Positions 1 to 64,000 of a stretch of DNA of 64,000 bases are shown piece after piece. The translations under genes were made by a program, and so were the position numbers. The notes beneath the pieces were generated by a model. It was given only the letters and a program-made list of their open reading frames with translations. It ran no database searches and was not told the DNA's origin. Location: NCBI GenBank assembly GCA_965217775.1, contig CBDCJH010000002.1:4000001-4064000 (forward strand), in the 5' to 3' direction. The DNA is from Acidobacteriota bacterium (GTDB taxonomy: Bacteria; Acidobacteriota; UBA6911; RPQK01; JAJDTT01). Position 1 is the first letter of the stretch. The number at the start of each line of letters is the position of its first letter.

Positions 1-144
1 CGGAACGACCTTGGACCTGTCCGTGGCAGGAGATCGGCGGGTCTCTTCCACGCCATCCGACTGAGACCCGCAGGCTCCCGTGATGCCGCCGATGGCGCCG
101 GCCATCCCGGCGACCTTGAGAAAATCTCTTCGTTTGGTCTCCAT
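1..144 (-). CDS. Tat-exported lipoprotein, N-terminal part (runs off the window start)
   Basis: Manual translation METKRRDFLKVAGMAGAIGGITGACGSQ...: twin-arginine motif, lipobox-like TGAC, GAGGAGG RBS upstream. Confidence 0.7.
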   Translation of the reverse strand, partial: METKRRDFLKVAGMAGAIGGITGACGSQSDGVEETRRSPATDRSKVVP

Positions 145-214
145 TGCCTCCTCGAAACCGGATCGGATTCTCCAGGGTCTCCCAGCGCCTGTCCTGCCGC
201 CGGATGAGGGCCTG

Positions 215-946
215 TCAAGTACCTCCAGCGACGGTTTTTCCCCGGATCGCCAACTCGTCCATGGCCAGCCGGCCCTCGACCTCTGCGGAGAATCCCAGGA
301 AAGAAAACCCGTACATATTGCAACGTCCCAGCACTTCATCCAGGCTGCCCGGGCGCGCCCGGTCGCGGGCCCAGCTTCGATGCCAGAGCCGTTCGTCGTT
401 TTTCAATGTGATCGTCTGCTTGTCTCCCCAGTCACCTTCCTGGACATTGAAAGGGTGAGCCGTGTAGTGCCATCGAGTTCCTACGGGACTGTTCACGACC
501 CAGAAATACACCTTTGCCCCTTTCAGACTTAACCCATCCCCTCTCAAGTAGACCGAGAGTTCCCCGCCGCGCAGGTCGACGACAAAGCGGCGGCGGGACG
601 CGGACGAAGTCCGAGCCAATCGGGAGGGATTCGGACCAGACCAGATGAAGGGCAGTATCGAGTCCGGCTCTTCCGGCGTATCGACCCGCCAACGGCTGTC
701 GTCTCCCCAGACGAAGCCCGAATCTCCGACCCCACCCGTACGCTCCCAGGAAACCGGGTAGTAGTAGCTTGGGTATCTGCTGCCCGCGATCCCCCCGTGG
801 TAGTCGTATATTCGCCAGCCCTCGGCTCCATCGTCAAAGCTGTCGACCATGAGGAGAGTTGGATCTGTCCGACAGGCGAACGAGAGGAGGCACACAAACA
901 GGAGCGCCCATCCAACACCCACTTCAGGTCTTCCGGCTGGAGTCAT
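215..946 (-). CDS. Hypothetical lipoprotein (possible beta-sandwich/carbohydrate-binding fold)
   Basis: Hydrophobic N-terminus with LSFAC lipobox; start overlaps the end region of the upstream gene, same strand. Confidence 0.6.
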   Translation of the reverse strand: MTPAGRPEVGVGWALLFVCLLSFACRTDPTLLMVDSFDDGAEGWRIYDYHGGIAGSRYPSYYYPVSWERTGGVGDSGFVWGDDSRWRVDTPEEPDSILPFIWSGPNPSRLARTSSASRRRFVVDLRGGELSVYLRGDGLSLKGAKVYFWVVNSPVGTRWHYTAHPFNVQEGDWGDKQTITLKNDERLWHRSWARDRARPGSLDEVLGRCNMYGFSFLGFSAEVEGRLAMDELAIRGKTVAGGT

Positions 947-964
947 GCTGATCGGACCACTGCG

Positions 965-2278
965 TTACAGCTTCCTGACCCTTGCCTTGCGCCCGAGAAT
1001 CCGTTTGCACGGCGATCCATAGTATTCCTCTCGTTCATCGTAGACGACAAAAAGCTCGCCGGGCCGTATCTCCCGCACGGTCGTATAGGCACCGGTGACA
1101 CCCGAGGAGACTCGGGTGACGTGTCCCCAGGTCTCACCCTGATCCAGGCTGAAGGCCAGAAAATTCCCGTCGTCCTTTACGGCGGGTTTGTGCCCGAAGC
1201 TGACGGCGAGAACGCCGTCGGTCATTTCGATCAGACTCGGAGCGACTCCAACTAGCTCCAGCTCCCTGGGTTCGCTCCAGGTTTGGCCATCGTCATCGGA
1301 AACCGCCTGGTACAAGGGATTGTTTCGTCCCGTGCGCATCAGGCAGATCAACCTTCCGGGATGGCGGCCTCCAGTCAGGCGAATCATGCAAGGCTCAGCA
1401 AACCCCTCTTGGCCAACATTCCCCACTGCGATGTTGGACAGATAGGTCCATTTCCGTCCCTGGTCTTCCGAACGCACCAGGAAGGACCTGAACTTCTTCA
1501 TGTCCGGCGCCTGACCGCCGGAGAATTCGGAAGCGACGGTGTCGGCTTCGAAGGAACCATACATGGTCGCCAGGAGGGCTCCGTCTGGAAGCTCAATCAC
1601 CGAGCGGAAGAAGATCACTCCTACGATGACCGAGTTGTGATCCCCGATCTGGGTCGGTTTCGCCCCCGGGACATGCAGATAGGTCTCTTCGGGCCCCGCG
1701 ACGGTCTTCCAGTCATCCCGGGAGCGCCACATTCGGCCCGCGAACCAGCCCCCTCTCGGCTTCCCTTCGATCCCATATTTTCCTTCAGTGAACAGAGGTT
1801 CGGGCTCCTTGTCATAGATCAGTATGGTTCCGTTTCGCAACTCGATCATCGAACCTTGCGACGCCGGTCCCACACAGCCCGAACAGTACAGATGGTCGCA
1901 CACCTCCGCCAGCTTGGGTGCGGCAGCGGGCGTGACCCGGATCCCTTTTTCGGGAGCCCAGATCTGCCAGGTTTCACCATCGTCAGTGGACCGGACGGTC
2001 AGGGGAACCCCTGGTCCCGAGATCGGCCGGTTCCAGGCGGGGCGAATGCGCGCCCCGGTGGGGAAACGGCAGACGTACCCATTCACGACGAGCGTCCCCT
2101 GCCGGGAACGAAACATGAATGGGAAATTGCCTCCGGGGACGACCGTCGATTCCGCCTCCAGCAAAACTTCCAGCCGCACATCCTGGGCGTATAGAGGTCC
2201 TACCCGCGCCGTCCAAACCATCAGACAGAGCCAAATCAGACTCTGAATCACCACACTCCGACCCATGTGTTTCGACAT
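965..2278 (-). CDS. Secreted BNR/Asp-box (sialidase-like) beta-propeller protein
   Basis: Signal peptide; Asp-boxes STDDGETW, SRDDWKT, SEDQGRKW, SDDDGQTW, SLDQGETW. Confidence 0.85.
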   Translation of the reverse strand: MSKHMGRSVVIQSLIWLCLMVWTARVGPLYAQDVRLEVLLEAESTVVPGGNFPFMFRSRQGTLVVNGYVCRFPTGARIRPAWNRPISGPGVPLTVRSTDDGETWQIWAPEKGIRVTPAAAPKLAEVCDHLYCSGCVGPASQGSMIELRNGTILIYDKEPEPLFTEGKYGIEGKPRGGWFAGRMWRSRDDWKTVAGPEETYLHVPGAKPTQIGDHNSVIVGVIFFRSVIELPDGALLATMYGSFEADTVASEFSGGQAPDMKKFRSFLVRSEDQGRKWTYLSNIAVGNVGQEGFAEPCMIRLTGGRHPGRLICLMRTGRNNPLYQAVSDDDGQTWSEPRELELVGVAPSLIEMTDGVLAVSFGHKPAVKDDGNFLAFSLDQGETWGHVTRVSSGVTGAYTTVREIRPGELFVVYDEREEYYGSPCKRILGRKARVRKL

Positions 2279-2404
2279 TCCTGTCCGGCTCCTTTACAGA
2301 ACGATAGGCCTCGCGCACGAGCGCACGTTCGCCTCACTCCAAGATCGAGTCCCGCCGGACCCCGGTATTCCTGTGTTGCGGCCGACGGCAGTCTTCCCCG
2401 TGGT

Positions 2405-5400
2405 CTACCAGAGCAGCTTCAAACCGAATTGGAGTTCCCGGGGATTCGTGGACGTGCTGATGCTCCGTCCAAACCGGTTTGCGTCCGGATCATTGCGAGG
2501 ACCTGAGAAATTCGGATGGTTCGCCGCATTGAACGACTCAAAACGAAATTCAAGAGTCATGGACTCCGTCACTGCAATTCGCTTTGAAAGCCCAAGATCC
2601 CAAAGGTGGAGGCTGTTGCCCCGCAGGAAATTCTGACCGGCGTTACCGAACCGAGGCGGTTGCCGGGGATGGGCGGGATTTCGCGGCCAATCGTATGCAG
2701 TGATGTCGAAGGCGGGTCTATCGACGCCGTTCCCTCCCATGTTCGGATCCCGGAGCCGATCGGGGTAGCAACGATTGAAAAATGAGGAATTGCAGTTGGC
2801 CCCGTTGATCCATCCGGCGGTCAGGGGAAAACCGCTTCGGTAGGTGAATATGTTGCTCAGACGCCACCCCCCGAACAACATTCCCGCAAGACCCTTCCAA
2901 TTTCTGCCGAACGGCAATTCGTAGATGGAATAGAAGGTGAGCCGGTGCTTGACATCGTCAGGTGAGTGGTTGACTTCTCCCTTGAGATCTCCGGGATTCT
3001 GGATCAGCCCGATGTGACTGGAGATGGTGCGGGACCCACGGCTTGCCAGGGATTTTCCCCAGGTGTACGCCGCCTTGAAGGACAGACCCTTGCTGAACCT
3101 CTGTTCGGCCGAAAGAATCATGGAATTGTAATTGGCGTTTCCACCGGCCGCGAAGCCGAACAGGCGGTTCCATTTCGGAAAAGGCACACGAGTGGCCAGA
3201 GAACCGGGGCCCGCCGGTGCGTAATTGATGTCGAACGAATTCTCGAGGTGAGTCGATTTCGATCCCAGGTATTGAGCCTGGAGAACCAGATCCGAGCTCA
3301 ACTCCCGGCTGATGCTCAGGCTCCACTGCTGTGTATAGCCGTTGAGAAAATGGTCCTGCAAGGGAGTGCCGGGAAACCCGAACGTCGATCGTCGCAGGAA
3401 ATCGGTCGCCGCCCCCGACAGGTCGCTGGGCCCCCCGTAGCTCAGAGTCGGCACGTTGACCTCGGACCGGAACGTTCCCCACGTGGTAGAAGGTGGAGCC
3501 GAGGTGACGTTGTTCATCAGATTGATGATTTCCGTGAGGTTGTAGAACCACCCGTAGCCTCCGCGAATCACAGTCGAAGTATTGGCGAACGGTCGGAACG
3601 CAAATCCGATTCGGGGAGCGAAGTTGTTCTTGTCCGGGAACATGGCCGTCTCCCGGTCCAGGAAACCCCAGGGCAGATCGGGCCGTTGGTTGGTGTAGAA
3701 CGGCTCGGCGGTCGTGTTCTGGTCGGGATAGCGGAGACCTCCCAGCTCGGCGTCGAACTTCGGGGTGAATCCCGACGCTTCCCGCGGAAAGCTCTCAAAC
3801 TCGTAGCGGAGACCGAGGCTGACAGTGAGCCTCGGGGATACCCGCCAGTCATCCGCCAAGTAGACGGAAAAGCCCGTTTGAGTGTAGAAGGCCTGCGGAT
3901 TCGGCGTTATCGGCAGGATCATGGTCGCGGGAATTCCGAGCAGGAAATCCGCGAAACCGTCCCCAGTGAACTGGCCGCTGAAGGTGTAGGTTCCGTTGGT
4001 ATGGGTGCCCCGGAAAGCATAGGCATCGTGAACCCGCTTGAAGGCGCCTCCGGTCTTGATGATGTGGTTTCCATGTACGTAGGTGATCGCTTCGCTGAAA
4101 TGAAAATCCGTGACCCTCGTCACTCGAGGATTGGCGGGCCTCAAGCGGTCTACGGACGTTCGGCTGAACGAGATGCTCGGGAATCGATCACCGGGAGGCT
4201 CCGCAGGAAAGGGCAGGCCCAGGGTATTTCCGATCCCGATGCCCTCATTCTGAGACATGGCATCATTCTCGGTCCGGTTGAGGCCAAAGCGGATTTCATT
4301 GATGAAGTTCGTGCTGAAGTTACTCGTCAGGCCCACCACCGTGTTGTGAAATAGCTGGGGGAAATTGATGCCGCCGACCTTGGGATTGGTTCCAGGTGTG
4401 AAGCGCCGGATGTCCTGCAGAGCGAATCGTCCCGTCAGGTCATGATTCTCCGACAGTTCATGGTCCACCCTGAACAGAAGGTTGTCGTGGTCAAAGGTTC
4501 GTGTGGGGCTCCGTTGGAAATTGTCAGTCCCCGGCGCGTTCGGCGCCGGATAGAACTCCATAATTCTCGTGGAGATCGGATCGATGCGATTCTGCGGTAT
4601 CACGCCGGACGGAAAAGGTTCTCCGGTCATCGGATCAAGGATCGTCTTGCCGAAGGCCGAAAGATTTCCAGCTTTCTGCTCTGCCGTGGGAACGGTCTCT
4701 CGTCCCGTCAGTCCTCGGCGCTCTCGGAATCCCTCGTAGGTGACAAAAAAGAAGGTTCGGTCCTTGATGATGGGGCCGCCCAGAGAACCCCCGAACTGGT
4801 TGAATACCAGCTGAGATTTGGACCTGGCAAAGAAGTTGACGGCGTCCAGGTTGTCGTTCCGGTGGAATTCGTAGAGGCTGCCGTGGAAGTCGTTGGTTCC
4901 GGACTTGGTCACGACATTGACGATGGCGCCGCCGCCGCCGCCGAACTCGGCGGAATATTGGCCCACCTGCATGCGGAACTCTTGAATCGCGTCTACCGGG
5001 GGCGCCACGTTATAGGTCCTCCACATCTGATCCATGTTCTGGACGCCATCCAGATAGTAGGCGTTGTTCGCCTTGGCCTGCCCGGCAACTGAAGGGTTCA
5101 GCGGCTTTGCGGTGATGCCCCTATTCTGGGAAGAGCTCCCTTGGCCTCTCGTGGTTCCCCCCGTGAGAGTGGTCAACTCCATGAAGTTTCTTCCATTCAA
5201 GGGGAGGTCCAGGATGGCTCGCTCCGTGACCACGGACCCGATGGCTGCCTTCTCCGTCTCAACCACCGGCGCCCTGCCCGTTACACTGACCACCTCCGTG
5301 ATATCCCCGAGCTGCAAGGTGATATCGATTCGGGCCTCCTGCGCCACCTGCAGCGTTATCCCGGTCAGGACCGCCCTCTTGAACCCACTCAACTCGGCAG

Positions 5401-5653
5401 CAACCTCGTAGCTGCCGGGCAGAAGGTTGGTCACCACGTACATGCCGGCGTCACCGCTGATCGCGGTACGTGAAGTCCCCCGCTCCTCACTCGTGACCGT
5501 AATGTCGACTCCGGGGACGTACGCTCCTCCGGGGTCCCGGACGGCGCCCACGATGCCGGCTGTCGCTACCGCTTGGGCTCGCCCCGCCTGGATCGACAAG
5601 AAAAAGAACAGGGCCGACAATAGGACGAAGCGAAAATTAGGACGATTATTCAT
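2405..5653 (-). CDS. TonB-dependent receptor with N-terminal carboxypeptidase-regulatory-like domain
   Basis: Signal peptide; GAVRDPGGA..PG, LPLNGRNF, VTKSGTNDFHGS, DKNNFAPRIGFA; C-terminus PRELQFGLKLLW. Confidence 0.92.
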   Translation of the reverse strand: MNNRPNFRFVLLSALFFFLSIQAGRAQAVATAGIVGAVRDPGGAYVPGVDITVTSEERGTSRTAISGDAGMYVVTNLLPGSYEVAAELSGFKRAVLTGITLQVAQEARIDITLQLGDITEVVSVTGRAPVVETEKAAIGSVVTERAILDLPLNGRNFMELTTLTGGTTRGQGSSSQNRGITAKPLNPSVAGQAKANNAYYLDGVQNMDQMWRTYNVAPPVDAIQEFRMQVGQYSAEFGGGGGAIVNVVTKSGTNDFHGSLYEFHRNDNLDAVNFFARSKSQLVFNQFGGSLGGPIIKDRTFFFVTYEGFRERRGLTGRETVPTAEQKAGNLSAFGKTILDPMTGEPFPSGVIPQNRIDPISTRIMEFYPAPNAPGTDNFQRSPTRTFDHDNLLFRVDHELSENHDLTGRFALQDIRRFTPGTNPKVGGINFPQLFHNTVVGLTSNFSTNFINEIRFGLNRTENDAMSQNEGIGIGNTLGLPFPAEPPGDRFPSISFSRTSVDRLRPANPRVTRVTDFHFSEAITYVHGNHIIKTGGAFKRVHDAYAFRGTHTNGTYTFSGQFTGDGFADFLLGIPATMILPITPNPQAFYTQTGFSVYLADDWRVSPRLTVSLGLRYEFESFPREASGFTPKFDAELGGLRYPDQNTTAEPFYTNQRPDLPWGFLDRETAMFPDKNNFAPRIGFAFRPFANTSTVIRGGYGWFYNLTEIINLMNNVTSAPPSTTWGTFRSEVNVPTLSYGGPSDLSGAATDFLRRSTFGFPGTPLQDHFLNGYTQQWSLSISRELSSDLVLQAQYLGSKSTHLENSFDINYAPAGPGSLATRVPFPKWNRLFGFAAGGNANYNSMILSAEQRFSKGLSFKAAYTWGKSLASRGSRTISSHIGLIQNPGDLKGEVNHSPDDVKHRLTFYSIYELPFGRNWKGLAGMLFGGWRLSNIFTYRSGFPLTAGWINGANCNSSFFNRCYPDRLRDPNMGGNGVDRPAFDITAYDWPRNPAHPRQPPRFGNAGQNFLRGNSLHLWDLGLSKRIAVTESMTLEFRFESFNAANHPNFSGPRNDPDANRFGRSISTSTNPRELQFGLKLLW

Positions 5654-5927
5654 TGTGCTCCTCCCGCGGGAGACGCTCCATTTAGGTGAGGCAGCGCCGC
5701 AGATTTGCTGGAGGGCAGTTTCCCGCCGTCGCCCGAGTGAAGCGGCTCCGAACTTCAGTTATGAAGGTTGGTCTTTGAAGGTGAGTGTAACTCTGGAAGA
5801 AGTCGGAGTCAAACCTACAAGTTCAGGAGGGTGCACGACACGAAAGTGATGCTGGTCGTGAAGGCCAGAGAACGTCGGAGATTGGGCTTAGACTCTCTGA
5901 CAGTTACTATAACTGTCAGAGAGGGGC

Positions 5928-6353
5928 GTGCCCATGTCCCCAGATCTTTCCCCTCAGCGCCAACTCCAACGACGACGCCAGCAGTTGTTGCAGGCCTTGC
6001 TCGAACTCGGCGATCTCCGGCCCGGGTCCCTGGTGGCCCGTTACCGCCGTTGCGGCAAGTCCAACTGTCACTGCGCCCAGCCCGGCGACCGGGGCCACGG
6101 GCCCAGTTTCTCCTTGACCCGTCGCGTGGCGGGCAAGACCGTGACCAAGATCATTCCCCCGGGGCCAGCCGTCCAACGGACTCGAGAGCAGATCGACGAA
6201 TATCGCCGATTGCGGAGCTTGGTGAAGGAGTTGGTGGAGGTCAGCGAGCAGATTTGTCAGGCTAAGCTGGACGCCTCTCCGGCCCGGAAGGGCCAAAAAA
6301 AGGGCTCCAAAAAACGCTGGCCCAAGAAATCCAGCGAGAAGTCCGGACCCTGA
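5928..6353 (+). CDS. IS ORF A (DUF6788-like Zn-finger protein), probable N-terminal partner of the transposase
   Basis: RRCGKSNCHC...GHGP motif; A7G slippery run at 6295-6302 near its 3' end. Confidence 0.8.
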   Translation: MPMSPDLSPQRQLQRRRQQLLQALLELGDLRPGSLVARYRRCGKSNCHCAQPGDRGHGPSFSLTRRVAGKTVTKIIPPGPAVQRTREQIDEYRRLRSLVKELVEVSEQICQAKLDASPARKGQKKGSKKRWPKKSSEKSGP

Positions 6354-7646
6354 TGGGACCCGCGGCCGCCGCCGCCCTGGACTTTGAAGCGCTGGAGACA
6401 GCCCTCCGGCGTCAAGTCCTCGAGCTGGCGGCCCGGACGGTGGAAACGCATCTGAACCAGGATCATTCCGACGCCACTCCCCGCCACAACTGCTCCTGTG
6501 GAGGGAGCGCGCGCTACGCGGGTCGGGGGACCAAAGAGTTCGTCACCGTGCTGGGACCGATGCGATTGGCGCGCGCCTACTATCACTGTGGGGATTGCGG
6601 CCATGGCTTCTGTCCCCGAGATCGAGCGCTGGGACTGGAGGGGAGTTCCTTGTCTCCCGCCCTGATGCGGATGGTGGGGGCGGTCGCCTCCATGGTCAGC
6701 TTTCAGGAAAGCAGTCAGTTGTTGGAGGAGTTGGCCGGAGTGGACGTGGGGACCAAACAGGTGCAGCGGTCGGCCCAGGCTCTGGGAGAGCAAGTCGCGG
6801 GCTATGAACGCCAGACCCGGGAGCCCGACTCGGGGCTCCCTTTGCCCTCGACGCTCTATCTGGGCCTGGACGGCACCGGGGTGCCGATGCGATCGACCGA
6901 GGTGCAGGGGCGGGCGGGCAAACAGCCTGATGGGTCGGCCCGAACCCGGGAAGCCAAGCTCTGTACGGTCTGGAGCGCCGAGCGACGGGACGCCCAGGGT
7001 CGGCCCCAGCGCGACCCGCACTCGGTCACCTACACCGCGGCCATCGAGAGCGCCGCCACCCTGGATACGGACCCCCAGCTTTCGGAGTTCGCGAGAGCGA
7101 GTCGAGCGCGAAAGCCAACGACGCCGTTTTGGGCAAGCGCCACGGCAAGTCGTCCTGGGAGACGGAGCGAGGTGGATCTGGAATCTCTCCGGCGAGCTCT
7201 TCCCGGAGGCGGTGCAGATTGTCGATCGTTTTCACGCCAAAGAGCGACTCCATGCGCTCTCGAAGAGTCTGTATACCGACCGCCAGTCCGGGCAGGAGTG
7301 GGCGCAAAAACGTTGCACGGAACTCGATTCCGGTCGGATCGAGAACCTCCTGTCGGTCCTCGCCACCGAGGCCTCTCATCACGAGGAGGGAAAAGCGGCC
7401 TGCACTTATTTCCAAGAGCATCGACATCGCATGCGTTACGCCCAGTTCGAGGCCCAGGGACTCTGTACCTCAACCGGGGTGGTGGAAGCCGGATGCAAAA
7501 ACGCCATCGGGGCACGACTCAAACGTTCCGGGATGCATTGGAGTGTGCGGGGAGCTAATTCGATCATGGCTCTTCGGTGCGTTCGGCTCAGTGGGCGTTT
7601 TGAGGACTTCTGGGAATGGCGAGCCAATTCCAAAGCCGCAGCTTGA
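6353..7646 (+). pseudogene. ISKra4-family DDE transposase with an internal +1 frameshift near 7094
   Basis: CSCG..ARY, YYHCGDC, LGLDGTGVPMR in one frame; VLGDGARWIW, IVDRFHAKE, TGVVEAGCK, RLKRSGMHWS in the next frame (6804..7646 ORF). Confidence 0.85.
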
Positions 7647-7883
7647 TCCGGTCGTCACTTTTTTGTCGTGCACCCAGTTCAGGAGTTCCCAATCCTATGG
7701 AGGGGATCGGGGAAGCAGTTTGGATCGAGGATCAGTTGGAGGGGGGCCGATTCCGTTGGAGCGACGCGCGATTCCGGTTTTGCTCTCACACCTTCGGACC
7801 TCCATTCGGGCCTCCATTCGGGCGCCCGCGAGGCTCCGGCGTGCGACGAATCGATGAAGTTTCTGGTCAGGCCGGGTGGGTTT

Positions 7884-10745
7884 CTATTTGCCGTAGGTGA
7901 CCCACGCCGGCGAACCCCACGCCATCTCTCCGTCCTTCTGCATCACCCGCAGATAGTAGTAACTTTCCCCCGGCAGCGGGTCCGTCTCGGCGAACTCGAA
8001 GGCAGTTTCGGGCTGACGGGGGGAGATGGTGTAGATGATCTCGTTGTTTCTGATGAGATCGACGCGCTCGATCCGATCGGTTCCGACGATCCGGGCCTTG
8101 ATCCTTATGGGGACCTCACTGGCGAACTGCTCACCCATCAAGTGCTCTCCATCCGAGCCCAAGTAGCGAACGTCGACGATGATATTGTCCGTAGCGGCAT
8201 AGGCGCGCCGGGCCCTGATGGCTTCAAGAAGACCGTCCAGGGACAGCTTTTCGGCAATCAGGCAAGCGTAGCTCATGTGAGTCGAGTGGTGATCCGAGGA
8301 GGCGACAAAACCCAGCCGCAATCCTTTGGCGAGCGCGTTCCAGGCCGAACCGAAGCGTCGGGGAGGGCTGTCGTCCTGGGCCAGGGTCGGACTCGGATCC
8401 AGCGTCTTCGGACTGGGGGCCCCAGGGTACTCGTAGGTGTCCCTCATCCCCTGAAAGATCTCCACCAGGTGCTCCACCTCCGGGTCGCTGTCCCGCCAGT
8501 CGGTTCCACTCCCCGTTGCCGTGGTGTGGGGAATGGAGATTCCGTCGTTTCGCTTCAAATACCAGAAGAGTCTTTCGGAGCCTTCCCAGCCTTCCCCCTC
8601 TCCCCAGGCCAGGATGGGAAGGATCCGGGCGCCTCGCCGGGTGAAGAAGATATTTCGGTGCCCGTTGGGATACTGGAGCGACCGCTCGTAGGCGTAGAAG
8701 GCGACGAAGTTCTGAAGTTGGAAGCCATCGGCGACCTTCTGGCTGAGCCACCAACTGTAGGGCTCCTCCACGTCATCGTTGTGATCCGTGATTCCCAGAA
8801 AATCCAACCGGGCCGCGTCAAGCGCATAGCGGTAGGCGTCCAGGAGGGACCCGTCCCTTCCTCCGTCCATGGAGAGATCCGTGTGCCGGTGCATATCGCC
8901 CCGGTAGATGGAATAGGTCTTCCCCCGCAGCCGGATCCGGTAGGATCGAATCCGTTTCACCTCCTGGTCCTCATCGGGATGGATACGGTCAAACGGCGGG
9001 GACGGTTCCGGGTGATAGGCCACCAAGTCCGGCTCCGAGGTTGCAGGCGGCCTGTCCGGCAGACCCACCAGGATCTGTCCGTGCTGCTGCAGGTAGAACT
9101 TGGTGCTGCGGTTGTCGGTGGGCCACACCGCCCAGAGGCGGCCCTCGGAGTCCAGCGTCGAGGACGGCCTCATGTTCTTGCGCCCACTGCTGTGAGGCAA
9201 ATCCATCAATTCGCCCCATCGGGAGCCGTCGTAACGGGTACAGGAGATCTCCCAGCGCGGCCAGTAGATGGAGCCTGGCGAATCCGGCCGCCGGCTGCTC
9301 ATGTGACGCAGGAACAGCCAGGGACTTCCATCCGAATCGATGGCCAGATGGGGCAGGTACCAATTCCCGCTCAGAACATCCGAGAGCCGCCCCGACGGGG
9401 TCAGCACCTTGTCTCCTTCCAGGCAGACCACCCGGATCGACCTGCCCTGTTGCAACCCCACACCCTGACGTTCCGCCAGCCTGCCCGTGTCCTTTCCCCA
9501 CTCCGGGTCCGACTCCTCCCAGGCCAACCACACTCGATTTCTCTCGTCGACAGCCACGGCGGAATAAGCCTCAAAGCGCTCGGTGTCCGCCACCGCCTGG
9601 ACTTTCCCCCAGGCGCCGTTTCTGAACTGCCGCAAGTAGACGTCGTAGCTGCCCGAGGCGTAGCCGTCCCAGGCGACGGCGATCGACCCGTCCGATCCGG
9701 CTGCCACGGTGGGGAGCCAGTTGTTCCCCGAGGCCGATGTCCCCTGGCTCACCGGGGTCTCCTCCGACCACTGTCGGCCGTCAAAGCTCTTGGCAAAGAT
9801 CTGGCTGTATTCGCCCACCGTCTTCTGCCAGAAAACCCACAGGTGGCCACGGGAGTCGGAAACGGCCCGATGGTGCAGGTCGGGAGCAGGATCGTCGGTC
9901 AGCCTTTCGACCGAAGACCAGTCCGCCTCGTCCAGGAAACGCCCGTACAGGTCCCAGTTGCCTTCAATCTGCATGGACCAGATCACCCAGACGCGCCCGT
10001 TGACGTCCTCTCCAACAGCGGTCCGGAAGACGTCGGCCCCACGGGTGAGGACGAAGACGGGCCCCCAGGCGTCCCCCATTTTCCTGCGGGCGCAGACCGC
10101 GTCGGCCTCGTCCCGGTACTCCTGCCAGGCGACCCAGAGATTCCCCGAAGCCGACGACAGAATGGAGGGGAAGTCCTGCTGAGCCGTCCGCTCCGCGGCA
10201 ATTCTCGCGGCAGGGGGCACCCGCTCCAGACGAACCGCTCCGTCCAGGAACAGCCTCGGCTCAAGGGGCTGGAGCCGATCGGGATGAAAGCTGAAGTCTC
10301 CTTGCTCGGTCCGCACCCTGACGGGAGCCTGTCCGGGGTTGTGCCAGACGTGCAGCAGGAGGGTTGGAGACTGCAGCCGGAACTCCTTGCTGTAGCGCAT
10401 CCAGACCTGGCGGGTGCTGCAGACCCAGCTCAGGGCGTTGCGAACGAAGTCGTTGGGGAACTTCGGGTCCTGGGAAAGCCCGTAATTGTGGGCCCGAAAG
10501 CGGTCGGCCTCGACCTGGAACCTCTGTCCTTCGAAAGGCAGAAGATACCCATCCCAGGACTGCTGAACGGTGTCCTTCAAGCCAAAGGTCAGCCGGAAGG
10601 AGCTGGACGGAAAGGAAAGGTCACTGGCGGACACCGCCTCGACCCCTTGCTCTGCTCGCGGTGGGAAACTGCGGCAGGCCCCGGTCCAGAACACCGCCGC
10701 CAACAGAAGGGATAAAGGGAACCGTTTCACCCCGCCTTCCCCCAT
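7884..10745 (-). CDS. Lipoprotein with beta-propeller-like repeats and a C-terminal PHP-type metallohydrolase (DUF3604/CehA-McbA-like)
   Basis: Lipobox TGAC; GDMHRHTDLSMDG, LDFLGITDH, GHRNI, IPHT, GFVASSDHH motifs; AAGGAGG RBS. Confidence 0.8.
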   Translation of the reverse strand: MGEGGVKRFPLSLLLAAVFWTGACRSFPPRAEQGVEAVSASDLSFPSSSFRLTFGLKDTVQQSWDGYLLPFEGQRFQVEADRFRAHNYGLSQDPKFPNDFVRNALSWVCSTRQVWMRYSKEFRLQSPTLLLHVWHNPGQAPVRVRTEQGDFSFHPDRLQPLEPRLFLDGAVRLERVPPAARIAAERTAQQDFPSILSSASGNLWVAWQEYRDEADAVCARRKMGDAWGPVFVLTRGADVFRTAVGEDVNGRVWVIWSMQIEGNWDLYGRFLDEADWSSVERLTDDPAPDLHHRAVSDSRGHLWVFWQKTVGEYSQIFAKSFDGRQWSEETPVSQGTSASGNNWLPTVAAGSDGSIAVAWDGYASGSYDVYLRQFRNGAWGKVQAVADTERFEAYSAVAVDERNRVWLAWEESDPEWGKDTGRLAERQGVGLQQGRSIRVVCLEGDKVLTPSGRLSDVLSGNWYLPHLAIDSDGSPWLFLRHMSSRRPDSPGSIYWPRWEISCTRYDGSRWGELMDLPHSSGRKNMRPSSTLDSEGRLWAVWPTDNRSTKFYLQQHGQILVGLPDRPPATSEPDLVAYHPEPSPPFDRIHPDEDQEVKRIRSYRIRLRGKTYSIYRGDMHRHTDLSMDGGRDGSLLDAYRYALDAARLDFLGITDHNDDVEEPYSWWLSQKVADGFQLQNFVAFYAYERSLQYPNGHRNIFFTRRGARILPILAWGEGEGWEGSERLFWYLKRNDGISIPHTTATGSGTDWRDSDPEVEHLVEIFQGMRDTYEYPGAPSPKTLDPSPTLAQDDSPPRRFGSAWNALAKGLRLGFVASSDHHSTHMSYACLIAEKLSLDGLLEAIRARRAYAATDNIIVDVRYLGSDGEHLMGEQFASEVPIRIKARIVGTDRIERVDLIRNNEIIYTISPRQPETAFEFAETDPLPGESYYYLRVMQKDGEMAWGSPAWVTYGK

Positions 10746-10795
10746 GGACTACCTCCTTGCCGATACGGCCGTATGCCGATGGGGTGGAGTGGTAC

Positions 10796-10955
10796 CAGTC
10801 CGTGGTGAAAGTCCCGCGAGCACCGAGACCGGTCCTGCGCCCGCCGGACAAGGCGCAACGGAGGGAGCATACCGGGAGTATGTGAGCCGATAGCAACGCA
10901 GTCCGCGCACGATGCAGGGACGGTCGAATGCCGTGACGACTTTTGCCACGGGCTG
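10796..10955. mobile_element. Palindromic MITE-like element, family A, copy 1 (160 bp, intergenic)
   Basis: Ends CAGTCCGTGGTGAAAGTC / GACTTTTGCCACGGGCTG; GTAC duplicated at 10792-10795 and 10956-10959; near-identical copies at 36475 and 52320. Confidence 0.9.
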
Positions 10956-11061
10956 GTACACTCCAGGTTCATACGGTCGCGTTCCTCATGTTTTGTAAGT
11001 CGTTGATATAACGTCACTTGAATCACAGAACGCGGACCTGTTCAAGTTTTCTTGGAGAGAA

Positions 11062-12078
11062 ATGCGGTTCAGCGCAGTCGAAACCATGTTCCCCGTCGTT
11101 GTTCAGGCGGGTCTTCTACTGATGGCCTCGGGTCCCCTTTGGGCCCAGGATGATTCTTCCTTTGCTCTCCATACCTTCAATCACGATGATCGGAGGATTC
11201 GCTACCTGGACCAGGGCACAGGCAGGGTGTTGTTTCTCGTCCATGGCATGGCCGCCGATCACCGGGACTGGAAGTTCCAGATTCCGGTTCTGACGAGAAA
11301 GTACCGGGTGGTGGCCCTAGGAGCCTGCGCCGCAGAAATCAATCTACTGCGAAAGCGGGGAATCGGTCCATATTTCCCCGATTTCTCGGCGAATAGAACG
11401 ACTATGCACCTCCAAATCGTGAAAATCTGGCCTCGATTCCCCACTTTCTCGCTACGATCATTTCTACGGCGCAGACTCCTAGATCTTGCCTTCTTCGGCG
11501 AGAGCGATCCTGGACCGCTACCCCACACGACCCGCAATCACGCCCGGGATTGCCTGGCGCTGCTGGATCATCTGGCCATTGAGAAGGCGGTCCTGATGGG
11601 ACACAGTCTGGGGTCTTGGATCATCCGGGAAATGTACGGGATGCGCCCCCGGTTGGCGGAAGCACTGGTGGATGTGGACGGCGGCGGTCTGGCCGACCCC
11701 GCCATGGAGCTTCTGGGTCTCGAAAAGGGAATCTACGGCCCCGGGTCGCCCCCTTATCCCAGTGCCTTCAACCTGAAGCGGTTAAGACTTCACAAAGAGC
11801 GCGTCGCGCTCCTGAGAGAGCAGTTCGGAGGGCGAAACCCAAGGGCCCAAAGAGACCGTTCTCCTGCGGGCAAGTGGTGCCGGGTCCCGGTCTTGGTCGT
11901 CCTCTGCTCTTACGGAGCCTTCTCGCAGGATGACGTCCCGGAGGGATGGGTGGAAACGAACCTCCCGTCCACCGACGCCAGTCTGGTGGTGATCCGCGAA
12001 TCGGGGCACTGGGTGACGCTGGAACGGCCCCAAGAGCTCAACCGAATCCTGCTGGGGTTCTTGAGCCGGCTACCCTGA
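11062..12078 (+). CDS. Alpha/beta hydrolase (signal peptide) carrying a 54-aa in-frame insert
   Basis: FLVHG oxyanion motif, GHSLG nucleophile elbow, SGHW catalytic His; RVVAL|DLAFFGES motif split by the insert. Confidence 0.85.
   Translation: MRFSAVETMFPVVVQAGLLLMASGPLWAQDDSSFALHTFNHDDRRIRYLDQGTGRVLFLVHGMAADHRDWKFQIPVLTRKYRVVALGACAAEINLLRKRGIGPYFPDFSANRTTMHLQIVKIWPRFPTFSLRSFLRRRLLDLAFFGESDPGPLPHTTRNHARDCLALLDHLAIEKAVLMGHSLGSWIIREMYGMRPRLAEALVDVDGGGLADPAMELLGLEKGIYGPGSPPYPSAFNLKRLRLHKERVALLREQFGGRNPRAQRDRSPAGKWCRVPVLVVLCSYGAFSQDDVPEGWVETNLPSTDASLVVIRESGHWVTLERPQELNRILLGFLSRLP
11321..11478. mobile_element. Palindromic MITE-like element, family B (158 bp), in frame within the hydrolase gene
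   Basis: TIRs GAGCCTGCGCCGCAGAAAT / ATTTCTACGGCGCAGACTC; CTAG duplicated at 11317-11320 and 11479-11482; nested internal inverted repeats. Confidence 0.9.
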
Positions 12079-12291
12079 GGAACCATTGGACGGGCATCAA
12101 CCAGCCCGCGTTTCCCAGGAGCCCGCGCCGCAGGTGCCGATGCCCTGGGTGGTGTATCTTTGATTCCCCGCAGAAGCGGATCGACGGTCGCGTTGTAGGC
12201 TGCGGCTCGTTCGAATCGATGCTGCTCGATGTGACAAGTATTTCAGGCGGGAGCAAGAGCCCTCGTCATCCCGTGCTGGAAAGGGTTTGAC

Positions 12292-13074
12292 ATGAGTGAC
12301 AAACCAGGATCGGTTCCCATGGTCGTCGATCTCGACGGGCGGACGGCGGTGGTCACCGGCGGCGGCACCGGCATCGGGCGCGCCGTGTCCATCGGGCTCG
12401 CCCGCTGCGGTGCATCGGTGGTGGTCAATTACAGCCGGAGCCTCCAGGAGGCGAACGAGACCGTCGAGGAGATCCGGCGGGCGGGAGGCCGGGCGATCGC
12501 CGTGCGGGCGGACGTGACCGATGAGCAGCAGGTGGCGGACCTCATAGCGGCCGCCGTGAAGAGATTCGGCGGCCTGGACATCCTGGTGGCCAACGCCGGA
12601 GCTCCCGGTCACGGACGTCCGACCAGCGAACTGACCGAGCAGCAGTGGGAGCATGATCTGGCCACCAACTGCCGGAGCGCTTTCTTCTGCGTCAAGCACG
12701 CCATGGCTCAGCTGCCCGACGGGCGGGGACGCATCATCCTCACCGGTTCCATGAGCGCCCGCACCGGCGCCACGCCGGGCGCCCTGACCTACGTCGCCTC
12801 CAAGGCCGCCCTCGAAGGCATGACCCGCAACTGGGCCCAGGAATTCGGACCTCGCGGGATTACCGTCAACACCATCGCACCCGGCATCGTCCGGACCCGC
12901 CTTCAGGCCCGGGCCTCCGCGGAACGCTACCAGTACCTGATCGGGCGAATTCCGCTGGGGCGCGACGGACAACCCGAGGATTGCGTCGGCGCTTTTCTGT
13001 TGCTGGCCGGGGACGACGGAGCCTTCATCACGGGCCAGGTCATCGAGGTGGGCGGCGGAATGCTGGCTTCGTGA
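12292..13074 (+). CDS. SDR family oxidoreductase
   Basis: TGGGTGIG, ANAG, YVASK, NTIAPG. Confidence 0.92.
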   Translation: MSDKPGSVPMVVDLDGRTAVVTGGGTGIGRAVSIGLARCGASVVVNYSRSLQEANETVEEIRRAGGRAIAVRADVTDEQQVADLIAAAVKRFGGLDILVANAGAPGHGRPTSELTEQQWEHDLATNCRSAFFCVKHAMAQLPDGRGRIILTGSMSARTGATPGALTYVASKAALEGMTRNWAQEFGPRGITVNTIAPGIVRTRLQARASAERYQYLIGRIPLGRDGQPEDCVGAFLLLAGDDGAFITGQVIEVGGGMLAS

Positions 13075-13131
13075 ACCGGCCGTCTCTCGCCCATTCACGA
13101 CCATTCACAATAATGAGTAAGGGAATAAGGG

Positions 13132-14067
13132 ATGCGCATCGCGCTGGTGGTCGAACCCATGTCGCGGCAGAACCTGAGGCTGGCGGCCCAGATCGGTGTC
13201 ACCGACATCGTGGGAAGGTACCCGGGTCCGGGACTGGACTCTCTACAGGCTCTCAAGACCAGGGTGGAAGACGCCCGGCTGCGGCTTTCGGTCATGGAGG
13301 GCTATCTACCGCTGCCTTCGATCATTCGCCAAGACGCCCACAGCCACGAGTCGGTTGAGGAAGTCATCCGGGTCATACGAAACATGGGCCGTCTGGGAAT
13401 CCCGGTGCTCTGCTACAACTTCATGTGGGCCGGAGACCTGACCCGCACCAGTTGGGACGAACCGGACCGGGGCGGATCCCGGGTGAACGCCTTCGACGAC
13501 GGCAAGTTCGACCACACTCCCGACCCCGCCTCCGGGTGTGTCCCTGCCTCCGTTCTCTGGGAGCGGCTGGGGCAATTCCTGGAACGAATCGTCCCCGCAG
13601 CCGAGGCATCGGGCGTCACGCTGGCCATGCATCCGGACGATCCACCCTTGGGAGAGATGCGCGGCGTGGCCCACATCATGAGCCGGCCCCGCGATTTCCA
13701 ACGGCTGGTGAGTCTGGTCCCCAGCCCGGTGAACGGCATCTGTTTCTGTGTCGGATGTTTCACCGAAATGGGCGTGGACGTGCCCGCGACGATCCGCCGT
13801 CTGGGCCGGCACATCAAGTATGTCCACTACCGCAACGTCGCCGGATGCGTCCCCGCCTTTCGGGAAACCTGGCTCGACTGCGGGCACACGAACATGGTGG
13901 AGGCCATGCGGGCGCTCCGGGAGATCGGATTCGACGGTCCCATGCGCCCGGACCACGTGCCCAAGTTGGAAGGAGAGTCCGGTTCGGCCACCGGCTACAC
14001 ACTGTTGGGCCGGCTCTATGCCGTCGGCTACATGAAGGGTGTGCTCCAGGCCATCGATACCTCCTGA
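13132..14067 (+). CDS. uxuA: Mannonate dehydratase (UxuA family)
   Basis: CYNFM, AMHPDDPP, NGICFCVG, HYRNV, MRPDHVP, GRLYAVGY. Confidence 0.85.
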   Translation: MRIALVVEPMSRQNLRLAAQIGVTDIVGRYPGPGLDSLQALKTRVEDARLRLSVMEGYLPLPSIIRQDAHSHESVEEVIRVIRNMGRLGIPVLCYNFMWAGDLTRTSWDEPDRGGSRVNAFDDGKFDHTPDPASGCVPASVLWERLGQFLERIVPAAEASGVTLAMHPDDPPLGEMRGVAHIMSRPRDFQRLVSLVPSPVNGICFCVGCFTEMGVDVPATIRRLGRHIKYVHYRNVAGCVPAFRETWLDCGHTNMVEAMRALREIGFDGPMRPDHVPKLEGESGSATGYTLLGRLYAVGYMKGVLQAIDTS

Positions 14068-14141
14068 CCCGGATCGAGCCAGCCAGCGAGGGTCCCATGA
14101 CCCCGCGGCTGCGGCATTCTTCGCCGCGAGCCGGAAGGGCC

Positions 14142-15212
14142 TCACCTCTGGGAGCGGATCAGCAGATAGAGAAACATGGGGCCGCCCAGTAGAGCTGTCA
14201 GAACCCCCACCGGCAGTTCCACCCCTCCAATGAGCCTGGACCGGACCACGCAGTCACAGACGAGCAGAAACCCGCCGCCCACCAGGAACGAAGCCGCCAT
14301 CACGAGTCGCTGATCGGTTCCCACCAGGCGGCGCACCATGTGCGGCACGATCAGACCCACGAAACCGATGGGCCCTACCGCCGAAACGACGCCGGCGACG
14401 GCCAGGGAGCCGAACACGAAGACCAGGATCCGGACCCGCCGGACCGACACGCCTCGTCCCGCCGCGTAGTCATCTCCCAGAGCCAAGGGGTTGAGCTGGT
14501 GCGACAGCCAGACGATCACCGCCACGCCCGGCAGCACGAACGGGAGAATGCTCCAGAGGTCGCCCCAAACGTAAAGGGAGTTCAAACTTCCCATGAGCCA
14601 GTGGTCCAGCACATGCAGGTCATAGGGATTGGCGGCCTGATGTCGCATCAACAGGATGAGAGCGCCGCAGATCAGGTTCACCGTGACCCCGGCCAGCAAC
14701 AGGGTCGCCATGCTGAGGCGTCCGGCCAGTCTCGCGATGCCGTAGATCAGTACGATGTCCAGGACCGCCGCCAGGTAGGCGGCCACCTGAATCGGAGAAA
14801 AGGGTCCCCAGGTGAGCCCCGAACCGAATCCGATGATGGCGCAGAAGGCGCCGACGGCCGCCGCCGTGGAGACCCCCAGAGTCGACGGCGCCACCAGGGG
14901 ATTGCGCAGGATCGCCTGCAGCGCCGCGCCGATGACTGCCAGTCCGGCGCCGGCTACGACACCCATCAAGGAACGGAGAATCCGATTGGCGACGATGCTG
15001 CGCAGGACCTGATTCTGATCCCTTTCGGGCAGTTCCTCCGGCAAAGGGGCCGCGAAGCCGTGCCGGGAGATCAATTGCAGCCCCGACAGTGCGTCGACCC
15101 CTTCGGCTCCGAAGAACGGGGAGATCGCCAGAGCCGTGACCAGAAAGAGGGAGCACATGCCCAGGGTTCCCAGCACATGGACGCTTCGATCGGTGGAGTC
15201 GTCCTTGATCAT
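14142..15212 (-). CDS. btuC: FecCD/BtuC-family ABC transporter permease
   Basis: LRNPLVAP.TLGV, LALGDD.AA..GV, GPIGFVGLIVPH, ELPVG; last gene of the B12 riboswitch operon. Confidence 0.88.
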   Translation of the reverse strand: MIKDDSTDRSVHVLGTLGMCSLFLVTALAISPFFGAEGVDALSGLQLISRHGFAAPLPEELPERDQNQVLRSIVANRILRSLMGVVAGAGLAVIGAALQAILRNPLVAPSTLGVSTAAAVGAFCAIIGFGSGLTWGPFSPIQVAAYLAAVLDIVLIYGIARLAGRLSMATLLLAGVTVNLICGALILLMRHQAANPYDLHVLDHWLMGSLNSLYVWGDLWSILPFVLPGVAVIVWLSHQLNPLALGDDYAAGRGVSVRRVRILVFVFGSLAVAGVVSAVGPIGFVGLIVPHMVRRLVGTDQRLVMAASFLVGGGFLLVCDCVVRSRLIGGVELPVGVLTALLGGPMFLYLLIRSQR

Positions 15213-16084
15213 CTCGGGGATACCCCGGGGTCTTGAAACCGGGAACCGGGCAGGACCACCGGAAGTCCGCTCCTGGCATCGCGGGTGACTTCAACGTCGC
15301 TGCCGTAGGATTCCGCCACCAGGGCCTGGGTCAACACCTGTTCGGGCCTGCCTTGGGCCCGGATCCTTCGGTCCGAGAGCAGGTAGATGACGTCGGCGAA
15401 ACGGGAGGCCAGATTCAGGTCGTGGGTGATGCAGAGAATGCCCCTGCCGGCTTGGGCCAGCCGCTTGAGGCGCTGTGAAAACGTCGCCAGATGGTGGACG
15501 TCCAGCCCCTTCCCCGGCTCGTCCAGCAGCAAGAGCGAGCTTTGCTGGGCCAGGATCCCGGCCAGGAGAACCGCTTGCTGCTCGCCGCCGCTGAGCGATT
15601 CGAACACCCGATTCCTCAGGCGCGCCACTCCCATTCGTTCCAGCGCCTGGCCCACGATCTTCCGGTCCTGCTCACCGGGCAGGGTCCACCATCGCTGGTG
15701 GGGAAAGCGGCCCAGAAGGACCACCTCCTGCACGGTGTACCCCTCAGGCGGCAGGACCTCCTGAGGCAGATAGGCGACGGTCCGGGCCCGGCCCAGGGGG
15801 GAGAGGTCAGCCAAGTCTCGCGGGCGTTTTCCGGACCCCGACTGGAGTTGGACGATCCCCTGTGCCGGCCGCAACAGACCGGCCAGGATCTTCATCAGAG
15901 TGCTCTTTCCGGCGCCGTTGGGACCGATGAGCATGGTGAGCGCTCCCGGCTCGACCGACAGTTGCACGTCCTCCAGCAATGATTCCTGCCCGGCGTAGCG
16001 GAAGGTCACATCCTGCGCGGTCAGGGAGAATGGAGCGTCCAACGGTTCTCCAGGCCCTCTTCTCTCATTTCCCACGTTGGACAA
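15209..16084 (-). CDS. btuD: ABC transporter ATP-binding protein (BtuD/FepC-like)
   Basis: Walker A GPNGAGKST, LSGGE signature, LLLLDEP, ITHDLN. Confidence 0.88.
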   Translation of the reverse strand: MSNVGNERRGPGEPLDAPFSLTAQDVTFRYAGQESLLEDVQLSVEPGALTMLIGPNGAGKSTLMKILAGLLRPAQGIVQLQSGSGKRPRDLADLSPLGRARTVAYLPQEVLPPEGYTVQEVVLLGRFPHQRWWTLPGEQDRKIVGQALERMGVARLRNRVFESLSGGEQQAVLLAGILAQQSSLLLLDEPGKGLDVHHLATFSQRLKRLAQAGRGILCITHDLNLASRFADVIYLLSDRRIRAQGRPEQVLTQALVAESYGSDVEVTRDARSGLPVVLPGSRFQDPGVSPR

Positions 16085-16158
16085 ATCCCAAATCCCAAAT
16101 CACAGATCGCGAACTGAAGCGCGGAGAGCCCCCAAGAGGGCACCCACAAGGGGTCGCC

Positions 16159-17112
16159 CTACGTTCCTTCATGGATGGCCTGGGCGATCAGACGGGCGGC
16201 CTGGGGAAGGCGCGGACCGGAACGCATGAGGAAACTTCCGTTCAAGACCCGGATCCGGCCGTCGCGGACCGCCGGCAATGTGGGGTGCATCCGCCATTCC
16301 GCCAGGAACCCATTTTTCACGTTCTCCGGAAGCTGGTCCCGGGAATCCAGCACCAGGATGACCTGAGGCCGGCGCACCAGAACCGTCTCCAGGCTCACCA
16401 TGGGCCACGGCTTTTCCACGTCGGCCGTGATGGAGCGTGCGCCTGCCCACTCGACCAATTCGGTCAGGAAGGAGCCCTTCCCCGCAGAGAACACCTGGTG
16501 GCTCTTGCTGCCCATCACCAGCAGGACGTCGAGTCGAGGCCGACCGGCATAGTGTTGCCGAATCTCCTCCAACTCTCGCCGCAGGCGCGCGGCCACGGGC
16601 TCCCCGGCCCCGGAATTTCCAAGAGCATCAGCCAACCGGACAGGGACTTGGAGCACGTCCCGGACCGAGGTCGATTCCAGGGCCAGAAACCGGATTCGCT
16701 TTCGGCGCGCGATGCGCTCCAGCTTGAACCCCTTTCCCAGCGCCACGATCAGGTCCGGCCGGAGGGCCAGGATCTTCTCCACGTTCGGTTCGACAGCGGT
16801 CCCGACCACGGGCAATCGGGCGGCCTCGGCCGGATGATCGCAGTAGGGCGACACCCCCACGATCCTGTCCTGCAAACCCATGGAGAAGAGAAATTCCACG
16901 ATGCTGGGGCCGTAGGCGATGACTCGCCGGACCTCAGACTCCGGTTCCGAAGCGGGTGAAGGTCCGCCCGGACGATCGGTTCGATCCGGCTCGCATCCCG
17001 CCAGCAGGAGCGCCGGCAAGAGAATCCGTACGCCTCGCCGGAGTCGATTTGCCAGCACGTCGAATGTCCACCCGGGCCCGGCCCCAATCGGGACCGCCGC
17101 CGCGGTCTCCAC
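16159..17112 (-). CDS. btuF: Corrinoid ABC substrate-binding lipoprotein (start probably further downstream)
   Basis: Lipobox LAGC; RIVGVSPYCDHP, NVEKILALRPDL, RSGPRL. Confidence 0.85.
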   Translation of the reverse strand: METAAAVPIGAGPGWTFDVLANRLRRGVRILLPALLLAGCEPDRTDRPGGPSPASEPESEVRRVIAYGPSIVEFLFSMGLQDRIVGVSPYCDHPAEAARLPVVGTAVEPNVEKILALRPDLIVALGKGFKLERIARRKRIRFLALESTSVRDVLQVPVRLADALGNSGAGEPVAARLRRELEEIRQHYAGRPRLDVLLVMGSKSHQVFSAGKGSFLTELVEWAGARSITADVEKPWPMVSLETVLVRRPQVILVLDSRDQLPENVKNGFLAEWRMHPTLPAVRDGRIRVLNGSFLMRSGPRLPQAARLIAQAIHEGT

Positions 17113-19149
17113 TTAGAGGATCGGCAAACGAATACCGACCCTGGCGTTGAACCTCGGAGAAGGATAGAAGGCCCGTTCCACCGGAAAGCCGCCCAGAACG
17201 CCGTACTCCGAATACTCCTGGTTCATGATGTTGTTGAAATCCGCAAACAGAGTAAAGCGGTCCCAACGGTAGCTGATTCTCGAATTGAGCAGGAAGTATC
17301 CGTCGTGCTTCCCGAAGCGGTTGCTCCAGTCGCTGTGAAAATATCTTGAGCCCACATAAGTTCCGTTGATGCTGGCGGTCAACCTGGGCGTGATCTGGAC
17401 GAAGAGCTCGGCCGCCAGCTTGTGCGCCGCCACGCCGGGGACCTGACGGCCCGCATACTGGCCGTCCCGGACTCTCGTCTGCACGACGCTGTAGTTGCCT
17501 CTCAGCGTGGCGAGGCCGCGGCTGATGCCGGACGAGAACTCCATTCCCCGTCTTCGAGTCCGGCCCTCGAAGTTCTCGTTGGCGCCGAATCCGAACGCTC
17601 CGCCGGCGGGATTGTAGAAGATCTCCCGGTCGGCATCGATCTGGAAGAAGTTCAACTCCCCGAAGAAACTGCCGCCGAAATAGTGCCGCAAGCCTGTCTC
17701 CAGCCCGTTGGACGTCTGGGGAGTGATGGCGCTGTCGATGGTGTTGGTGAAGAAGTTGAACATCTCGTTCAGGACCGGGTAACGGAAGCTTCCGGAATAG
17801 CCGGCGTAGACGTACGTATCGGGATTGAACCCGTAGTTGATTCCCGTCGTGAAGACGTTCTGATCGTAACTGGCCTGGTCAGGCATGCTGGGCGCGAACC
17901 GAAAGTCGGCCCGATCGTAGCGATAGCCGGCGGACAGCGCGAGGCTCTCCAGCGGATAGAATTCGTCATGGACGTAGAACCCCTGATTCACTTTTTGGAG
18001 CAGAAACGAGTTGGTGGACTCGAAGCCTCCGAAAGCGGACGTGTTCGCGATGTCCTCGGCCGCCTTGATCCAGTCGAATCCCATGCTCAGGTTGTTGGCG
18101 AGGCTGCCGATGCGCTCCCGTATCACCACTCGGGGGGACAGAGCCAGCGTGTCGGTCTGGGTCATCCCCTCGAAGGTCCCGCCGGAGAAGCGGCTGAAGA
18201 AAGAGGAATCTCGTCTTCGGGCGGAGAAATCCAAGGTCAGGGAACTCTGGCTCAGGAAGTTGAGCGTTGGCTGAATCAGAACGTAGGTGTCGCCGGTGTC
18301 GGCGAAGTCGTCCGGATTCAAGGTGTCTGTGCGCGCCGCTCCCGCTTGGAGTTGGCTCTCCCTGAACGCTCCGGGCAATCCAACGTCGTCGGTGTGGTAA
18401 CCGCCGCTCACATCCAACCTTCCGAGGTCGCCCAACTTGAAGCCCAAGCTGCCACCCAGGTCTCCACCCTGAATGTCGCTGTTGTCCCGATAGCCTTCGG
18501 ACTGAAAATAGCTTCCTGAAGCGCCGTACGAAACGTCACCGCGAGAACCGCCGACCTGGCCGCTGGGACGTAGACTTCCGTAACTGCCGCCGGACATCTC
18601 GAGCTCGAGGCGGGTCGGGCCCTCTTCCCGGGTGATGATGTTGATCACTCCGGCGCCGGCGTTGTCCCCGTAGAGAACGCTTCCCCGCCCCCCGCGCGTG
18701 ACCTCGATCCGCTTGACCCGGTCCAATGGGATCTGGAGCCAGTCGACCGCGGTGGAAGCCGGCAGATTCACTTTGCGCCCATCCACAAGGACCAGAGTAT
18801 TGCTTCCGGCCGTTTCGCCGAAGCCCCGAAGATCGACCGAGTAGTGGCGGTGGTTTCCCGTGATGTCGGTGACCTGGACGTTGACCAGGGTCCGGAGCAA
18901 GCCGGGAATATCGACGGCCGTGGAGGCGGCAATGTCCTCCTCGCTGATGACGGTCACGTTTGCGGGAACCCGGACCGACTTCTCCTGGTAGCGGCTCGCC
19001 GTCACCGTGACCTGTTCGGTCGTGGGCAGGCGAAGGGGCGTCACCTTTTCTTCCGCGGGCAGGATAACCGTCAGGAAACCGACCAGACCGAGCGTGCAGA
19101 ACGACCTGGACAGCAGGTCCGGAGCGGGCAATCGGCAATCGTTACGCAT
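17113..19149 (-). CDS. btuB: TonB-dependent receptor, probable cobalamin receptor
   Basis: TonB-box-like VTVTASR, plug motifs LVLVDG and RIEVTRGG..VLYGDNA.AGVINIIT; in the riboswitch operon. Confidence 0.85.
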   Translation of the reverse strand: MRNDCRLPAPDLLSRSFCTLGLVGFLTVILPAEEKVTPLRLPTTEQVTVTASRYQEKSVRVPANVTVISEEDIAASTAVDIPGLLRTLVNVQVTDITGNHRHYSVDLRGFGETAGSNTLVLVDGRKVNLPASTAVDWLQIPLDRVKRIEVTRGGRGSVLYGDNAGAGVINIITREEGPTRLELEMSGGSYGSLRPSGQVGGSRGDVSYGASGSYFQSEGYRDNSDIQGGDLGGSLGFKLGDLGRLDVSGGYHTDDVGLPGAFRESQLQAGAARTDTLNPDDFADTGDTYVLIQPTLNFLSQSSLTLDFSARRRDSSFFSRFSGGTFEGMTQTDTLALSPRVVIRERIGSLANNLSMGFDWIKAAEDIANTSAFGGFESTNSFLLQKVNQGFYVHDEFYPLESLALSAGYRYDRADFRFAPSMPDQASYDQNVFTTGINYGFNPDTYVYAGYSGSFRYPVLNEMFNFFTNTIDSAITPQTSNGLETGLRHYFGGSFFGELNFFQIDADREIFYNPAGGAFGFGANENFEGRTRRRGMEFSSGISRGLATLRGNYSVVQTRVRDGQYAGRQVPGVAAHKLAAELFVQITPRLTASINGTYVGSRYFHSDWSNRFGKHDGYFLLNSRISYRWDRFTLFADFNNIMNQEYSEYGVLGGFPVERAFYPSPRFNARVGIRLPIL

Positions 19150-19204
19150 CGGGTTTTCCTACAGATCAGAAACCCTTCCCCGGTCTATCCCCTCTCCTCT
19201 TTCC

Positions 19205-20128
19205 CTATTTTTCCCAGCGTCTCCACCCGGTCCCGCGGTGCCCAAAATCGAACAGTCCCGGATGCAGGATTTCCGCCAGTATCTCGGCCGATTCCACGAC
19301 GCGGGGTCCGGGCCGATTGAAGTACTGGTTCCCGTCCGTCACGAACACGCGCCCGTTCCGGACTGCGGACAGTTGCGGCCATCCCGGATGGGTCACCAGC
19401 GGCGGCATCTCGCCACAGGTGCGTTCGATATCGAAGCCACACGGCAATATGGCGATGACGTCAGGATCGGCAGCCGCAAGCTTCTCGAACTCGAAATAAC
19501 CGGAGTGTTTCCCCGACTCACCGAAAAGGTTCGCACCGCCGGCGCAGGAGACCAGCTCCGGCATCCAGTTGGCGGCGCTCATGAGAGGGTCGATCCACTC
19601 GATACACGCAATGGACGGACGGGTCCGCGCCGACTCCGCCCGTGCACGAATCCCTTGGAGCCGATCCGTGAGACGAGTCACGAGATCGTCACCGCGTCCC
19701 GGGTCCCCAAGGGCTGACGCCACCTTTCGGATGTCCTCCCAAACGTCGCTCAAGGACATGGGTTCCAAGGAGACGATCGCGGGCTGCGATGTGACGAGCT
19801 CGCAAACCGCCTTTTCCACGTCCTTCAGACTCACGGCGCAGACTTCGCACTGGGTCTGCGTGATGACGACGGTCGGCGCCAGACGATTCAGGAGGTCGGG
19901 ATCGACACGGTATACGGACAGCCCTTCGGAGACGATGGTTCGGACCTGGTCGTCGATAGCCCGACTGACGGCATCCACTTCGACCTTGGAACTCGAGCAG
20001 GTCGGAAGCCGAGAGACGGAGGCAGGAAAGTCGCACTCGTGGGATCGGCCTACGAGCTCGTCCTCGAAGCCGAGCCCACATACGATCTCCGTCGCACTGG
20101 CAATAAGTGAGACGATCCGATGTGACAT
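19205..20128 (-). CDS. BtuF-like cobalamin-binding protein without a signal peptide
   Basis: Begins directly at RIVSLIASATEIV; VGRSHECDFP, TQCEVCAV, EWIDP, YFNRPGPR. Confidence 0.8.
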   Translation of the reverse strand: MSHRIVSLIASATEIVCGLGFEDELVGRSHECDFPASVSRLPTCSSSKVEVDAVSRAIDDQVRTIVSEGLSVYRVDPDLLNRLAPTVVITQTQCEVCAVSLKDVEKAVCELVTSQPAIVSLEPMSLSDVWEDIRKVASALGDPGRGDDLVTRLTDRLQGIRARAESARTRPSIACIEWIDPLMSAANWMPELVSCAGGANLFGESGKHSGYFEFEKLAAADPDVIAILPCGFDIERTCGEMPPLVTHPGWPQLSAVRNGRVFVTDGNQYFNRPGPRVVESAEILAEILHPGLFDFGHRGTGWRRWEK

Positions 20129-20137
20129 TACGCTTCG

Positions 20138-20743
20138 TCAAACGCCATGGGAGGCGAACGAGTATGCCCGGGCCGGCACCGGCTGTTTCAAGGCCACACG
20201 ACTGAACAGCAGGGGGAGGAAAACCGCCATGCTGATCAACGTGTTCCGAAAATAGGGGATCCCTCGTACGTAGCAGTCGGTGAGGCCGGCGAGCGTCTGC
20301 GGATAGAGTGTTCTTCCACTGAATGCCCAGAGACCGAAATTGGTCACCAGGTAGAACCCTACCGACGAGATCAGTCCTGCGGCCGCCACCCGGGCCCATG
20401 AATGCTGACCCCTCAGAGCCAAGCCCGTTGTGGCCACCAGCGCGACCGACAGATAGACCACCGGTTGAAACGAGTAGAACGCCCAATCGAACCGCCCGGT
20501 CAGCGCCCAGATGCCCAGGTCGCCGATCAGGTAAGTCGCAAGGGGGATCGCATAGACCATGATCCGCCGACCGTAGAAAGCCCCGCCGAAGATGCAGACC
20601 GGCAGAATCGGAGAGAAATTCCACGGGTAGGCGGTATTTTCGGGATCGATCGAGATTCCGAAATGAGAGAGTGCGTAGGGCGCCAGCCGAGCGGCGAGGC
20701 CCAATGCAAGGAGCACCAGAATCAGAGAGAACCGAGGTTTCAT
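20138..20743 (-). CDS. DUF6580-like membrane protein (putative transporter component)
   Basis: PWNFSPI, FYLVTNFGLW, YPQTLAGL..CY..GIPYFRN; AAAGGAGG RBS before ATG 20743. Confidence 0.75.
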   Translation of the reverse strand: MKPRFSLILVLLALGLAARLAPYALSHFGISIDPENTAYPWNFSPILPVCIFGGAFYGRRIMVYAIPLATYLIGDLGIWALTGRFDWAFYSFQPVVYLSVALVATTGLALRGQHSWARVAAAGLISSVGFYLVTNFGLWAFSGRTLYPQTLAGLTDCYVRGIPYFRNTLISMAVFLPLLFSRVALKQPVPARAYSFASHGV

Positions 20744-20756
20744 CCATCTCCTCCTT

Positions 20757-21518
20757 TCACTCTTGGGGACGGTGTCGTCCAGCGTCGGCGCGGCGAGCTG
20801 GAACCAGGTCGCAGAACGCGAAGCCGTCACGCTCGACGACTCCTCCCGGAGACACGCAAACGGACCGGCGGAAGATCGGTCCATTGAAAACGAAAGTATG
20901 AAACTCGCCATTCTCGCCGCACGGGTCGACGCCGGGCGGCAGATCGGCCAGGAAAGCCTCATTGAATCGGAGGCCGGCGAAAGCCGCACCCAGGACCGCC
21001 AGGTTCACGCAGACGATCACGGCCTCGAATCCATTCCTGATGAACTGGCGTGCGAGCTTGCCGGTGTCCTGCTTCCAGAGCGGGAAGACGCACTCGAGAT
21101 TCCAAGCCGCCAGTTGATCTTCTCGGTAGGTTCTCAGGTCATCGAGAAAGATGTCGCCGAAGGCCACGCGCCGGATGCCGGAAGCCTGCAAGCGGGCGAA
21201 CGCATGCCCCATCTCGCGCTCATAGACGGCGTTGGTGCAGACTCGAGGAACCGCGACTTCCGTCATGGGAATCCCGATGGCACGGGACTGGTCCCTGAGC
21301 AGCGTGCGGCGAACGCCGTGCATGCTGACGCGGTCGAAATCGGCGTTGACCGTGGTCAAAAAGGACCTTACGAAGTACGTGTTCGCGCGGTGGATCTCCC
21401 ACAAGGCAAGCGAGCTGTCCTTTCCCCCACTGAAGCACATGGCGATGGCCTCGCCGTTCGTGTTCAGATTCGGATTAACTGCCGCACCCGCCGCTGATTT
21501 TGGTTCAACTCCGCTCAT
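20757..21518 (-). CDS. PP-loop ATPase of the diphthine--ammonia ligase family (DUF71/COG2102)
   Basis: FSGGKDS, RVSMHGVR, FGDIFL.DLR.YRE, VDPCGENGEFHTFV. Confidence 0.9.
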   Translation of the reverse strand: MSGVEPKSAAGAAVNPNLNTNGEAIAMCFSGGKDSSLALWEIHRANTYFVRSFLTTVNADFDRVSMHGVRRTLLRDQSRAIGIPMTEVAVPRVCTNAVYEREMGHAFARLQASGIRRVAFGDIFLDDLRTYREDQLAAWNLECVFPLWKQDTGKLARQFIRNGFEAVIVCVNLAVLGAAFAGLRFNEAFLADLPPGVDPCGENGEFHTFVFNGPIFRRSVCVSPGGVVERDGFAFCDLVPARRADAGRHRPQE

Positions 21519-21611
21519 GGTCCCTCGACCACGACCCGAAGGTTCGACGAGGAAGAAAGGCAGGCCCGAGCGCCCCTGTTCCCTCCCTCGAAGGTCCAGG
21601 TCAATGGAAAT

Positions 21612-21796
21612 GACGCCGGCAGGTCTTCGGACTCACGGGCAATCGGCTGTGGCCGATCCTACTGGCCGTCGCTTCCCAACTCCTCGGAGCCAGTGCTATG
21701 ACGGCGGTCGTTCCCGTTTACCGCTGCGGGGCAGTCCCGGACTTTCACCGGGTTCCCTCTTGCCGCTCCGGCTGGCCGGAGCACCAACGCGAAGTC
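21612..21796 (-). ncRNA. Cobalamin riboswitch
   Basis: Minus strand AAGAGGGAACCCGGTGAAAGTCCGGGACTGCCCCGCAGCGGT...GCACTGG...GGGAAG...GAGTCCGAAGACCTGCC (B12 box), directly upstream of the btu-like operon; boundaries approximate. Confidence 0.93.
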
Positions 21797-21911
21797 AACG
21801 TAACCGAAGCAGCAGGCCGGGTCAAGCCCGCAGGGGCCGTTGACCACGGTTCCAACCGCAACCGGATGGGCTTCTGCCCCCGATGGCGGCGGCTGGGATA
21901 GAATCCGCATC

Positions 21912-23258
21912 GTGCTCGGCTTGCGAGTCCTCTGGTCGACCTATCTGCTGATCGGCGTTCCGTTCGCCGTTGCCTGGGACCTGCAAGCCGGTGTTTCCGA
22001 TCCTGAGAAAGAATCCCCAGTTTCAAAGTCCGCTTCCCCGGAGGAGACGCGGGCCGGACGCTGGAAACAGAAGCGAATCGACAAGCGATCCCGCGTCACT
22101 CCGCCTCGTGCCGGCGGATTCGAGAAGGCTCTTCTCTGGGTTGAAAAGAGGGGATTGGGAGTGTCGCGCAACACCGGTTCCGCTGGAGTCCGTCCAGTCG
22201 TGGGAGTGCTGGGCCCGCGGTCCGGCGTCGCCCTGGGCGCCCGCTACTGGCGGCCGGACTTGGGACGCAGCCGGCTCGACGTGGCCCTGACGGGGGGCTA
22301 TTCCATCCGCGGATACCAACTTTATGACCTGCAGTTCGGCCGGATCCAGGACTTCGGTTCCGGGTTCGAACCCGACCCGGAAGACCACGGGATCCGGCAA
22401 CGAGCCGAGCCGGGCAACTCGACGGAACGGCTCAGCGTCTTCGGCCGGGTCCGCTACCGCAACTTTCCCAGGCAGAACTATTTCGGACCGGGCACGGACT
22501 CGAGGGAGGGAGACCGCAGCGATTATCGCCTGGAGGAGGTCTTCTACGGGAAAGCAGTCCGTTACCGGGCCAGCACATGGCTGCGGGGAGAGTGGGAGGT
22601 GGGGCTGCTTCAAGTGAACACCGGTCCCGGAACCGATCCCGGCGCGGTTCCCATCGGAAGCGTCTTCGACGACGTCACCACCCCCGGCCTCACCCACCAA
22701 CCCGGATTCTTCCGGACGAGAGCCGCTGTCACCGTGGACTTTCGGGACCAGCCGGAAAACAACCATTCGGGCGGCGTGGTGGACCTTTCCTGGTCCCGCC
22801 ATACCCAAGTGGGCGGGACCGACTACCATTTCTCCGGCTTCGCGGTGCAGGCGCGTCAATATCTGCCGTTGGGCTCCCGCCAGCGGGTTCTGGCCCTGCG
22901 TTTCCTGACCTCGACGACCCATCCCGAGAGCGGAAGCCGGGTGCCGTTTTACTTTCAGCCCACGCTGGGGAGCCCCCATATTCTGAGGGCCTTCAAGGAT
23001 CAGCGGTTCCGGGACCGAAATCTGATCTACCTCTCGGCCGAGTATCGTTGGGAGGCGGCGCCGGCGCTGGAGCTGGCCCTCTTCTACGACACCGGAAAGG
23101 TGTTTCGGAACCGGTCCGACTTCAACTTGATGGGACTCCGGAAGAACTTGGGATTCGGGATCCGATTCAAGAGCCGGGACCGTGTTCTCTTCCGGGTGGA
23201 TTTGGCGAGAGGCCGGGAAGATACGCGGATCTGCGTCACGGTCGGCCCGGCGTTCTAG
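21912..23258 (+). CDS. Omp85 (BamA/TamA-family) outer-membrane beta-barrel with a short N-terminus (start uncertain, ORF opens at 21840)
   Basis: LRAFKDQRFRD (variant of VRGY/F), SAEYRW, LFYDTGKV, GFGIRF, C-terminal Phe; no recognisable POTRA domains. Confidence 0.8.
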   Translation: MLGLRVLWSTYLLIGVPFAVAWDLQAGVSDPEKESPVSKSASPEETRAGRWKQKRIDKRSRVTPPRAGGFEKALLWVEKRGLGVSRNTGSAGVRPVVGVLGPRSGVALGARYWRPDLGRSRLDVALTGGYSIRGYQLYDLQFGRIQDFGSGFEPDPEDHGIRQRAEPGNSTERLSVFGRVRYRNFPRQNYFGPGTDSREGDRSDYRLEEVFYGKAVRYRASTWLRGEWEVGLLQVNTGPGTDPGAVPIGSVFDDVTTPGLTHQPGFFRTRAAVTVDFRDQPENNHSGGVVDLSWSRHTQVGGTDYHFSGFAVQARQYLPLGSRQRVLALRFLTSTTHPESGSRVPFYFQPTLGSPHILRAFKDQRFRDRNLIYLSAEYRWEAAPALELALFYDTGKVFRNRSDFNLMGLRKNLGFGIRFKSRDRVLFRVDLARGREDTRICVTVGPAF

Positions 23259-23267
23259 GGGGAAGAT

Positions 23268-24926
23268 TTGGAGTTGATGCACCCTCGGATCACGTCTCTG
23301 GTCCTGCTGCTGGGCTGCTTGACGGCTGTTACCCCCTCCATCCACGCGCAGAAGTTTCTGCCCGATGATCCCCTCCGGGTCGATGCCGACGATCTTCCCA
23401 TTCCCAGGCCCGAGTCCCGCTCCCTCAGCCAGATCATGGACCTGCTGGAGAATTCGTTCTCCAACCGTGCCGCCCAGGGAGAGGGCATCCTCCCGGCCCA
23501 GAACGTGAACACGCTGGGCGAGGTCCCCGATTCCAGTTGGTTTCAGAATCGGCTGGGCAGACGGTCCATGAGTCCGGCCGAGTTGGCACGAGGTCCCAAC
23601 CGGCAAGCACCTGACGTCTCCCGGCCCTGGCAGGTCGTTTCCGGGAAATCGGAGGGAATCACTCCCGGATTCACCATCCGCGACAGCAGGGGAGAAGTCT
23701 ATTTCCTCAAGTTCGACCCGCGAGATCATCCTCAACTGGCCACCTCCGCGGAAGCCATCAGCACTCGATTCTTCCACGCCTTCGGTTATCACGTCCCCGA
23801 AAACCACCTGGTCCGGATCTCACCCGGCAACTTGCTGGCGGACTCCGATTCGGTGCTGCGCGAGGGACGGGGAAAGAAGCGGGTCATGGTGCAGGCGGAC
23901 GTGGAACGGATTCTCCGGCTGGTTCCCAGACTGCCGGACGGAAAAATCCAGGTGCTGGCCAGCCGGCTTCTGCCGGGACGTCCCCTGGGGCCGTTCGAGT
24001 ACTTCGGAACCCGGAGCGACGACGCCAACGACGTCTTCCGGCACGAGAACCGGAGAGAGCTGCGAGGCCTCCGGATCTTCGCCGCCTGGTTGAACCACGA
24101 CGATTCCCGAAGCATCAACACGCTGGACATGTATCTCCCCCGGGGCGAACAGGGGTACGTGAAACACCACCTGCTGGATTTCGGCTCCTGCCTGGGAAGC
24201 GGAAGCGTCGAGATGCAGAGTCTCCGGGGCGGCAACGAGTACCTGCTGGAGCGGACTCCCATTCTCAAGGCAGCCGTGACTCTGGGCATCTGGGACCGTC
24301 CCTGGAGACGTGTGCACTACCCCGAGCACCCCGGCGTCGGGCGTTTTGAAGCAGACTACTTCCAGCCTCAGGATTGGAAACCCGAGTACCCCAACCCGGC
24401 CTTCGAACGCATGCTCCCGGAAGACGCCTTCTGGGCGGTCCGCATCCTGATGCGGCTGAACGAGGAATCGATTCGGGCGGTGGTGCGGACGGGGCAACTG
24501 GTCGACGCCGAGTCGGAGGAGTATCTGGTCCGGACGCTCCTGGAGCGGAGCCGGAAGATCGTTCGCCACTATCTGGCGGGAATCAATCCCCTGGACGGAT
24601 TTCGGGTCCGGGATCGAAATGGTTCCGTGGCCCTGGAGTTTTCGGATCTGTCCCTGCAGGAAGCCCCGAAGCGGAACCGGAACTATCGATACCAATGGTT
24701 CAGCTTCGACAACGGAAGCCAACAAAGTGAATCCCTGGGTCCTGCAGCGTCTTCGGCCAGCCTCTCCATCCCCCTTCCCCGGGCCAGACCGCAATTCTTG
24801 AAGGTGCGCATCCGACCCGTCGAAATCCAGGATGCCGGCGGTTCTCACCCGGTGTGCGTCTACCTACGGACTCAGCCCGAAATGGCGGTCGCGGGGATTG
24901 ATCGCGGGAAGGGCGCCGAACCGTAG
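23268..24926 (+). CDS. Secreted protein with an atypical kinase-like fold (HipA/CotH/PI3-4K-like motifs)
   Basis: Signal peptide ending IHA-Q; KSEGITPG..YFLKFD, ATSAE, WLNHDDSRSINTL, LLDFGS. Confidence 0.6.
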   Translation: MELMHPRITSLVLLLGCLTAVTPSIHAQKFLPDDPLRVDADDLPIPRPESRSLSQIMDLLENSFSNRAAQGEGILPAQNVNTLGEVPDSSWFQNRLGRRSMSPAELARGPNRQAPDVSRPWQVVSGKSEGITPGFTIRDSRGEVYFLKFDPRDHPQLATSAEAISTRFFHAFGYHVPENHLVRISPGNLLADSDSVLREGRGKKRVMVQADVERILRLVPRLPDGKIQVLASRLLPGRPLGPFEYFGTRSDDANDVFRHENRRELRGLRIFAAWLNHDDSRSINTLDMYLPRGEQGYVKHHLLDFGSCLGSGSVEMQSLRGGNEYLLERTPILKAAVTLGIWDRPWRRVHYPEHPGVGRFEADYFQPQDWKPEYPNPAFERMLPEDAFWAVRILMRLNEESIRAVVRTGQLVDAESEEYLVRTLLERSRKIVRHYLAGINPLDGFRVRDRNGSVALEFSDLSLQEAPKRNRNYRYQWFSFDNGSQQSESLGPAASSASLSIPLPRARPQFLKVRIRPVEIQDAGGSHPVCVYLRTQPEMAVAGIDRGKGAEP

Positions 24927-25013
24927 ACTGGCTCTCGAACCCAAAGTCCCAAGTCCGCGGGCGGGACGACGGCACCCGTGGCAGAAGTCGCCGGAGGTGC
25001 CTATACTGATTCC

Positions 25014-26387
25014 ATGAACCGCCGTGAACTGTTGTCGCTGATGGGCGCCGGCTTCGGCACGGTGGGATTGTCCGGGTCCCTGGGCGCGGCCTCCCGAGGC
25101 GGCTCCACGTCAGCGGGAGTCCCGCATTTCCCCGCCCGTGCCAAACACGTGATCTTCCTCTTCCTCAACGGCGGCCTCTCCCAGGTGGACAGCTTCGACC
25201 CCAAACCGGAGCTGGACCGGCACCACGGGAAACCCATGCCTGGCCCCAAGATCCGGACCGACAGCGCCACCGGAAACCTGATGAAGTCCCCGTTCCGATT
25301 CCGGCCACGGGGTGAGAGTGGAATCCTGGTGTCCGAGATCTTCCCCCGGATCGGAGGTCTCATCGACGACTTCTGCGTGATCCGGTCCATGTACTCGGAC
25401 AACGGCAATCACGTCCCTTCCCTCTACCTCATGAACTGCGGTCACCAACTGGCCGGCCACCCCTCCATGGGCTCGTGGATCACCTACGGACTGGGCTCGG
25501 AGAATGAGAATCTACCCGCTTTCGTGGTCCTTTGTCCCGGGTATCCGGTGGGCGGTTCCCAGCTCTGGTCCTCGGCTTTCCTGCCCAACTCGTACCAGGG
25601 GACCTACATCCCCAATAACGAGACCGACCCGGAGAAACTGGTCCGCAACGTCCGCAACTCCTCTTTCAGCCCGCACCAACAGCGGCGCCAGCTGGAACTC
25701 CTGGACCGGCTCAATCGGCGCTACCTGGACCGGGTTGGGCATCAGCCGCAGCTGGAATCGGGAATCCAGGCCATGGAAGTGGCCTTCCGGATGCAGATGG
25801 AGGCGCCGTTGGCACTGGACGTCACTCGGGAGAGGGGCTCGACTCGCTCCAGGTATGGCGACACCGACTTCGCCCGCGGTTGCCTGATGGCGCTCCGCCT
25901 CGTCGAACACGGCGTGCGCATGGTCCAGGTCTTCTACGGCAAGTCCCAACCCTGGGACAGCCATGACGACATCCTGGACCATCGGATCCTGGCGGCGGAC
26001 GCGGACCGGGCCATCGCCGCCTTGATTCAGGACCTGAAGCTGCGGGGCCTGTTCGAAGAAACCCTTCTCATCGTGGGGAGCGAGTTCGGCCGAACCCCTA
26101 TGATTCAGAACAGCGGACTAGTGAAGTACGGGTATGGCCGGGACCATAACGTCCACGGCTACACCACGCTCCTGACCGGGGCCGGCGTCCGGGGAGGCAT
26201 GACGTACGGCGCCACCGACGATTTCGGCTTCAAGGCGGTGGAGAATCGCGTCCACCCCCACGACCTGCACGCCACCGTCCTGCACCTGCTGGGACTGGAT
26301 CACACGAAGCTCACCTATCGCTACGGAGGACGGGACTTCCGCCTGACCGACGTGGGAGGCCGGGTGATCGGGGAAATTCTGAGCTGA
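25014..26387 (+). CDS. DUF1501 domain protein (Tat signal)
   Basis: MNRRELL, AKHVIFLFLNGGLSQVDSFDPKP, WDSH, SEFGRTP, GRDH, RLTDV; TATACT 6 nt before the ATG suggests a leaderless start. Confidence 0.9.
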   Translation: MNRRELLSLMGAGFGTVGLSGSLGAASRGGSTSAGVPHFPARAKHVIFLFLNGGLSQVDSFDPKPELDRHHGKPMPGPKIRTDSATGNLMKSPFRFRPRGESGILVSEIFPRIGGLIDDFCVIRSMYSDNGNHVPSLYLMNCGHQLAGHPSMGSWITYGLGSENENLPAFVVLCPGYPVGGSQLWSSAFLPNSYQGTYIPNNETDPEKLVRNVRNSSFSPHQQRRQLELLDRLNRRYLDRVGHQPQLESGIQAMEVAFRMQMEAPLALDVTRERGSTRSRYGDTDFARGCLMALRLVEHGVRMVQVFYGKSQPWDSHDDILDHRILAADADRAIAALIQDLKLRGLFEETLLIVGSEFGRTPMIQNSGLVKYGYGRDHNVHGYTTLLTGAGVRGGMTYGATDDFGFKAVENRVHPHDLHATVLHLLGLDHTKLTYRYGGRDFRLTDVGGRVIGEILS

Positions 26388-26499
26388 CCCGATCTACTGA
26401 AGGAACTGTTTGCGGGGGGGCGCCATTCCGGCGTCCCCGGTCACCGATCATTGACCGGTGACGCGGGGACAAAACGGATCGCGCCCCGAAATCGAAAAA

Positions 26500-26826
26500 C
26501 TACCAGCGGCCTCGCCCGCGGCTCCCGTAACCGCCACCGCCGCCGCCGCCGCCGCCATATCCGCCGCCGCCGGACCGTCTCTCACGAGGACGCGCCTCGT
26601 TCACCGTCAAGGTCCTGCCGCCCAACTGACTGCCGTTCAAGGCACTGATGGCCTTTGTGGCGTCCGCGTCGTCCATTTCGACGAACCCGAACCCACGAGA
26701 CTGGCCGGTCATTCTGTCGGTGATCACTCGGGCCGATTGCACGGGACCGAATTCGGAGAATACCTCCTCCAACTGATCATCGTTGACTGCGTAGGGCAGT
26801 CCCCCTACATAAATGTTCTTCCTCAT
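26500..26826 (-). CDS. RRM RNA-binding protein with Gly-rich tail
   Basis: RNP2 IYVGGL, RNP1 RGFGFVEM, VNEARPRE; AGGAGG RBS. Confidence 0.95.
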   Translation of the reverse strand: MRKNIYVGGLPYAVNDDQLEEVFSEFGPVQSARVITDRMTGQSRGFGFVEMDDADATKAISALNGSQLGGRTLTVNEARPRERRSGGGGYGGGGGGGGGYGSRGRGRW

Positions 26827-27029
26827 TTTCTCCTCCTAATTGCAAGAAATGGAGCCATCCACCCTGAGACGCCAACTGCAAAAGGAGCAGAGCCGGGCCC
26901 GATTCTGTGTGGTTCCACGATCCGATCGGTGATTCCTAGGGAGTCTTTCGCAGGGATGACACTAACTCGGGCTCTCAGCACCTGTTTGCGACGTTACCTT
27001 TGGAGCCCTCTATTGAACAAGACGGCGGC

Positions 27030-27058
27030 AGTATAGTCCTTCTTTCCTTTCATGTCAA
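27030..27058 (-). promoter_or_regulatory. Sigma70-type promoter for the RRM gene
   Basis: Minus strand TTGACA-N17-TATACT. Confidence 0.8.
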
Positions 27059-27290
27059 AAACCCAACGCCGCCCTCACCAGAGTCCCCAAACACGATTTC
27101 TCTCTCCTCTTCCTGGAAACAGAGGAAATGGGAACGAGAAAAGCTCCCCCACCGGCCCGGTCCTCGTCTCCTTGTCTTCGGGACGGCGGGAACCGAGAAT
27201 GGGGAGGCCATTCCACGCATAACTCGGCGATGTCGTTCGGCGGCCGGGAAGAATTCCCGGGTCACGGGAGGAGGACGGAGGAAACTGGAA

Positions 27291-27651
27291 ATGAGGCTCC
27301 TTTCACTCCTGTTCACACTCGCCGCCGTTCCCACCGGTTCGATCGGTTTCTCCAAGGCCAATCCGATCCGGATCATGAATCCGAAGGAACTCGACCAACG
27401 GACACGGGCTCGGTCCGCGGGCCATCCTGAGCCGGGACCAGGGGCGAAACTGGGACTTCCGCCACGACCGGATGGTGATCAGCGACAAGAACCATGGAGC
27501 CAGCGGAGGCGGGTTTGGCAACACGGTTCAGCTTTCGGACGGCACTTTGGTCTCCGTCTACAGCTATCGTGGCCGGGACGGAAGGACATACGTCGAATCG
27601 GTCCGCTGGCGGCTCCCGGAAAGCAAATCGAATCCAGGACCCGGCCAGTGA
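27291..27651 (+). pseudogene. Internally deleted BNR/sialidase-like gene remnant
   Basis: Signal-like start MRLLSLLFTLAAV..PIRIMNPKEL joined out of frame to a C-terminal block LSRDQGRNW...GGGFGNTVQLSDGTLVSVYSYRG...ESVRWRLP*. Confidence 0.7.
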
Positions 27652-27718
27652 ACGAAGTCCTCGGTCTCGTCCGATCGAGAGCGTCCACCGGACGCCGATT
27701 CCAAGGAGTCACGACCAG

Positions 27719-28783
27719 ATGAAGGGATCTCTGCTGACACAACTGGTGGGGAGCTACAGCAAGCCCAGTTGGCTCATTCGTCACCACAGGGTCACGACCC
27801 CTTACGGCGACGACACGTTCTGGAGGCCGGAACCGGAAGTGCTCCAAGACGCGCAGGACGACGCGACCCGGCTCGCCATCGCCGATCAGGAGCGAGCGGG
27901 ACTGGACGTGATCACGGACGGTGAGGAGAGGCGGCATCGTTTCGATTCCTATTTCCTCCGTTTCCACGGTCTCGATACGACTCGGCTGGGCCAGTGGTCG
28001 ATGGCGGACCGGGACCTGAGCTTCATCCGACTCGATCCAGCCCTGAAAGGGCGTCTGGGCCAAGCCTTCGCGCCCCGGGTCGTGGACAAGGTGGGCTGGC
28101 CGGGGCCGACCGCCCTGGAAGATCTGCGTTTTCTGAAACGCCACACCTCACGTCCCGTGAAGATGACCGTCATCGGACCCCTGACGGCCGCCGCCCGCCT
28201 GGTCAACGAGTACTACCCCGATGAGAAGGCACTGGGAATGGACCTCGCTTCCGTCATCAACCGGGAACTGCGTGTCCTGGACGAGGAGGGCGCCGACGTC
28301 ATCCAGTTGGATGAACCCGATTTCCATTTCCGGGCCGACCAGGCCTGCCGCTGGGGGACCCGCGCTCTGGACGTCGCCCTGGAGGGAATCCGTTGCACCA
28401 CCGCGGTCCACATCTGCTATGGCTACGCACTGATCGGGAAGAAGCAGGTCAACCCCCGTTACGCGCAGGCGCTGGACTCGATTGCGGCTTCCCGCGCTCA
28501 ACAGATCAGCCTGGAGTATGAACAGCCCGGGCATGGCCCCGACGTCTTGCATCACTGCGGAGACAAGGAGGTCATCCTGGGATTGCTCAATCTGGGTTCG
28601 CGGGAAGTGGAAACACCGGAACACATCGCGCGGCGCCTCCGGGATGCGCTGGAAGTCGTCCCGGCGGAACGGCTGCGGGCAGCGCCGGACTGCGGAATGT
28701 GGTTCCTGCCGCGAGACGTGGCCTACGCCAAGCTGCAAGCGCTCGTGGACGGGGTCGCCATGGTGCGCGCGTCCCTGCCCTGA
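27719..28783 (+). CDS. Single-barrel cobalamin-independent methionine synthase II family protein (MetE C-terminal-like)
   Basis: VGSYSKP, DVITDGEERR, IQLDEP, Zn ligands HICYG, SLE, APDCG; AAGGAG RBS. Confidence 0.88.
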   Translation: MKGSLLTQLVGSYSKPSWLIRHHRVTTPYGDDTFWRPEPEVLQDAQDDATRLAIADQERAGLDVITDGEERRHRFDSYFLRFHGLDTTRLGQWSMADRDLSFIRLDPALKGRLGQAFAPRVVDKVGWPGPTALEDLRFLKRHTSRPVKMTVIGPLTAAARLVNEYYPDEKALGMDLASVINRELRVLDEEGADVIQLDEPDFHFRADQACRWGTRALDVALEGIRCTTAVHICYGYALIGKKQVNPRYAQALDSIAASRAQQISLEYEQPGHGPDVLHHCGDKEVILGLLNLGSREVETPEHIARRLRDALEVVPAERLRAAPDCGMWFLPRDVAYAKLQALVDGVAMVRASLP

Positions 28784-28805
28784 CCCAAACCGGACAGGAG
28801 TCGTC

Positions 28806-28913
28806 ATGGAGCGTGTGGCGTTCACTCTGCAGATCAAGGAAGGAAGCGAGGAATAATGCGACCGGAGACATCTTGCCGTCTGGCCCGGGCGCGGTCACGG
28901 ACGCGTGGGCTAA
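28806..28913 (+). pseudogene. L-rhamnose mutarotase-like remnant
   Basis: AGGAG RBS; MERVAFTLQIKEGSEE*CDRRHLAVWP resembles the family start (..EEY.RRH..VWP) with a nonsense codon at 28854 and truncation. Confidence 0.7.
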
Positions 28914-28927
28914 CCGTCGCCGGGACC

Positions 28928-29758
28928 ATGCCGGTGAGCGGCTCCACCTGGTCCTTCGTCGGCGCCACCCTGCCTGAGGCGGTTCGGATTTACGGTGCGT
29001 TGGGGATCGGGGCCGTGGATCTGATCGCCGTGCCGGGAAATCCCGATTCGCCCCAACTGGCGAGCGAGCAAATCCTCCGCCAGCCCCGAGAACTGGCGCA
29101 ACAGATCCTGGACTTGGGCATACCAGTCTCCAACCTCAACTACAACTTCGCCGCCAATTTCCACGAACGGGCCATCAACCACAAAGACGCGCACGTCCGG
29201 AGAAGAAATCGGGAAGACTACGGGTCCGTGATCGAGTTCTGCCGAGCCTGCCGGATTCCCTCCGTTACGGTGCTTCCGGGAATCGTGCAGGAAGGATGGA
29301 CTCGGGAAAAGGCCCTGGCCGTCGCGGCGGACGAATTGAACCACCTGTCCACCAGGTCCCGGAAAGCAGGTATCACCACCACTTTCGAAGCCCATGTCGG
29401 GTCGATTCTGGAGTCACCCCTGGACACTCTGTCCTTCATGCAAGCCAATTCCGAATTGAACCTGACCCTCGACTACGGCCACTTCATCTGTCTGGGCTAC
29501 GCTCAGGAGCAGGTGGACCCCCTCGTCCCGTACACGGCCCACGTCCATCTCAGGCAGGCGGCCACGAAGAAACTGCAGGCTCGATGGGATGAGGGGACGT
29601 TGGACTTCACCGGAATCGTCGGCAGGCTCGCCTCGGCGAACTACACCGGATTCCTGTCGCTCGAGTACGAGCACATGGAGGGATGGATGGACCTGGACCA
29701 GGCAGATGTCTTCACCGAAACCGTGAAGATGCGGAATCTATTGCGGTCCCTCGCCTGA
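28928..29758 (+). CDS. Sugar phosphate isomerase/epimerase (TIM barrel)
   Basis: FEAH, LTLDYGH, HVHLRQ, LSLEY metal-binding pattern. Confidence 0.85.
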   Translation: MPVSGSTWSFVGATLPEAVRIYGALGIGAVDLIAVPGNPDSPQLASEQILRQPRELAQQILDLGIPVSNLNYNFAANFHERAINHKDAHVRRRNREDYGSVIEFCRACRIPSVTVLPGIVQEGWTREKALAVAADELNHLSTRSRKAGITTTFEAHVGSILESPLDTLSFMQANSELNLTLDYGHFICLGYAQEQVDPLVPYTAHVHLRQAATKKLQARWDEGTLDFTGIVGRLASANYTGFLSLEYEHMEGWMDLDQADVFTETVKMRNLLRSLA

Positions 29759-29794
29759 CTCCCGGTGGACGACGCGCGTTCGAGGCCTGTCCCG

Positions 29795-31228
29795 CTAAAC
29801 CAGAAGCTCCTTGAGGATCTCACCGTGCACGTCGGTGAGACTCATGTCCCGCCCGCCGAACCGGAAGGTCAGCTTGTCGTGGTCCAGTCCGAGCTGATGG
29901 AGAATCGTGGCGTGGACGGAGTGGATCGAGGTCGGCTTTTCGACGACTGAGTTTCCAAATTCGTCCGTCGTCCCGTAGGTGAAGCCTGGTTTGAAGCCCC
30001 CTCCGGCCAGGAAGATGGAGTAACCGTTCACATGATGGTCGCGGCCCACACCCTCCTTGAGCTTGGGAGTATGCGGGGTCCGGCCCATCTCGCCGCCCCA
30101 GAGCACGATCGTGGAATCGAGCAGCCCACGCTGCTTCAAGTCCTGGATCAGCGCTCCGACGCCCTGATCGGTGATCATGGAGTTTTCTTCGTGGTACTTC
30201 TTCAGATTGCTGTGCTGGTCCCAGGGAGAGTTGTTGGCATGGGTCAGGGGACAGGCGACCTCCACGAAGCGCACGCCCCTCTCCACCAGACGCCGGGCAC
30301 GGAGACACTGCAGACCGTAGAACTTCTTGTATTCGTTTGAGCTGTCGAGCCCATACATCTTCTGGGTGGCCTCGGCCTCGCCGCTCACGTCGGCCAGTTC
30401 GGGCATCGCCGTCTGTAGATGGAACGCCGTCTCATAGTTCTTGATGACCGCCTCGATGGCGTTGTCCCCGGTCGTGGCGGCGAACCTCATGCTCTGCTCC
30501 CGGAGCAGGTCGAGTTTGCGCCGCTGCACCGCCGGATGATCCGCCGGCATGATGTTTTCCATCACAGGATTTCGAGCTCGCAGCACGTTGGGCGCATGCG
30601 ATGCGGGCAGGAAGGAATTGCTGAAATTCTCCCAACCGCCGTTGGGAACCCTCAATCCGTTGTCCAGCAGGACATAGTTCGGCAGGTTGTCCCGCTCACT
30701 GCCGAGGCCGTAGGAGACCCACGACCCGAAGCTGGGTGACCGGCCCGTAAGGCGCCCGGTGTGCATCAGCAGGTTCTGCTGGCCGTGCAGCGGAACCTGA
30801 CCCACCATGGAGCGGACCAGGCAGATGTCGTCCACCACCTTGGTGATGTGGGGAAACAGTTCGCTGACCCAGATTCCGCTCTTGCCGCGCCGCTTGAACT
30901 CCCAGGGGGTACCCAACCAGACTCGGTCGGCCGTCGATTGCGACTTTTCCGAAACCGCCGATTTCCCGATCGCTTCTCCCTCGTGTTTCTTCAACCTGGG
31001 CTTGTAGTCGAACAGGTCGACATGGCTCGGCCCCCCGTCCATGAAGCAGAAGATGACGTTCTTCGCTTTTGCGGGGAAATGGGTCTTGCCGTCGACCAAC
31101 GAGGCTCCCAAGCCGTACTCTTCGGCCAGCAGCGCCGACAGGGCCAGGGCCCCGAAACCGGTGGAAGTCTTGCGCAACAATTCACGGCGGCTGATGGGTG
31201 GGTATTCGATCAGTCCCTTAGCGTACAT
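29795..31228 (-). CDS. DUF1501 domain protein (Tat signal)
   Basis: SRRELL, AKNVIFCFMDGGPSHVDLFDYKP, WDQH, GEMGRTP, GRDHH. Confidence 0.9.
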   Translation of the reverse strand: MYAKGLIEYPPISRRELLRKTSTGFGALALSALLAEEYGLGASLVDGKTHFPAKAKNVIFCFMDGGPSHVDLFDYKPRLKKHEGEAIGKSAVSEKSQSTADRVWLGTPWEFKRRGKSGIWVSELFPHITKVVDDICLVRSMVGQVPLHGQQNLLMHTGRLTGRSPSFGSWVSYGLGSERDNLPNYVLLDNGLRVPNGGWENFSNSFLPASHAPNVLRARNPVMENIMPADHPAVQRRKLDLLREQSMRFAATTGDNAIEAVIKNYETAFHLQTAMPELADVSGEAEATQKMYGLDSSNEYKKFYGLQCLRARRLVERGVRFVEVACPLTHANNSPWDQHSNLKKYHEENSMITDQGVGALIQDLKQRGLLDSTIVLWGGEMGRTPHTPKLKEGVGRDHHVNGYSIFLAGGGFKPGFTYGTTDEFGNSVVEKPTSIHSVHATILHQLGLDHDKLTFRFGGRDMSLTDVHGEILKELLV

Positions 31229-34200
31229 AGATGAACTCCGTAGTATTGAAGAGGGCGTGGGCCGTGTCCTTCCATACCGCCACTGACTGCAGGAGGTCCT
31301 CCGAGGACCGGCTGCCATCCGAGCGGCTCTGATGAAAAGAGTTGAAATCATGAACCGCCTGGGTCCACCGGGTCAGTTCGGCCGACTCCGGCTCCCGCCC
31401 CAGGGCATACCGGAACATGACGGTCAGCCGCTGCTCGGGCGAATCGTGCGATTTGGAGATCAACCGGCGGGCCCAAAATTCGGCCTGCCCCGCAACGAAG
31501 GGATCGTTGAGCATGGTCAGGGCCTGATTGGGCACATTGGTGACGTCACGCCGGCCGGTGGGCATCTTCGGAATGGGCTTGTTGAACGTCTCCAGGAACT
31601 TGTACGGTTCCATGATCGTGTTTCGGAGGTAGATGGAACGCCGTCCGGCCCCGTCCAAGGGCCCCGAGAAATAGGTCTGATCCGCCTTGACCACCTTGCT
31701 CTTGGGCCGGTAGGGATCCACGAAACCGCCCAGGAGCTGAGGATCGAGACGTCCGGAGACGGCGAGCATGGCGTCCCGGATGGACTCGGCGTCCAAGCGG
31801 TGGAGCGGATAATGGTGCAGCATCCGATTGGAGGGGTCCACCTCATGGGCCCGGCCGCGGGCCTGATTCGATTGCTGAAACGTCTCCGTCATCACCAGCA
31901 TCCTGACCAGCTTCTTCACCGACCAGCCCTCTTGGACGAAGCGGCCGGCGAGATAGTCCAGCAGTTCGGGGTGAGAGGGCCGGTCGCCGAGATGACCGAA
32001 GTCATCGGGGGTTCGGACAATTCCGGATCCGAAAACCCAGTGCCAGACCCGATTCACGAAGACGCGGGCCGTGAGGGGGTTCTCGGAACTGGCGATCAAT
32101 CGGGCCAGGTCCAGGCGCCCGCTACCCTTGGGGTCTGAGCCGTTGGACGGGCCCGACAGCACCCGGATATGTCCGCGCGGCACCCGCTCACCATAATCCG
32201 TGTACACGCCACGGACGTTGAGGCGGTAGTCGCGGCCCGGATCCAGGTCGGCCATGCTCAGGACCGTCACCGGGTCGACCAGCTTCTCCTCGGCCTCGCG
32301 GTAGGAGGCGACCAACTCCCAGATCTCTTTTCGAGCAAGCATGTTACCGGGCAGCAGATGGTTCGGCACCAGTCCAGCTTCCAGCATCCAGTTGATCAAG
32401 AGGACGTCCTCTTCGTCCGCGCGACCCTCGGCCCAGTCTTCCACCGACGCCGCAATCCACTCTCCGTAGCGGGCGGAGAGCTGTGGAAGATCGACCGGAG
32501 CATCAGCAGCGAACAAAGAAGTGAACCGGCCCAGCTCGTCGGCGGGCGATTCCTTCTTGTCGTGCAGGAATACGCGGGTCACACCGAACCAACTCCGGGC
32601 ATCCCGGGCCTCGGCCGCCGAGACGTCGGGACCGAGTCCCACTCTCGGGGGAAAGTTGGGGTTCGAGGCCTTGGTCGCCAACTCGATGTAGATTCGAGTC
32701 TCCTCGGATTCGTCGGGACTCGGCGAACGATTGGTTCTGGCGTCTGCCGTATTCGAATGGCGGATCCAGTGGGGACGGTGGTCCTTCAGATAAGTCTGCC
32801 GCTCCGTCCGGAACGAATTGTCCACGATCAGCCGTTGAGCGCTGTAGTCGCCGCCGATCACCTCCATGCTGAGGTAGGACCGGCCGGAATGATTCAGAAA
32901 CGGGGTCCGGACCGCCCCGTTGAGCCGGGGCGAGAGCGCGTGTGTGAACAGTCCGGCGGGCAGGAGCATTTCCACCGCCCCGGAACCCTCGAGCGCCACC
33001 GTGAAATCGCCGTTTTCGACCCAACCGTGGCGCACTCCGACCCCATCCACCGACCATCCCTCGGGAAGGTCTCTGCGGCCGAAGTCGGCGGCGAGGGAAA
33101 AGTCCCTGGCGTTGTTCTCAATTCGTTCCCGGCGAGCCTGCGAATATTCCCCGGCGAGCTTCCGCCAGGCCATTTCCAGTTGCTCACCCTCGATCAGGGA
33201 TTCCTGTATTTCCAACCAGGGAAAGAGGGGGCTGGACATGGTGTCCCGTGCAGCCGATTCGGCCGCTTCCTCCTCGTCCTCTTTCGTGGTCTGTCCCTCG
33301 AAGGGCCTGGGACTGATCGCCTCCTCCCAGACGGCGAGACGAGCCCGGTCCAGATCCTGCGCCGCCTCTGCCGCATCCATCCGGCCTTCGACGACGGCTT
33401 GCGCCGCCATCAGGTACCGGGGGATCTGCCGCGCTTCCTCCAACCACCAGTCCGCCAGCGGCTTGCGGAGTGTCGTCTTCAAAGCCGCCAGCTCTTCCAG
33501 AACCTTCCGGTTGCGTTCCGGGAGGTCCAGCGTATGGGTCACCCAGCGTGAGCTCATGAACACGCCGCCCAGAGCGTAGTAGTCCTGCTGGGCGATGGCG
33601 TCATATTTGTGATTGTGGCAGCGGGCGCAGGCGACCGTGGTCGCCTGGAACGCCTTGGAGAAGGTGTCGACCTTGTTGTCGAGCATCTCCTGGTGGATGC
33701 CGTTGAACATCAGGCTGTCCCCGTGACGGTTCTCACCCATCTGGAACCAGGTGGGGCCGATCATCGACTCGTTGATCTGCCTGGCGGCGTCGATTCGCGG
33801 TTGTGACAGGAGATCACCGGCAATGTGCTCGTGTACAAGCTGGTCGAAGGGGATGTCCGCGTTGAAGGCGCGGATCAGATAGTTCCGATACAGCCACGAA
33901 CCCTTGATCTGGGCATCCGTTTCATAGCCATAGGTATCACTGTAACGGACCACGTCCATCCAGTGCCGCGCCCACTCCTCTCCAAAATGGGACGAGTCCA
34001 ACAGGCGGTCCACCCCCTGAGCATAAGCGGCTTCAGGGTCGGGATTCCGGAGGAAGGCTGCAACTTCCTCGGGCTTCGGGGGAAGTCCGGTCAGCAGGTA
34101 GCTCACCCGCCTCAACAGGGTGCGCCGATCGGCGCGCGGCGCCGGCGTCAAGCCATTCGCCTCCAGCTTGGCCAGGAGAAAGCGATCGACGGGTTGATTC

Positions 34201-34757
34201 GACCACTCCTCCCGTTGGACTTCCGGTACCGCCGGTTTCGAGACCGGCCGCAGCGACCACCAGCGGCTGCGGTCCTGATAGACCTGCTCCCAATCGGAAT
34301 GAGCCTCGTCCACCGCGGCAGCTTCCGGCCCGGTGGCGTCTTTCGGAGCGGCCGCCCCGAGGCGCACCCATCTTTCGAAGACGTCGATCAGCTCAGCGGA
34401 CAGTTGTTCGCCGCCCAGGGGCATGGGCAATCCGGGTCCCTGGTGACGGAGGGCTCGAATCAGAAGGCTCGCGTCGGGATCACCCGGGATGATGGCCGGC
34501 CCCGACTTGCCGCCCTTCTCCCAGCCGTCCGGAGAGTCGAGCCGCAATTCTCCCTGCGCAAGATCGGCGCTGTGGCAGACGAAACAGTTCTCGGCCAAAG
34601 CCGGACGGATGTTCCGCTCGAAGAATTCCCGGGCTTCGGGAGAGATATCGACCTTCCCTGCTCCTGCAGCCTGAACCAGGCCGAAGCTGCAGAAGAGAAT
34701 TCCTGCAAGGATCGACAGCAGCAACCCATTGCCGGAACTGGGACCCGAACTCGACAT
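31218..34757 (-). CDS. Planctomycete cytochrome c + DUF1549 (PSCyt2) + DUF1553 (PSD1) protein (start uncertain, ORF opens at 34859)
   Basis: CFVCH and CARCH heme motifs; GEEWARHWMDVVRY, TARVFVNRVW, PSHPELLDYLA, QALTMLN. Confidence 0.9.
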   Translation of the reverse strand: MSSSGPSSGNGLLLSILAGILFCSFGLVQAAGAGKVDISPEAREFFERNIRPALAENCFVCHSADLAQGELRLDSPDGWEKGGKSGPAIIPGDPDASLLIRALRHQGPGLPMPLGGEQLSAELIDVFERWVRLGAAAPKDATGPEAAAVDEAHSDWEQVYQDRSRWWSLRPVSKPAVPEVQREEWSNQPVDRFLLAKLEANGLTPAPRADRRTLLRRVSYLLTGLPPKPEEVAAFLRNPDPEAAYAQGVDRLLDSSHFGEEWARHWMDVVRYSDTYGYETDAQIKGSWLYRNYLIRAFNADIPFDQLVHEHIAGDLLSQPRIDAARQINESMIGPTWFQMGENRHGDSLMFNGIHQEMLDNKVDTFSKAFQATTVACARCHNHKYDAIAQQDYYALGGVFMSSRWVTHTLDLPERNRKVLEELAALKTTLRKPLADWWLEEARQIPRYLMAAQAVVEGRMDAAEAAQDLDRARLAVWEEAISPRPFEGQTTKEDEEEAAESAARDTMSSPLFPWLEIQESLIEGEQLEMAWRKLAGEYSQARRERIENNARDFSLAADFGRRDLPEGWSVDGVGVRHGWVENGDFTVALEGSGAVEMLLPAGLFTHALSPRLNGAVRTPFLNHSGRSYLSMEVIGGDYSAQRLIVDNSFRTERQTYLKDHRPHWIRHSNTADARTNRSPSPDESEETRIYIELATKASNPNFPPRVGLGPDVSAAEARDARSWFGVTRVFLHDKKESPADELGRFTSLFAADAPVDLPQLSARYGEWIAASVEDWAEGRADEEDVLLINWMLEAGLVPNHLLPGNMLARKEIWELVASYREAEEKLVDPVTVLSMADLDPGRDYRLNVRGVYTDYGERVPRGHIRVLSGPSNGSDPKGSGRLDLARLIASSENPLTARVFVNRVWHWVFGSGIVRTPDDFGHLGDRPSHPELLDYLAGRFVQEGWSVKKLVRMLVMTETFQQSNQARGRAHEVDPSNRMLHHYPLHRLDAESIRDAMLAVSGRLDPQLLGGFVDPYRPKSKVVKADQTYFSGPLDGAGRRSIYLRNTIMEPYKFLETFNKPIPKMPTGRRDVTNVPNQALTMLNDPFVAGQAEFWARRLISKSHDSPEQRLTVMFRYALGREPESAELTRWTQAVHDFNSFHQSRSDGSRSSEDLLQSVAVWKDTAHALFNTTEFIYVR

Positions 34758-35020
34758 CCGTGAACGACTGGTCTGCACGAAGGTCGGATTAGGCCATTTG
34801 TCGGAGAGACGCCGAAGAATTACCCGAGCACGGTACACGGTATTTTGACACCTGGACACCCGACCATTTGGTTTGAACGTATGGGCCGTAGATTACGACA
34901 TCCATTCCACCACTGTCAATCGCCGGAGTTGGTCGCAGACCGGCTCGCGCGTCAGCCTTTGCTCCACGCTTCGGACCAACCTATCATGCCTTGGCCCGCC
35001 GGCTGACTCCGGAGTCGATG

Positions 35021-35127
35021 ACATGTTGGACAACCGGTCGAACCCGCGCCGCGCCCTGGTCACCGGGGGCGCCAGCGGCTTCGGGCACGCGACTGCCGCG
35101 GCCCTGCTGGACCGCGCCCACCGGGTG
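35021..35127 (+). repeat. Degenerate copy of the 5' end of the SDR gene at 36984-37090
   Basis: 107-bp direct repeat, about 94/107 identical by manual alignment; encodes MLDNRSNPRRALVTGGASGFG then diverges. Confidence 0.85.
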
Positions 35128-35301
35128 GCCAGCTATCTATGGTCCGTACCGGTTCAGCGCATTCGGGACGGTCAGGTAACAATGGATGGTTGGCAAGGAA
35201 TTCCTGAGGTGTCGAGAGGTCGGGCGGGTGGCCTCGGATGCCAGTGGCGGTAACATTGGAACCGCTGTTGCAGCGCGAAGCGGATGTCGTCCACCAACGC
35301 C

Positions 35302-35441
35302 CTAGCCCGCATTTCTCACCAGGTCGCTACGCGTATGATGAAAAATAATCTGTTTTTGAGCATTTACGCAGAATTTTCCAAGGTTTCTCCGGGACAGCCT
35401 GCGCTGGGGGCGCGCGCTCTCTGGTGAGAAATGCAGGCTAG
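35302..35441. mobile_element. MITE-like element, family C
   Basis: Ends CTAGCCCGCATTTCTCACCAG / CTGGTGAGAAATGCAGGCTAG (1 mismatch); CTAG at both ends (TSD or TIR tip); no ORF. Confidence 0.8.
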
Positions 35442-35481
35442 AGTAGAAGTGCAGTGACGACTCTTGTGAAGGGCCGGCCGT

Positions 35482-36828
35482 TCAACTCGCACCATTGCCG
35501 GCAAACTTGGCGAGCAATGGGATGGATTCGACCCCCATCTCGAAATAGTGGGGATCTTTCTCTATTCCGATCGACTCGTATCCCAACGCCTCGGCTGCCG
35601 CCAGCGTAGATCCTGCACCCGCAAAGGGATCGACGACCACACCTTCCCCCAAAGGAAGAACGCCCCTCACAAGCTGCCGCAAGAACTGTTGCGGCTTCAG
35701 GCTGGGGTGCGGAGCCAGTGCCCTTTCATTTTTTCTGGTCGGCGAGGATCTAATGACATCGCCAAACGGTTTCGCGTCCGAGGGCCGCCGGAAGCCCCCC
35801 GTTTTCCACTTCCGAAGATTGTCCTGTATCCTCCCTTCGACTGGTTTGCGGAACAGAATCCACGGTTCCCACATCGATCTAGGCATGACGCTGACGTCCT
35901 TGAACTCCTGGTGGGCTGCTTTTGGCCGATCCCCTCCCCGCATGGTCATCACCAGCCGGATAATTTCACCCCGTCGTTCCAACCCGGCATCGGACAGCGC
36001 ATTGGAGACGATGAATGAGAGCAGCGGATTGGACGCAACGATCACATTCGCCCCAGGTACCAACTTGGGGGCCAGGAGGCGCGCCCAGACAAAGAAAAAC
36101 GTGCGAATCTGCTCTCGCTGTGAATCGGTCAGCGTAGTGAAGAGAGGCAGCGGCGATCTTTTGTGTCCATCGAAGGAAGGAGGAATTCGCCAGACTCCTC
36201 CCTTGCCCCGTCTCAGTTTCCGTTGCTCCTTCGGAGAGTATTCCTGCAGACCGTAGGGCGGGTCCGTAACTACGGCGTGGATGGTCGCATCGGTCCGGCG
36301 ATCCAGCCAATCAAAACAGTCGCCATGGACCAGTGTCGCCATCCCATATCGAAATGGCTCATTCCAAAGTTCTGTACTGTTCAGGCGACGCAGCCAACTG
36401 CCAACGTAACCTTTGCGAAGCCGGTAGAAACCCCGTTTCTCCCTACAGAACAGATCTGGTGTATTCAGTCTCAACAGTCCGTGGTGAAAGTCCCGCGAGC
36501 ACCGAGACCGTTCCTGCGCCCGCCGGACAAGGCGCGATTCGGGTGCATACCGGGAGTATGTGCCCGAATCGCAACGCCGTCCGCCGGGATGCAGGGACGG
36601 TCGAATGCCGTGATGACTTTTGCCACGGGCTGTCAAGTAAGATCGCACCGAGGATTCAGGCGTTGAGCCCATGACTCGAGTCACTCTTTGCTCGATCTGC
36701 TGCACTGACAGGGCCTCGGATGTCAGATTCAGAATCTGGAGGATGGCGTCACGGACCCGCCCGGGAGCAGGTCTGGCCTTCTTGCTGCTGATACCGATGA
36801 AACATCCGATAAGTCGTCCAGACGTCAT
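35482..36828 (-). CDS. Site-specific DNA methyltransferase (N4-C/N6-A, beta class) with N-terminal HTH-like region and a 54-aa in-frame insert
   Basis: VVTDPPY precedes HPSLKP and VDPFAGAGST; SSVRSYL|RLNTP split by the element A copy; start uncertain. Confidence 0.88.
   Translation of the reverse strand: MTSGRLIGCFIGISSKKARPAPGRVRDAILQILNLTSEALSVQQIEQRVTRVMGSTPESSVRSYLTARGKSHHGIRPSLHPGGRRCDSGTYSRYAPESRLVRRAQERSRCSRDFHHGLLRLNTPDLFCREKRGFYRLRKGYVGSWLRRLNSTELWNEPFRYGMATLVHGDCFDWLDRRTDATIHAVVTDPPYGLQEYSPKEQRKLRRGKGGVWRIPPSFDGHKRSPLPLFTTLTDSQREQIRTFFFVWARLLAPKLVPGANVIVASNPLLSFIVSNALSDAGLERRGEIIRLVMTMRGGDRPKAAHQEFKDVSVMPRSMWEPWILFRKPVEGRIQDNLRKWKTGGFRRPSDAKPFGDVIRSSPTRKNERALAPHPSLKPQQFLRQLVRGVLPLGEGVVVDPFAGAGSTLAAAEALGYESIGIEKDPHYFEMGVESIPLLAKFAGNGAS
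36475..36632. mobile_element. Palindromic MITE-like element, family A, copy 2 (158 bp), in frame within the methyltransferase gene
   Basis: Same TIRs as copy 1; TCAA duplicated at 36471-36474 and 36633-36636. Confidence 0.92.
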
Positions 36829-36976
36829 TTGTCAAGGACATGTGGGGTTCAGTACATTTGAGACGGTCAGGTAGCGGACGGAAATCGGGCAAGAATGGGG
36901 CGAGGCATCCGAAGACTGACGGAACGAGCCAAAGACGTCCTGAACTCGACTGCTCGCTCCGCAAGGTCATCGGGTA

Positions 36977-37786
36977 ATGGATAACATGTCGGACAACCGG
37001 TCCAACCCACGCCGCGTCCTGGTCACCGGGGGCGCCAGCGGCTTCGGACTCGCTATTGCCCGGGCACTGCTGAACCGCGGCCACCGGGTGTGCATCGGTG
37101 ACATCGACTCCCAAGAACTGAAGCGTGCTGGCCAGGCCTTGGACCATCCCCATCTGCTCCCGATCCTGCTCGATGTCACATCCAGGCAGTCTGCGAGAGA
37201 CGCGGTGGAGGCCTGCCGGACACGCTTCGGTGGTCTGGATACGCTCATCAATTCGGCAGGCGTCATCCACATGACCGCTCTGGAGGAGATCACCGAGGAA
37301 GAGTGGGATCACGTCATCGACGTGGACCTGAAAGGCACGTTTCTGTGCAGCCAGGCAGCCGCGCCCCTGTTGCGCCGGAGCGGACGGGGCCGTATCGTCA
37401 ACATCGGTTCGGATGCCGCCAGAATCGGTTGTCCGCAGATCGTGCCCTACTGTGCGGCGAAATTCGGCGTCGTGGGATTGACCAAATCCCTGGCGGCCGA
37501 GCTTGCCGCCGATGGCGTGACCGTCAACTGTGTGAGCCCGGTCGGGGTCTCCACCACCGGGATGGGGCAATTCGTACTTCAACGGAAGATTGAACTCAGC
37601 GGACAGGCGCCGCAAGACATCCTGGCCGCGACGGCGGCGGAGATCCCACTGCAGCGCAACCCGACCACGGCGGACATCGTTCATGCGATCCTGTTCTTTC
37701 TGGCCGAGGAGTCGGCCTTTCTGACCGGAGTCGTCCTGGACGTGGACGGCGGAATGCTGAGCATTCTCCCGGTGCGGGGGACCTGA
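36977..37786 (+). CDS. SDR family oxidoreductase
   Basis: TGGASGFG, NSAG, YCAAK, NCVSP, VDGG. Confidence 0.92.
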   Translation: MDNMSDNRSNPRRVLVTGGASGFGLAIARALLNRGHRVCIGDIDSQELKRAGQALDHPHLLPILLDVTSRQSARDAVEACRTRFGGLDTLINSAGVIHMTALEEITEEEWDHVIDVDLKGTFLCSQAAAPLLRRSGRGRIVNIGSDAARIGCPQIVPYCAAKFGVVGLTKSLAAELAADGVTVNCVSPVGVSTTGMGQFVLQRKIELSGQAPQDILAATAAEIPLQRNPTTADIVHAILFFLAEESAFLTGVVLDVDGGMLSILPVRGT

Positions 37787-37855
37787 ACGGGATCCGGTCC
37801 GGCATTGATTCGTCGCAACGAAGACTGAAGTCCGAGAAACGAGGAGGGAAACAAC

Positions 37856-39301
37856 ATGAGCGACCTGCATCTGACGGCGGGGGTTGCGCGCATCGACATC
37901 ACGCCACCCGTGGGCTTCCGGATGGAAGGAGCCATGCGCCGGGTGGATCCGTCCGTGGGAGTCGAGTCTCCGCTTCTGGCCACGGCGTTGGTCCTGGCGG
38001 ACGAGCGAACCAAGATCGTCCTCCTCGATTGCGACTTGGTCGGTTTCGATATGCCGTTGGCGGCGGAGATCCGCAAGGCCATTGCCGACCGCGTCGGGAT
38101 CTCTCCCGGTTGCGTGGCGGTGGGCTGCACCCACACCCACAACGGCCCCTGTACCGCACGCGGCATCCTGGGTGGCGTGCATCACGTCGCCGGCGACCCG
38201 GCCGAAATTCAGGCACTCGACGCCTACATCGAGGATCTGGTGAACCGCCTCGCCGGATTGGCGGTGCTTGCGGACGGCGACCGCAGGCCCGCGCGCGCGG
38301 CGGCTGGAAGCGGGCACGCCCCGGTGGCGGTGAACCGGGAGGAACGGGCGCCCGAGGACGGCCTCGTCGTGGTCGGGCGGAATCCCGACGGGACCACCGA
38401 CCACAGTGTCGACGTTCTGCGGGTGGACGATCTCGACGGAAACCCCATCGCCGTGGTGGCCAGCTATGCGGCCCATCCGGTGGTCATGGGCTACGAGACG
38501 TACCTCCTGAGCCAGGACTTTCCCGGCGTCGTCCGTCGAATCGTGGAACAGGCGACCGGAGCCACCTGCCTCTACCTGACCGGGGCCGCCGGTAACCAGG
38601 CTTGCTATTCATTTCTGCAGAGTGATTGGGGTGAGAAGGAACGCACCGGCGGCATCGTCGGCGCCGCCGCGCTGCAAGCGTTCTACGGCATCGAGACGCG
38701 ACCCCACGAGGAAATCCGGGAACGCGGTCTCTCACTCTCCCGGATCGCCCTCTACCACAAGGAATTCAAGGACGGCCCCACCCACAAGGTCCTGAGCGTG
38801 GCCAGCCGCCAGGTTTCCCTGCCCTTGCAGCCGCTGCCCTCCCTGGATCAAGCGGAGGCCCAGTACGCCGAAGCCGCCGCCTATGTGAGGAAGCTGGTGG
38901 AAAAAGGCGCCGATTCGACCGAGGTCTGTCCCGCCCAGTTGGTGGAGGTCTGGGCCAAAGGCGTCCTGGACAAGGTCAGGGCCGGCGTTCGGGAAGACTC
39001 GCTGAGGTTCGACATCGTGGCCTTCCGGCTGGATGATTTCGTGCTGGTGGCGCAGCCGGGAGAGCCCTTCGTGGAGATCGGGTTGGGGGTCAAGAAACGA
39101 TCCAAGGCCAATCACACCATGTTCGGAGGGTACTGCAACGGGGTTCTGGCCTACCTGCCCACGGCCGAGACGGTGGCTCAGGGAGGCATGTCGGTGGAGG
39201 CGGCCGTCCGGACCTACGACATCCCGGCGCCTCCCGTGGCCGAAACGGTGGATCTCCTCGTCGAAGAGTATGGGGAACTCCTGAATGAGGTCGGCCTCTG
39301 A
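37856..39301 (+). CDS. Neutral/alkaline ceramidase N-terminal-domain-like protein
   Basis: AGVARIDITPP, CTHTHNGP, YAAHP, SQDFPG, GAAGNQ, PGEPFVEIG. Confidence 0.8.
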   Translation: MSDLHLTAGVARIDITPPVGFRMEGAMRRVDPSVGVESPLLATALVLADERTKIVLLDCDLVGFDMPLAAEIRKAIADRVGISPGCVAVGCTHTHNGPCTARGILGGVHHVAGDPAEIQALDAYIEDLVNRLAGLAVLADGDRRPARAAAGSGHAPVAVNREERAPEDGLVVVGRNPDGTTDHSVDVLRVDDLDGNPIAVVASYAAHPVVMGYETYLLSQDFPGVVRRIVEQATGATCLYLTGAAGNQACYSFLQSDWGEKERTGGIVGAAALQAFYGIETRPHEEIRERGLSLSRIALYHKEFKDGPTHKVLSVASRQVSLPLQPLPSLDQAEAQYAEAAAYVRKLVEKGADSTEVCPAQLVEVWAKGVLDKVRAGVREDSLRFDIVAFRLDDFVLVAQPGEPFVEIGLGVKKRSKANHTMFGGYCNGVLAYLPTAETVAQGGMSVEAAVRTYDIPAPPVAETVDLLVEEYGELLNEVGL

Positions 39302-40370
39302 TCTGAAACCCGAGGATGGCTTGGTCTCCAGGCTCGGATATCCCGCTTCTCGATCCGTTCGAGGCAGAGCAAATCGTTGGTGCCCTCCGCTCGCCGGCCT
39401 CTGGCCGATTCTGGCCGTCTTCATCGCCGCCAGCCCCATTTTCTCCCAGCCCCGGCTCGACCTCCGGATTCTGGAGAAGTTCCAACAAGGCCGCTTTCAG
39501 GAGGCCTCCGTGCTGGCCCGCCGGGCCGTCGAGCGGGACGGCTCGAATGCCGTCTACCAGGAACTCTACGGCATGGTGCTGGCCGCCCTGGAAAAGAACG
39601 AGGAGGCGGAGAAACATCTTCGCAGGGCGGTCGAGCTGCGGCCCCGGCAGGCCGAGTTTCACTACAATCTGGCCCAATTCCTGCTCGGCCGTCAGGAGGC
39701 GTCGGGACTGCATCCCTTCGACCCCAGAGCCAGGCGGCTCATGGAGGACGCGATCAGCGCGTTGAAGCAGGTGCTGGAGCTGAGTCCCGGCAACGTCGAA
39801 GCGAGGATGTCCCTGGCGCGCAGCTACAACAACCTGAATTTCAGCGAGATGGCGCTCAAGGAGTATTCCACCGTGGCCGCCGGGGAACCGAACCGGCCCT
39901 GGCTCAACTTTCAGATGGGCATGCTCCATTCCAACCTGTCCAGCCCGGTGAAAGCGGTGGCCGCTTTCAGGAGAGAGATTGGCCTCTATCCCGACCACGC
40001 CAGAGCTCGGCTGGAACTCGCCGAGATCCTGCTGCAACAGGGGAAGGCGGAAGCGGCGAAGCGCCATCTGTTGCGGGCGGAACCCGGGCTCGAACCTTCT
40101 CTGAAACACCGCGTCTATTTCCTTCTGGCCAAGGCTCACAGGAACCTCGGTCATGCCGAGGATGCGTTGACGGCCGTTCGCAGAAGCCTCGACCTGTGTC
40201 CGACGTTCATCGCACCCAACTATCTTCTGGCCCAGCTCTACCGGGAGACGGGGCAGCTCGATCTGGCGCGGCGGACCTTGGAGCGGGTGGAACGGCTGAG
40301 ATCGGAGGCTTCGTCATCGGCCGACCCCTTCGCCTTCCGGGAAGGCCACTGTCCGGGGCGGCCCCAATGA
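39285..40370 (+). CDS. Tetratricopeptide repeat protein (start uncertain)
   Basis: Repeated helical TPR pattern (AEFHYNLA, ARMSLA, ARLELA, PNYLLAQLY). Confidence 0.8.
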   Translation: MRSASDLKPEDGLVSRLGYPASRSVRGRANRWCPPLAGLWPILAVFIAASPIFSQPRLDLRILEKFQQGRFQEASVLARRAVERDGSNAVYQELYGMVLAALEKNEEAEKHLRRAVELRPRQAEFHYNLAQFLLGRQEASGLHPFDPRARRLMEDAISALKQVLELSPGNVEARMSLARSYNNLNFSEMALKEYSTVAAGEPNRPWLNFQMGMLHSNLSSPVKAVAAFRREIGLYPDHARARLELAEILLQQGKAEAAKRHLLRAEPGLEPSLKHRVYFLLAKAHRNLGHAEDALTAVRRSLDLCPTFIAPNYLLAQLYRETGQLDLARRTLERVERLRSEASSSADPFAFREGHCPGRPQ

Positions 40371-40437
40371 GAGATCGCCGCAGGTCCAGTCGGCTCGGTC
40401 CGGCCACCGCGGCACTGTCCGGAGTTCGATACCGAAT

Positions 40438-42090
<1,653 letters not shown>

Positions 42091-42146
42091 CGGCTTGCGC
42101 CGGAATCCGTCGGAGTGTCTTCGTTGCCCCCTCGGGGATTCAACAT

Positions 42147-42992
42147 CTATCCCAGGATGTCTTCCGTATCCGCCGTGATGACTTGATACGCGTCCGGCCG
42201 GCGATCCCGAAACATGAAGTAGCGGTTGCGGACCTCGTTCACCCGGTCCAACCCGATATCCCCGGAGACGACCGTCTCCCCGGACGCCGGGGCCTCGGCC
42301 ACGATCCCGCCTTCAGGATCCACGATGATGCTCTTCCCGCCCAGAGTGAAGGTGTCTCCATCCGGAAGATGCAATTCCCCGACCGCATTGCAGGCGGCTA
42401 CATAGGCGCCGTTTTCGAAGGCCCGGGTGATGATCATGTGTTCCCAGATCCCGCCCTCGGTGGTGGACGCCCCGAAGGGCGCCAGGATCAGTTCCGCTCC
42501 GTTCAGGGCCAGGCAGCGGGCGGGTTCGGGCAGCAGAGTGTCGTAGCAGAGCATGGTGCCGACCCGCCACTCGCCGACCGGCGCCACGGGAAACTTGGAT
42601 CCGCCCCGGTAGAAGAGTTTTTCCAGGCCTCTCCGGGCCGGGACGTGGACCTTCCGGTACTTGCTGACGATCTCGCCCTTCGGATTCACCATCATGGAGG
42701 TGTTGTAGAAGAGGCCGGGAGCCTGGCGCTCATAGATGGTGGACGCGATGTGGACACCATGCTGTAACGCCTTTTCCCGCACCGCCGCGGTGGCCTCCCC
42801 GTCCTCGCTGTCGGCTAGCTCGTAGTAGCTGTAGTCCACCGACAAGGGGAAATACCCGGTGCTCCAGAATTCGGGAAGGACCAGAAGTTCGGCCCCCTCG
42901 CCCGCCGCTTCGTCAATGAAGCGGGACGCTCTGGCAATGTTCTTGTCGAGTCCGCCGATGGCGCTCTCCATCTGAATCAGCGCTAGTTTCAT
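42147..42992 (-). CDS. Carbon-nitrogen hydrolase (nitrilase superfamily)
   Basis: Catalytic triad LPE, YRKVH, LCYD; RAFENG. Confidence 0.9.
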   Translation of the reverse strand: MKLALIQMESAIGGLDKNIARASRFIDEAAGEGAELLVLPEFWSTGYFPLSVDYSYYELADSEDGEATAAVREKALQHGVHIASTIYERQAPGLFYNTSMMVNPKGEIVSKYRKVHVPARRGLEKLFYRGGSKFPVAPVGEWRVGTMLCYDTLLPEPARCLALNGAELILAPFGASTTEGGIWEHMIITRAFENGAYVAACNAVGELHLPDGDTFTLGGKSIIVDPEGGIVAEAPASGETVVSGDIGLDRVNEVRNRYFMFRDRRPDAYQVITADTEDILG

Positions 42993-44203
42993 GGTTCATT
43001 CCTCCCATCCGGACCGCCGGCCAGCCACTCCAGATTGAAACGGGCGAAGCTGATCCGCTCGTAGGGACTGCCGGCGCCATTCTCGTACAGCAGGCCGACC
43101 GTGCCGTCTTCCAGCACCGTGAGGCAAGAATAGGCCGACGGGCCCGGGTGAACGACTTTGGAGTGGGGCCAGGTCTTCCCCGAGTCGAGACTCAGCCGAA
43201 CCGTCATGTTGACCCGCTCCTTTCGGTGGGCCGGGTTCGAGAACAGAAGCCGATCCTTGACCTGGCCGGCCGCCCCGGCGCCGTGTCGGATCAAACCAGC
43301 CTGACACCGGGGTTCGATCAGCGCGGTGTCGTGTCTCAGCTCCGACCAGGTCTCCCCTCCGTCGCCGGACGTGGCGACGGCCCGGCATTCCCTTCCATGG
43401 TAGCTCCGCATGTTGAGCATCAGGTCCCCGCTCGCCAACTCGACGACCTGGCATTCATTGGTGGCGGGTCCTGCGCCCGACCCCATTGTCCAGCTCTTGC
43501 CCCGGTCGTCGCTATAGGCAACCGACGAGAAATCTCCCTGGTGGTCGGATCCGTCCATGCGACGAGAATAGCAGGGCAGGATGAGGCGACCGCTTTTCGT
43601 CCGGATCCCCCGGCCCGGAGCGGCCATGACGGCCAGCCAGCCCTCGCGGGTGAGCTGGCGAGTGATGTCCGCGGGTCCGGACCAGGTTTGTCCATCGTCT
43701 TCGCTGACGATGGCGTGCAACGTGATGATCCGGCCGGTTCGGTCCGGTTTGACCCCCGCGGGAAGGATCTCGTTCGCCCGCTCCAGAGACTCGGAATCGG
43801 GCCAGACATGATCGTAGATCACCCAGACGTTTCCCGTCTGGCCATCCACCAGCATACAGGGGTCGCAGGCTGCCCGGCGCCCGGGGAAGTCCGCGACGAC
43901 GGTCATTTCCGACCAGGTTTCACCCTGGTCCAAGCTGCGTTTCAGGACCAGATCGATGTTGTTGGGGGCATCTCCAGGTTCCTCCACCCGAGCATCGCAG
44001 AGGGCCAGCAGCGTCCCCTTCACCGTCGTCACCAGGGCTGGAATTCGGTATTCCCGAATCCCGTTTGCGCCGGCGACGAAGATGTCCATTCGCCGGAAAA
44101 AGGGACGTGTCCGCAGGGGCGGCGACGGTCTGCAGAAAGACATCCCTCCTGTCGCCAGGAGGGACGACTTGAGAAAATCCCGGCGTTTCCATGTGTTACT
44201 CAT
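42989..44203 (-). CDS. Exo-alpha-sialidase (GH33), Tat-exported
   Basis: KRRDFL; YRIP motif; Asp-boxes SLDQGETW, SEDDGQTW, SDDRGKSW, SGDGGETW, SLDSGKTW; NECQ, AYS, LLYE. Confidence 0.9.
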   Translation of the reverse strand: MSNTWKRRDFLKSSLLATGGMSFCRPSPPLRTRPFFRRMDIFVAGANGIREYRIPALVTTVKGTLLALCDARVEEPGDAPNNIDLVLKRSLDQGETWSEMTVVADFPGRRAACDPCMLVDGQTGNVWVIYDHVWPDSESLERANEILPAGVKPDRTGRIITLHAIVSEDDGQTWSGPADITRQLTREGWLAVMAAPGRGIRTKSGRLILPCYSRRMDGSDHQGDFSSVAYSDDRGKSWTMGSGAGPATNECQVVELASGDLMLNMRSYHGRECRAVATSGDGGETWSELRHDTALIEPRCQAGLIRHGAGAAGQVKDRLLFSNPAHRKERVNMTVRLSLDSGKTWPHSKVVHPGPSAYSCLTVLEDGTVGLLYENGAGSPYERISFARFNLEWLAGGPDGRNEP

Positions 44204-44227
44204 GCTGAAAGCTCCCATCGCTTGTAG

Positions 44228-45997
44228 TCAGGGTTCGTCCGCAGCCGTTTCCTCGCGGGTCCCGATCCGATTGGCCGGCAAGTCAAAGAGTCGGCGGCTG
44301 GAAGCCGCCGCTCCCGCCTCCTCGATGGTCAGGATCCTGTTGGCGGGCAGCGCCCGCAGCACCTGCGTCCGGCCGCTCGGCCAGTCGACCCGGAGGCGAT
44401 CCAGCGCGGAGGACCTACCCAACCCAAGATGCACCCGAGGATCCTGGCTCGACAGATAGCTGGCCGCCCGCTGGACCTGGGTCACGACGACCCGATCGCC
44501 GAGGTGGGCGGTGAGGCGACTCCCGATGCCGTCCCGGTTGCTTTTGGTGCCGACCAGCTTCAGTAGCAGCCAATTGCTTCGATTGCCGCCGTCGTTCCGG
44601 AGCAGCTGCACACCTCCGGCGTTGTTGGTCACCAGCGCGTCGACGTCGCCGTCGTTGTCGATGTCGGCAAAGGCCGCGCCCCGCCCCACGTCCCGGACCG
44701 AAAAGCAGTCCCCCGCCTCCCGCGACCGTTCCCGGAACTTCCCTTCCCGATTGTCATAGAGGAGCTTCTCCTGGTGAAAGCTGGTGTCGTCCCGGTACTC
44801 GGCGATACGGGGGATCACGTGCCCGTTCACGGCCATCACGTCCAGGTCGGTGTCGTTGTCATAGTCGAAGAAGCGAACGCCGAACCCCACCTTCAGGAAA
44901 CTGTTCTTGCGGATGCCGGTGTGGCGCGTGACTTCGGCGAACGAACCGTCCCCCGCGTTGCGGAAGAGCGCATTTCCCTCGGAGGTGAAGTTGGTGACGA
45001 TCAGGTCCAACCGTCCGTCCCCGTCGTAGTCGCCGAAGTCCACTCCCATTCCGGCGCGGGCATGACCGTCCTCATTGTAGGCGACTCCGGCCAGGAAACC
45101 GACCTCCTGGAAGGTTCCGTCCCCCTGGTTGTGAAAGAGGAAATCGGCCACGGTGTCGTTGGCAACGAACAGGTCCATCCAGCCGTCCCCATCATAGTCG
45201 GCGAAGGCCACTCCCAGAGACTTGCCGCGTACGCTTGCGATACCGCTGTCCCCGCTCACATCGGAGAAGGTCCCGTCGCCGTTGTTGCGGTAGAGGACAT
45301 TGGGATCACCCTGGAAGGCGCTGGGATGGCAATAGGACCGAAAGCCCCCACCCGAGCAAGGAGGATTCACTGCGGTGTCGAACAGGACGTAGTTGCAGAC
45401 GAAGAGATCGAGGAGGCCATCCCGGTCAAAATCGAAAAATCCGGCGCTGGTGGCCCAGTGCCCCGGGTTCCGGACTCCTGCCGAATCGGTCCCGTCGATG
45501 AAGGTTCCGTCCCCGTTGTTGACCAGCAGGACGCTTCTCCCGTATCCGGTGACGTACAGGTCCGGGTCGCCGTCGTTGTCGTAGTCTCCCGCCGCCGCCC
45601 CCATGCCGAAGAGTCCCCGGAGATCGATCCCGGACTGGGCCGTGACCTCGGTGAACGTCCCGCCGCCGTCGTTCCGATACAACTGGCTGTTGGGGTCGGT
45701 GGCCGGTTTCGGCTCCGGCAGACTCGATCCGTTGACCAGGAAGATGTCCTGGTCGCCGTCCCGGTCATAGTCGAGGAAGGCGGCTCCCGGTCCCGCGATC
45801 TCGGGAAAATAGAATTCACCGGCGGCCCCGTTGAAGTGCCGGAAACGAATGCCGGCCTCGGCCGTGATATCCGTGAATTGGACCGGAGCCGCCGGCAGCC
45901 ACGTCCAAAGTGCCAGGGGCGGCAGGGCCATCCGAGTCCAAAGCCGGATCGCCCTACCTCGATCCAAAGACGGAGAAGTCGTCGCCGACCCCTGCAT
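44228..45997 (-). CDS. CRTAC1-like FG-GAP repeat protein with ASPIC/UnbV domain
   Basis: DYDxDG repeats; SYLSSQDPRVHLGLG, DWPSG. Confidence 0.9.
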   Translation of the reverse strand: MQGSATTSPSLDRGRAIRLWTRMALPPLALWTWLPAAPVQFTDITAEAGIRFRHFNGAAGEFYFPEIAGPGAAFLDYDRDGDQDIFLVNGSSLPEPKPATDPNSQLYRNDGGGTFTEVTAQSGIDLRGLFGMGAAAGDYDNDGDPDLYVTGYGRSVLLVNNGDGTFIDGTDSAGVRNPGHWATSAGFFDFDRDGLLDLFVCNYVLFDTAVNPPCSGGGFRSYCHPSAFQGDPNVLYRNNGDGTFSDVSGDSGIASVRGKSLGVAFADYDGDGWMDLFVANDTVADFLFHNQGDGTFQEVGFLAGVAYNEDGHARAGMGVDFGDYDGDGRLDLIVTNFTSEGNALFRNAGDGSFAEVTRHTGIRKNSFLKVGFGVRFFDYDNDTDLDVMAVNGHVIPRIAEYRDDTSFHQEKLLYDNREGKFRERSREAGDCFSVRDVGRGAAFADIDNDGDVDALVTNNAGGVQLLRNDGGNRSNWLLLKLVGTKSNRDGIGSRLTAHLGDRVVVTQVQRAASYLSSQDPRVHLGLGRSSALDRLRVDWPSGRTQVLRALPANRILTIEEAGAAASSRRLFDLPANRIGTREETAADEP

Positions 45998-47345
45998 AGA
46001 TGTGGAATCTTTCCTTCCGCGAACGCTCCTGTTGCAACTCCAGCCGCTTGAATTCCCGGAGCAGCCGTTGGGCCTCCGTCCTGCGGCCCAGCTTGGCGTT
46101 GACCTGCGCCGCCTTGTAGTGTGCGGAAATGTGATCTTCTTGCAAAGCCAGCACCCGATTCAGGAGAGTCAGGCTACCCGGGTAGTCGCCCTCCTGGAAG
46201 CGGATGAGGGCCTGGTAGTAGAGGGTCTCCACCCGGTCCGGCTCCCGCCGGCGAACCTGCTCGAAGTAGGGTTCGGCCTCCGCCTCGAGTCCCTGCTTGT
46301 AGAGACTGACGCCGAGGTGATGTGCCGCGTCGGTGGAATCCGGGTCCAATCCAAGCACTCTGCGAAGCTCGGCCGCGGCTTCGTCGAAGCGCCCTTGCAT
46401 TCCATAGGCGAGTGCCAGGTGAAGGTACCCCTGGGGATCCCGGGGACGGTACCGAATGGATTCCCGGAACGAGTTGATGGCCTGGTTGACCTTGCGCGCC
46501 AGACCGTAGCCGATCCCCATGGAACTGACGACTTCGGGATCTCGTCCCCCACGCTCCGCCGCTTCCCTGAGAACCGTGACGGCGTCGGCATAGCGGCCGC
46601 TGTCCAACAGCATCAGCCCCAGGGCATGGAGTCCTTCCCCGTCGTGCGCGACGAGCCGGCGCAGCCGACGGGTCGTTACCGCAGCCTCCGGCTCCCTACC
46701 CAACTTGAACTGCGTCTTGGCCAGATGAAGGAGCAGTTCCGGGTCGTCAGGCGCCTGACGCAGGGCTCGGACGGTGGTCTCCCGGGCGGCTTCAATGTCA
46801 CCCGCATCAGAGAGCACATTGGCCACTCCCTTTAACGAAGGGAGATGGGCCGGATTCCAATGGAGCACCCGCTCGAAGTGGCGCCGGGCCTCCTGGAGAC
46901 GACCGGTCTTGGCGTAGAGGCGCGCCAAGTTGCTTCGAGCATCGATGAAATCATCGCGGAGGCTCACGGCCCGCTCGAAGTATTCGATGGACCGGTCCGG
47001 CCGGCCTCGCAGGTCGGCGACGATCCCGGCCACGTTCAATGCCTGCGGTATGTCGGGGAAGTCGGCGAGTAGCGCCCGGATCTTCTCGTCGGCTCCGGCA
47101 TAGTCCCCCGACTCCAGCAAGGCGATGGCACTCCGATAGAGCGCCTGCGCCTGATCCCGATCCTGTCCCGGGAGGATGGACCCGGCGCCGAGCACGAGAA
47201 AGAGAAGCGCTACCAACGCGGAGGCATTTCCACACCTGCCCGTAACGCCGGCAGGGGAGTCATCCGTCTGGGGCTCGGGATTCGGAATCGGCCTGAAGCC
47301 TGAGTTTCGGAAACAGACGGCGGGGGAAGGAATAAAGTCTTTCAA
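45954..47345 (-). CDS. Tetratricopeptide repeat protein (signal/TM segment)
   Basis: About 10 TPR-like repeats after a hydrophobic segment. Confidence 0.85.
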   Translation of the reverse strand: MKDFIPSPAVCFRNSGFRPIPNPEPQTDDSPAGVTGRCGNASALVALLFLVLGAGSILPGQDRDQAQALYRSAIALLESGDYAGADEKIRALLADFPDIPQALNVAGIVADLRGRPDRSIEYFERAVSLRDDFIDARSNLARLYAKTGRLQEARRHFERVLHWNPAHLPSLKGVANVLSDAGDIEAARETTVRALRQAPDDPELLLHLAKTQFKLGREPEAAVTTRRLRRLVAHDGEGLHALGLMLLDSGRYADAVTVLREAAERGGRDPEVVSSMGIGYGLARKVNQAINSFRESIRYRPRDPQGYLHLALAYGMQGRFDEAAAELRRVLGLDPDSTDAAHHLGVSLYKQGLEAEAEPYFEQVRRREPDRVETLYYQALIRFQEGDYPGSLTLLNRVLALQEDHISAHYKAAQVNAKLGRRTEAQRLLREFKRLELQQERSRKERFHIYAGVGDDFSVFGSR

Positions 47346-47435
47346 AAGGCTCTATCCCTTTTCACAGGCGGTCTTGTCGATCCGGATCTAATCGGATACG
47401 CGGGTGAGGGGACCGAGGCCCCTCACCCGCACCAT

Positions 47436-50400
47436 TCAGAATGAAAATCTCAGTCCAAACTGGAAGATCCGTCCGGGCAGGGCGCTCGAAACCACGCCGA
47501 AACTGGCTCGCTCCAGTCGACTTCCCGGTTTGCCGAAGTTCACGTTGTTGAAGAAATTGAAGGAGTCGAACCGAAGCTGGAACTTGGCCTGCTCGTTGAA
47601 TTGAGGAACGTAGAAGTTCTTGGCCACGGAGAAATCGAAGTTGATGTAGCCGTCGGTATCCAGAAAATGGACGCCGCTGTTGCCGAAGGTGCCCAGCGCC
47701 GGCATCTGGAAACACTTGGTGCCGAACCATTGGTTGATGGCCCGCCCCCCGTTTCCGTCACAGGTGCGATCGGGCCGCTTGTTGGTGGCGATCTGCTCGG
47801 TGTTGGAAGGATCGAACGAGGTCGTGGGATGGAAGCCGAAACCGCTCTGCAGGCTGCCGATCCCCGAGAGCTGCCAGCCCCCGAACAGGTTCCGGGTGAA
47901 GGTGCTCATACCCTGCATCCTGGGCGTCTCGTAGATGAAACTCGTGACGAATCGTTGGCGCACGTCGAAGGTGCTGCGGCCCTTGTCCGGCTTGCCCGGC
48001 ACATAGGCCCGGGACCCCTTGTTGTCGAAGGAATCCCAGTCCAGCGACTTGGAGTAGGTATAGGCTGCAGTGAAGCTCAAGCCGCCGCTCAACCGCTTGC
48101 GCAGGCTCGTCTCCAACCCGTGATAGTAGGCTTGGCCTTCGCCCTGGTCGGTCAGAATCCAGGCGTAGTTCTTGAAGGGCCGCTTGGTGATCCGGCACGC
48201 GCTCCCGCATTCCGGCTGCTGCGGATTGCGAAGGACGTTGATGTTGCGGCGCTTCGACATGTGAATGCCGTGGGAGCCGACGTAGGCGATCTCGGTGAAC
48301 AGGTCGGAGCCCCAGGTCTTCTGCATGCTCAGCGTCCAGACCTGCTGGTAGGGATCCCGCCGCTGGGTCTCACTGTTCATGATGAAGAAGACGTTGGGAC
48401 CCATGATGGAGGTGGGCTCGACGGCCGGGGGATCCGGGAGTTGCCCCGTGGTGCTCAGGGTGGGCGCCAGGAGGTCACTGATGTAATTCTGCCCGACCCC
48501 GACACTGGGTCCGATGGAGTCCCAGCCTCGATCGTTGCCCGGCACGTCATCGTAGAAGACGCCGAAGCTGCTGCGGATGGCGAGATCGTCGCGCCCGCCC
48601 GGCGTCCAGGCAAAACCGATCCGCGGCGCGAAGTCATTGCCGTCGATGTCCACCAGTCTCGGCTTGTCCGGCGTGGCCTGGATCGTGCTTCCGTCACCCT
48701 CTTGAATGAAAAGCATGATGAGGTGGTCCTCGTCGGTTTCCCAGGGGTAGACCTGATACCTCATGCCCAGGGACAGAGTGAAGTTCTGAGCCAGCTTGAT
48801 GTCATCCTGAATGAATCCGTTGTACCAGATGGCATGCTTCTTGACCGGGCTCTGGTAATTGACCCCGTCGATGCTGCTGGGATGCCCCAACAGAAAGTCG
48901 GCGAAATTGTGCCCGCTGAAATTGTTGTTGAAGGTGAACCTCCCGGCGTGGCCGCTCACGATGGCCAGATCCTGGCGCTTTCTCCGCACCTCGGCGCCCA
49001 GCATGACCTGATGTTTGCCTTCGATCCAGTTCACGTTGACCAGGTAGTGCTGATCCTTCTGAACCGGTTCTTCGCAGTTGTTGCTCCAGGTTCCGAAGCC
49101 ACCCACTCCGCCGATGCCCAGGGACAGGACGCGGTTGCACACGGGAACCGTGTTGATGTTCTTGACGCCGAAGACCTGACCCCAATCGGTCTCCGTGTCC
49201 TGGGACCGGCCGGCGGCGGAGAAATCCACCCGGTTGAGGCCTCCCTTGAGGTTGAGGGTCAGTGCGGGACCGAAGACGTGAACCCAATCGATCACCATGT
49301 TGTCCGCGTGCAACGGGCGCGTCGAGTCCTCCCGAATGATTCGGTCCTCCAGCCGGTCCGACCGGCTGTAGGAATAGCGGCCGAAGAACTTGTCGTTTTC
49401 GGAGGCCGCGTAGTCGAAGCGCACCAGCACCTTGTTTTCGTCCACGACAGTCAGCGTGGGGCCGATGTAGTTCAACGCTGCACCGGGATGGGTGGGACCC
49501 GGAATGAATCCCCTTTCCATCCAGGTCTGAGCGAAACCGTCGATTCGAGAACTCGGGACCTGGTTGTTGTTGAAGGGGTTTCCGGTCATGGGGTCGACCA
49601 GTTGGGTGTCGGGGAGGAGGTCGGAGAAGTCTCCGTTCAGCCATCCGGCATGGGGAACGCTCCCTCTCCCGGTTCCGGACTCCCGGCCGCGGATCCCCTC
49701 GTAGCTTCCGTACCAGAACAACTTGTCGGAGAGAATCGGGCCACCCACCTCGAAACCGTACTGGTTGCGAAGGGTTTCCGGGCTGCCGACGTCGAAGAAA
49801 TTGCGGGCGTTGGTGTTGTCGTTCTGGTGCGCTTCCCAGAGCGTGCCGTGAATTTCGTTGGTGCCCGATTTGGTCACCACGTTGATGACGGCGGCGTTGT
49901 CGTAGTTACCGGCAAAATAGCCCTTCTGGACCTTGAACTCCCGCAACGTCTCCACCGCCGGGACCGTGGCCACCAGTCCGATGTAGAACTCCTTGCTGGG
50001 AATTCCGTCGAAGAGGACGTTGGTCGACACGTGCCTCTGACCCGAGATGGCCACCTGCAGGTTGCTCCGGTTGGCGTAGGACGAACCGAACTCGCCGGTG
50101 GGGAGCTCGGGCGTCACTCCGGCCGTAATGCTGGCCAGGGTCATGAAGTTCTTCTCACCCGAGGGGAGCTCGAGAATCTCGGTCTCTCCGACCACTTCAC
50201 CCAGTGAGGGCTCCTCCGACTCGACGACGTTGCGGGACGCCTGCACCGTCACCTGCTCTGCGATGGCGCCCACGTCGAGGGCCACATCCCGTCTCACGAC
50301 GCTGTCCACCCGGACCTCGATCCCACTGATCACAGTGGTCTTGAAACCGGGCAGGGCGGCCGTGAGATCGTAGATGCCGGGGGGAAGGTTGGGGATGCGA

Positions 50401-50606
50401 TAGAGTCCCTGATCATTGACCACCGCCACCGAATCCACGCCCGTGGCCGTATTCGTGGCCGTGACCTCCGCTCCGGGAAGCACCGCGCCGGAAGTGTCGG
50501 CCACGTTGCCGGTGATGGTGCCCGAAATCTGCTGTCCCAGGACACCGGCGGAGGCCATCAGCACCAGAGCTGCCGCCAGAACGAGTTGCGAGGTTTTCCT
50601 TGTCAT
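47436..50606 (-). CDS. TonB-dependent receptor with carboxypeptidase-regulatory-like domain
   Basis: Signal peptide; GNVADTSGAVLPGA, VTKSGTNEIHG, NDFAPRIGFAW; C-terminus GRIFQFGLRFSF. Confidence 0.92.
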   Translation of the reverse strand: MTRKTSQLVLAAALVLMASAGVLGQQISGTITGNVADTSGAVLPGAEVTATNTATGVDSVAVVNDQGLYRIPNLPPGIYDLTAALPGFKTTVISGIEVRVDSVVRRDVALDVGAIAEQVTVQASRNVVESEEPSLGEVVGETEILELPSGEKNFMTLASITAGVTPELPTGEFGSSYANRSNLQVAISGQRHVSTNVLFDGIPSKEFYIGLVATVPAVETLREFKVQKGYFAGNYDNAAVINVVTKSGTNEIHGTLWEAHQNDNTNARNFFDVGSPETLRNQYGFEVGGPILSDKLFWYGSYEGIRGRESGTGRGSVPHAGWLNGDFSDLLPDTQLVDPMTGNPFNNNQVPSSRIDGFAQTWMERGFIPGPTHPGAALNYIGPTLTVVDENKVLVRFDYAASENDKFFGRYSYSRSDRLEDRIIREDSTRPLHADNMVIDWVHVFGPALTLNLKGGLNRVDFSAAGRSQDTETDWGQVFGVKNINTVPVCNRVLSLGIGGVGGFGTWSNNCEEPVQKDQHYLVNVNWIEGKHQVMLGAEVRRKRQDLAIVSGHAGRFTFNNNFSGHNFADFLLGHPSSIDGVNYQSPVKKHAIWYNGFIQDDIKLAQNFTLSLGMRYQVYPWETDEDHLIMLFIQEGDGSTIQATPDKPRLVDIDGNDFAPRIGFAWTPGGRDDLAIRSSFGVFYDDVPGNDRGWDSIGPSVGVGQNYISDLLAPTLSTTGQLPDPPAVEPTSIMGPNVFFIMNSETQRRDPYQQVWTLSMQKTWGSDLFTEIAYVGSHGIHMSKRRNINVLRNPQQPECGSACRITKRPFKNYAWILTDQGEGQAYYHGLETSLRKRLSGGLSFTAAYTYSKSLDWDSFDNKGSRAYVPGKPDKGRSTFDVRQRFVTSFIYETPRMQGMSTFTRNLFGGWQLSGIGSLQSGFGFHPTTSFDPSNTEQIATNKRPDRTCDGNGGRAINQWFGTKCFQMPALGTFGNSGVHFLDTDGYINFDFSVAKNFYVPQFNEQAKFQLRFDSFNFFNNVNFGKPGSRLERASFGVVSSALPGRIFQFGLRFSF

Positions 50607-50923
50607 AGATCCGTGTCTCCACAAAGACGAGTCATATTGGGGACGCATGGAGGGCGTTTCCTCAAGAAGTTCAGGCAGCCAGAGAAAACTGAGAGTCAGA
50701 GAAAACTGGCAACCTGAAAAAAAAGTTGAAGGCATTTTGGGTGCGCTCAGGAACCATTGTCAAGACAACGGGACATTTTCGTTCAGTACCGCTGCCGGTA
50801 CGCTATGTCCATGCTGCCGGACAGGTCCGTGAATCCATACTCATGGAGTTATTCGGTGACCGATGGACAACTCTCGAAAGAAGCCACAGAATCCAGAAAT
50901 CCCAGGGGGCGAGTCCATCCAAG

Positions 50924-51439
50924 ATGTTGAAACTCTTCGTCTACGGCACCCTCAAGCGAGGCTATGGGAACCACAATCGCTTCTGCCGGGGAGCGTTGGA
51001 CATCCAGGACGCACAAGTTCGCGGCCGCCTTTACGACGGACCTGGCTTCCCGGTTCTCGAGGTGCCCGGCGAGGACGTCCTGGCCTGCGGAACCACGGAT
51101 CCCCTCGCCGACGTGGATACGCAGGATCGCCTTTCCGGCCGGGTCGGAAAGTACCCTCGACCGGTTCCGGAAGGCACCAGAACGGGGGGCTGGGGGGCCG
51201 TGTACGGGGAACTCCTCACCTTCGACGACCCGGAATCCCGGTTGCCGGCCATCGACCGGCTGGAGGGCTTCCGTCCGGATGGTCCCAGCCTCTACCGGCG
51301 GGTCCTGGTGCCGGCGACGGTGGGTGGTGTGCACGAGCCCGCCTGGCTCTACACCCTCGAAGCCCCACACATCAAACACCGCCGGATCGTATCCGGGTGC
51401 TGGCCCCAGCACCCGGATGGGTCGGAAGCGGTGCGCTGA
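50924..51439 (+). CDS. Gamma-glutamylcyclotransferase family protein
   Basis: LFVYGTLKRG..NH, VYGEL, IDRLEG..YRR. Confidence 0.85.
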   Translation: MLKLFVYGTLKRGYGNHNRFCRGALDIQDAQVRGRLYDGPGFPVLEVPGEDVLACGTTDPLADVDTQDRLSGRVGKYPRPVPEGTRTGGWGAVYGELLTFDDPESRLPAIDRLEGFRPDGPSLYRRVLVPATVGGVHEPAWLYTLEAPHIKHRRIVSGCWPQHPDGSEAVR

Positions 51440-51443
51440 CCTC

Positions 51444-52283
51444 TTATTTCACCCAGAACCGATACAGCGGCTTCACGTCTTCCGGCAGGGACTCGTAGAC
51501 GCTCTTTCGCACCGGCGGCAGCTCGTAGTTCTTACCGCCCGTCTCCACCACCATGGCGGTGTGCTCGGGAGTGCCGATCAGGGTGGGATTCAGGTTCAGC
51601 CACCACGGGGCGTAGCGAATCAGGATGGCGACCCTGGGCTCCCGGCTCCGATTGGGTGCGACCGCGTGCCAGAGCCGGCTGTCGCTCACGAACACGCTCC
51701 CGGCGGGGCCGCAGACGTTCATCTCCGTCGGGTAGGAGTCGTCTTCAGGGACCGAGTTTCCGCCGCCGGCCGGGTTGCTGGAGGTTCTGTGACTTCCGGG
51801 CACCACCAGCGTGCCTCCCGTCTCGGCGCTGAAGGGAGACAACATCCAGATGGTCGAGATGTGCATCATGACGTCGGGGTAGGGTGCGCGGACGTGGGAG
51901 GCGTTGGTTCGATTGTAGGGCCAGTCCGCGTGCAGATAGCCGCGCCCGTTTCCCGGATTGTTGATCACGCAGTCGGTGCAGGAGATCCGGACCCACGGGC
52001 CGAAGAAGGCTTCGGCCAGATCCAGGATCCGCCGGTCGGCCAGGTAGGGCGCGAAGGCCTGGGTCTCGTTGATCACCTGGCGGAGATTGGCGACCCCCAT
52101 GACTCCGACCCGGTGACCCCGGGCCCGGGTCGCCGCCAGCTCGGCTTCGGCTTCCTGGTGCCGCCGGGCCTGGGCCTCCAAGACGCTCTTCCGGACCTCG
52201 TCGACCTGCTCACTGGGGATGATTCCTTCGATGACACAGAACCCGTCCACCTGCAACCGGCGGATCCTCTCCTTCGTCGTCAT
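51444..52283 (-). CDS. Phytanoyl-CoA dioxygenase (PhyH) family 2OG-Fe(II) oxygenase
   Basis: DGFCVI, HAD, GGTLVVPGSH, LWH, R; GGAGG RBS before MTTKER. Confidence 0.88.
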   Translation of the reverse strand: MTTKERIRRLQVDGFCVIEGIIPSEQVDEVRKSVLEAQARRHQEAEAELAATRARGHRVGVMGVANLRQVINETQAFAPYLADRRILDLAEAFFGPWVRISCTDCVINNPGNGRGYLHADWPYNRTNASHVRAPYPDVMMHISTIWMLSPFSAETGGTLVVPGSHRTSSNPAGGGNSVPEDDSYPTEMNVCGPAGSVFVSDSRLWHAVAPNRSREPRVAILIRYAPWWLNLNPTLIGTPEHTAMVVETGGKNYELPPVRKSVYESLPEDVKPLYRFWVK

Positions 52284-52319
52284 TCGAACCTCCGTGGCCG
52301 ACCGGCCGAGGCTTCCTTG

Positions 52320-52478
52320 CAGTCCGTGGTGAAAGTCCCGCGAGCACCGAGACCGTTCCTGCGCCCGCCGGACAAGGCGCTTCGGAGGGAGCATACCGGG
52401 AGTATGTGACCGAGTCGCAACGCAGTCCGCCGGGATGCAGGGACGGTCGAATGCCGTGACGACTTTTGCCACGGGCTG
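52320..52478. mobile_element. Palindromic MITE-like element, family A, copy 3 (159 bp, intergenic)
   Basis: Same TIRs; CTTG duplicated at 52316-52319 and 52479-52482. Confidence 0.92.
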
Positions 52479-52499
52479 CTTGGCCTGCCAAACGATGAG

Positions 52500-54149
52500 T
52501 CAGGAATCGGCGGGAACGATTCTGAACCTGACCCTCTCTCCGACGTCTCGCCGCTGGATCTTGTCCTCGACTCTGAGGACAAGGCTGTAATCCCCGGCAT
52601 CCATGCCGTCCAACTTGAACACCAACGCTGCCGCCACCCGGTCGCTGAAGCGGGAGAAGAGATGGGTGGCGGGACCGTCGATGAGTTCCTCTCCTCCGGA
52701 ATTCACGATGGACGCCGAAATGTCCAGGTCGACCAGGTCGCGACTCTGGTCGACGTCGAAGCTGTAGACCTCGAAGTAGACTCCGAGCCGGTCGCCGGGA
52801 CTGAACCGCCGCGCCTGGACCGGATACACCTTCCAACCCAACGCCGTTACGAAGGGGCTGGGCAGGGTTTCGCCTTCAGCTTTGACGATCGTGTCCGAGA
52901 GCACCAGGGACGAAAGGGCGAGCCCGTCGGGAACCGTTACCGGCAGTTGCAGCCGCTGCTGCAGGTGTCCGATCTTCTGGCTCCCCAAGTCCTTGGCGAT
53001 CAGATCGAGTTTGTAGATGCCGGGCGGCAGGGGGAGGATCTTCTGGAAGGATTTCTGTCCCTTCGGCTCCGTGGCGGCGCCCCGCCGGTCGTCGTAGATC
53101 GTCTCCTCGAACTCACTGACGATCCGTCCTCCCATGCTCTTCACCGAGCCGTACAGATTCACGGTTGCCCGAGGCACGGCTCCGGCCGAGGGAGTCTCAT
53201 AAGTCAGTTCCGTGAGCGGCAGAAATACGGTGATGGGAACCAGGAATGATTTTCCCGTAAGCCTGGTGTAGGAGTTGACGGCGTTGAACGGCAGTTCGTC
53301 GTAAGTGATGTTGGTCGCGACCGCGGCCTTGAGATCCTTGAACTGGATCCGAGGCGCCTGTTGCAGGCGGAAGTACCGATCCAGTCGGAGGAACGGATTC
53401 TGCGAATGCTTGTGAACCGCATCGAACTCGCCGCCGACCGAGCGCATCGGGTCCATGGCTCGGATCCGGCCGGCCCGGGTGTCGAGACCCATCCGTTCAA
53501 ACAGGGTGAGGCCCGCCCCGTCCATGTAGAGGAGAGCGTCCTTCTCCTCCGGCCTCAGGGCCATCCGGTACTCCCCGGTCATGGTCTTGTCGACGAACTC
53601 GATTTCGATTCCGCTCCCGATGTGCTCCACATGGCCGTAGTACCACTTTTCCATGGGATAGACGGCAGTGGTCCCCCCTCCCTCCTCGAGATCCCGGTAA
53701 TAGGTCTGGCCGGCGCCGTAGCGATCCACCGACGTGGCAGGCCCCAGGGCGATGTAGATCCGTCCCCGGTCCGACTTCCATCCCGGGATGCCGCCGCTGT
53801 GAAACCGCTCGTTGGAGTAGGCGATGCGGCGGTAGTGCTCGATCTTGAACTCGTTGAATGCACTGGCGGGATCGGGGTCGCGGCGGCGCCAGAACTGCTC
53901 GATGAAGCTCTCTTTCTCTTCGGTGCCGGTCAACTTGGAAAATACGGCCTTCTCTTCCGGCGAGATGATGTAGACCACGTCCTGATTCAGCCACTTGGCG
54001 AAGGGATCCACCTTTTCCTCAGCCTGAGGGTCCTGAGCGGCGGAGGGTAGAGCAGAAAACACCGTACCGAAAAAGACCAGACAGAGGGGGAGCAGGCGGA
54101 TCCGGCGAACCCGAGAATGACGAGTGCACCGCAGTGGGGACCAACTCAT
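52500..54149 (-). CDS. GWxTD domain-containing protein
   Basis: KWLNQDVVYII, FIEQFWRRRDP, NEFKIEHYRRI, GWKSDRGRIYI; start overlaps the upstream stop (ATGA). Confidence 0.88.
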   Translation of the reverse strand: MSWSPLRCTRHSRVRRIRLLPLCLVFFGTVFSALPSAAQDPQAEEKVDPFAKWLNQDVVYIISPEEKAVFSKLTGTEEKESFIEQFWRRRDPDPASAFNEFKIEHYRRIAYSNERFHSGGIPGWKSDRGRIYIALGPATSVDRYGAGQTYYRDLEEGGGTTAVYPMEKWYYGHVEHIGSGIEIEFVDKTMTGEYRMALRPEEKDALLYMDGAGLTLFERMGLDTRAGRIRAMDPMRSVGGEFDAVHKHSQNPFLRLDRYFRLQQAPRIQFKDLKAAVATNITYDELPFNAVNSYTRLTGKSFLVPITVFLPLTELTYETPSAGAVPRATVNLYGSVKSMGGRIVSEFEETIYDDRRGAATEPKGQKSFQKILPLPPGIYKLDLIAKDLGSQKIGHLQQRLQLPVTVPDGLALSSLVLSDTIVKAEGETLPSPFVTALGWKVYPVQARRFSPGDRLGVYFEVYSFDVDQSRDLVDLDISASIVNSGGEELIDGPATHLFSRFSDRVAAALVFKLDGMDAGDYSLVLRVEDKIQRRDVGERVRFRIVPADS

Positions 54150-55006
54150 TCGACCTTGGCCTCCTGCTGCAGTTGATAGAGCGATTTCCACATGCCGTCG
54201 TAGGAGGGAATCAGAGGCGGCGGCCCCCCGAAACGGGCGAATCGGGACGGCCTGCCGCGCAGCATCTGACCGGTCATGCCGAACGACGTCATCTCTCCGA
54301 AGTAGATCGGGTAGCAGTCGGCAGCCTGATATCCATAGATCAGGGTGCGGCGCGGGTGCTCGGACCGGTTGGGAAGCGACGCGTGGGGCGTGATGCAGTG
54401 CAGGAGGATGGCGCTTCCGGAAGGGCCGGCCAAGGACACCGGCTGACCGAAGCGGCCGTTGCTGAGATCCTCCGTGACCATGCCCGCGAACTGGCCGTCG
54501 GCCCCCGTGTGGTCGAAGAAGTGGGTGTGGTGCCGCGGCAGGACCTGCAGGCAGCCGTTCTCTTCGGTGGCATCGTCCACGTAGATCAACACCGCCACCT
54601 GGTCGTCGTTGGTGGAGGGGAAGTAGGCCATGTCCTGGTGCCACTTGACGACCGACCCCACCCGGGCCGGTTTCATGTTGATCTTGCTGTATTGCGCCGC
54701 GAAGTTGGGGCCGATCAAAGGTTCCAGGCAATCCAGCAGGCGCGCGTCGGACCCGAGGCGGCGAAAGGTCTGGTGCCGGTCGAAGGGTTCATAGATCCGC
54801 CGCGGCACCGGACGGCCCTCCTGCAGCTCCGGCTCCAGTTCCAGGACGTCGCTCCAGTCGCCACTCGCCAGCGCCGTCTCCGAGACCTCCCGGATGGCTC
54901 GATCGACTTCCGCCATCTCTTCCGCGCTGAAAAACTCCGGCAGGAGCAGATAGCCCTCTCGCCGATAACTGTCCACCTGGTCGTCCGAGAGACGCGTGAT
55001 CGTCAT
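54146..55006 (-). CDS. Phytanoyl-CoA dioxygenase (PhyH) family protein
   Basis: WHQD, ENGCLQVLP, TPHAS.PN, RR. Confidence 0.9.
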   Translation of the reverse strand: MTITRLSDDQVDSYRREGYLLLPEFFSAEEMAEVDRAIREVSETALASGDWSDVLELEPELQEGRPVPRRIYEPFDRHQTFRRLGSDARLLDCLEPLIGPNFAAQYSKINMKPARVGSVVKWHQDMAYFPSTNDDQVAVLIYVDDATEENGCLQVLPRHHTHFFDHTGADGQFAGMVTEDLSNGRFGQPVSLAGPSGSAILLHCITPHASLPNRSEHPRRTLIYGYQAADCYPIYFGEMTSFGMTGQMLRGRPSRFARFGGPPPLIPSYDGMWKSLYQLQQEAKVE

Positions 55007-55124
55007 GATTCAACCTCCCTGTCCGGAAGAGCGCATTCTGGGAGCCACGCACCGGCATTGTGGTGGATCTTATTGCCTTCTATTATCGTGGCCTCCGGTC
55101 ATCGCCCGCAAGAGGAGGTCCCGC

Positions 55125-56516
55125 ATGATTTCCCGGCGCCGGTTTCTTCAGCTGGCTGCCCAGGGGACGGTCAGTGGCTCCGCGATCCACGCTACCGTCT
55201 CGGCCCTCACCGCAGAATCGGCCGTGGAGCACCTGCTCTGCATGTCGCCCCGGCAATTGGCCAAACTGGAGGAAGGCCGCAACCAGGGATTGTTGGAGCT
55301 CGCCCCCGTCAGTCTCCCACCCGATCCGGACGCTCTCAACAACCACTTCGGATGGCCGGTCGCCGCCCGGACAGGCGACACGCTCATCGTGGTGCACCGC
55401 CGAATTCCGGGGCATTGGAAGGGACTCGAGCGCACCGACGACCGGCACAGCTACACCATGGTGGTGCGATCGACGGACGGCGGGAAGTCCTGGACCGAAC
55501 CCTTCGACCTGCGCCAGGTGATGAGAAGAGAGGATCGCTACCGGGGCGGTCACATCCCGCTGGCCCACCGCTACAAATTCGCCCGCGACCAGGATCCGAC
55601 TCTCGGCTACAAGATCCACCTGAACGCCATCGGGACGGCGTGCGACGGCGGAGTCGTCCTGGTGAGCGACCACGGGGTCTTCCGCAGCGACGACCGCGGC
55701 AGGACCTGGGCCCATTTCTCCCGGGCCATGAGGGAGGACACCACGCCGGGTCCGGTGCTCTACATCGGTCCGCGCCTTTTTGAGCACCCGGCCTACGGCC
55801 TCGTGGTGGCGGGACACTCCAACCTGGTGACCGATCAGTACCAGGAGGGCTTGCATCCGCCGGACACGACGGGCGGAAGTGTCCGCATCGCCGACAAGAT
55901 CCACTTCCGCTACTCACGAGACGGAGGGCGGACCTGGGCCGAGGAGGAACAGTCCCTTCCTTCCTTCGTCCGTCCGGCCGAGCCGGTCGCCCTGCTGGAC
56001 GGGAACCGGCTGGCCATCGTGTCCCGAAGCTACGACCCTGCTGCCTACGATAAGCGGACGGACACTTCCGTCTACGCGCAACTCTGGTCGGAACGGGGAT
56101 GGCTTCCCCTGCAGTCAAGGCATTCCAACATCCGCGTCTCCGGCAGGCGTGGACGCCAGGACACGGTGGACATCGACTTCAATCCGGTCACCGCACGGAT
56201 CGAGGCAGTGGTGCCGGCGCGAGCGGGCAGCGGACCGGGACGTCCCGATGCGGGGAAGATGTCGTTGAACCTTTGGAGCATCGATCCGCGGGACCTCTTC
56301 TCGGGCAGCTCACGCTGGCGCTTCGAATGTTCTCTCTTCTCACGCCGGGAGCCGACGGGCAGGATCGACGGCCTCCACCCCGGGGCCGCCGTCATCGATT
56401 CCGAGCGCGGCGTCCAACACGTCTTCGTCTACATGGGTTATCCGGCCGGACCGGCCGGTGTCTTCCGGCTGACGCGCACGCTGGAAACCGGCGCCTTGAA
56501 GGCTTTCCTGGGCTGA
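55125..56516 (+). CDS. Tat-exported BNR/Asp-box protein
   Basis: SRRRFL; STDGGKSW, SDDRGRTW, SRDGGRTW; GAGGAGG RBS. Confidence 0.82.
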   Translation: MISRRRFLQLAAQGTVSGSAIHATVSALTAESAVEHLLCMSPRQLAKLEEGRNQGLLELAPVSLPPDPDALNNHFGWPVAARTGDTLIVVHRRIPGHWKGLERTDDRHSYTMVVRSTDGGKSWTEPFDLRQVMRREDRYRGGHIPLAHRYKFARDQDPTLGYKIHLNAIGTACDGGVVLVSDHGVFRSDDRGRTWAHFSRAMREDTTPGPVLYIGPRLFEHPAYGLVVAGHSNLVTDQYQEGLHPPDTTGGSVRIADKIHFRYSRDGGRTWAEEEQSLPSFVRPAEPVALLDGNRLAIVSRSYDPAAYDKRTDTSVYAQLWSERGWLPLQSRHSNIRVSGRRGRQDTVDIDFNPVTARIEAVVPARAGSGPGRPDAGKMSLNLWSIDPRDLFSGSSRWRFECSLFSRREPTGRIDGLHPGAAVIDSERGVQHVFVYMGYPAGPAGVFRLTRTLETGALKAFLG

Positions 56517-56561
56517 CGGGCAGTTATTTGCGGCGAACGGCTCCCCGGGCTGGAGCGGGAA

Positions 56562-57293
56562 TCACTTTTTTCTGGGCTTCGACGGTCGCATCTCGACGCG
56601 GCTGACCAGGCACCGCGGATGTTGGGTCAGAATGCTGACGACCACCTGCGCCACGTCCTCCGGAGCCATCTTCCAGGCGTCTCCGCTCCCGCCCTGCGAC
56701 GATCGCGACTTGGTGTTGACGCTGCCCGGCATGATGTAGGCGACCCGGATGTCGTCGTGCCGGACTTCCTCCATCAGGGCTTCGCTCAGTCCGGTCAAGC
56801 CGAACTTGGAGGCGTTGTAGGCCGAGCCTCCGGCGAAGGCGTTCTTGCCGGCGAGGCTGCTGATGTTGATGATGAATCCGCCCCCGGTCTTCTTCATCTC
56901 CGGGACCGCGAAGTGACAGCCGTAGAAAACGCCGTCCAGATTGGTGGCGATGGTGGTCCGCCACTCCTCCACCGACATCTCCTCCACGCTCTTGAAGGCG
57001 CGCAGGGCGGCCGCATTGTTGATCAGAATGTCGATCCGCCCGAGCCGGGCGATACAGGAACGGATGAGCGCCCGGACCTGCTCCGGGTCCCTGACGTCGC
57101 AGGTTTGACCCACCACCGCCCCCGCGCCGCTGCCGCGGAGGGAATCGACCGCCGCTTCGATGTCTCCTCCGTTCCGGGCGCAGATCATCACCCCCGCACC
57201 CGCGCGAACCAGTGCCCGGGCCACGGCGAACCCGATCCCTCGCGAACCGCCCGTGACCACAGCCCGTTTGCCTGAAAGTGTCATAACCCGCAT
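56562..57293 (-). CDS. SDR family oxidoreductase
   Basis: TGGSRGIG, NNAA, YNASK, MPGSV. Confidence 0.92.
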   Translation of the reverse strand: MRVMTLSGKRAVVTGGSRGIGFAVARALVRAGAGVMICARNGGDIEAAVDSLRGSGAGAVVGQTCDVRDPEQVRALIRSCIARLGRIDILINNAAALRAFKSVEEMSVEEWRTTIATNLDGVFYGCHFAVPEMKKTGGGFIINISSLAGKNAFAGGSAYNASKFGLTGLSEALMEEVRHDDIRVAYIMPGSVNTKSRSSQGGSGDAWKMAPEDVAQVVVSILTQHPRCLVSRVEMRPSKPRKK

Positions 57294-57383
57294 TCCTCAC
57301 CGGGAGGCCCGACGACCGCGAAGCCCTTCTTCCTTCGACGCGATCCCGGCACCGATGGCTCTTGGTTGTCCTTGCCGTTATTT

Positions 57384-57740
57384 CTACGACCCAGACCTCT
57401 GGTTCGGCCCGGCCACAGAGCAGGCTAATGCAACCATCAGTGCAGAGTCGAGATGCTTGATCTTGGCGCCCTTGAGGCTTCCGACGAACCGAGTCAATTG
57501 CGACTTCCTCAAACTGACAAGCTCGTCGCAGTGCACGCTGCTGTCGTGTCGAAGTCCCTCATTCGATCCGATATCGACCTGCGTTGCGAGCCCGTGGCGG
57601 GCTGAGTACACCGGCGCGCAGATGACCGTGGAAAAACGGGAATCGATCAACTCCTGCCGACTGACTACGACGAACACACGAAACCGCTTCGGGTCGCGAG
57701 CAGGAGGCTTGGCAACCCGATAGAGCTCACCGCGTCTCAC
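57384..57740 (-). CDS. mazF: PemK/MazF-family endoribonuclease toxin
   Basis: MRRGELY, R.FVVVSR, TVICAPV, EGL..DS..CDEL.SL; GTGA overlap with the upstream gene. Confidence 0.88.
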
Positions 57741-58408
57741 ATTTCCACCTGGTAACCCAAGACGTCGACCGCTTCCTCGTTCAGTTCATCAGCGTGCGCG
57801 TTGATGATGTTGAGGTCACGCTTGTCGTTCGCCTCGCGAGAACTCGCAGCTGATTCACCGGCTACTCTGATACGCGCGCGGCCTCCCGGGTGTGCGGCAC
57901 GCTCCGTATTGCGCCACATGAATCCGATGTCCAGAGCAATCCCAAGTTTTTGCGCTGCAGTCACGATTGCCAGACCAGCTCCATTGGCAGGCTGGCCCTG
58001 TACCGAAACATCTATCTCGGACAGGTAACGGTAACCTTCTTCTTGCTTCCTCCCTTGAACCATGTTGGCAGGACATAGCCGGTTGAGCTCATCGAAATTC
58101 CTGGCGCGCTCCTTGGCCAACTTGACGACCATTCGATCTCGCAAATGATTCCACTTTGGCCGTGCGACGACGATCCCGCCGATCATCGCGTCCAGAACTT
58201 TCGTATGCGTCAAGTCAGGAAGCCGTTGCGGATCAATCCGCCTTTCAGAATCCATCCGGGTGCCTTCTTTCGAGGCGCCGATGCCAGCCTGTTGATCCAG
58301 GGCGTCCAGAGCACGATTGATGACTGCATCGGGATTGACGTCCAGGAATGGCCGAGCATGACTTTTCAGTCGCTCGAGAGTCGCCTCGTCCACGGCTATA
58401 TCGACCAT
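57737..58408 (-). CDS. Putative chimeric antitoxin: RHH-like N-terminus + uncharacterised central domain + acidic MazE-like tail
   Basis: [31 protein letters not shown]; tail [24 protein letters not shown]; coupled to mazF; GGGAGG RBS. Confidence 0.65.
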
Positions 58409-58419
58409 ATCTTCCTCCC

Positions 58420-58441
58420 AAATTTAAAACGTTGTAAATTT
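58420..58441. promoter_or_regulatory. Palindromic operator candidate in the TA promoter
   Basis: AAATTTAAAACGTTGTAAATTT, 22-bp palindrome with one mismatched pair, in an AT-rich stretch just upstream of the RBS. Confidence 0.6.
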
Positions 58442-58751
58442 ATATGATTAATTTGCTCCCGCATGCAAGACGCTACCCATAAAGAGACAGCATTGCGCGC
58501 TCGAGGGTCTTTCCATTGCCTGGCTTCGCCGGGCCATGGCTGCGACAACGCCCTGGGGCCACTTTACCGGGGTCCGCCCGGTCTGCAACCGACTGGCGCG
58601 GGGGTGGTCCAAAAAACGCAGATTCGTATACGCTTCACCTGCCACGAACGTCAGGCCCGCGGCCGTGGTTGTGTGGAAAACATATGAGTCGGCGGCTGGT
58701 AACCGCCGCTCCCACCCCGCCCTCCGCGGACCATCGGCGAGGACAGCCATC

Positions 58752-59873
58752 ATGGATCGGCGACACTTCCTGACCACCTCCAGCAGCTTGACTGCGATTT
58801 CGGCACTCGCGGCTTGCGGCCCTCCCGGGGCTTCACCCACCGGCGCCAAGGCGATCCGGAAGCCTCTGAAGATGCACGTCGGGACCCAACGCCCCAGCAC
58901 CACTCCCGAGATGCTCCAGTTCTTCAAACGCCATGGTGTCGATCACTGCTGCGGCTGGCCTCCGGTCAAGGAGGGGGAGCCCCGGCGAGACTGGGAGTTG
59001 GACGAGATCGCCCAACAGAAGGAACTCTGCGCCCGGCACGGTCTCAGCATGGACATGATCGGGGTCCCTTTCATGACGCCCCTTCACATCGACCGGAACC
59101 CGCGGGCCGGCATACTCCTCGGCGAGAATCCGGACCGCGACCGGGAGATCGAGTACGTCCGGAATCTCATCGTCGCCTGCGCCCGGGCCGAAGTGCCCTG
59201 CTTCAAGTACAACCTGCGCATTCTGGGGACCATGCGCACCGGACGCACCCACGGAGGGCGGGGCGGGTCCTCGTACAGCACCTGGAAGCTGAGCGATGCC
59301 CGGCAGGAGCCGCCCTTGACCCGGGCGGGACCGGTGCCCGCCGAGGTCTTCTGGGAGCGGATCGACTACTTCCTGGAGCGGGTGATCCCGGTGTGCAACG
59401 AATACCGGGTCCGTGCCGCCTGCCATCCCCACGACCCGGGGGTCCCGCCCGAGGGTTTTCAGGGAGTCGACCGGGTGTTGGGAACCCCCGAAGGATTGAA
59501 GAAGTTCGTCTCGCTGCACGAGAGTCCCTTCCACGGCCTGAATCTCTGCCTGGGGACCACCGCGGAGATGCTCCACGATCCAAACCGGGAGATCCATGAC
59601 ATCGTCCGCTATTTCGGAGAACGCGGGAAGATCTTCAACATCCACTTCCGAAACATCCGCGGTGGACGGGACGACTTCATGGAGGTGTGGCCGGACGAAG
59701 GGGACATGAACATGGTGGAGTTGGCCCTGACGCTGGCCCGGGTGGACTATCCCTACATGGTGATGCCCGACCACATGCCACTCCACCCGGACGATCCCGG
59801 CGCCAAGCAGGGGTTCGCCTTCGGATACGGCTATATCAAGGCCATTCTGCAGGCGATCGAGCTCCTCGCCTGA
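58752..59873 (+). CDS. Mannonate dehydratase-like protein with Tat/lipoprotein signal
   Basis: MDRRHFL..LAAC; KYNL, ACHPHDP, NLCLGT, IHFRN, MPDH. Confidence 0.8.
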   Translation: MDRRHFLTTSSSLTAISALAACGPPGASPTGAKAIRKPLKMHVGTQRPSTTPEMLQFFKRHGVDHCCGWPPVKEGEPRRDWELDEIAQQKELCARHGLSMDMIGVPFMTPLHIDRNPRAGILLGENPDRDREIEYVRNLIVACARAEVPCFKYNLRILGTMRTGRTHGGRGGSSYSTWKLSDARQEPPLTRAGPVPAEVFWERIDYFLERVIPVCNEYRVRAACHPHDPGVPPEGFQGVDRVLGTPEGLKKFVSLHESPFHGLNLCLGTTAEMLHDPNREIHDIVRYFGERGKIFNIHFRNIRGGRDDFMEVWPDEGDMNMVELALTLARVDYPYMVMPDHMPLHPDDPGAKQGFAFGYGYIKAILQAIELLA

Positions 59874-59925
59874 GGGGATCGGAGGCGACGGAGTCCGGCG
59901 GCAAGAAAGCCGCCGCTCCCAGCGG

Positions 59926-62181
59926 CTAGGAAGGCGTGGCTCCCAGCGGCCGGTCGGAGGAGAACCGGCGCAAGACGTTGTCGGTGATGCGCGACACCGG
60001 GTTGTCGTAACCGTTGTAGGAAAGGCTGCCGCACCAAGCGATCGATCCCACCGAGAAGACGGCTCCACTCCGTGGCCCTTCGAAGTAGACCATGTCCGAT
60101 CGGATCAGCGGGCTCTTGTCGCCGAACAGAGGACCGCTCAGATCGTGGAGATCTTCCAGCACACACTGGTAACCGGCGGAGTGGCCGAAAGAGGTCGCCA
60201 GCACCAGGGCGTGGGCCGGACTGCCCAGGGCCGGATCGAAACGATCGAGCTCAAAGCCGGCGGCGCCGTATCGGAAAGCCAGTGACTCGAAGTCGCCGAT
60301 CAGTTCGTCCGCGCCGATCCCCTCGAAGATGAAGGCGGCCCTGGGGTCGAAGCTGGCGGGCCGGCGGCGATAGGGACGGCCCGATCCCGTCCCCTGGGAC
60401 GCCATTCCGACGCCGACCAGCTTCTGCGGCGCCCGGTTCCGGAAGCGCCAGAGGCCGCCGAGCTCACCCGTCGTGCTGTGGTAGTACTGCCCCGGTTCGG
60501 CCTCACAGCTTCTGGTGCCGGCCCAGCGTCTCACCTCGATGACGTGCGGCCGCTCCGGATCGACGGTGGTCACCCAGTAGAAGCCGTTGCCCCCCAGGTA
60601 CATGAAACGTCCCCCCCGGGCCTGGTACGCCTGCAGAGCATCGCTCATCCGCCGGGTCCAGTATTCGGGATGGGTGCCGCTGACGATGACCCTGTAGGAG
60701 GAGAGCAGTTCGACTCCTTCGTGATGAAGGTCCTCGTCGGTGATCACGTCGTAGCGGTACGACTTGGCCTCCAGCCAGTCCACCAGGTGGAGGTCGGCGC
60801 TGAACTGATGGGGCGAACCCGCACCCAGGGAGAGCGGAGGCAGACGGTGCCAGGGCCTCATGTTGACGATGGGCCTGAGGCGGGAGGAGTAATGGGCGCT
60901 GCTCCCGTCGGTATGCAGATCGTAAAGGCTGTGGAGCCGTTCATTGACGATGAACTGGTCCGCGGGCCGTGAAGAGCCGGGCTTCAAGCCCTTGACCTCC
61001 ATCCGGACCGGGTTGTTGAACTTCTGGTTGGCGTAGGCGAGATAGCTGAAGGTGGGCGCCAGGAAGGCGATGTCGGCAGTCGTGGTGCCTTTCCGGGGCC
61101 GGACGAAGAAGGGGATATGGTCCTCGGCGTCCGAGGCGGTCAACCAGGCGGCATAGACACCGCTGGGGAGGTCGCTCGGTACCGCAAAATCGAAGTCGAC
61201 GTCCCACGCGGCATCCTCCAGGTCGTCGTCATGGAAGTGGATTGCACCATATTCTCCGGGAGCCGCCTTGAAATCGACCTCGTTGCCGGTCCAGTCGTGT
61301 CCGGTCACGGCTCTTGCCGGCAGGTTCACGGTATGGCCGTGCAGGCCGTGCGGCCCCGTGTCCGTGACCTCTCGTCCGGAAGAACCGAGGGAGAAATCCC
61401 ATGCCGCCAGCAAGGACTCACCGGCGTCCCCAGGCGCACCGCCCCCCTTGAGGCTCTCGATTTCTCCGGGCTCCAGGGCCCGTCCGTAGAGGCGGGGACC
61501 GTCGATCTTGCCGTTGAAATGCCCCGCCACCTGAGCCCGTGATCCGTCCGGCCGCTTCCAGCAGGCTCCCATGAGGAGGGGGATGGGATGGGCAACGATG
61601 CCGCCCCCTGCGGCGGCGCCGGCCACCACCGCTCCCGACCGGTCTCTCGGCCATCGGGTGAGGGGTTCCTGCCAGAGCCGCACGGTGCCTTGGGCGGCGT
61701 CCCACGTGGCCGCCACGAAGTACCATTGCGACGGCGTCAGCGCCGTTTCCGTCCGGAACTTCTCCACCCGGCCGTCGCCATCGCCGATCCACAGACTCAG
61801 ACCCCGATCCCCGTCGAGGAACAGGCCGTATCCTGCCTGCTCAGATTCGGACCACTGGGTCACGATCCCCTGCCCTGCTTTGTCGGGTGTCGTGGGACGG
61901 ATCCAGGCCTGAACCGTGAACCCGCCCGTAAAGTCGAGGGCCGACGGATCGGGGACGACGAGATACGAGCCGCGATGGAGCTCCTGGACCCGGCCCGGGT
62001 ACTCCCCGTTCGCGGGAGCCGCCACCGGCTCCGATTTGACGCCCGGCCCCTTGGGGTTGTCGTCGCCGTGAATCAGACGCACGATCCGGGTCTGGTAGGA
62101 GGACAGCTCGCAGCTGACCATAAACCGAATCGTCTGGCCCTGCTGGACGCTGAGCCGGTCGCCGTAGCCGACAATCTTCAT
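59926..62181 (-). CDS. N,N-dimethylformamidase large-subunit family protein with LamG domain
   Basis: IVGYGDRLSV, FNGKID, AIHFHDDD, YLAYAN, SLYDLH.DG, GTHPEY, MYLGGNGFYW, AAGFELDR, GAVFSVGSIAW. Confidence 0.88.
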   Translation of the reverse strand: MKIVGYGDRLSVQQGQTIRFMVSCELSSYQTRIVRLIHGDDNPKGPGVKSEPVAAPANGEYPGRVQELHRGSYLVVPDPSALDFTGGFTVQAWIRPTTPDKAGQGIVTQWSESEQAGYGLFLDGDRGLSLWIGDGDGRVEKFRTETALTPSQWYFVAATWDAAQGTVRLWQEPLTRWPRDRSGAVVAGAAAGGGIVAHPIPLLMGACWKRPDGSRAQVAGHFNGKIDGPRLYGRALEPGEIESLKGGGAPGDAGESLLAAWDFSLGSSGREVTDTGPHGLHGHTVNLPARAVTGHDWTGNEVDFKAAPGEYGAIHFHDDDLEDAAWDVDFDFAVPSDLPSGVYAAWLTASDAEDHIPFFVRPRKGTTTADIAFLAPTFSYLAYANQKFNNPVRMEVKGLKPGSSRPADQFIVNERLHSLYDLHTDGSSAHYSSRLRPIVNMRPWHRLPPLSLGAGSPHQFSADLHLVDWLEAKSYRYDVITDEDLHHEGVELLSSYRVIVSGTHPEYWTRRMSDALQAYQARGGRFMYLGGNGFYWVTTVDPERPHVIEVRRWAGTRSCEAEPGQYYHSTTGELGGLWRFRNRAPQKLVGVGMASQGTGSGRPYRRRPASFDPRAAFIFEGIGADELIGDFESLAFRYGAAGFELDRFDPALGSPAHALVLATSFGHSAGYQCVLEDLHDLSGPLFGDKSPLIRSDMVYFEGPRSGAVFSVGSIAWCGSLSYNGYDNPVSRITDNVLRRFSSDRPLGATPS

Positions 62182-62313
62182 TCGGACCTCTCCGCTCTCA
62201 CGTTGACATCCCCCGGCGCCGGGCGTCTAATGTGGATCAGTTTCGTAAAGGGGGTCGTGAATAACCACGACTCGTCCGGCCCCAATTTCATTTGGTTCAG
62301 GAAGGTTAGCACA

Positions 62314-63330
62314 ATGGCAGAAGCGAAAGGCAAGCTGAAACGGGATCGTTTCTACACCGAAGACGACGCCGACCTCGGGCTGATCAAGGATCGCCGGATC
62401 GCCGTCCTGGGGTACGGCAGCCAGGGGCACGCCCAGGCCCAGAACATGAGGGACCAGGGTCTCAATGTGATCGTCGGCAACATCGAAGACAGTTTCGCGG
62501 AACAGGCGCGGGGCGACGGGTTCGAGGTCGTTCCCATCACCGAAGCCGTCCAGCGCGGCCGGGTGATCCTGATGCTGATTCCCGACGAGGTCCAGCCCGC
62601 CGTCTACCGGTCCGATATCGGACCGCACCTGACCCCGGATCACACGCTGGTGTTTGCCAGCGGGTACGCCGTGCATTTCGGCCTCATCACACCGCCCGAC
62701 TTCCTGGACGTCATTTTGTCCGTTCCCACCTGCGTGGGCGCCATCGTCCGCGAACGCTACGCCCGGGGGCAGGGGGTCTTCGGTCACTTCGGCGTCCACC
62801 AGGATGTGACCGGCCAAGCCCACGATCTGGCCCTGGCCGTCTCCATGGGGATCGGCATCCTGCGCTTCGGCGTCACCGAAACCACGTTCGGCGACGAGGT
62901 CGCGGTCAATCTGTTCGCCGAGACCGCGGGCCTGAGCGGTATGATCAAGTATCTCTTGACCGCCTTCGAAGTGCTGGTGGAAGCGGGCTTTTCGGCCGAA
63001 AAGGCCTACGGCGAGACCTTCTACGAAATTCAGTTCCTCACCGAGTCCATATGCCGAATGCCCTTCGGCCAGGCGGTCGCCTTCGGATCGCCCACCGCCA
63101 CCTATCTGGCCCTGACCAAGACCGGCGACGTGGTCACCGAAGACGTCCGGGAGCGCATGCACCAGATGCTGGCCCGGATCAAGGCCGGCGAGCTGGTCCG
63201 CGACTGGAACCTGGAGCAGTTGGCCGGATGCCCGGTCCTGAACCAGTGCCGGAGGGAAATTCTGGAACACCCCATCAGCGAGGTGGAGAAGCTCTTTCTG
63301 GAACGGAAGCTGGCTTCAGGAGGCATCTAG
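62314..63330 (+). CDS. Ketol-acid reductoisomerase (IlvC)-like protein with a divergent active site
   Basis: VLGYGSQGHAQAQNMRD.G, LIPDE, ETTF, LVEAG; canonical HG, APKGPG and TDLFGEQ motifs altered. Confidence 0.75.
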   Translation: MAEAKGKLKRDRFYTEDDADLGLIKDRRIAVLGYGSQGHAQAQNMRDQGLNVIVGNIEDSFAEQARGDGFEVVPITEAVQRGRVILMLIPDEVQPAVYRSDIGPHLTPDHTLVFASGYAVHFGLITPPDFLDVILSVPTCVGAIVRERYARGQGVFGHFGVHQDVTGQAHDLALAVSMGIGILRFGVTETTFGDEVAVNLFAETAGLSGMIKYLLTAFEVLVEAGFSAEKAYGETFYEIQFLTESICRMPFGQAVAFGSPTATYLALTKTGDVVTEDVRERMHQMLARIKAGELVRDWNLEQLAGCPVLNQCRREILEHPISEVEKLFLERKLASGGI

Positions 63331-63625
63331 ACCGAACATCCAGCCTGTTTGATCATTTTCCAGCTCAAAGTCGTTGGGAAGACTGGACCACAATTCGCGG
63401 CGTTGAACTCTTGTGGTGAGTCCTCACTTTTTGTCCAGAAGTATCCGAGGACCCCTTCGTCCAATCACCACGGAAGTCCCAATGACTAACGACATTATCA
63501 AACCAAGCCTCGACGAACTGGTCGGCACGTCGAAGAGACGTCATTCCTTTGATCGGCGGCGTTTGCGGCGAATCCGGTAACCAGCCGTGCAGCCAGGCTA
63601 CACAGGCTGTAGGAGGAATTGAGGC

Positions 63626-63832
63626 TTGAGGTACAAGCCATCCCGTGCCGTGGCGCTCCTTCGAACCGGCGTTGCCGATCCTGACGCCCGGTTCCGCGCT
63701 GGTCAGGAACGGGCCATCCGGCATGTCGTAGACTCCCGATGGACCTTCACGGTTGGCGCCTGGGAGCTTCGCCGACGCGGATGCGCCGCGGTTTGGCCCT
63801 TGGCGCTTGCCGATGCTGGAGGTAGGCAATGA
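63626..63832 (+). pseudogene. Internally deleted RecQ-family helicase/PRTase-tail gene (N- and C-termini fused)
   Basis: ALLRTG..PDARFRAGQERAIRHVV resembles a RecQ Q-motif start; VDSRWTFTV.AW.LRR.G...VWPLALA resembles a PRTase-like C-terminus. Confidence 0.7.
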
Positions 63833-63843
63833 ATAACTGCGAT

Positions 63844-64000
63844 ATGGATCTCTCCTTGAACACCAAGGCGATCCTGCTATTGACGGCGCCCCTGATCGCC
63901 GGCGGAAAGAGGCGGGAAACAAGACCTCTCACTGCCGGCGAGTACAACAAGCTTGCCGGTCGTTTACATGCTCTTCGAGTCCAACCGGCCGATCTGCTCC
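63844..64000 (+). CDS. DprA/Smf-like protein, N-terminal part (runs off the window end)
   Basis: MDLSLNTKAILLLTAPL..RPLTAGEYNKLA..L....QPADLL resembles, from recall, the N-terminus of DprA-like proteins found next to RecQ genes. Confidence 0.6.
   Translation, partial: MDLSLNTKAILLLTAPLIAGGKRRETRPLTAGEYNKLAGRLHALRVQPADLL

Follow-up and report, generated by a model that had tools for sequence, protein, structure and literature searches.

In-frame palindromic insertions in two protein genes of an Acidobacteriota bacterium are probably recent MITE insertions with the reading frame kept by default

Two palindromic elements that each add 54 codons in frame to a protein gene of an Acidobacteriota bacterium are best explained as MITEs of two families, A and B. 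In the reading that we favor, at a probability of roughly 80%, the frame is kept by default, copies inside genes are selected against, open and broken copies occur in about the neutral ratio, and the two insertions are recent. Both families would be non-autonomous, mobilized in trans by DDE transposases that give 4-bp duplications; A would belong to, and B would resemble, a widespread class of palindromes of ~158 bp. An insertion of 158+4 bp is a multiple of three, and stops are scarce in the GC-rich A, so that the frame often stays open by default when a copy enters a gene. Gene insertion would nevertheless be strongly selected against, so that about one copy in ten lies in a gene; these copies would be young, reside mostly in accessory hosts, and be open or broken in approximately neutral proportion.

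The window is a 64,000-nucleotide stretch of the source genome, G000 (6.43 Mb; other G numbers denote genomes compared with it), whose bearer is probably sponge-associated, to judge from record and run labels. Its relevant features are:

10796..10955, + strand: intergenic family A MITE of 160 bp with a GTAC duplication and the older G·A-type core; the site is empty in run X11
11062..12078, + strand: alpha/beta hydrolase gene with family B insertion, 338 aa (common allele 284 aa)
11317..11320, + strand: target-site duplication CTAG, left copy, the sole CTAG of the empty hydrolase gene
11321..11478, + strand: family B palindromic MITE, 158 bp, in the hydrolase gene
11389..11410, no strand: central hairpin core of B, its center 78-79 bp from either end, as in A-type elements
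11479..11482, + strand: target-site duplication CTAG, right copy
35482..36828, - strand: N6/N4 DNA methyltransferase (MTase) gene, with the insertion N-terminal, ahead of the catalytic domain that Pfam assigns to residues 183-432
36471..36474, + strand: target-site duplication TCAA (TTGA in mRNA sense), left copy
36475..36632, + strand: family A MITE (A copy 2), 158 bp, young "converted-core" haplotype with 46 identical copies, open in 5/6 frames
36542..36563, no strand: A copy 2, central hairpin core in the perfectly paired form
36633..36636, + strand: target-site duplication TCAA, right copy
52320..52478, + strand: family A MITE of 159 bp, flanked by a CTTG duplication and located between genes

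Both gene insertions consist of a 158-bp element and a 4-bp duplication and add 162 bp (54 codons) free of stops, as a sequence-only reading of this DNA had reported. Its other direct observations were borne out as well: the duplication starts at codon position 1 in the hydrolase and in the MTase, the central hairpins of the two elements read the same way, and the intergenic A copies of the window measure 160 and 159 bp. Exactly these 54 residues are absent from hydrolase orthologues in G009 and G014 (L006, L007) and from MTase orthologues in G005 and G008 (L020, L021). At least five open frames, the number present in the MTase copy of A, are uncommon by chance, being reached by 72 of 3000 dinucleotide shuffles of A; the hydrolase copy of B is open in two of six (forward phase 1 and reverse phase 2).

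Other observations in the window include a cobalamin riboswitch at 21601-21803 on the minus strand (107.5 bits) and a decayed family A right end immediately beyond the MTase stop codon (35450-35477). Two copies of the beginning of an SDR gene, each with a short stretch upstream of it, flank the MTase (35017-35178 and 36846-37090; 87% over 111 bp), which suggests that the MTase may have arrived on a small island.

The hydrolase and MTase cases are recent, strain-level insertions and transient alleles. Contigs of runs X11 and X13 join position 11315 to 11478, skipping exactly 162 bp, with 1-11 other differences per piece. The 338-aa form of the hydrolase occurs on a single contig. Its nearest cluster, with 15 of 16 members listed, includes ten proteins of 284 aa and none above 286 aa, and all six members whose sequences were inspected lack the insert. 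At the same CTAG, G007 (L008:1501-1760) carries an internally deleted B of 38 bp within a hydrolase remnant that has lost both gene ends, which could represent either inheritance from a common ancestor or an independent insertion at the one CTAG that the gene contains. Mini-B copies similar to this 38-bp B, between 18 and 90 bp long, are also present in G000.

From relatives, 30 young A loci (28 full length) were examined, together with 30 B loci (25 full length) that headed a list of 166 pattern matches in G005. Intragenic copies made up 3/28 of A, all open, and 2/25 of B, both broken. Where a relative's copy had a two-sided orthologue in G000, the site was empty in 3/3 intragenic cases and filled in 5/18 others. 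Every site that was tested for retention across species, namely those of the hydrolase, the MTase and the three intragenic copies of the relatives, is empty in orthologues; one further intragenic G000 site had no match in eight congeners. Among RNA contigs of runs X1 and X3, none crosses either junction, and these populations may carry the empty allele.

This distribution bears on whether the inserts have been domesticated as a useful extra segment of the two enzymes, which we regard as highly improbable. Both frames are open, and the hydrolase core is predicted to survive. In an AlphaFold2 model based on a 40-sequence alignment, the core is folded and strand 81-86 forms ahead of the insert, while residues 89-141 nearly all have pLDDT <50; owing to an alignment gap over the insert, the model supports tolerance only weakly. 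The available text of PMC2229807 also describes an active guanylate kinase that bears a Rickettsia palindromic element (RPE). Against domestication, the hydrolase insert is a singleton allele whose site is empty in close relatives, the only other genome with B at the site (G007) has a gene remnant, and the MTase insert shares its exact sequence with 45 other copies and hence gives no sign of adaptation. The 54 residues of open-frame inserts are probably translated as a disordered loop. As the hydrolase insert is a singleton allele, the lineage-wide peptide-adding system that had been proposed from the two cases finds no support.

One search returned ~20 unrelated ORFs that matched solely via the insert. 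The elements thus create false 54-residue "domains" in predicted proteins, a point of caution for annotation. In other assemblies, B was seen in the same frame within a ParA-like protein (P0011) and at the start of an ankyrin protein (P0018).

BLAST searches of G000 located 270 loci of A, 61 of B and 54 of a third family, C, with 213, 48 and 15 full-length copies, respectively; only the latter were taken into further analysis. The full-length A copies are mostly 158 bp (n=149), followed by 159 bp (n=34), 160 bp (n=20) and other lengths (n=10), and those of B are 159 bp (n=34) or 158 bp (n=14). The default added length for A is therefore 162 bp, and the intergenic copies of 160 and 159 bp in the window belong to the minority. 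Perfect 4-bp duplications flank 154/213 A copies and 26/48 B copies, 21 of the latter with CTAG, and the duplications of both families are rich in stop triplets. A and B are short, multi-copy, bounded by terminal inverted repeats and free of any family match for the frames of the element, with target-site duplications and with empty sites in orthologues and runs, all of which are features of MITEs.

Family C elements are ~240 bp long (15 full copies, e.g. G000:C2:847759-848000) and their central hairpin is similar, with frames that are almost all closed; none of the full copies in G000 was scored as intragenic by the codon model described below. Copies of A, B and C and IS ends are often stacked end to end within one shared 4-bp duplication, as at G000:C2:2232340-2232660 and 4957274-4957593.

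To place copies relative to genes, A and B were deleted in silico and the genes re-called. Intragenic calls relied on our own trained hexamer codon model, which is ~91% sensitive with 4.5% false positives at the local threshold, and several of these calls are marginal. The 213 A copies comprise 140 in intergenic DNA, 35 that coincide with a stop codon, 12 close to the end of a gene and 26 in genes; three of the last group were dropped, leaving 23, because the retained duplication itself contains a stop. For B, the corresponding numbers among 48 copies are 26, 12, 4 and 6, and three of the six intragenic calls are marginal, with a negative score on one flank. Compared with simulated insertion at matching targets, genes are strongly depleted of both A (23/213 vs. 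0.579 expected, p ~6e-47) and B (6/48 vs. 0.436, p ~4e-6). Conversely, stop codons are overrepresented among the sites of A (35/213 vs. 0.041 expected) and B (12/48 vs. 0.099); the two orientations are balanced at these sites (A 18:17, B 6:6).

The depletion also weighs on the suggestion that the hairpin is spliced from the RNA or bypassed by the ribosome so that the normal protein is made. Both B and A copy 2 fold as long hairpins (z of -8.1 and -9.0; 0/200 shuffles equally stable) that bring together ends flanked by 4-nt direct repeats, and some stop-carrying intragenic copies persist. Removal at the RNA level would make genes safe sites for insertion, yet they are about five-fold depleted of copies. 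The elements occur in both orientations, so that one kind of processing would have to act on different RNA strands; the joined form apparently exists as DNA in runs X11 and X13; and Rfam has no family matching A or B. We find such processing scarcely credible.

Purifying selection had been offered as the conservative explanation for in-frame insertion, and one part of it stands. The wholesale loss of intragenic copies (23/213 against 58%) speaks for it; open frames, in contrast, are not detectably favored. Fifteen of the 23 intragenic A copies read through and eight break the gene (15/23 vs. a neutral 0.49, p=0.14), and among copies of frame-keeping length the ratio is 15/22 against a neutral value of ~0.67 (0.487 divided by 154/213). 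Only one of six intragenic B copies reads through, the hydrolase copy itself.

The sequence-only reading had further held that only intragenic copies keep frame and that the same phase and orientation recur. Neither extends to the genome. Added lengths of 3n are found in 130/187 non-intragenic A copies as well as in 22/23 intragenic ones (p=0.006), and intragenic A copies occupy all six classes of phase and orientation (n=23; forward 1, 2 and 3 with 3, 4 and 3 copies, reverse 1, 2 and 3 with 2, 6 and 5). For B, a CTAG in phase 3 of a gene is a stop and the hydrolase copy is open only in forward 1 and reverse 2; its phase is therefore nearly forced once the frame is open. Random length, phase and orientation had been named as the pattern that would count against a special system; phase and orientation do follow it, but length does not (22/23 vs. 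130/187). Restricted to copies with perfect duplications, the length contrast has p=0.13, and intragenic A copies more often belong to multi-copy haplotypes (15/23 vs. 66/187 others), so that youth explains at least part of the 3n excess. Given this excess, some selection on frame is possible; the five open frames of the MTase copy and the open state of all three intragenic A copies in relatives likewise count against the favored reading.

Host genes with a Pfam match encode transporters, outer-membrane barrels, TPR proteins, a sulfatase, an amine oxidase, AlbA/RecG-type and OB-fold proteins, and TnpB; no core housekeeping gene was seen among these Pfam-matched hosts, and many other hosts have no Pfam match. 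Broken genes with Pfam support on the flanks include those for an outer-membrane efflux protein, a TonB-type barrel, TnpB and an SDH protease. Reverse-oriented B copies break a binding-protein/permease frame (L035:1923-3500) and an efflux-channel gene (L036:581-1669). Within these copies, a purine-rich run precedes an ATG whose frame continues into the downstream half of the gene; this ATG could restart translation and so split the gene.

A partner is at hand for family A. In G000, the ends of A, 4-bp duplications and a DUF772/DDE transposase recur in two intact elements of 1475 bp and in a frameshifted relative. The best NCBIfam match of this transposase is NF033551 (IS1182; E 3e-46, 158 bits vs. 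a cut-off of 270), with weaker matches to IS5 models, and more A-ended IS elements are present in G005 and G007. The IS1182-like element (G000:C2:310455-311929 and copies) shares with A the same terminal repeats and the same kind of 4-bp duplication, but contains a 454-codon transposase frame, where A has a hairpin core between its ends. An IS1182-like element that shares its ends thus appears to be the partner of the family A MITE. For B, G000 and 30 DUF772 loci from four relatives yielded no IS with exactly matching ends. The closest is a 1770-bp DUF772 element in G006 and G007, with which B has in common the first seven terminal bases and a CTAG duplication, and we infer that B also has a partner transposase. 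B ends are present in 15/15 genomes of the family, and A-like DNA in 28/301 genomes sampled from the phylum.

The hairpin core of A is itself a target. One 1.5-kb IS110-family element is inserted at the same base of the old, unconverted A core in 4/4 copies (L033, L034):

G000:C2:1656568-1658241, 3134809-3136482, 5760147-5761892 and 6039542-6041287: IS110 copies in the A core

IS110 elements that target REP palindromes likewise use one fixed position of a dispersed palindrome, according to the accessible parts of PMC1525189 and PMC12288879; the targets described there are short REP sequences, in contrast to the core of a DDE-type MITE here. Family C ends enclose another type of IS110 beside a partial C (G000:C2:1093482-1095384, 2286450-2288239; L031, L032); the 3' end of this IS110 carries a C-like terminal repeat.

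Beyond this lineage, the A-core pattern was found, among the matches listed, in records labeled Acidobacteriota, Myxococcales and deltaproteobacteria and, as shorter hairpins, in gut Clostridia, Bacteroides and Campylobacter, and it is also present in many metagenome contigs. Short AT-rich core hairpins of ~70-130 bp were seen in Campylobacter, Bacteroides and Clostridia (L103, L128, L129, L138, L141, L146 and similar). A plasmid collection gave just short, chance-level matches to A and B, and the core was unmatched in viral contigs. Of 270 core loci among the matches listed, 199 were analyzed after leaving out 58 near an edge and 13 duplicates. Ends with a duplication could be assigned for 95 of the 199, of which 59 are 158 bp and 76 are 155-160 bp. 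These 95 elements have at least six end sequences and mostly a CTAG duplication. A length ladder of 127/137/148/158/168 bp was considered and rejected, as better end calls show that cases of 148 bp or less are mostly inner false boundaries and that the class spans 155-160 bp. Among 26 elements chosen by hand and aligned, compensatory changes support 38/50 predicted pairs, and the unpaired positions of the core are conserved G·A mismatches.

Fixed length in this class is not accompanied by conserved coding capacity, since the openness of gene-usable frames is close to that of shuffled sequences (85/236 overall). The frames usable with CTAG are open in 15, 8, 41 and 21 of 59 elements, against 0.24, 0.26, 0.46 and 0.45 for shuffles, with one class above expectation. 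The conservation of the length and of the central hairpin probably reflects transposition or hairpin geometry and would be unrelated to host codons; that 158 bp is ~15 helical turns is speculation. B has 50/158 ungapped identities to A, and a multiple alignment left the cores unaligned; the position and look of its central hairpin, and little else, suggest that it may be a member of the 158-bp class. In the literature records listed, a core class with G·A mismatches and exchanged ends is undescribed; Ogata 2002, Chen and Shapiro 2003, and Wolk 2010 may bear on it.

Two subfamilies of A coexist in G000, with 101 old cores and 108 converted cores, the latter perfectly paired and lacking two forward stops. 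Converted-core copies are 158 bp in 102/108 cases and include the 46 identical copies and the MTase insert. Two forward frames are open in 101/102 and 73/102 of them, compared with 3/46 and 1/46 of the older-core 158-bp copies. They are also more frequent in genes (18/108 vs. 5/101, p=0.008), and 13 of the 18 read through; this excess is confounded with age, as perfect duplications flank 95/108 converted copies against 58/101 with the old core.

Family A might accordingly be read as an RPE in the making, in which a young subfamily changed its core, lost two stops, kept a 3n length with 5/6 frames open, and spreads faster via milder gene insertions, the core change also altering the site of the parasitic IS110. 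The commoner occurrence of converted cores in genes, mostly open, agrees with this, as do the open frames of all three intragenic A copies in relatives and the restriction of IS110 to the unconverted core in 4/4 copies. The age difference just noted counts against it, as does the neutral read-through rate of the 158-bp intragenic copies; 90/108 converted copies lie outside gene interiors, and arm-to-arm conversion that perfects the hairpin, or escape from IS110, gives the same base changes. Age, IS110 escape and selection for open frames are inseparable on these data, and we consider the reading unlikely. A broader version is, in our judgment, similarly doubtful: a cross-phylum class of palindromic MITEs with a fixed 158 bp and a G·A core would swap ends between transposases and be parasitized at the core by IS110, and in this genus a young variant that dropped the core, escaped IS110 and became translatable in 5/6 frames would be colonizing genes as an early RPE-like system.

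A and B share some features with established RPEs and differ from them in others. The hairpin core may resemble RPE or CIR cores. Excerpts of PMC1458961 place 53/526 RPEs of R. bellii in coding genes, close to the ~11% here, and RPEs too are dispersed palindromes of ~150 bp, some in frame in protein genes; the part of PMC2635572 that was available contains nothing on RPE structure. RPEs lie within conserved genes, the peptide that they encode is conserved, and their translation has been demonstrated (PMC10969869, PMC2229807, PMC1458961, as far as their available text goes). A and B, unlike them, have accessory hosts among those examined, variable phases and peptides, and tested sites that are unshared between strains, and a third of intragenic A copies and most intragenic B copies break the gene. 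A single frame with a conserved peptide is thus not what was found, given all six classes, 8/23 broken A copies and 1/6 open B copies. NCBIfam, including its RPE models, gave no match to seven open frames of the elements at E<=1, and the RPE1 model TIGR01045 had no match in G000 in a search that lacked a positive control. The comparison with RPEs is therefore fair for the behavior of the two insertions in the window, while the genome-wide pattern departs from it: A and B behave like RPEs where the frame is open, and fail the tests of RPE membership that were run.

MITEs with a partner IS, such as Correia, RUP, ERIC, Nezha and Chunjie, offer another parallel. From the portions of PMC3184786 and PMC10969869 at hand, they share with A and B terminal inverted repeats, a duplication and the lack of a transposase, as well as a long stem-loop, empty and filled orthologous sites, and occasional in-frame fusions. 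What sets the present class apart from them is the ~85-bp core with stacked G·A mismatches and the retention of 155-160 bp while the outer 35 bp are exchanged. Bacterial MITEs are 90.4% intergenic in the accessible part of PMC11602168, and both RPEs and MITEs can fuse in frame with genes, as partial texts of PMC10969869, PMC3184786 and PMC2229807 indicate.

In-frame MITE insertions are thus already well described, and the pair in the window is real, with an ordinary cause. The two cases matter little in themselves, since such insertions are known and both alleles are transient. The more valuable lead is the conservation of length and core across unrelated ends, together with the presence of two A subfamilies in one genome. 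Together these provide a natural comparison of whether RPE-like coding competence may arise by accident and then be selected at the level of the element. If the unlikely reading of an early RPE-like system were true, such a system would have been caught at an early stage, driven by selection on the element.

Follow-up and report, generated by a model that had tools for sequence, protein, structure and literature searches.

In type Vb secretion systems (TpsB/TpsA, CdiB/CdiA), the gene of an Omp85-family barrel adjoins that of its exported partner, with TpsB barrels carrying two POTRA domains and the TpsA cargo an N-terminal TPS domain. Omp85 barrels are defined by a loop-6 motif of the (V/I)RG(Y/F) type together with an FxDxG motif in a strand. 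The noNterm Omp85 class comprises barrels that lack POTRA or any other periplasmic domain, and their function is treated as an open question in the two studies dealing with them (PMC4104836; PMC11358297). In the latter, a DUF5982 motif is described as spanning the first two strands of DUF5982-type noNterm barrels, and the neighbours discussed for the Leptospira noNterm paralogues are adhesin-like lipoproteins (PMC11358297). The word "kinase" does not occur in either study (PMC4104836; PMC11358297). We found no Omp85 protein linked to a kinase-like partner in the open-access literature searched, and such a pairing is not known to have been described.

Kinase-like folds that reside outside the cytosol are known from Fam20C and CotH, with Fam20 acting in the Golgi lumen, which is supplied with ATP, and CotH within the mother cell of spore-forming bacteria; neither Fam20C nor CotH is known to have a membrane-barrel link. 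To our knowledge, few bacterial kinases work outside the cytoplasm, and those that do pose a phosphate-donor problem. A kinase that leaves the bacterial cytoplasm is CtkA of H. pylori, whose pro-inflammatory activity on host cells needs a type IV secretion system, not an Omp85 barrel, according to the study reporting it (PMC5536186).

Here we analysed a two-gene locus within a 64,000-nt stretch of an Acidobacteriota genome (the window), for which the original prediction had placed two genes 9 bp apart on the same strand. This arrangement was confirmed: both open reading frames lie on the forward strand, the TAG stop of the first (gene A) ends at 23258, and the earliest possible start of the second (gene B), a TTG at 23268, follows 9 nt on. 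An in-frame ATG at 23277, 18 nt past the gene A stop, is a second start option for gene B, and the database copy of the protein (P0001, 549 aa) fits this ATG. For gene A, a TTG at 21840 is an alternative start upstream of the GTG at 21912, and the GTG yields a barrel with the length of its closest relatives.

Table 1. Features of the barrel gene (A) and of the exported-protein gene (B), in window coordinates.
Feature	Coordinates	Strand	Details and basis
Gene A, Omp85/BamA-like barrel	21912..23258	+	448 aa from GTG 21912; ORF listing
Gene A, signal peptide	21912..21986	+	residues 1-25, ends AVA|WD; helix 2-25 in model; by inspection
Gene A, periplasmic stub (predicted)	22050..22151	+	helices 47-59 and 69-80 (DSSP); low pLDDT
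Gene A, 16-stranded beta-barrel (predicted)	22185..23243	+	residues 92-444, AF2 strand list
Gene A, loop-6 Omp85 signature	22974..23000	+	ILRAF; family consensus LRGF; R359 invariant
Gene A, FxDxG strand motif	23082..23096	+	FYDTG; F391, D393 and G395 at least 90% conserved
Gene B, exported kinase-like-fold protein (predicted)	23268..24926	+	552 aa (TTG 23268) or 549 aa (ATG 23277)
Gene B, Sec-type signal peptide	23268..23348	+	residues 1-27, ends IHA|QK
Gene B, mature N-terminal segment	23349..23624	+	residues 28-119; KFxPDDP, EVPDSSWFxNR; conserved, high-confidence model
Gene B, atypical protein-kinase-like domain (predicted)	23625..24581	+	residues 120-438; VIA-align and hhalign
Gene B, Gly-rich loop KSEGITPG	23646..23669	+	K127-G134
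Gene B, FLKFD motif	23703..23717	+	read back from translation
Gene B, beta3 lysine K148	23709..23711	+	conservation; HipA_2 alignment
Gene B, TSAE motif	23742..23753	+	read back from translation
Gene B, alphaC glutamate E162	23751..23753	+	conservation; HipA_2 alignment
Gene B, most-conserved block DDANDVFRHENRRELR	24018..24065	+	D251-R266
Gene B, catalytic loop NHDDSRSIN	24093..24119	+	D279, putative catalytic base; N284
Gene B, HHLLDFG	24165..24185	+	read back from translation
Gene B, DFG motif (D304-F-G)	24177..24185	+	conservation; HipA_2 alignment
Gene B, C-terminal fibronectin-type-III-like beta-sandwich (predicted)	24582..24905	+	residues 439-546

The gene A product matched the Pfam Omp85 family (PF01103) with 46.3 bits (cut-off 24; E 5.5e-12), and scored 81 bits with NCBIfam NF047779 (Omp85_fam), under that model's curated cut-off of 200. 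Its AF2 model (pLDDT 82.3) contains 16 strands, and the best Foldseek match to this model was the barrel of BamA (9cs1_A, E 6.5e-13), with TamA (4c00) also among the matches. The ~65 residues that separate the signal peptide from strand 1 were modelled at low pLDDT as two helices and no strands, forming a stub that is shorter than a POTRA domain allows and lacks the POTRA strand-helix pattern, and none of the Pfam POTRA families matched gene A at E <= 1. R55 of this stub is invariant across 49 barrels. The Omp85-like barrel with a short N-terminus that had been proposed was thus borne out, and gene A is, as modelled, a POTRA-less barrel of the noNterm type that carries both Omp85 signature motifs; it shares with the noNterm class the lack of a POTRA or other periplasmic domain in its AF2 model. 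No match to DUF5982 was obtained in gene A at E <= 1 with a Pfam set that may lack the DUF5982 model.

Gene B carries the predicted Sec signal followed by the Gly-rich loop, Lys, Glu, NHDD...N and DFG motifs, every one of them recovered at exact coordinates (Table 1). A signal-peptide-like or lipobox-like N-terminus was recognised by inspection in 104/104 representatives of its family, and a simple lipobox pattern was matched by 33 of them; lipobox forms at two loci (L049 and L053) also adjoin a barrel. The analogy with type V two-partner secretion, also part of the original prediction, fails on structure: gene A has no POTRA domains, gene B is modelled as a compact globular kinase fold, both unlike TpsB and TpsA, and since a weak HipA_2 match was the only Pfam match in gene B (E <= 1), no TPS domain was detected in it. 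What the locus shares with TpsB/TpsA and CdiB/CdiA is the adjacency of the two genes.

A kinase-like predicted fold had been set beforehand as a test that could refute the prediction, and AF2, Foldseek and VIA-align all supported it. The AF2 model of gene B (pLDDT 94, pTM 0.92) adopts a bilobal, protein-kinase-like fold in which the beta3 Lys, alphaC Glu, catalytic-loop Asp/Asn and DFG-type Asp are present, with the catalytic residues in the correct order and on the correct secondary-structure elements of the model. Foldseek returned seven matches at E <= 0.001, namely six CtkA chains and one Fam20 complex, with other kinases coming next at weaker E, and VIA-align gave Z-scores of 13.8 for CtkA, 13.5 for Fam20C, 12.3 for PI4KII-alpha, 11.9 for CotH, 11.4 for actin-fragmin kinase, 11.2 for HipT, 10.6 for HipA and 10.2 for MavQ. 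The model thus scores Z 10-14 against eight different atypical kinase families, and CtkA, Fam20C, PI4KII-alpha, CotH, actin-fragmin kinase and HipT/HipA are effectively tied in structural nearness to it.

CtkA (PDB 3akj/3akk; Foldseek E 1.1e-4) superimposed on gene B with an rmsd of 3.8 A over 224 residues at 15% identity, and, like CtkA, gene B is predicted to leave the cytoplasm. The solved CtkA chains span ~275-296 residues, and the FN3-like domain of gene B (439-546), which aligned with many FN3 domains at Z 6.5-7.3 (rmsd ~3 A, 84-96 residues), lies outside the CtkA-aligned part (120-443). Fam20C gave the longest alignment (255 residues, starting at model residue 37), and both Fam20C and CotH are ~10% identical to gene B, which, like them, would place a kinase-like fold outside the cytosol and, unlike them, is linked to a membrane barrel.

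The scores of PI4KII-alpha (Z 12.3) and MavQ (Z 10.2) lie near those of the protein kinases, and a sugar kinase belongs to the Fam20 family, as would suit an active lipid or glycan kinase that is positioned by the barrel and has an outer-membrane lipid, lipopolysaccharide or exopolysaccharide as its substrate. The GT87 glycosyltransferase and the MacB/FtsX-type exporter that flank the pair in one lineage point the same way. We consider this reading very unlikely: the Z-scores cannot tell protein kinases from lipid or sugar kinases here, the flanking genes are lineage-specific, and a lipid-binding feature was not identified in gene B.

At the sequence level, gene B scored 13.9 bits with Pfam HipA_2 (PF20613), under the cut-off of 27, and nine of 54 homologues gave matches at the same place, all of them sub-threshold (12.8-18.1 bits). 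An hhalign comparison between a profile of nine true HipA_2 proteins and the 104-sequence alignment of the gene B family gave 89.4% probability (E 2e-6, 143 columns), and paired K148, E162, D279, N284 and D304 with the invariant HipA_2 residues K36, E50, D134, N139 and D153, the last belonging to an IDHG motif. This alignment was seen only with the nine-sequence profile; a lone E. coli K-12 HipA sequence gave no meaningful alignment to the family profile (0.8% probability), and HipA_2 had no match at E <= 10 in the window's own genome. Given the hhalign homology and the sub-threshold Pfam score, gene B is a relative of HipA_2 and not a member. The order and spacing of the N-lobe and catalytic-loop motifs are the same in both, whereas the HipA_2 proteins compared are ~260 aa long with no evident signal peptide by inspection, and gene B adds to its signal peptide an N-terminal wrap of 90 residues, additional C-lobe helices, an FN3-like domain and a ~60-residue insertion. 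The insertion bears the invariant DDxND..H..RRxxR block (DDANDVFRHENRRELR), and lies ahead of the helix that enters the catalytic loop.

Sequence matches between known kinase families and the gene B family all fell under the curated cut-offs. Fam20C (PF06702), CotH (PF08757) and PI3_PI4_kinase (PF00454) did not match gene B in Pfam at E <= 1; the corresponding atlas feature scores of 0.79-0.81 are leads only. A search of the family profile against PDB sequences gave a single chance match (E 0.54). The family comprises 3,194 representatives at 50% identity and has no Pfam or NCBIfam model. The module is patchily distributed, occurring in 24 of 121 sampled Acidobacteriota genomes (a tally that takes in the unpublished genome G049) with one to four matches per positive genome.

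Conservation of the K/E/D/N/DFG set among homologues, another test of the original prediction, held for most of the 104 representatives, and these positions line up with the catalytic residues that are invariant in HipA_2 proteins. K148 is kept in 92 of them, position 162 is acidic in 90 (E in 69, D in 21), D279 is found in 90 (with E in five more), N284 in 94 and D304 in 101, and in the Gly-rich loop K127, G130 and G134 are kept in 86, 95 and 86, respectively. K148, D/E279, N284 and D304 are all present in 87/104 representatives, and at least one catalytic residue is missing in the other 17. Residues D252, D255, H259, R263, R266, D386, W389 and R427 are strictly invariant in the family, and these are not the canonical catalytic ones.

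Two long subfamilies have lost the catalytic set: among 35 long forms examined, K148 was found only in P0271 and D279 in none, and all except the poorly aligned P0301 keep D150, D252, D255, H259, R263, R266, D386 and W389; a single additional long form has a substitution at H300, and likewise at D304. The C-terminal extensions of the long forms matched no Pfam family and no PDB sequence. One long form still follows a homologous barrel at a distance of 7 nt, and so the pairing is independent of catalysis. A fusion search turned up 33 longer relatives; the two of them compared with the barrel (P0195 and P0130) bear no resemblance to it (probability 0.1%), and no barrel-kinase fusion came to light.

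The non-catalytic character of the invariant residues, the loss of K148 and D279 across the long forms, and the persistence of the barrel beside one of them would fit a gene B product whose kinase fold serves as a scaffold or ligand module that plugs, gates or assists the barrel, much as the BamA accessory proteins or LptE with LptD do, with the kinase residues as relics; the lack of a periplasmic ATP source known to us speaks for it as well. We nevertheless judge it unlikely, since the window protein and most representatives retain all four catalytic residues, and the Gly-rich loop and the alphaC acidic residue are well conserved too, a pattern that indicates purifying selection on catalysis. 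Moreover, pseudokinase paralogues are common within active kinase families, Fam20A alongside Fam20C being an example, and the mixture of intact and degenerate members in the gene B family resembles theirs; the degenerate members are therefore no argument against activity of the rest.

The pair also proved syntenic elsewhere, as had been foreseen, in many genomes and several phyla. A barrel homologue was present at 60 of the 64 gene B loci from other genomes (three of the four others have no upstream sequence at all), directly upstream and in the same orientation at 59 of them, and the estimated gap was at most 150 nt in 53 loci, with a median of 8 nt. At one locus (L053) the order is swapped and the genes are still adjacent, at another (L022) a DDE transposase is inserted between them, and at a third (L032) the pair is tandemly duplicated. 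When trees of barrels and of kinases were built for 39 pairs, their patristic distances correlated at r = 0.95, with 0/999 permutations as high, and three paralogue clades within single genomes were identical in both trees, each with 100% SH-aLRT. The pairing is thus strict and co-diversifying, paralogous pairs included. With a barrel above its Pfam cut-off, motifs kept in the family and a pair that recurs elsewhere, the observation is confirmed as exceeding chance.

As for a third conserved gene, all neighbours recovered by ORF clustering across the 64 loci were lineage-specific, by greedy ORF calling that is crude in GC-rich DNA and may miss small genes.

Alternatively, gene B could be a secreted kinase, an effector or a toxin, that the barrel releases to act inside other cells, neighbouring bacteria or a host, where ATP is present. 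It would then resemble HipA-type toxins or CtkA of H. pylori, and the barrel would take the part of a two-partner or contact-dependent-inhibition transporter. CtkA as the nearest solved structure, the HipA and HipT toxins among the structural matches, the patchy distribution with few matches per genome and the near-identical pieces in sponge-metagenome RNA libraries all lean towards such an effector, and an ATP-free periplasm would leave an exported kinase inert. This is the reading we consider least probable: the barrel lacks POTRA domains, no TPS or other recognisable translocation domain was detected in gene B, the 64 loci offered no conserved third gene as a candidate immunity protein, many loci lie in metagenome-assembled genomes with groundwater or other non-host sources in their record titles, and many family members are lipoproteins, pointing to retention on the cell.

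Drawing on the fold, homology, residue conservation, export signals and gene pairing described above, we propose that genes A and B constitute a cognate envelope module, in which B is probably an active extracytoplasmic phosphotransferase that is held or passed on at the outer membrane by the barrel; on balance, we lean slightly towards this reading. Gene A would form a 16-stranded outer-membrane barrel of the Omp85/BamA type, in which a two-helix periplasmic stub replaces the POTRA domains. Gene B would cross the inner membrane via Sec, with relatives in other lineages being putative lipoproteins, and would consist of three parts, with the atypical protein-kinase-like catalytic domain lying between an N-terminal wrap and a C-terminal FN3-like domain. 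The window copy retains the full set for nucleotide binding and phosphotransfer (Gly-rich loop, K148, E162, D279, N284 and D304), and it is from these residues that we infer kinase activity. The putative phosphotransferase would thus operate outside the cytoplasm, in the periplasm or at the surface, bound to its own barrel, which may anchor it at the outer membrane, move it through or be regulated by it; its substrate may be a protein, a lipid or a glycan. The diderm periplasm is generally regarded as free of ATP, and so the phosphate donor is not evident. A more specific version, which we put forward only tentatively and regard as doubtful in its entirety, is a new family of ecto- or periplasmic kinases, docked to or displayed by a POTRA-less barrel and accompanied by pseudokinase paralogues, that uses a donor other than cytoplasmic ATP or scavenges extracellular ATP.

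A branch of the noNterm Omp85 barrels now has a fixed, co-diversifying partner, which makes the question of noNterm function directly testable. If the extracytoplasmic-kinase reading were true, it would provide the first functional assignment for a noNterm Omp85 branch and reveal an unrecognised bacterial phosphorylation system outside the cytoplasm. An exported family of 3,194 representatives with an intact catalytic set and no model is also a large annotation blind spot, and its members, some intact and others degenerate, amount to a natural experiment on which residues are critical for function.

Regarding expression, a scan of positions 21400-25200 for promoters and terminators was uninformative, with no signal exceeding the shuffled expectation, and no terminator-like sites on the forward strand between or after the two genes. 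Three RNA libraries yielded contigs with fragments of both genes at a depth of 2-4, a weak hint of expression given that coverage is fragmentary, DNA carry-over is possible and none of the RNA-library contigs bridges the junction of the two genes. Near-identical pieces of the genes occur in RNA libraries labelled sponge metagenome.

Gene A, encoding an Omp85/BamA-like barrel, and gene B, encoding its kinase-like partner, lie on one strand 9 nt apart, as the original prediction had it, and all of the motifs it had quoted for gene B (KSEGITPG, FLKFD, TSAE, NHDDSRSIN and HHLLDFG) were found at their exact coordinates. Read from the GTG start, gene A encodes 448 aa, the same length as its closest relatives, and its N-terminus is signal-peptide-like, ending in AVA ahead of WD. 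Residues of gene B are numbered here from its TTG start, and the database copy, of 549 aa, fits the ATG start.

We assessed the pairing of the two genes in 64 loci of other genomes encoding a gene B relative, and found a barrel homologue in 60 of them, upstream and on the same strand in 59, with an estimated gap of at most 150 nt in 53 loci (median 8 nt). The expectation that the pair would be syntenic elsewhere was thus confirmed. Three of the four barrel-less loci carry no upstream sequence, since they begin at the kinase gene itself, and in the fourth (L015) a barrel was not found in the ~2 kb upstream. Occasional rearrangements were observed: the gene order is reversed in L053, where the genes abut, a DDE transposase is inserted between the two genes in L022, and the whole pair is duplicated in tandem in L032. 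MAGs among the loci carried the labels Vicinamibacterales, Bryobacterales, Solibacteraceae, Longimonas, Oligoflexia, delta proteobacterium, Omnitrophota and, in one case, Arcobacter. The other neighbors of the pair vary by lineage, with a MacB/FtsX exporter, a GT87 glycosyltransferase and an M1 peptidase beside it in one group of loci, MFS, BNR, CHAD and ParA-like genes in another, and, in the window, DUF1501 downstream and a divergent diphthamide-synthase-like gene upstream. When ORFs were clustered, the DUF1501 gene directly downstream of gene B was seen only in the closest relatives, in 6 of the loci L001-L008.

Features in the window and in selected loci of other genomes
Feature	Location	Coordinates	Strand	Remarks
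Gene A ORF	window	21840/21912..23258	+	stop TAG ends at 23258
Gene B ORF	window	23268..24926	+	TTG 23268, 9 nt past gene A stop; in-frame ATG 23277
Candidate uptake cluster	window	14142..20128		TonB-dependent receptor, FecCD permease, ABC ATPase, two Peripla_BP_2 binding proteins
TonB-dependent receptor	window	17113..19149	-	
DUF6580 membrane protein	window	20138..20989		just past uptake cluster
Two DUF1501 genes, one adjoining a PSCyt1/PSCyt2/PSD1 (DUF1549/DUF1553) protein	window	24978..26387, 29795..31351, 31218..34859		PSCyt1/PSCyt2/PSD1 protein 1,213 aa
Small RRM-type RNA-binding protein	window	26500..26826	-	glycine-rich tail
Long candidate ORF	window	6353..7558		401 aa
Long candidate ORF	window	7668..10715		1,015 aa
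Long candidate ORF	window	12097..13104		335 aa
Long candidate ORF	window	36749..38476		575 aa
Region matched by sponge-metagenome libraries	window	21700..25100		
Kinase-like paralogue and phosphoesterase	L018	396..3271		also in L019, L020, L023
Transposase insertion	L022	2950..4725		
Tandem pair duplication	L032	188..6708		

Trees of barrel and kinase were compared for 39 pairs, a mis-paired row (L032_2) being left out, and were congruent, their patristic distances correlating at r = 0.95, a value reached in none of 999 permutations. More telling than this correlation are the shared paralogue clades: some genomes hold two or three barrel-kinase pairs, and the clades (L009, L010, L011, L042), (L018, L019, L020, L023) and (L024, L025, L027) occur in both trees, each with 100% SH-aLRT. 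Barrel and kinase genes therefore duplicate and diverge together, and their pairing is shown to be strict and co-diversifying. A long, catalytically degenerate form of gene B lies 7 nt past a homologous barrel in one locus (L067; hhalign 100%, E 2.6e-69). Chance adjacency of the two genes is excluded by the recurrence in loci, the short gaps and the congruent trees. That the two genes form a functional module, in which an exported protein of kinase fold is combined with an Omp85 barrel, is, in our judgment, highly probable. In four closely related loci, L018 among them, a second, intact kinase-like paralogue adjoins the gene for an exported phosphoesterase of the calcineurin-like type (Metallophos), which bears a signal peptide; the two genes run divergently from the barrel-kinase pair, an arrangement that may represent a kinase/phosphatase pairing.

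Gene A scored above the cut-off of the Pfam Omp85 profile (46.3 bits, cut-off 24, E 5.5e-12) and under that of NCBIfam Omp85_fam (81 bits, cut-off 200), and its homologues, where named, are called 'BamA/TamA family outer membrane protein' or similar. Both Omp85 signatures, the loop-6 LRGF-type motif with an invariant R359 and FxDxG, are kept across 49 aligned barrels from syntenic loci. The AlphaFold2 model of gene A (pLDDT 82.3) has 16 strands over residues 92-444, with ~65 low-confidence residues and two short helices between the signal peptide and the barrel; a POTRA domain was not found in this model, whose top Foldseek matches were the E. coli BamA barrel (E 6.5e-13) and TamA. Given the Omp85 matches and the missing POTRA domain, gene A is a POTRA-less, noNterm-type Omp85. 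PMC4104836 established this class and PMC11358297 added to it; its function is left open in both papers, and the word 'kinase' appears in neither. The analogy with type V two-partner secretion did not hold up structurally, and the pair is not such a system, as POTRA is absent and no TPS domain was detected.

The kinase-like fold anticipated for gene B was borne out by a confident AlphaFold2 model (104-sequence alignment, pLDDT 94, pTM 0.92), which in a Foldseek search of the PDB matched kinases almost exclusively, H. pylori CtkA first (E 1.1e-4). VIA-align, a structure search independent of Foldseek, likewise returned CtkA (Z 13.8; 224 residues aligned at rmsd 3.8 A, model residues 120-443), Fam20C (Z 13.5), PI4KII-alpha (Z 12.3), CotH (Z 11.9), actin-fragmin kinase (Z 11.4), HipT (Z 11.2), HipA (Z 10.6) and MavQ (Z 10.2), the top rows tying within 1 Z unit, so that no single kinase family can be named from structure. 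In the model, the motif residues occupy the elements expected for them: K148 lies in the third strand of the N-lobe and E162 in the helix after it, D279 and N284 in a loop past helix 263-275, and D304 beyond the two strands that come next. A fibronectin-III-like sandwich is formed apart from this by residues 439-546 and is matched in VIA-align by many FN3 domains at Z ~7 and rmsd ~3 A.

The sole Pfam match of gene B was a sub-threshold one to HipA_2 (13.9 bits, cut-off 27, residues 123-187), which reappeared at that position in 9 of the 54 homologues scanned, and NCBIfam gave no match. We compared the gene B family with a profile of nine true HipA_2 proteins from genomes of the same phylum (45-79 bits, above cut-off), and hhalign aligned the two across 143 columns spanning the Gly-rich loop through DFG (89.4% probability, E 2e-6), placing K148, E162, D279, N284 and D304 against K36, E50, D134, N139 and D153, all invariant across the nine-protein alignment. 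On this sequence evidence, the profile alignment and the residue placement make gene B a distant relative, by descent, of HipA_2-type kinases. Compared with HipA_2, it adds a signal peptide, a ~90-residue N-terminal wrap, a ~60-residue insertion ahead of the catalytic-loop helix and the FN3-like domain. Functionally, gene B would be most like the kinases of the secretory pathway, Fam20 for one, and like secreted bacterial kinases, CtkA for one; it is a member of none of the Fam20, CtkA-type or HipA_2 families, because every curated cut-off was missed.

The gene B family is large: 4,816 proteins matched at E <= 0.001 among 8,000 candidates scored, and in a library clustered at 50% identity 3,194 representatives reached E <= 0.001, 924 of them at E <= 1e-30. 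Among the 120 matches listed, none has a Pfam domain on record and the sole name carried is 'hypothetical protein'; nor was a common Pfam family found for the 30 nearest atlas clusters. The window's genome holds one copy, and matches occur in 24 of 121 genomes evenly sampled from the phylum (E <= 1e-10; 1-4 per genome), a tally that takes in the window's genome and one unpublished genome (G049).

All 104 representatives in the family alignment have signal-peptide-like N-termini, and in close relatives of gene B the signal peptide ends in the manner of signal peptidase I sites and the mature protein opens with a conserved KFxPDDP. A simple lipobox pattern matched 33 of the 104, some of them probably in error, as with the window's own protein; lipobox-bearing forms from Longimonas (L049) and from an Oligoflexia MAG (L053) adjoin a barrel too.

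Conservation of the D, N and DFG residues was likewise found for most homologues: among the 104 representatives, position 279 is D in 90 and E in 5, N284 is kept in 94 and D304 in 101, along with K127 (86), G130 (95), K148 (92) and E162 (E in 69, D in 21). K148, D/E279, N284 and D304 are all present in 87; the remaining 17 often miss several catalytic residues at once. What is shown for gene B is an exported protein of kinase fold, homology to HipA_2 kinases and a complete catalytic set. Long relatives fall into two size classes (~970 aa and ~1,150-1,176 aa), and we inspected 35 of them, a set of 33 (including P0130 and P0196) and two more (P0195 included). K148 is kept by P0271 only and D279 by none, with H300 replaced by R in P0130 and D304 by G in P0288. 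D252, D255, H259, R263, R266, G173, G310, D386, W389 and R427 are invariant in all 104 representatives, the first five being kept in the 17 degenerate ones too, and all long forms but the poorly aligned P0301 keep D252, D255, H259, R263, R266, D150, D386 and W389. We read the invariant residues as a possible structural core, or else as a putative second site, for example one binding metal or phosphate. This picture, an enzyme family in which some branches are pseudo-enzymes, speaks for and against activity alike; that gene B itself encodes a non-catalytic scaffold or plug, as the degenerate branches might suggest, is unlikely. The long subfamilies (P0130, P0195, P0196, P0271-P0301), in which the canonical catalytic residues are gone and the invariant block is retained, carry C-terminal extensions of ~420 and ~600 residues, for which neither Pfam nor the PDB sequences gave a match and which do not resemble the barrel.

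We favor, by a little over even chances, a reading in which the two proteins would bind each other, the gene B protein would be an active phosphotransferase outside the cytoplasm, and the barrel would anchor its partner at the outer membrane or pass it to the surface. Its chief difficulty is the phosphate donor, the periplasm generally being held to lack ATP. A released effector or toxin kinase would work where ATP is present, and CtkA is among the closest likenesses; we consider this very unlikely. A lipid or glycan kinase, departing from the favored extracytoplasmic phosphotransferase in substrate only, seems quite unlikely. In the open-access literature we found no link between an Omp85 protein and a kinase-like partner, and we take the pair for a new exported kinase-like family joined to a noNterm Omp85, each partner being of a known kind. 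It gives access to two unsolved questions, what POTRA-less Omp85 barrels do and how bacteria phosphorylate targets beyond their cytoplasm.

In three RNA libraries labeled sponge metagenome, contigs at depth 2-4 matched parts of both genes, with 0-2 differences in some stretches of 108-174 nt; a contig spanning the junction of the two genes was not found in these libraries, and DNA carry-over is possible. Near-identical pieces occur in RNA and DNA sponge-metagenome libraries, in eight studies overall, which suggests a marine-sponge habitat for the organism or for one of its close relatives.

Elsewhere in the window, the four long candidate ORFs had no Pfam family at E <= 1e-5, the pairing of DUF1501 with PSCyt1/PSCyt2/PSD1 is typical of Planctomycetes-type genomes, and the cluster containing the TonB-dependent receptor looks like one for iron-siderophore or cobalamin uptake.

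Follow-up and report, generated by a model that had tools for sequence, protein, structure and literature searches.

A MazEF-type cassette with a probable chimeric antitoxin that joins a SepA-family protein to a MazE-type tail

Gene content of the locus

The window analysed here is a 64-kb stretch of DNA from an Acidobacteriota genome. It contains a cassette of about 1.37 kb (57285..58651), comprising a candidate operator, an antitoxin gene, and a toxin gene, with an SDR gene on one side and the following gene on the other. The toxin gene (57384..57740, minus strand) was recognised as a mazF/pemK-type endoribonuclease gene from the list of open reading frames (ORFs) and Pfam, and encodes 118 amino acids from a GTG start. 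Its product matches positions 1-108 of the 109-position PemK_toxin profile (PF02452; 2.2e-13), has M. tuberculosis MazF7 as its best solved relative (1.5e-7 in a PDB search), and retains all 17 of the columns that are invariant among 20 orthologues. The matches to PF02452 and to MazF structures in the PDB place it among the MazF/PemK-fold toxins of type II MazEF/PemIK systems. The antitoxin gene (57737..58408, minus strand) encodes 223 amino acids, and its TGA stop codon overlaps the mazF start codon by 4 bases as GTGA, with both ORFs intact. The same 4-base overlap is present in 14 intact canonical pairs (L010-L016, L018-L022, L024, and L025), whose MazF proteins are 62-84% identical to that of the window, and in eight more distant mazEF pairs. 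An upstream, translationally coupled antitoxin gene is thus found here as in the canonical type II loci, and the ORF list and the PemK_toxin match bear out the original prediction that mazF is coupled through GTGA to a 223-aa gene.

The 1.37-kb cassette is an insertion, missing at the same site in four genomes of the same genus (G006, G002, G007, and G003), where the two flanking segments are separated by about 100-136 bp and no toxin-antitoxin genes intervene. The G+C content is 0.55-0.59 over positions 57400-58600 compared with 0.64-0.67 in the flanks, in agreement with the earlier claim of a more AT-rich locus. Judging from the ORFs and PADLOC matches of the window, the cassette is solitary among housekeeping genes and lies outside any defence island. 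None of the families in PADLOC-DB v2.0.0 matches MazF or the antitoxin at E <= 1.

Upstream of the antitoxin gene, a Shine-Dalgarno sequence, GGGAGGAAG (58411..58419, minus strand), can be read from the sequence 2 nt before the ATG. Between this and a TATAAA box lies a 22-bp near-perfect palindrome, AAATTTACAACGTTTTAAATTT on the gene strand (58420..58441), which is a candidate operator. It is immediately upstream of the Shine-Dalgarno sequence and consists of 11-nt arms that are complementary at 10 of 11 positions, with no spacer. In a shuffle test permitting up to 3 mismatches, none of 100 shuffles of the window attained the 2 observed palindrome matches (one site, counted on both strands), so the palindrome that had been proposed as an operator is present and non-random. 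A scan for consensus sigma-70 promoters was negative on the gene strand, and no intrinsic terminator turned up.

A SepA-family body and a MazE-type tail

The ORF, its match to NCBIfam NF047386, and the homology of its tail indicate that the antitoxin gene is a chimera of a SepA-family body and a MazE-type tail. Residues 1-181 match NF047386 ("T4SS effector SepA family") at 6.9e-50 and 169.3 bits over positions 1-181 of the 182-position model. The cut-off of the family is 110 bits, and this full-length membership was confirmed on the genome DNA. The body has the layout of the family, an RHH/SeqA_N-like N-terminus followed by a linker and a conserved core of 130 aa. AlphaFold2 models the N-terminal module (residues 1-40; 58289..58408, minus strand), which is RHH-like or SeqA_N-like and presumed to serve in dimerisation and DNA binding, as two helices (8-17 and 26-40) with pLDDT of about 60. 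The core (residues 55-185; 57854..58246, minus strand) is an alpha/beta domain with pLDDT >90, or 94 when folded alone. The remainder (residues 187-223; 57740..57850, minus strand) was traced by tblastn and DNA homology to a canonical RHH antitoxin, of which it comprises the post-RHH linker and the presumed MazF-binding tail. Residues 187-217 form a low-confidence helix in the monomer model, where the pLDDT of the tail is 38-54. These models support the three-part build originally proposed for the protein. A Pfam search of the window antitoxin gave no match to an RHH domain, and its binding to DNA is presumed. Foldseek found nothing in the PDB for either the full model (best E 0.53) or the core alone (best E 0.48), and the only PDB matches from phmmer and hmmsearch were designed repeat proteins, hit through the sum of low-scoring repeats and taken as spurious.

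When the 223-aa protein was compared by tblastn with 29 loci carrying this MazF subtype, only residues from about 187 to 223 matched, at E <= 0.003 in 18 of the 29 loci (17 if L027, from genome G016, is excluded). The closest antitoxin, that of L010, is 80.6% identical to residues 187-223 over 36 aa and shares 25 of 27 tail residues. The C-terminus is therefore homologous to the cognate antitoxins of type II MazEF/PemIK systems, and the likeness to the tails of small antitoxins preceding this MazF subtype, noted at the outset, is confirmed. DNA homology to the canonical antitoxin begins at residue 187, and the contigs of other antitoxins diverge from the window sequence at 57826-57832. The joint, at about residue 186/187, coincides with the end of the RHH_1 domain in the canonical antitoxin. 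Since this Pfam domain spans residues 5-39 of the canonical 76-aa L010 antitoxin, the swap is domain for domain. Judged by homology, the RHH head of the canonical 76-aa antitoxin has evidently been replaced by a complete SepA-family (NF047386) protein, and the 37 C-terminal residues together with the mazF gene have evidently been retained. The idea that an antitoxin tail has been joined to a protein that otherwise stands alone is upheld, the body being a complete NF047386 protein.

The upstream region points to the same parent. Canonical mazE genes of this subtype have GGAGTATGATTGTGGT as a conserved motif abutting the ATG; no such motif is present upstream of the chimeric antitoxin gene. The latter region resembles the SepA-family type: it has AT-rich repeats and a strong Shine-Dalgarno sequence, and its palindrome has a counterpart in L039, the closest stand-alone homologue, where an AT-rich palindrome is similarly placed upstream. 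These features assign the promoter region to the SepA-gene type rather than to the canonical mazE type, and it appears to have come along with the SepA-family body.

The fusion is not an assembly artefact, because three proteins that are 97, 87, and 84% identical (P0001, P0002, and P0003) keep the same 223-aa fused form and contigs from two further studies (runs X3 and X6) span the joint without differences. Relative to P0003, there are 2 changes in the 27 tail residues and 7 in the 14 linker residues. The fusion is absent from the 200 related genomes searched, and a scan of JGI metagenome contigs with residues 157-223 recovered three loci, all three with a canonical antitoxin and MazF and without the fusion. 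The expectation that the same fusion occurs elsewhere thus holds for these proteins and contigs but not for the related genomes or the JGI scan. Two candidates that tblastn seemed to extend into the tail (L051 and L058) have tail-less ORFs of 199 aa and 184 aa, respectively. The only trace of transcription is a single short contig from each of two metatranscriptome runs, and these could be DNA carry-over. A further protein, P0357, has a different SepA-family body with a DUF2281-type antitoxin tail; a table of PMC4963859 gives DUF2281 as the antitoxin partner of PIN toxins. Since P0357 carries another antitoxin-type tail, grafting onto the SepA family is recurrent, and this second, independent graft suggests that the SepA-family body is a favoured scaffold.

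Genomic context and possible kinship of the SepA family

The SepA family comprises about 1,500 clusters at 50% identity, and its hosts are mostly environmental metagenome-assembled genomes (MAGs) of Acidobacteriota, Alphaproteobacteria, Dehalococcoidia, Binatia, and Arenicellales. Within the phylum it was found in 2 of 401 genomes (G000 and G005 only). Stand-alone members are 50-67% identical to the body of the window protein, and members typically have 175-200 aa and no tail. At least one PADLOC match (E <= 1e-12) lies within 3 kb in 26 of 46 SepA-family loci, where 34 of 194 neighbouring ORFs match PADLOC, and in a further set of 17 proteins, 5 of the 15 that are neighbouring ORFs do so. The control, the rest of the window, has 1 match among 42 ORFs; it covers just one 64-kb region from one genome, and several of the SepA-family loci are close kin. 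No MazF is present near any of the 46 loci. The SepA-family gene is often the first in an operon with defence genes, and the genes that follow it in an operon-like arrangement include QatABC, PDC-M04A/B, HsdM, PDC-M24B, methyltransferases, and a ParE-like toxin; SepA-family genes are also found directly upstream of TIR-like and PLD-like genes. Some homologues are fused to DUF4357 (L002, L040, and L045; 5.1e-17 in L002) or to DpnI_C (P0251; 3.1e-14). DUF4357 is described as typical of modification-dependent restriction enzymes in passages of PMC4619093 and PMC11090510. Because stand-alone SepA-family genes usually head or adjoin anti-phage genes, the body is probably a defence-island regulator or a nucleic-acid-binding protein.

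This context differs from what the family name implies. NF047386 is named after Brucella abortus SepA (BAB1_1492), and its whole model is matched by residues 1-181 of the window protein; its typical members lack the tail and have no MazF nearby, whereas the window protein is tailed and coupled to mazF. Two reviews (PMC4602199 and PMC12676571) report that Brucella SepA is a T4SS-dependent substrate whose gene lies in a horizontally acquired region, and they give its mode of action as unknown. The effector role described in these reviews concerns one organism and does not fit the defence-island context. A search of full texts yielded no account of a SepA/MazE-tail fusion or of a link between the family and defence.

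Several signals point towards SeqA, the negative regulator of replication initiation. The N-terminal 35 residues of the SepA family align with SeqA, with a signal below the usual thresholds, and in language-model features the family lies next to SeqA clusters (0.92, with homologue P0070 as query). The two share a build of a short N-terminal beta-alpha-alpha module, a flexible linker, and a C-terminal globular domain, although the predicted SepA-family core has more strands than the part aligned with SeqA. None of 117 SepA-family members matches the Pfam SeqA and SeqA_N families (PF03925 and PF17206) at E <= 1, and hhalign of the family against thin profiles (E. coli SeqA and a few relatives) gave no match for the core. 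The SeqA homologues among the matches listed were all at least 82% identical and a 300-genome sample of the class contained just three SeqA matches, and therefore no good SeqA profile could be built. Kinship of the SepA family with SeqA is a tentative lead. The description of the antitoxin as reader-like, made in the original prediction, stands as a fair lead through the weak SeqA signals, the DpnI_C and DUF4357 fusions, and the defence neighbourhoods, but its SeqA component stays below thresholds.

Interpretation and comparison with known systems

We consider it likely that the locus is a type II MazEF-type cassette with a naturally chimeric antitoxin that arose and works as follows. The graft described above would place MazF under whatever controls the SepA-family body. 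As in other MazE-MazF pairs, the tail (residues about 196-223) would wrap the MazF dimer and block its RNase site. The body would dimerise via its N-terminal module and repress the operon by binding the 22-bp palindrome, which lies between the -10-like box and the ribosome-binding site. MazF would be freed once the antitoxin is lost, titrated, or degraded, resulting in RNA cleavage and growth arrest.

One alternative extends this explanation and does not exclude it. In sensor-gated abortive infection, the body would sense a phage cue (such as a phage protein, or DNA that is modified, unmodified, or hemimethylated) and alter the hold of the tail on MazF or the stability of the antitoxin, so that MazF is released only on infection. 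The occurrence of SepA-family genes in defence neighbourhoods (26 of 46 loci) and the fusion of homologues to the modification-dependent restriction domains DUF4357 and DpnI_C are consistent with such gating. However, all SeqA signals are under the usual thresholds, the Pfam and hhalign comparisons found nothing, and the cassette is alone among housekeeping genes with no defence island, and we regard the idea as possible but rather unlikely. A broader version, in which the SepA family would be a widespread, unrecognised group of SeqA-like readers or regulators of DNA state that head unrelated defence operons and have repeatedly been given antitoxin tails, so that an RNase or PIN toxin would be released directly according to what the body senses on DNA (e.g., that an incoming genome is unmethylated or hemimethylated), is in our view unlikely. 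We also think it unlikely that the cassette is a selfish addiction module, in which a SepA-family gene gained a toxin and a tail to stabilise itself or a mobile cassette, the body keeping an unrelated function and MazF having no role in defence. Such a module would account for the compact 1.37-kb insertion missing from four congeners, for the patchiness of the SepA family in the phylum, and for the multi-copy state of this mazEF subtype in G029; it leaves unexplained why antitoxin tails joined the SepA family at least twice, although the data otherwise fit both it and the preferred explanation.

The original prediction had offered a recent accidental deletion-fusion as the alternative to a functional graft. 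On this reading neighbouring genes would have fused, and the product would be decaying and without a selected function. The rarity of the fusion, known only from this lineage and three close proteins and missing from the 200 relatives and the JGI scan, is what such an accident would leave. However, both frames are intact, the joint falls at a domain boundary, the tail is conserved more than the linker across the variants of 84-97% identity, and P0357 provides a second, independent graft. Moreover, with no MazF near any of the 46 SepA-family loci, there is no obvious arrangement from which a simple deletion could have joined neighbours. With the 223-aa form kept in three proteins, this alternative is disfavoured and appears very improbable. 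It is scarcely credible that the 223-aa protein acts as an effector exported by type IV secretion and is paired with MazF incidentally, as the NCBIfam name and the T4SS-dependence of Brucella SepA might suggest: the family occurs mostly in environmental MAGs beside defence genes, the coding sequence bears the matching antitoxin tail and is coupled in translation to the gene of a cytoplasmic toxin, and the two reviews (PMC4602199 and PMC12676571) leave its mode of action unknown.

Viewed as a MazEF-type cassette with a chimeric antitoxin, the locus is a clean natural experiment in antitoxin modularity, with the joint at a domain boundary and both parents present separately in a congener (G005), where a gene resembling the body and a canonical mazEF occupy different places. 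A family named for a single pathogen effector is re-framed as associated with defence islands and probably nucleic-acid-binding, and the toxicity of MazF together with repression at the operator would provide a simple read-out for what the family binds or senses. If the body is a sensor, the pair would be a compact example of a toxin-antitoxin system wired to an infection signal.

Among known systems, BrxR/CapW-type WYL regulators precede many unrelated defence systems. SepA-family genes are likewise small, regulator-like, and directly upstream of unrelated defence operons (Qat, PDC-M04, type I RM, and PDC-M24), but they have no sequence or domain relation to these regulators and contain no HTH or WYL domain. 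The canonical RHH-MazE/MazF pairs (e.g., L010, L011, L012, and L019) have MazF proteins 62-84% identical to that of the window, the same 4-base overlap, and homology to the window antitoxin in the last 37 antitoxin residues. Their antitoxins, in contrast, have 75-79 aa and a CopG-type RHH head (RHH_1) where the window antitoxin has a 186-aa SepA-family body, and the GGAGTATGATTGTGGT box directly before their ATG is replaced in the window by the palindrome and Shine-Dalgarno sequence. The M. tuberculosis MazEF pairs whose structures are solved (MazF7, 5wyg; MazE-MazF-mt9, 6a6x) have low sequence similarity to the window pair and, unlike it, small antitoxins without an extra globular domain. MazF-family toxins co-occur with antitoxins of divergent DNA-binding folds, according to PMC3879964, and a composite mazE-doc system is the subject of PMC1626090. 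The heads in known antitoxin swaps of MazF are small and dedicated to DNA binding (RHH, AbrB). Phd/YefM and HTH are also among the small antitoxin heads that are swapped. In the window, by contrast, the head is a two-module, 186-aa SepA-family protein with a stand-alone life beside defence genes.

Domain composition of the antitoxin and its toxin

Two overlapping ORFs are listed on the minus strand, a 223-aa antitoxin (57737-58408) and a 118-aa mazF with a GTG start (57384-57740); the antitoxin stop and the mazF start share four bases (GTGA). The toxin belongs to the MazF/PemK family (Pfam PF02452 at 2.2e-13, profile positions 1-108 of 109), M. tuberculosis MazF7 is the nearest relative among solved structures (1.5e-7), and the toxin keeps all 17 invariant columns of an alignment with 19 orthologues. 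G+C is 0.55-0.59 at the locus, compared with 0.64-0.67 in the flanks. The coupled mazF, long antitoxin, AT-richness, and 22-bp palindrome of the original prediction are all present.

Antitoxin residues 1-181 cover the whole NCBIfam model NF047386 (T4SS effector SepA family; 169.3 bits, cut-off 110), and this body has no match in Pfam or in the PADLOC models of anti-phage defence. A search of 5.8 billion proteins with the 223-aa protein returned 225 relatives, most of them 180-200 aa long and ending where the NF047386 model ends. Only three (P0001, P0002, and P0003; 97, 87, and 84% identical, each 223 aa) have the extra C-terminus in common. A MazF search across 200 related genomes (E <= 1e-10) found matches in 35 (36/201 with the window's own genome), and 29 MazF loci outside the window were retained for comparison. 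The intact upstream gene at these loci encodes a protein of 71-81 aa starting MK(V/I)KTS..., which at L010 is a CopG-type RHH antitoxin (RHH_1, residues 5-39, 22.7 bits, cut-off 20.5). When the 223-aa protein is compared with the 29 loci by tblastn, only residues ~187-223 match, in 18 loci at E <= 0.003 (17 without L027, from the unpublished genome G016). L010 gives the best tail match (80.6% identity over 36 aa), agreeing with the window at 25 of 27 tail residues. DNA similarity to canonical mazE begins at the same point, and the contigs of other antitoxins in one metagenome run part from the window at 57826-57832. A canonical antitoxin has therefore swapped exactly its RHH domain for a full SepA-family protein.

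A congeneric locus, L094 (G004:C1:5994500-5997500), has a canonical antitoxin ORF listed as 82 aa, with the usual MKLKTS start six residues in and 23/27 tail residues identical to those of the window. Since its DNA match to the window (57670-57832) ends ~70 bases into mazF, the toxin there may have been lost or have diverged.

The core (residues 55-185) is modelled as an alpha/beta domain (pLDDT 94), for which Foldseek found no match in the PDB. An RHH/SeqA-N-like start had been predicted, and the first 35 residues do align with the E. coli SeqA N-terminus (hhalign E 0.022, probability 2%); however, none of 117 family members matches the Pfam SeqA models. The homologue P0070 has language-model features that point to SeqA clusters (0.92, 207/256 features in common, 17/30 matches), whereas hhalign against thin SeqA profiles gave no match. 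Kinship between SeqA and the SepA family is a lead rather than a result. Weak Pfam SeqA matches occur in two genomes of another class (L100:289-909 (-), 1.9e-6; L101:1453-2376 (-), 9.2e-4), at the C-terminus of longer proteins whose N-terminal parts resemble restriction-endonuclease-type domains by eye, suggesting SeqA-C-like readers fused to nucleases.

Origin and upkeep of the fusion

In four genomes of the same genus (G006, G002, G007, and G003), an SDR gene and the downstream gene are ~100-136 bp apart and have nothing between them, whereas the window has 1.37 kb at that site (roughly 57285-58651). In congener G005, a gene resembling the body (75% DNA identity) lies far from a canonical mazEF (76%). 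In the related genome G029, this MazF subtype is matched at 10 places on several contigs (e.g., L010; 78-85% identity); seven matches are nearly full-length and three are truncated or have a stop. These 10 copies suggest that canonical mazEF is carried on a repeated or mobile element.

The candidate operator is a 22-bp palindrome (58420-58441, 10/11 arm positions complementary) directly 5' of the Shine-Dalgarno GGGAGGAAG. A search of the window allowing <=3 mismatches gave two matches, one site read on both strands, and none of 100 dinucleotide-preserving shuffles reached this count. In this subtype, canonical mazE genes have a conserved GGAGTATGATTGTGGT box directly before the ATG; this box is absent before the window antitoxin, where the Shine-Dalgarno and AT-rich palindrome take its place. 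The window's upstream region is thus of the SepA-family-gene style, and the SepA-family gene at L039 is preceded by a comparable palindrome at the equivalent place. Since it has this style in place of the box, the window's 5' regulatory region arrived with the body, and tail and toxin derive from a mazEF. The canonical antitoxin genes at L010-L026 have in common a box GG(A/T)AGTAT..T.GT.GT, 16 nt before each mazE start and ending at the ATG, which resembles a -10 box positioned for a transcript with no leader or a very short one.

The original prediction offered a recent accidental deletion-fusion as its alternative. Against this, the tail changes at 2/27 positions among variants 84-97% identical, the preceding linker at 5-7/14, and contigs from two runs of different studies bridge the joint without differences (X3, one contig, 57528-58700; X6, two contigs, 57740-57915 and 57914-58700). 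One of the best DNA-holding samples may be the source sample, so this support is counted as at least one independent study. The fusion is thus real, not an assembly artefact, and is very probably maintained rather than a deletion accident. Elsewhere, the same 223-aa form recurs in P0001-P0003, but a scan of JGI metagenomes found canonical forms (3/3 loci) and no fusion; the fusion is rare. Each of two metatranscriptome runs with the label sponge metagenome has a single perfect contig of 152-157 nt within the antitoxin body (57949-58134), a weak hint of expression; the label hints at the habitat.

Distribution, neighbours, and fusions of the SepA family

The family is named after Brucella abortus SepA, described in two reviews (PMC4602199, PMC12676571) as lacking a known domain, lying in a horizontally acquired region, and having an unknown mode of action. 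At E <= 0.001, a profile search of 1.84 billion representatives yielded 1,476 clusters, of which 908 remain at E <= 1e-10; most are 175-200 aa long. Named genome records place the family in Acidobacteriota, Bryobacterales, Binatia, Alphaproteobacteria, Dehalococcoidia, Arenicellales, and a Nostoc, and its distribution is patchy (2/401 genomes sampled from the window's phylum).

Among 46 SepA-family loci (45 from named genome records plus L002, the window genome's second copy), several of which are kin, none has a MazF near the SepA-family gene, and 26 have at least one PADLOC match (E <= 1e-12) within 3 kb. Such matches make up 34/194 neighbouring ORFs, plus 5/15 among 17 proteins of a separate scan, compared with 1/42 large ORFs in the rest of the window, a crude control from one region of one genome. 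That single match is a type II DNA methyltransferase-like ORF (35485-36828 (-), MTase_II, 6.5e-108). The kin include five Arenicellales MAG loci (L061, L063, L066, L068, and L069), where the SepA-family gene lies 30-230 bases 3' of a ~1,120-aa HKD+Snf2 helicase (PADLOC C3a139, about 1e-58 to 1e-61) on the same strand, a pair conserved within that lineage. The SepA-family gene heads an operon-like pair or set at about a dozen loci, with partners including QatA-QatB-QatC (overlapping), PDC-M04A/B, HsdM plus SoFic, PDC-M24B, a type II methyltransferase, TIR-like, PLD-like, and PD-(D/E)XK proteins, an SbcB-like exonuclease, and a ParE-like toxin. An ORF at L075 (3695-4620) has the SepA-family core domain only (41% identity across residues 64-184), behind an N-terminal stretch that looks like non-coding read-through; the ORF shares one base with the adjoining ParE-like toxin gene (PF24732, 5.4e-6) and may be another SepA-family/toxin pairing.

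Other fusions also occur. DUF4357, which PMC4619093 and PMC11090510 list as one of the accessory domains in restriction enzymes of the McrB and GmrSD types, is fused to the family members L002, L040, and L045. The C-terminal part of L002 (G000:C2:5428482-5429432) matches PADLOC PDC-S14 (3.1e-28), and a PDC-S32-like ORF comes after it. P0251 joins a SepA-family body to a DpnI C-terminal winged-helix domain (PF17726, 3.1e-14); the end of P0375 resembles this DpnI-type sequence by eye, with no Pfam match. P0004 and P0242 have two tandem core domains behind one N-terminal module. In P0357 (213 aa) the body is followed by ~27 residues with 72-79% identity to the C-terminal ends of four 64-aa proteins, P0390-P0393 (E 6.8e-6 to 1.1e-4 against the whole collection), whose N-termini match DUF2281 near its cut-off; for Synechocystis, a table in PMC4963859 lists DUF2281 proteins as PIN-toxin antitoxins. 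P0328 ends in a comparable tail, acidic and containing tryptophan. Small-antitoxin tails on SepA-family bodies evidently arose more than once, judging from these sequences.

Putative mode of action and known antitoxin exchanges

The analysis establishes that the antitoxin is chimeric, that the toxin coupled to it is intact, that the cassette is an insertion, that the upstream region is of the SepA type and has a palindrome, and that the tail is conserved. By analogy with established MazE-MazF pairs, the tail would bind the MazF dimer and block it, the N-terminal module would dimerise and bind the candidate operator, leading to autorepression, and loss of the antitoxin would free the MazF RNase. 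The sensor gating originally proposed, in which MazF would be gated by a body that senses a phage cue or the state of DNA, is speculative.

A search of article full texts found no published account of a MazE-tail/SepA fusion or of a link between the SepA family and defence. Swapping of DNA-binding heads among antitoxins is already a known theme, and PMC3879964 reports MazF toxins co-occurring with antitoxins of divergent DNA-binding folds. Unlike in the known swaps, the replacement here is a two-module protein of 186 aa that otherwise exists independently beside defence systems. Also unusual are that the exchange falls precisely on the domain boundary, that a congener still shows both parents, and that the graft recurs.
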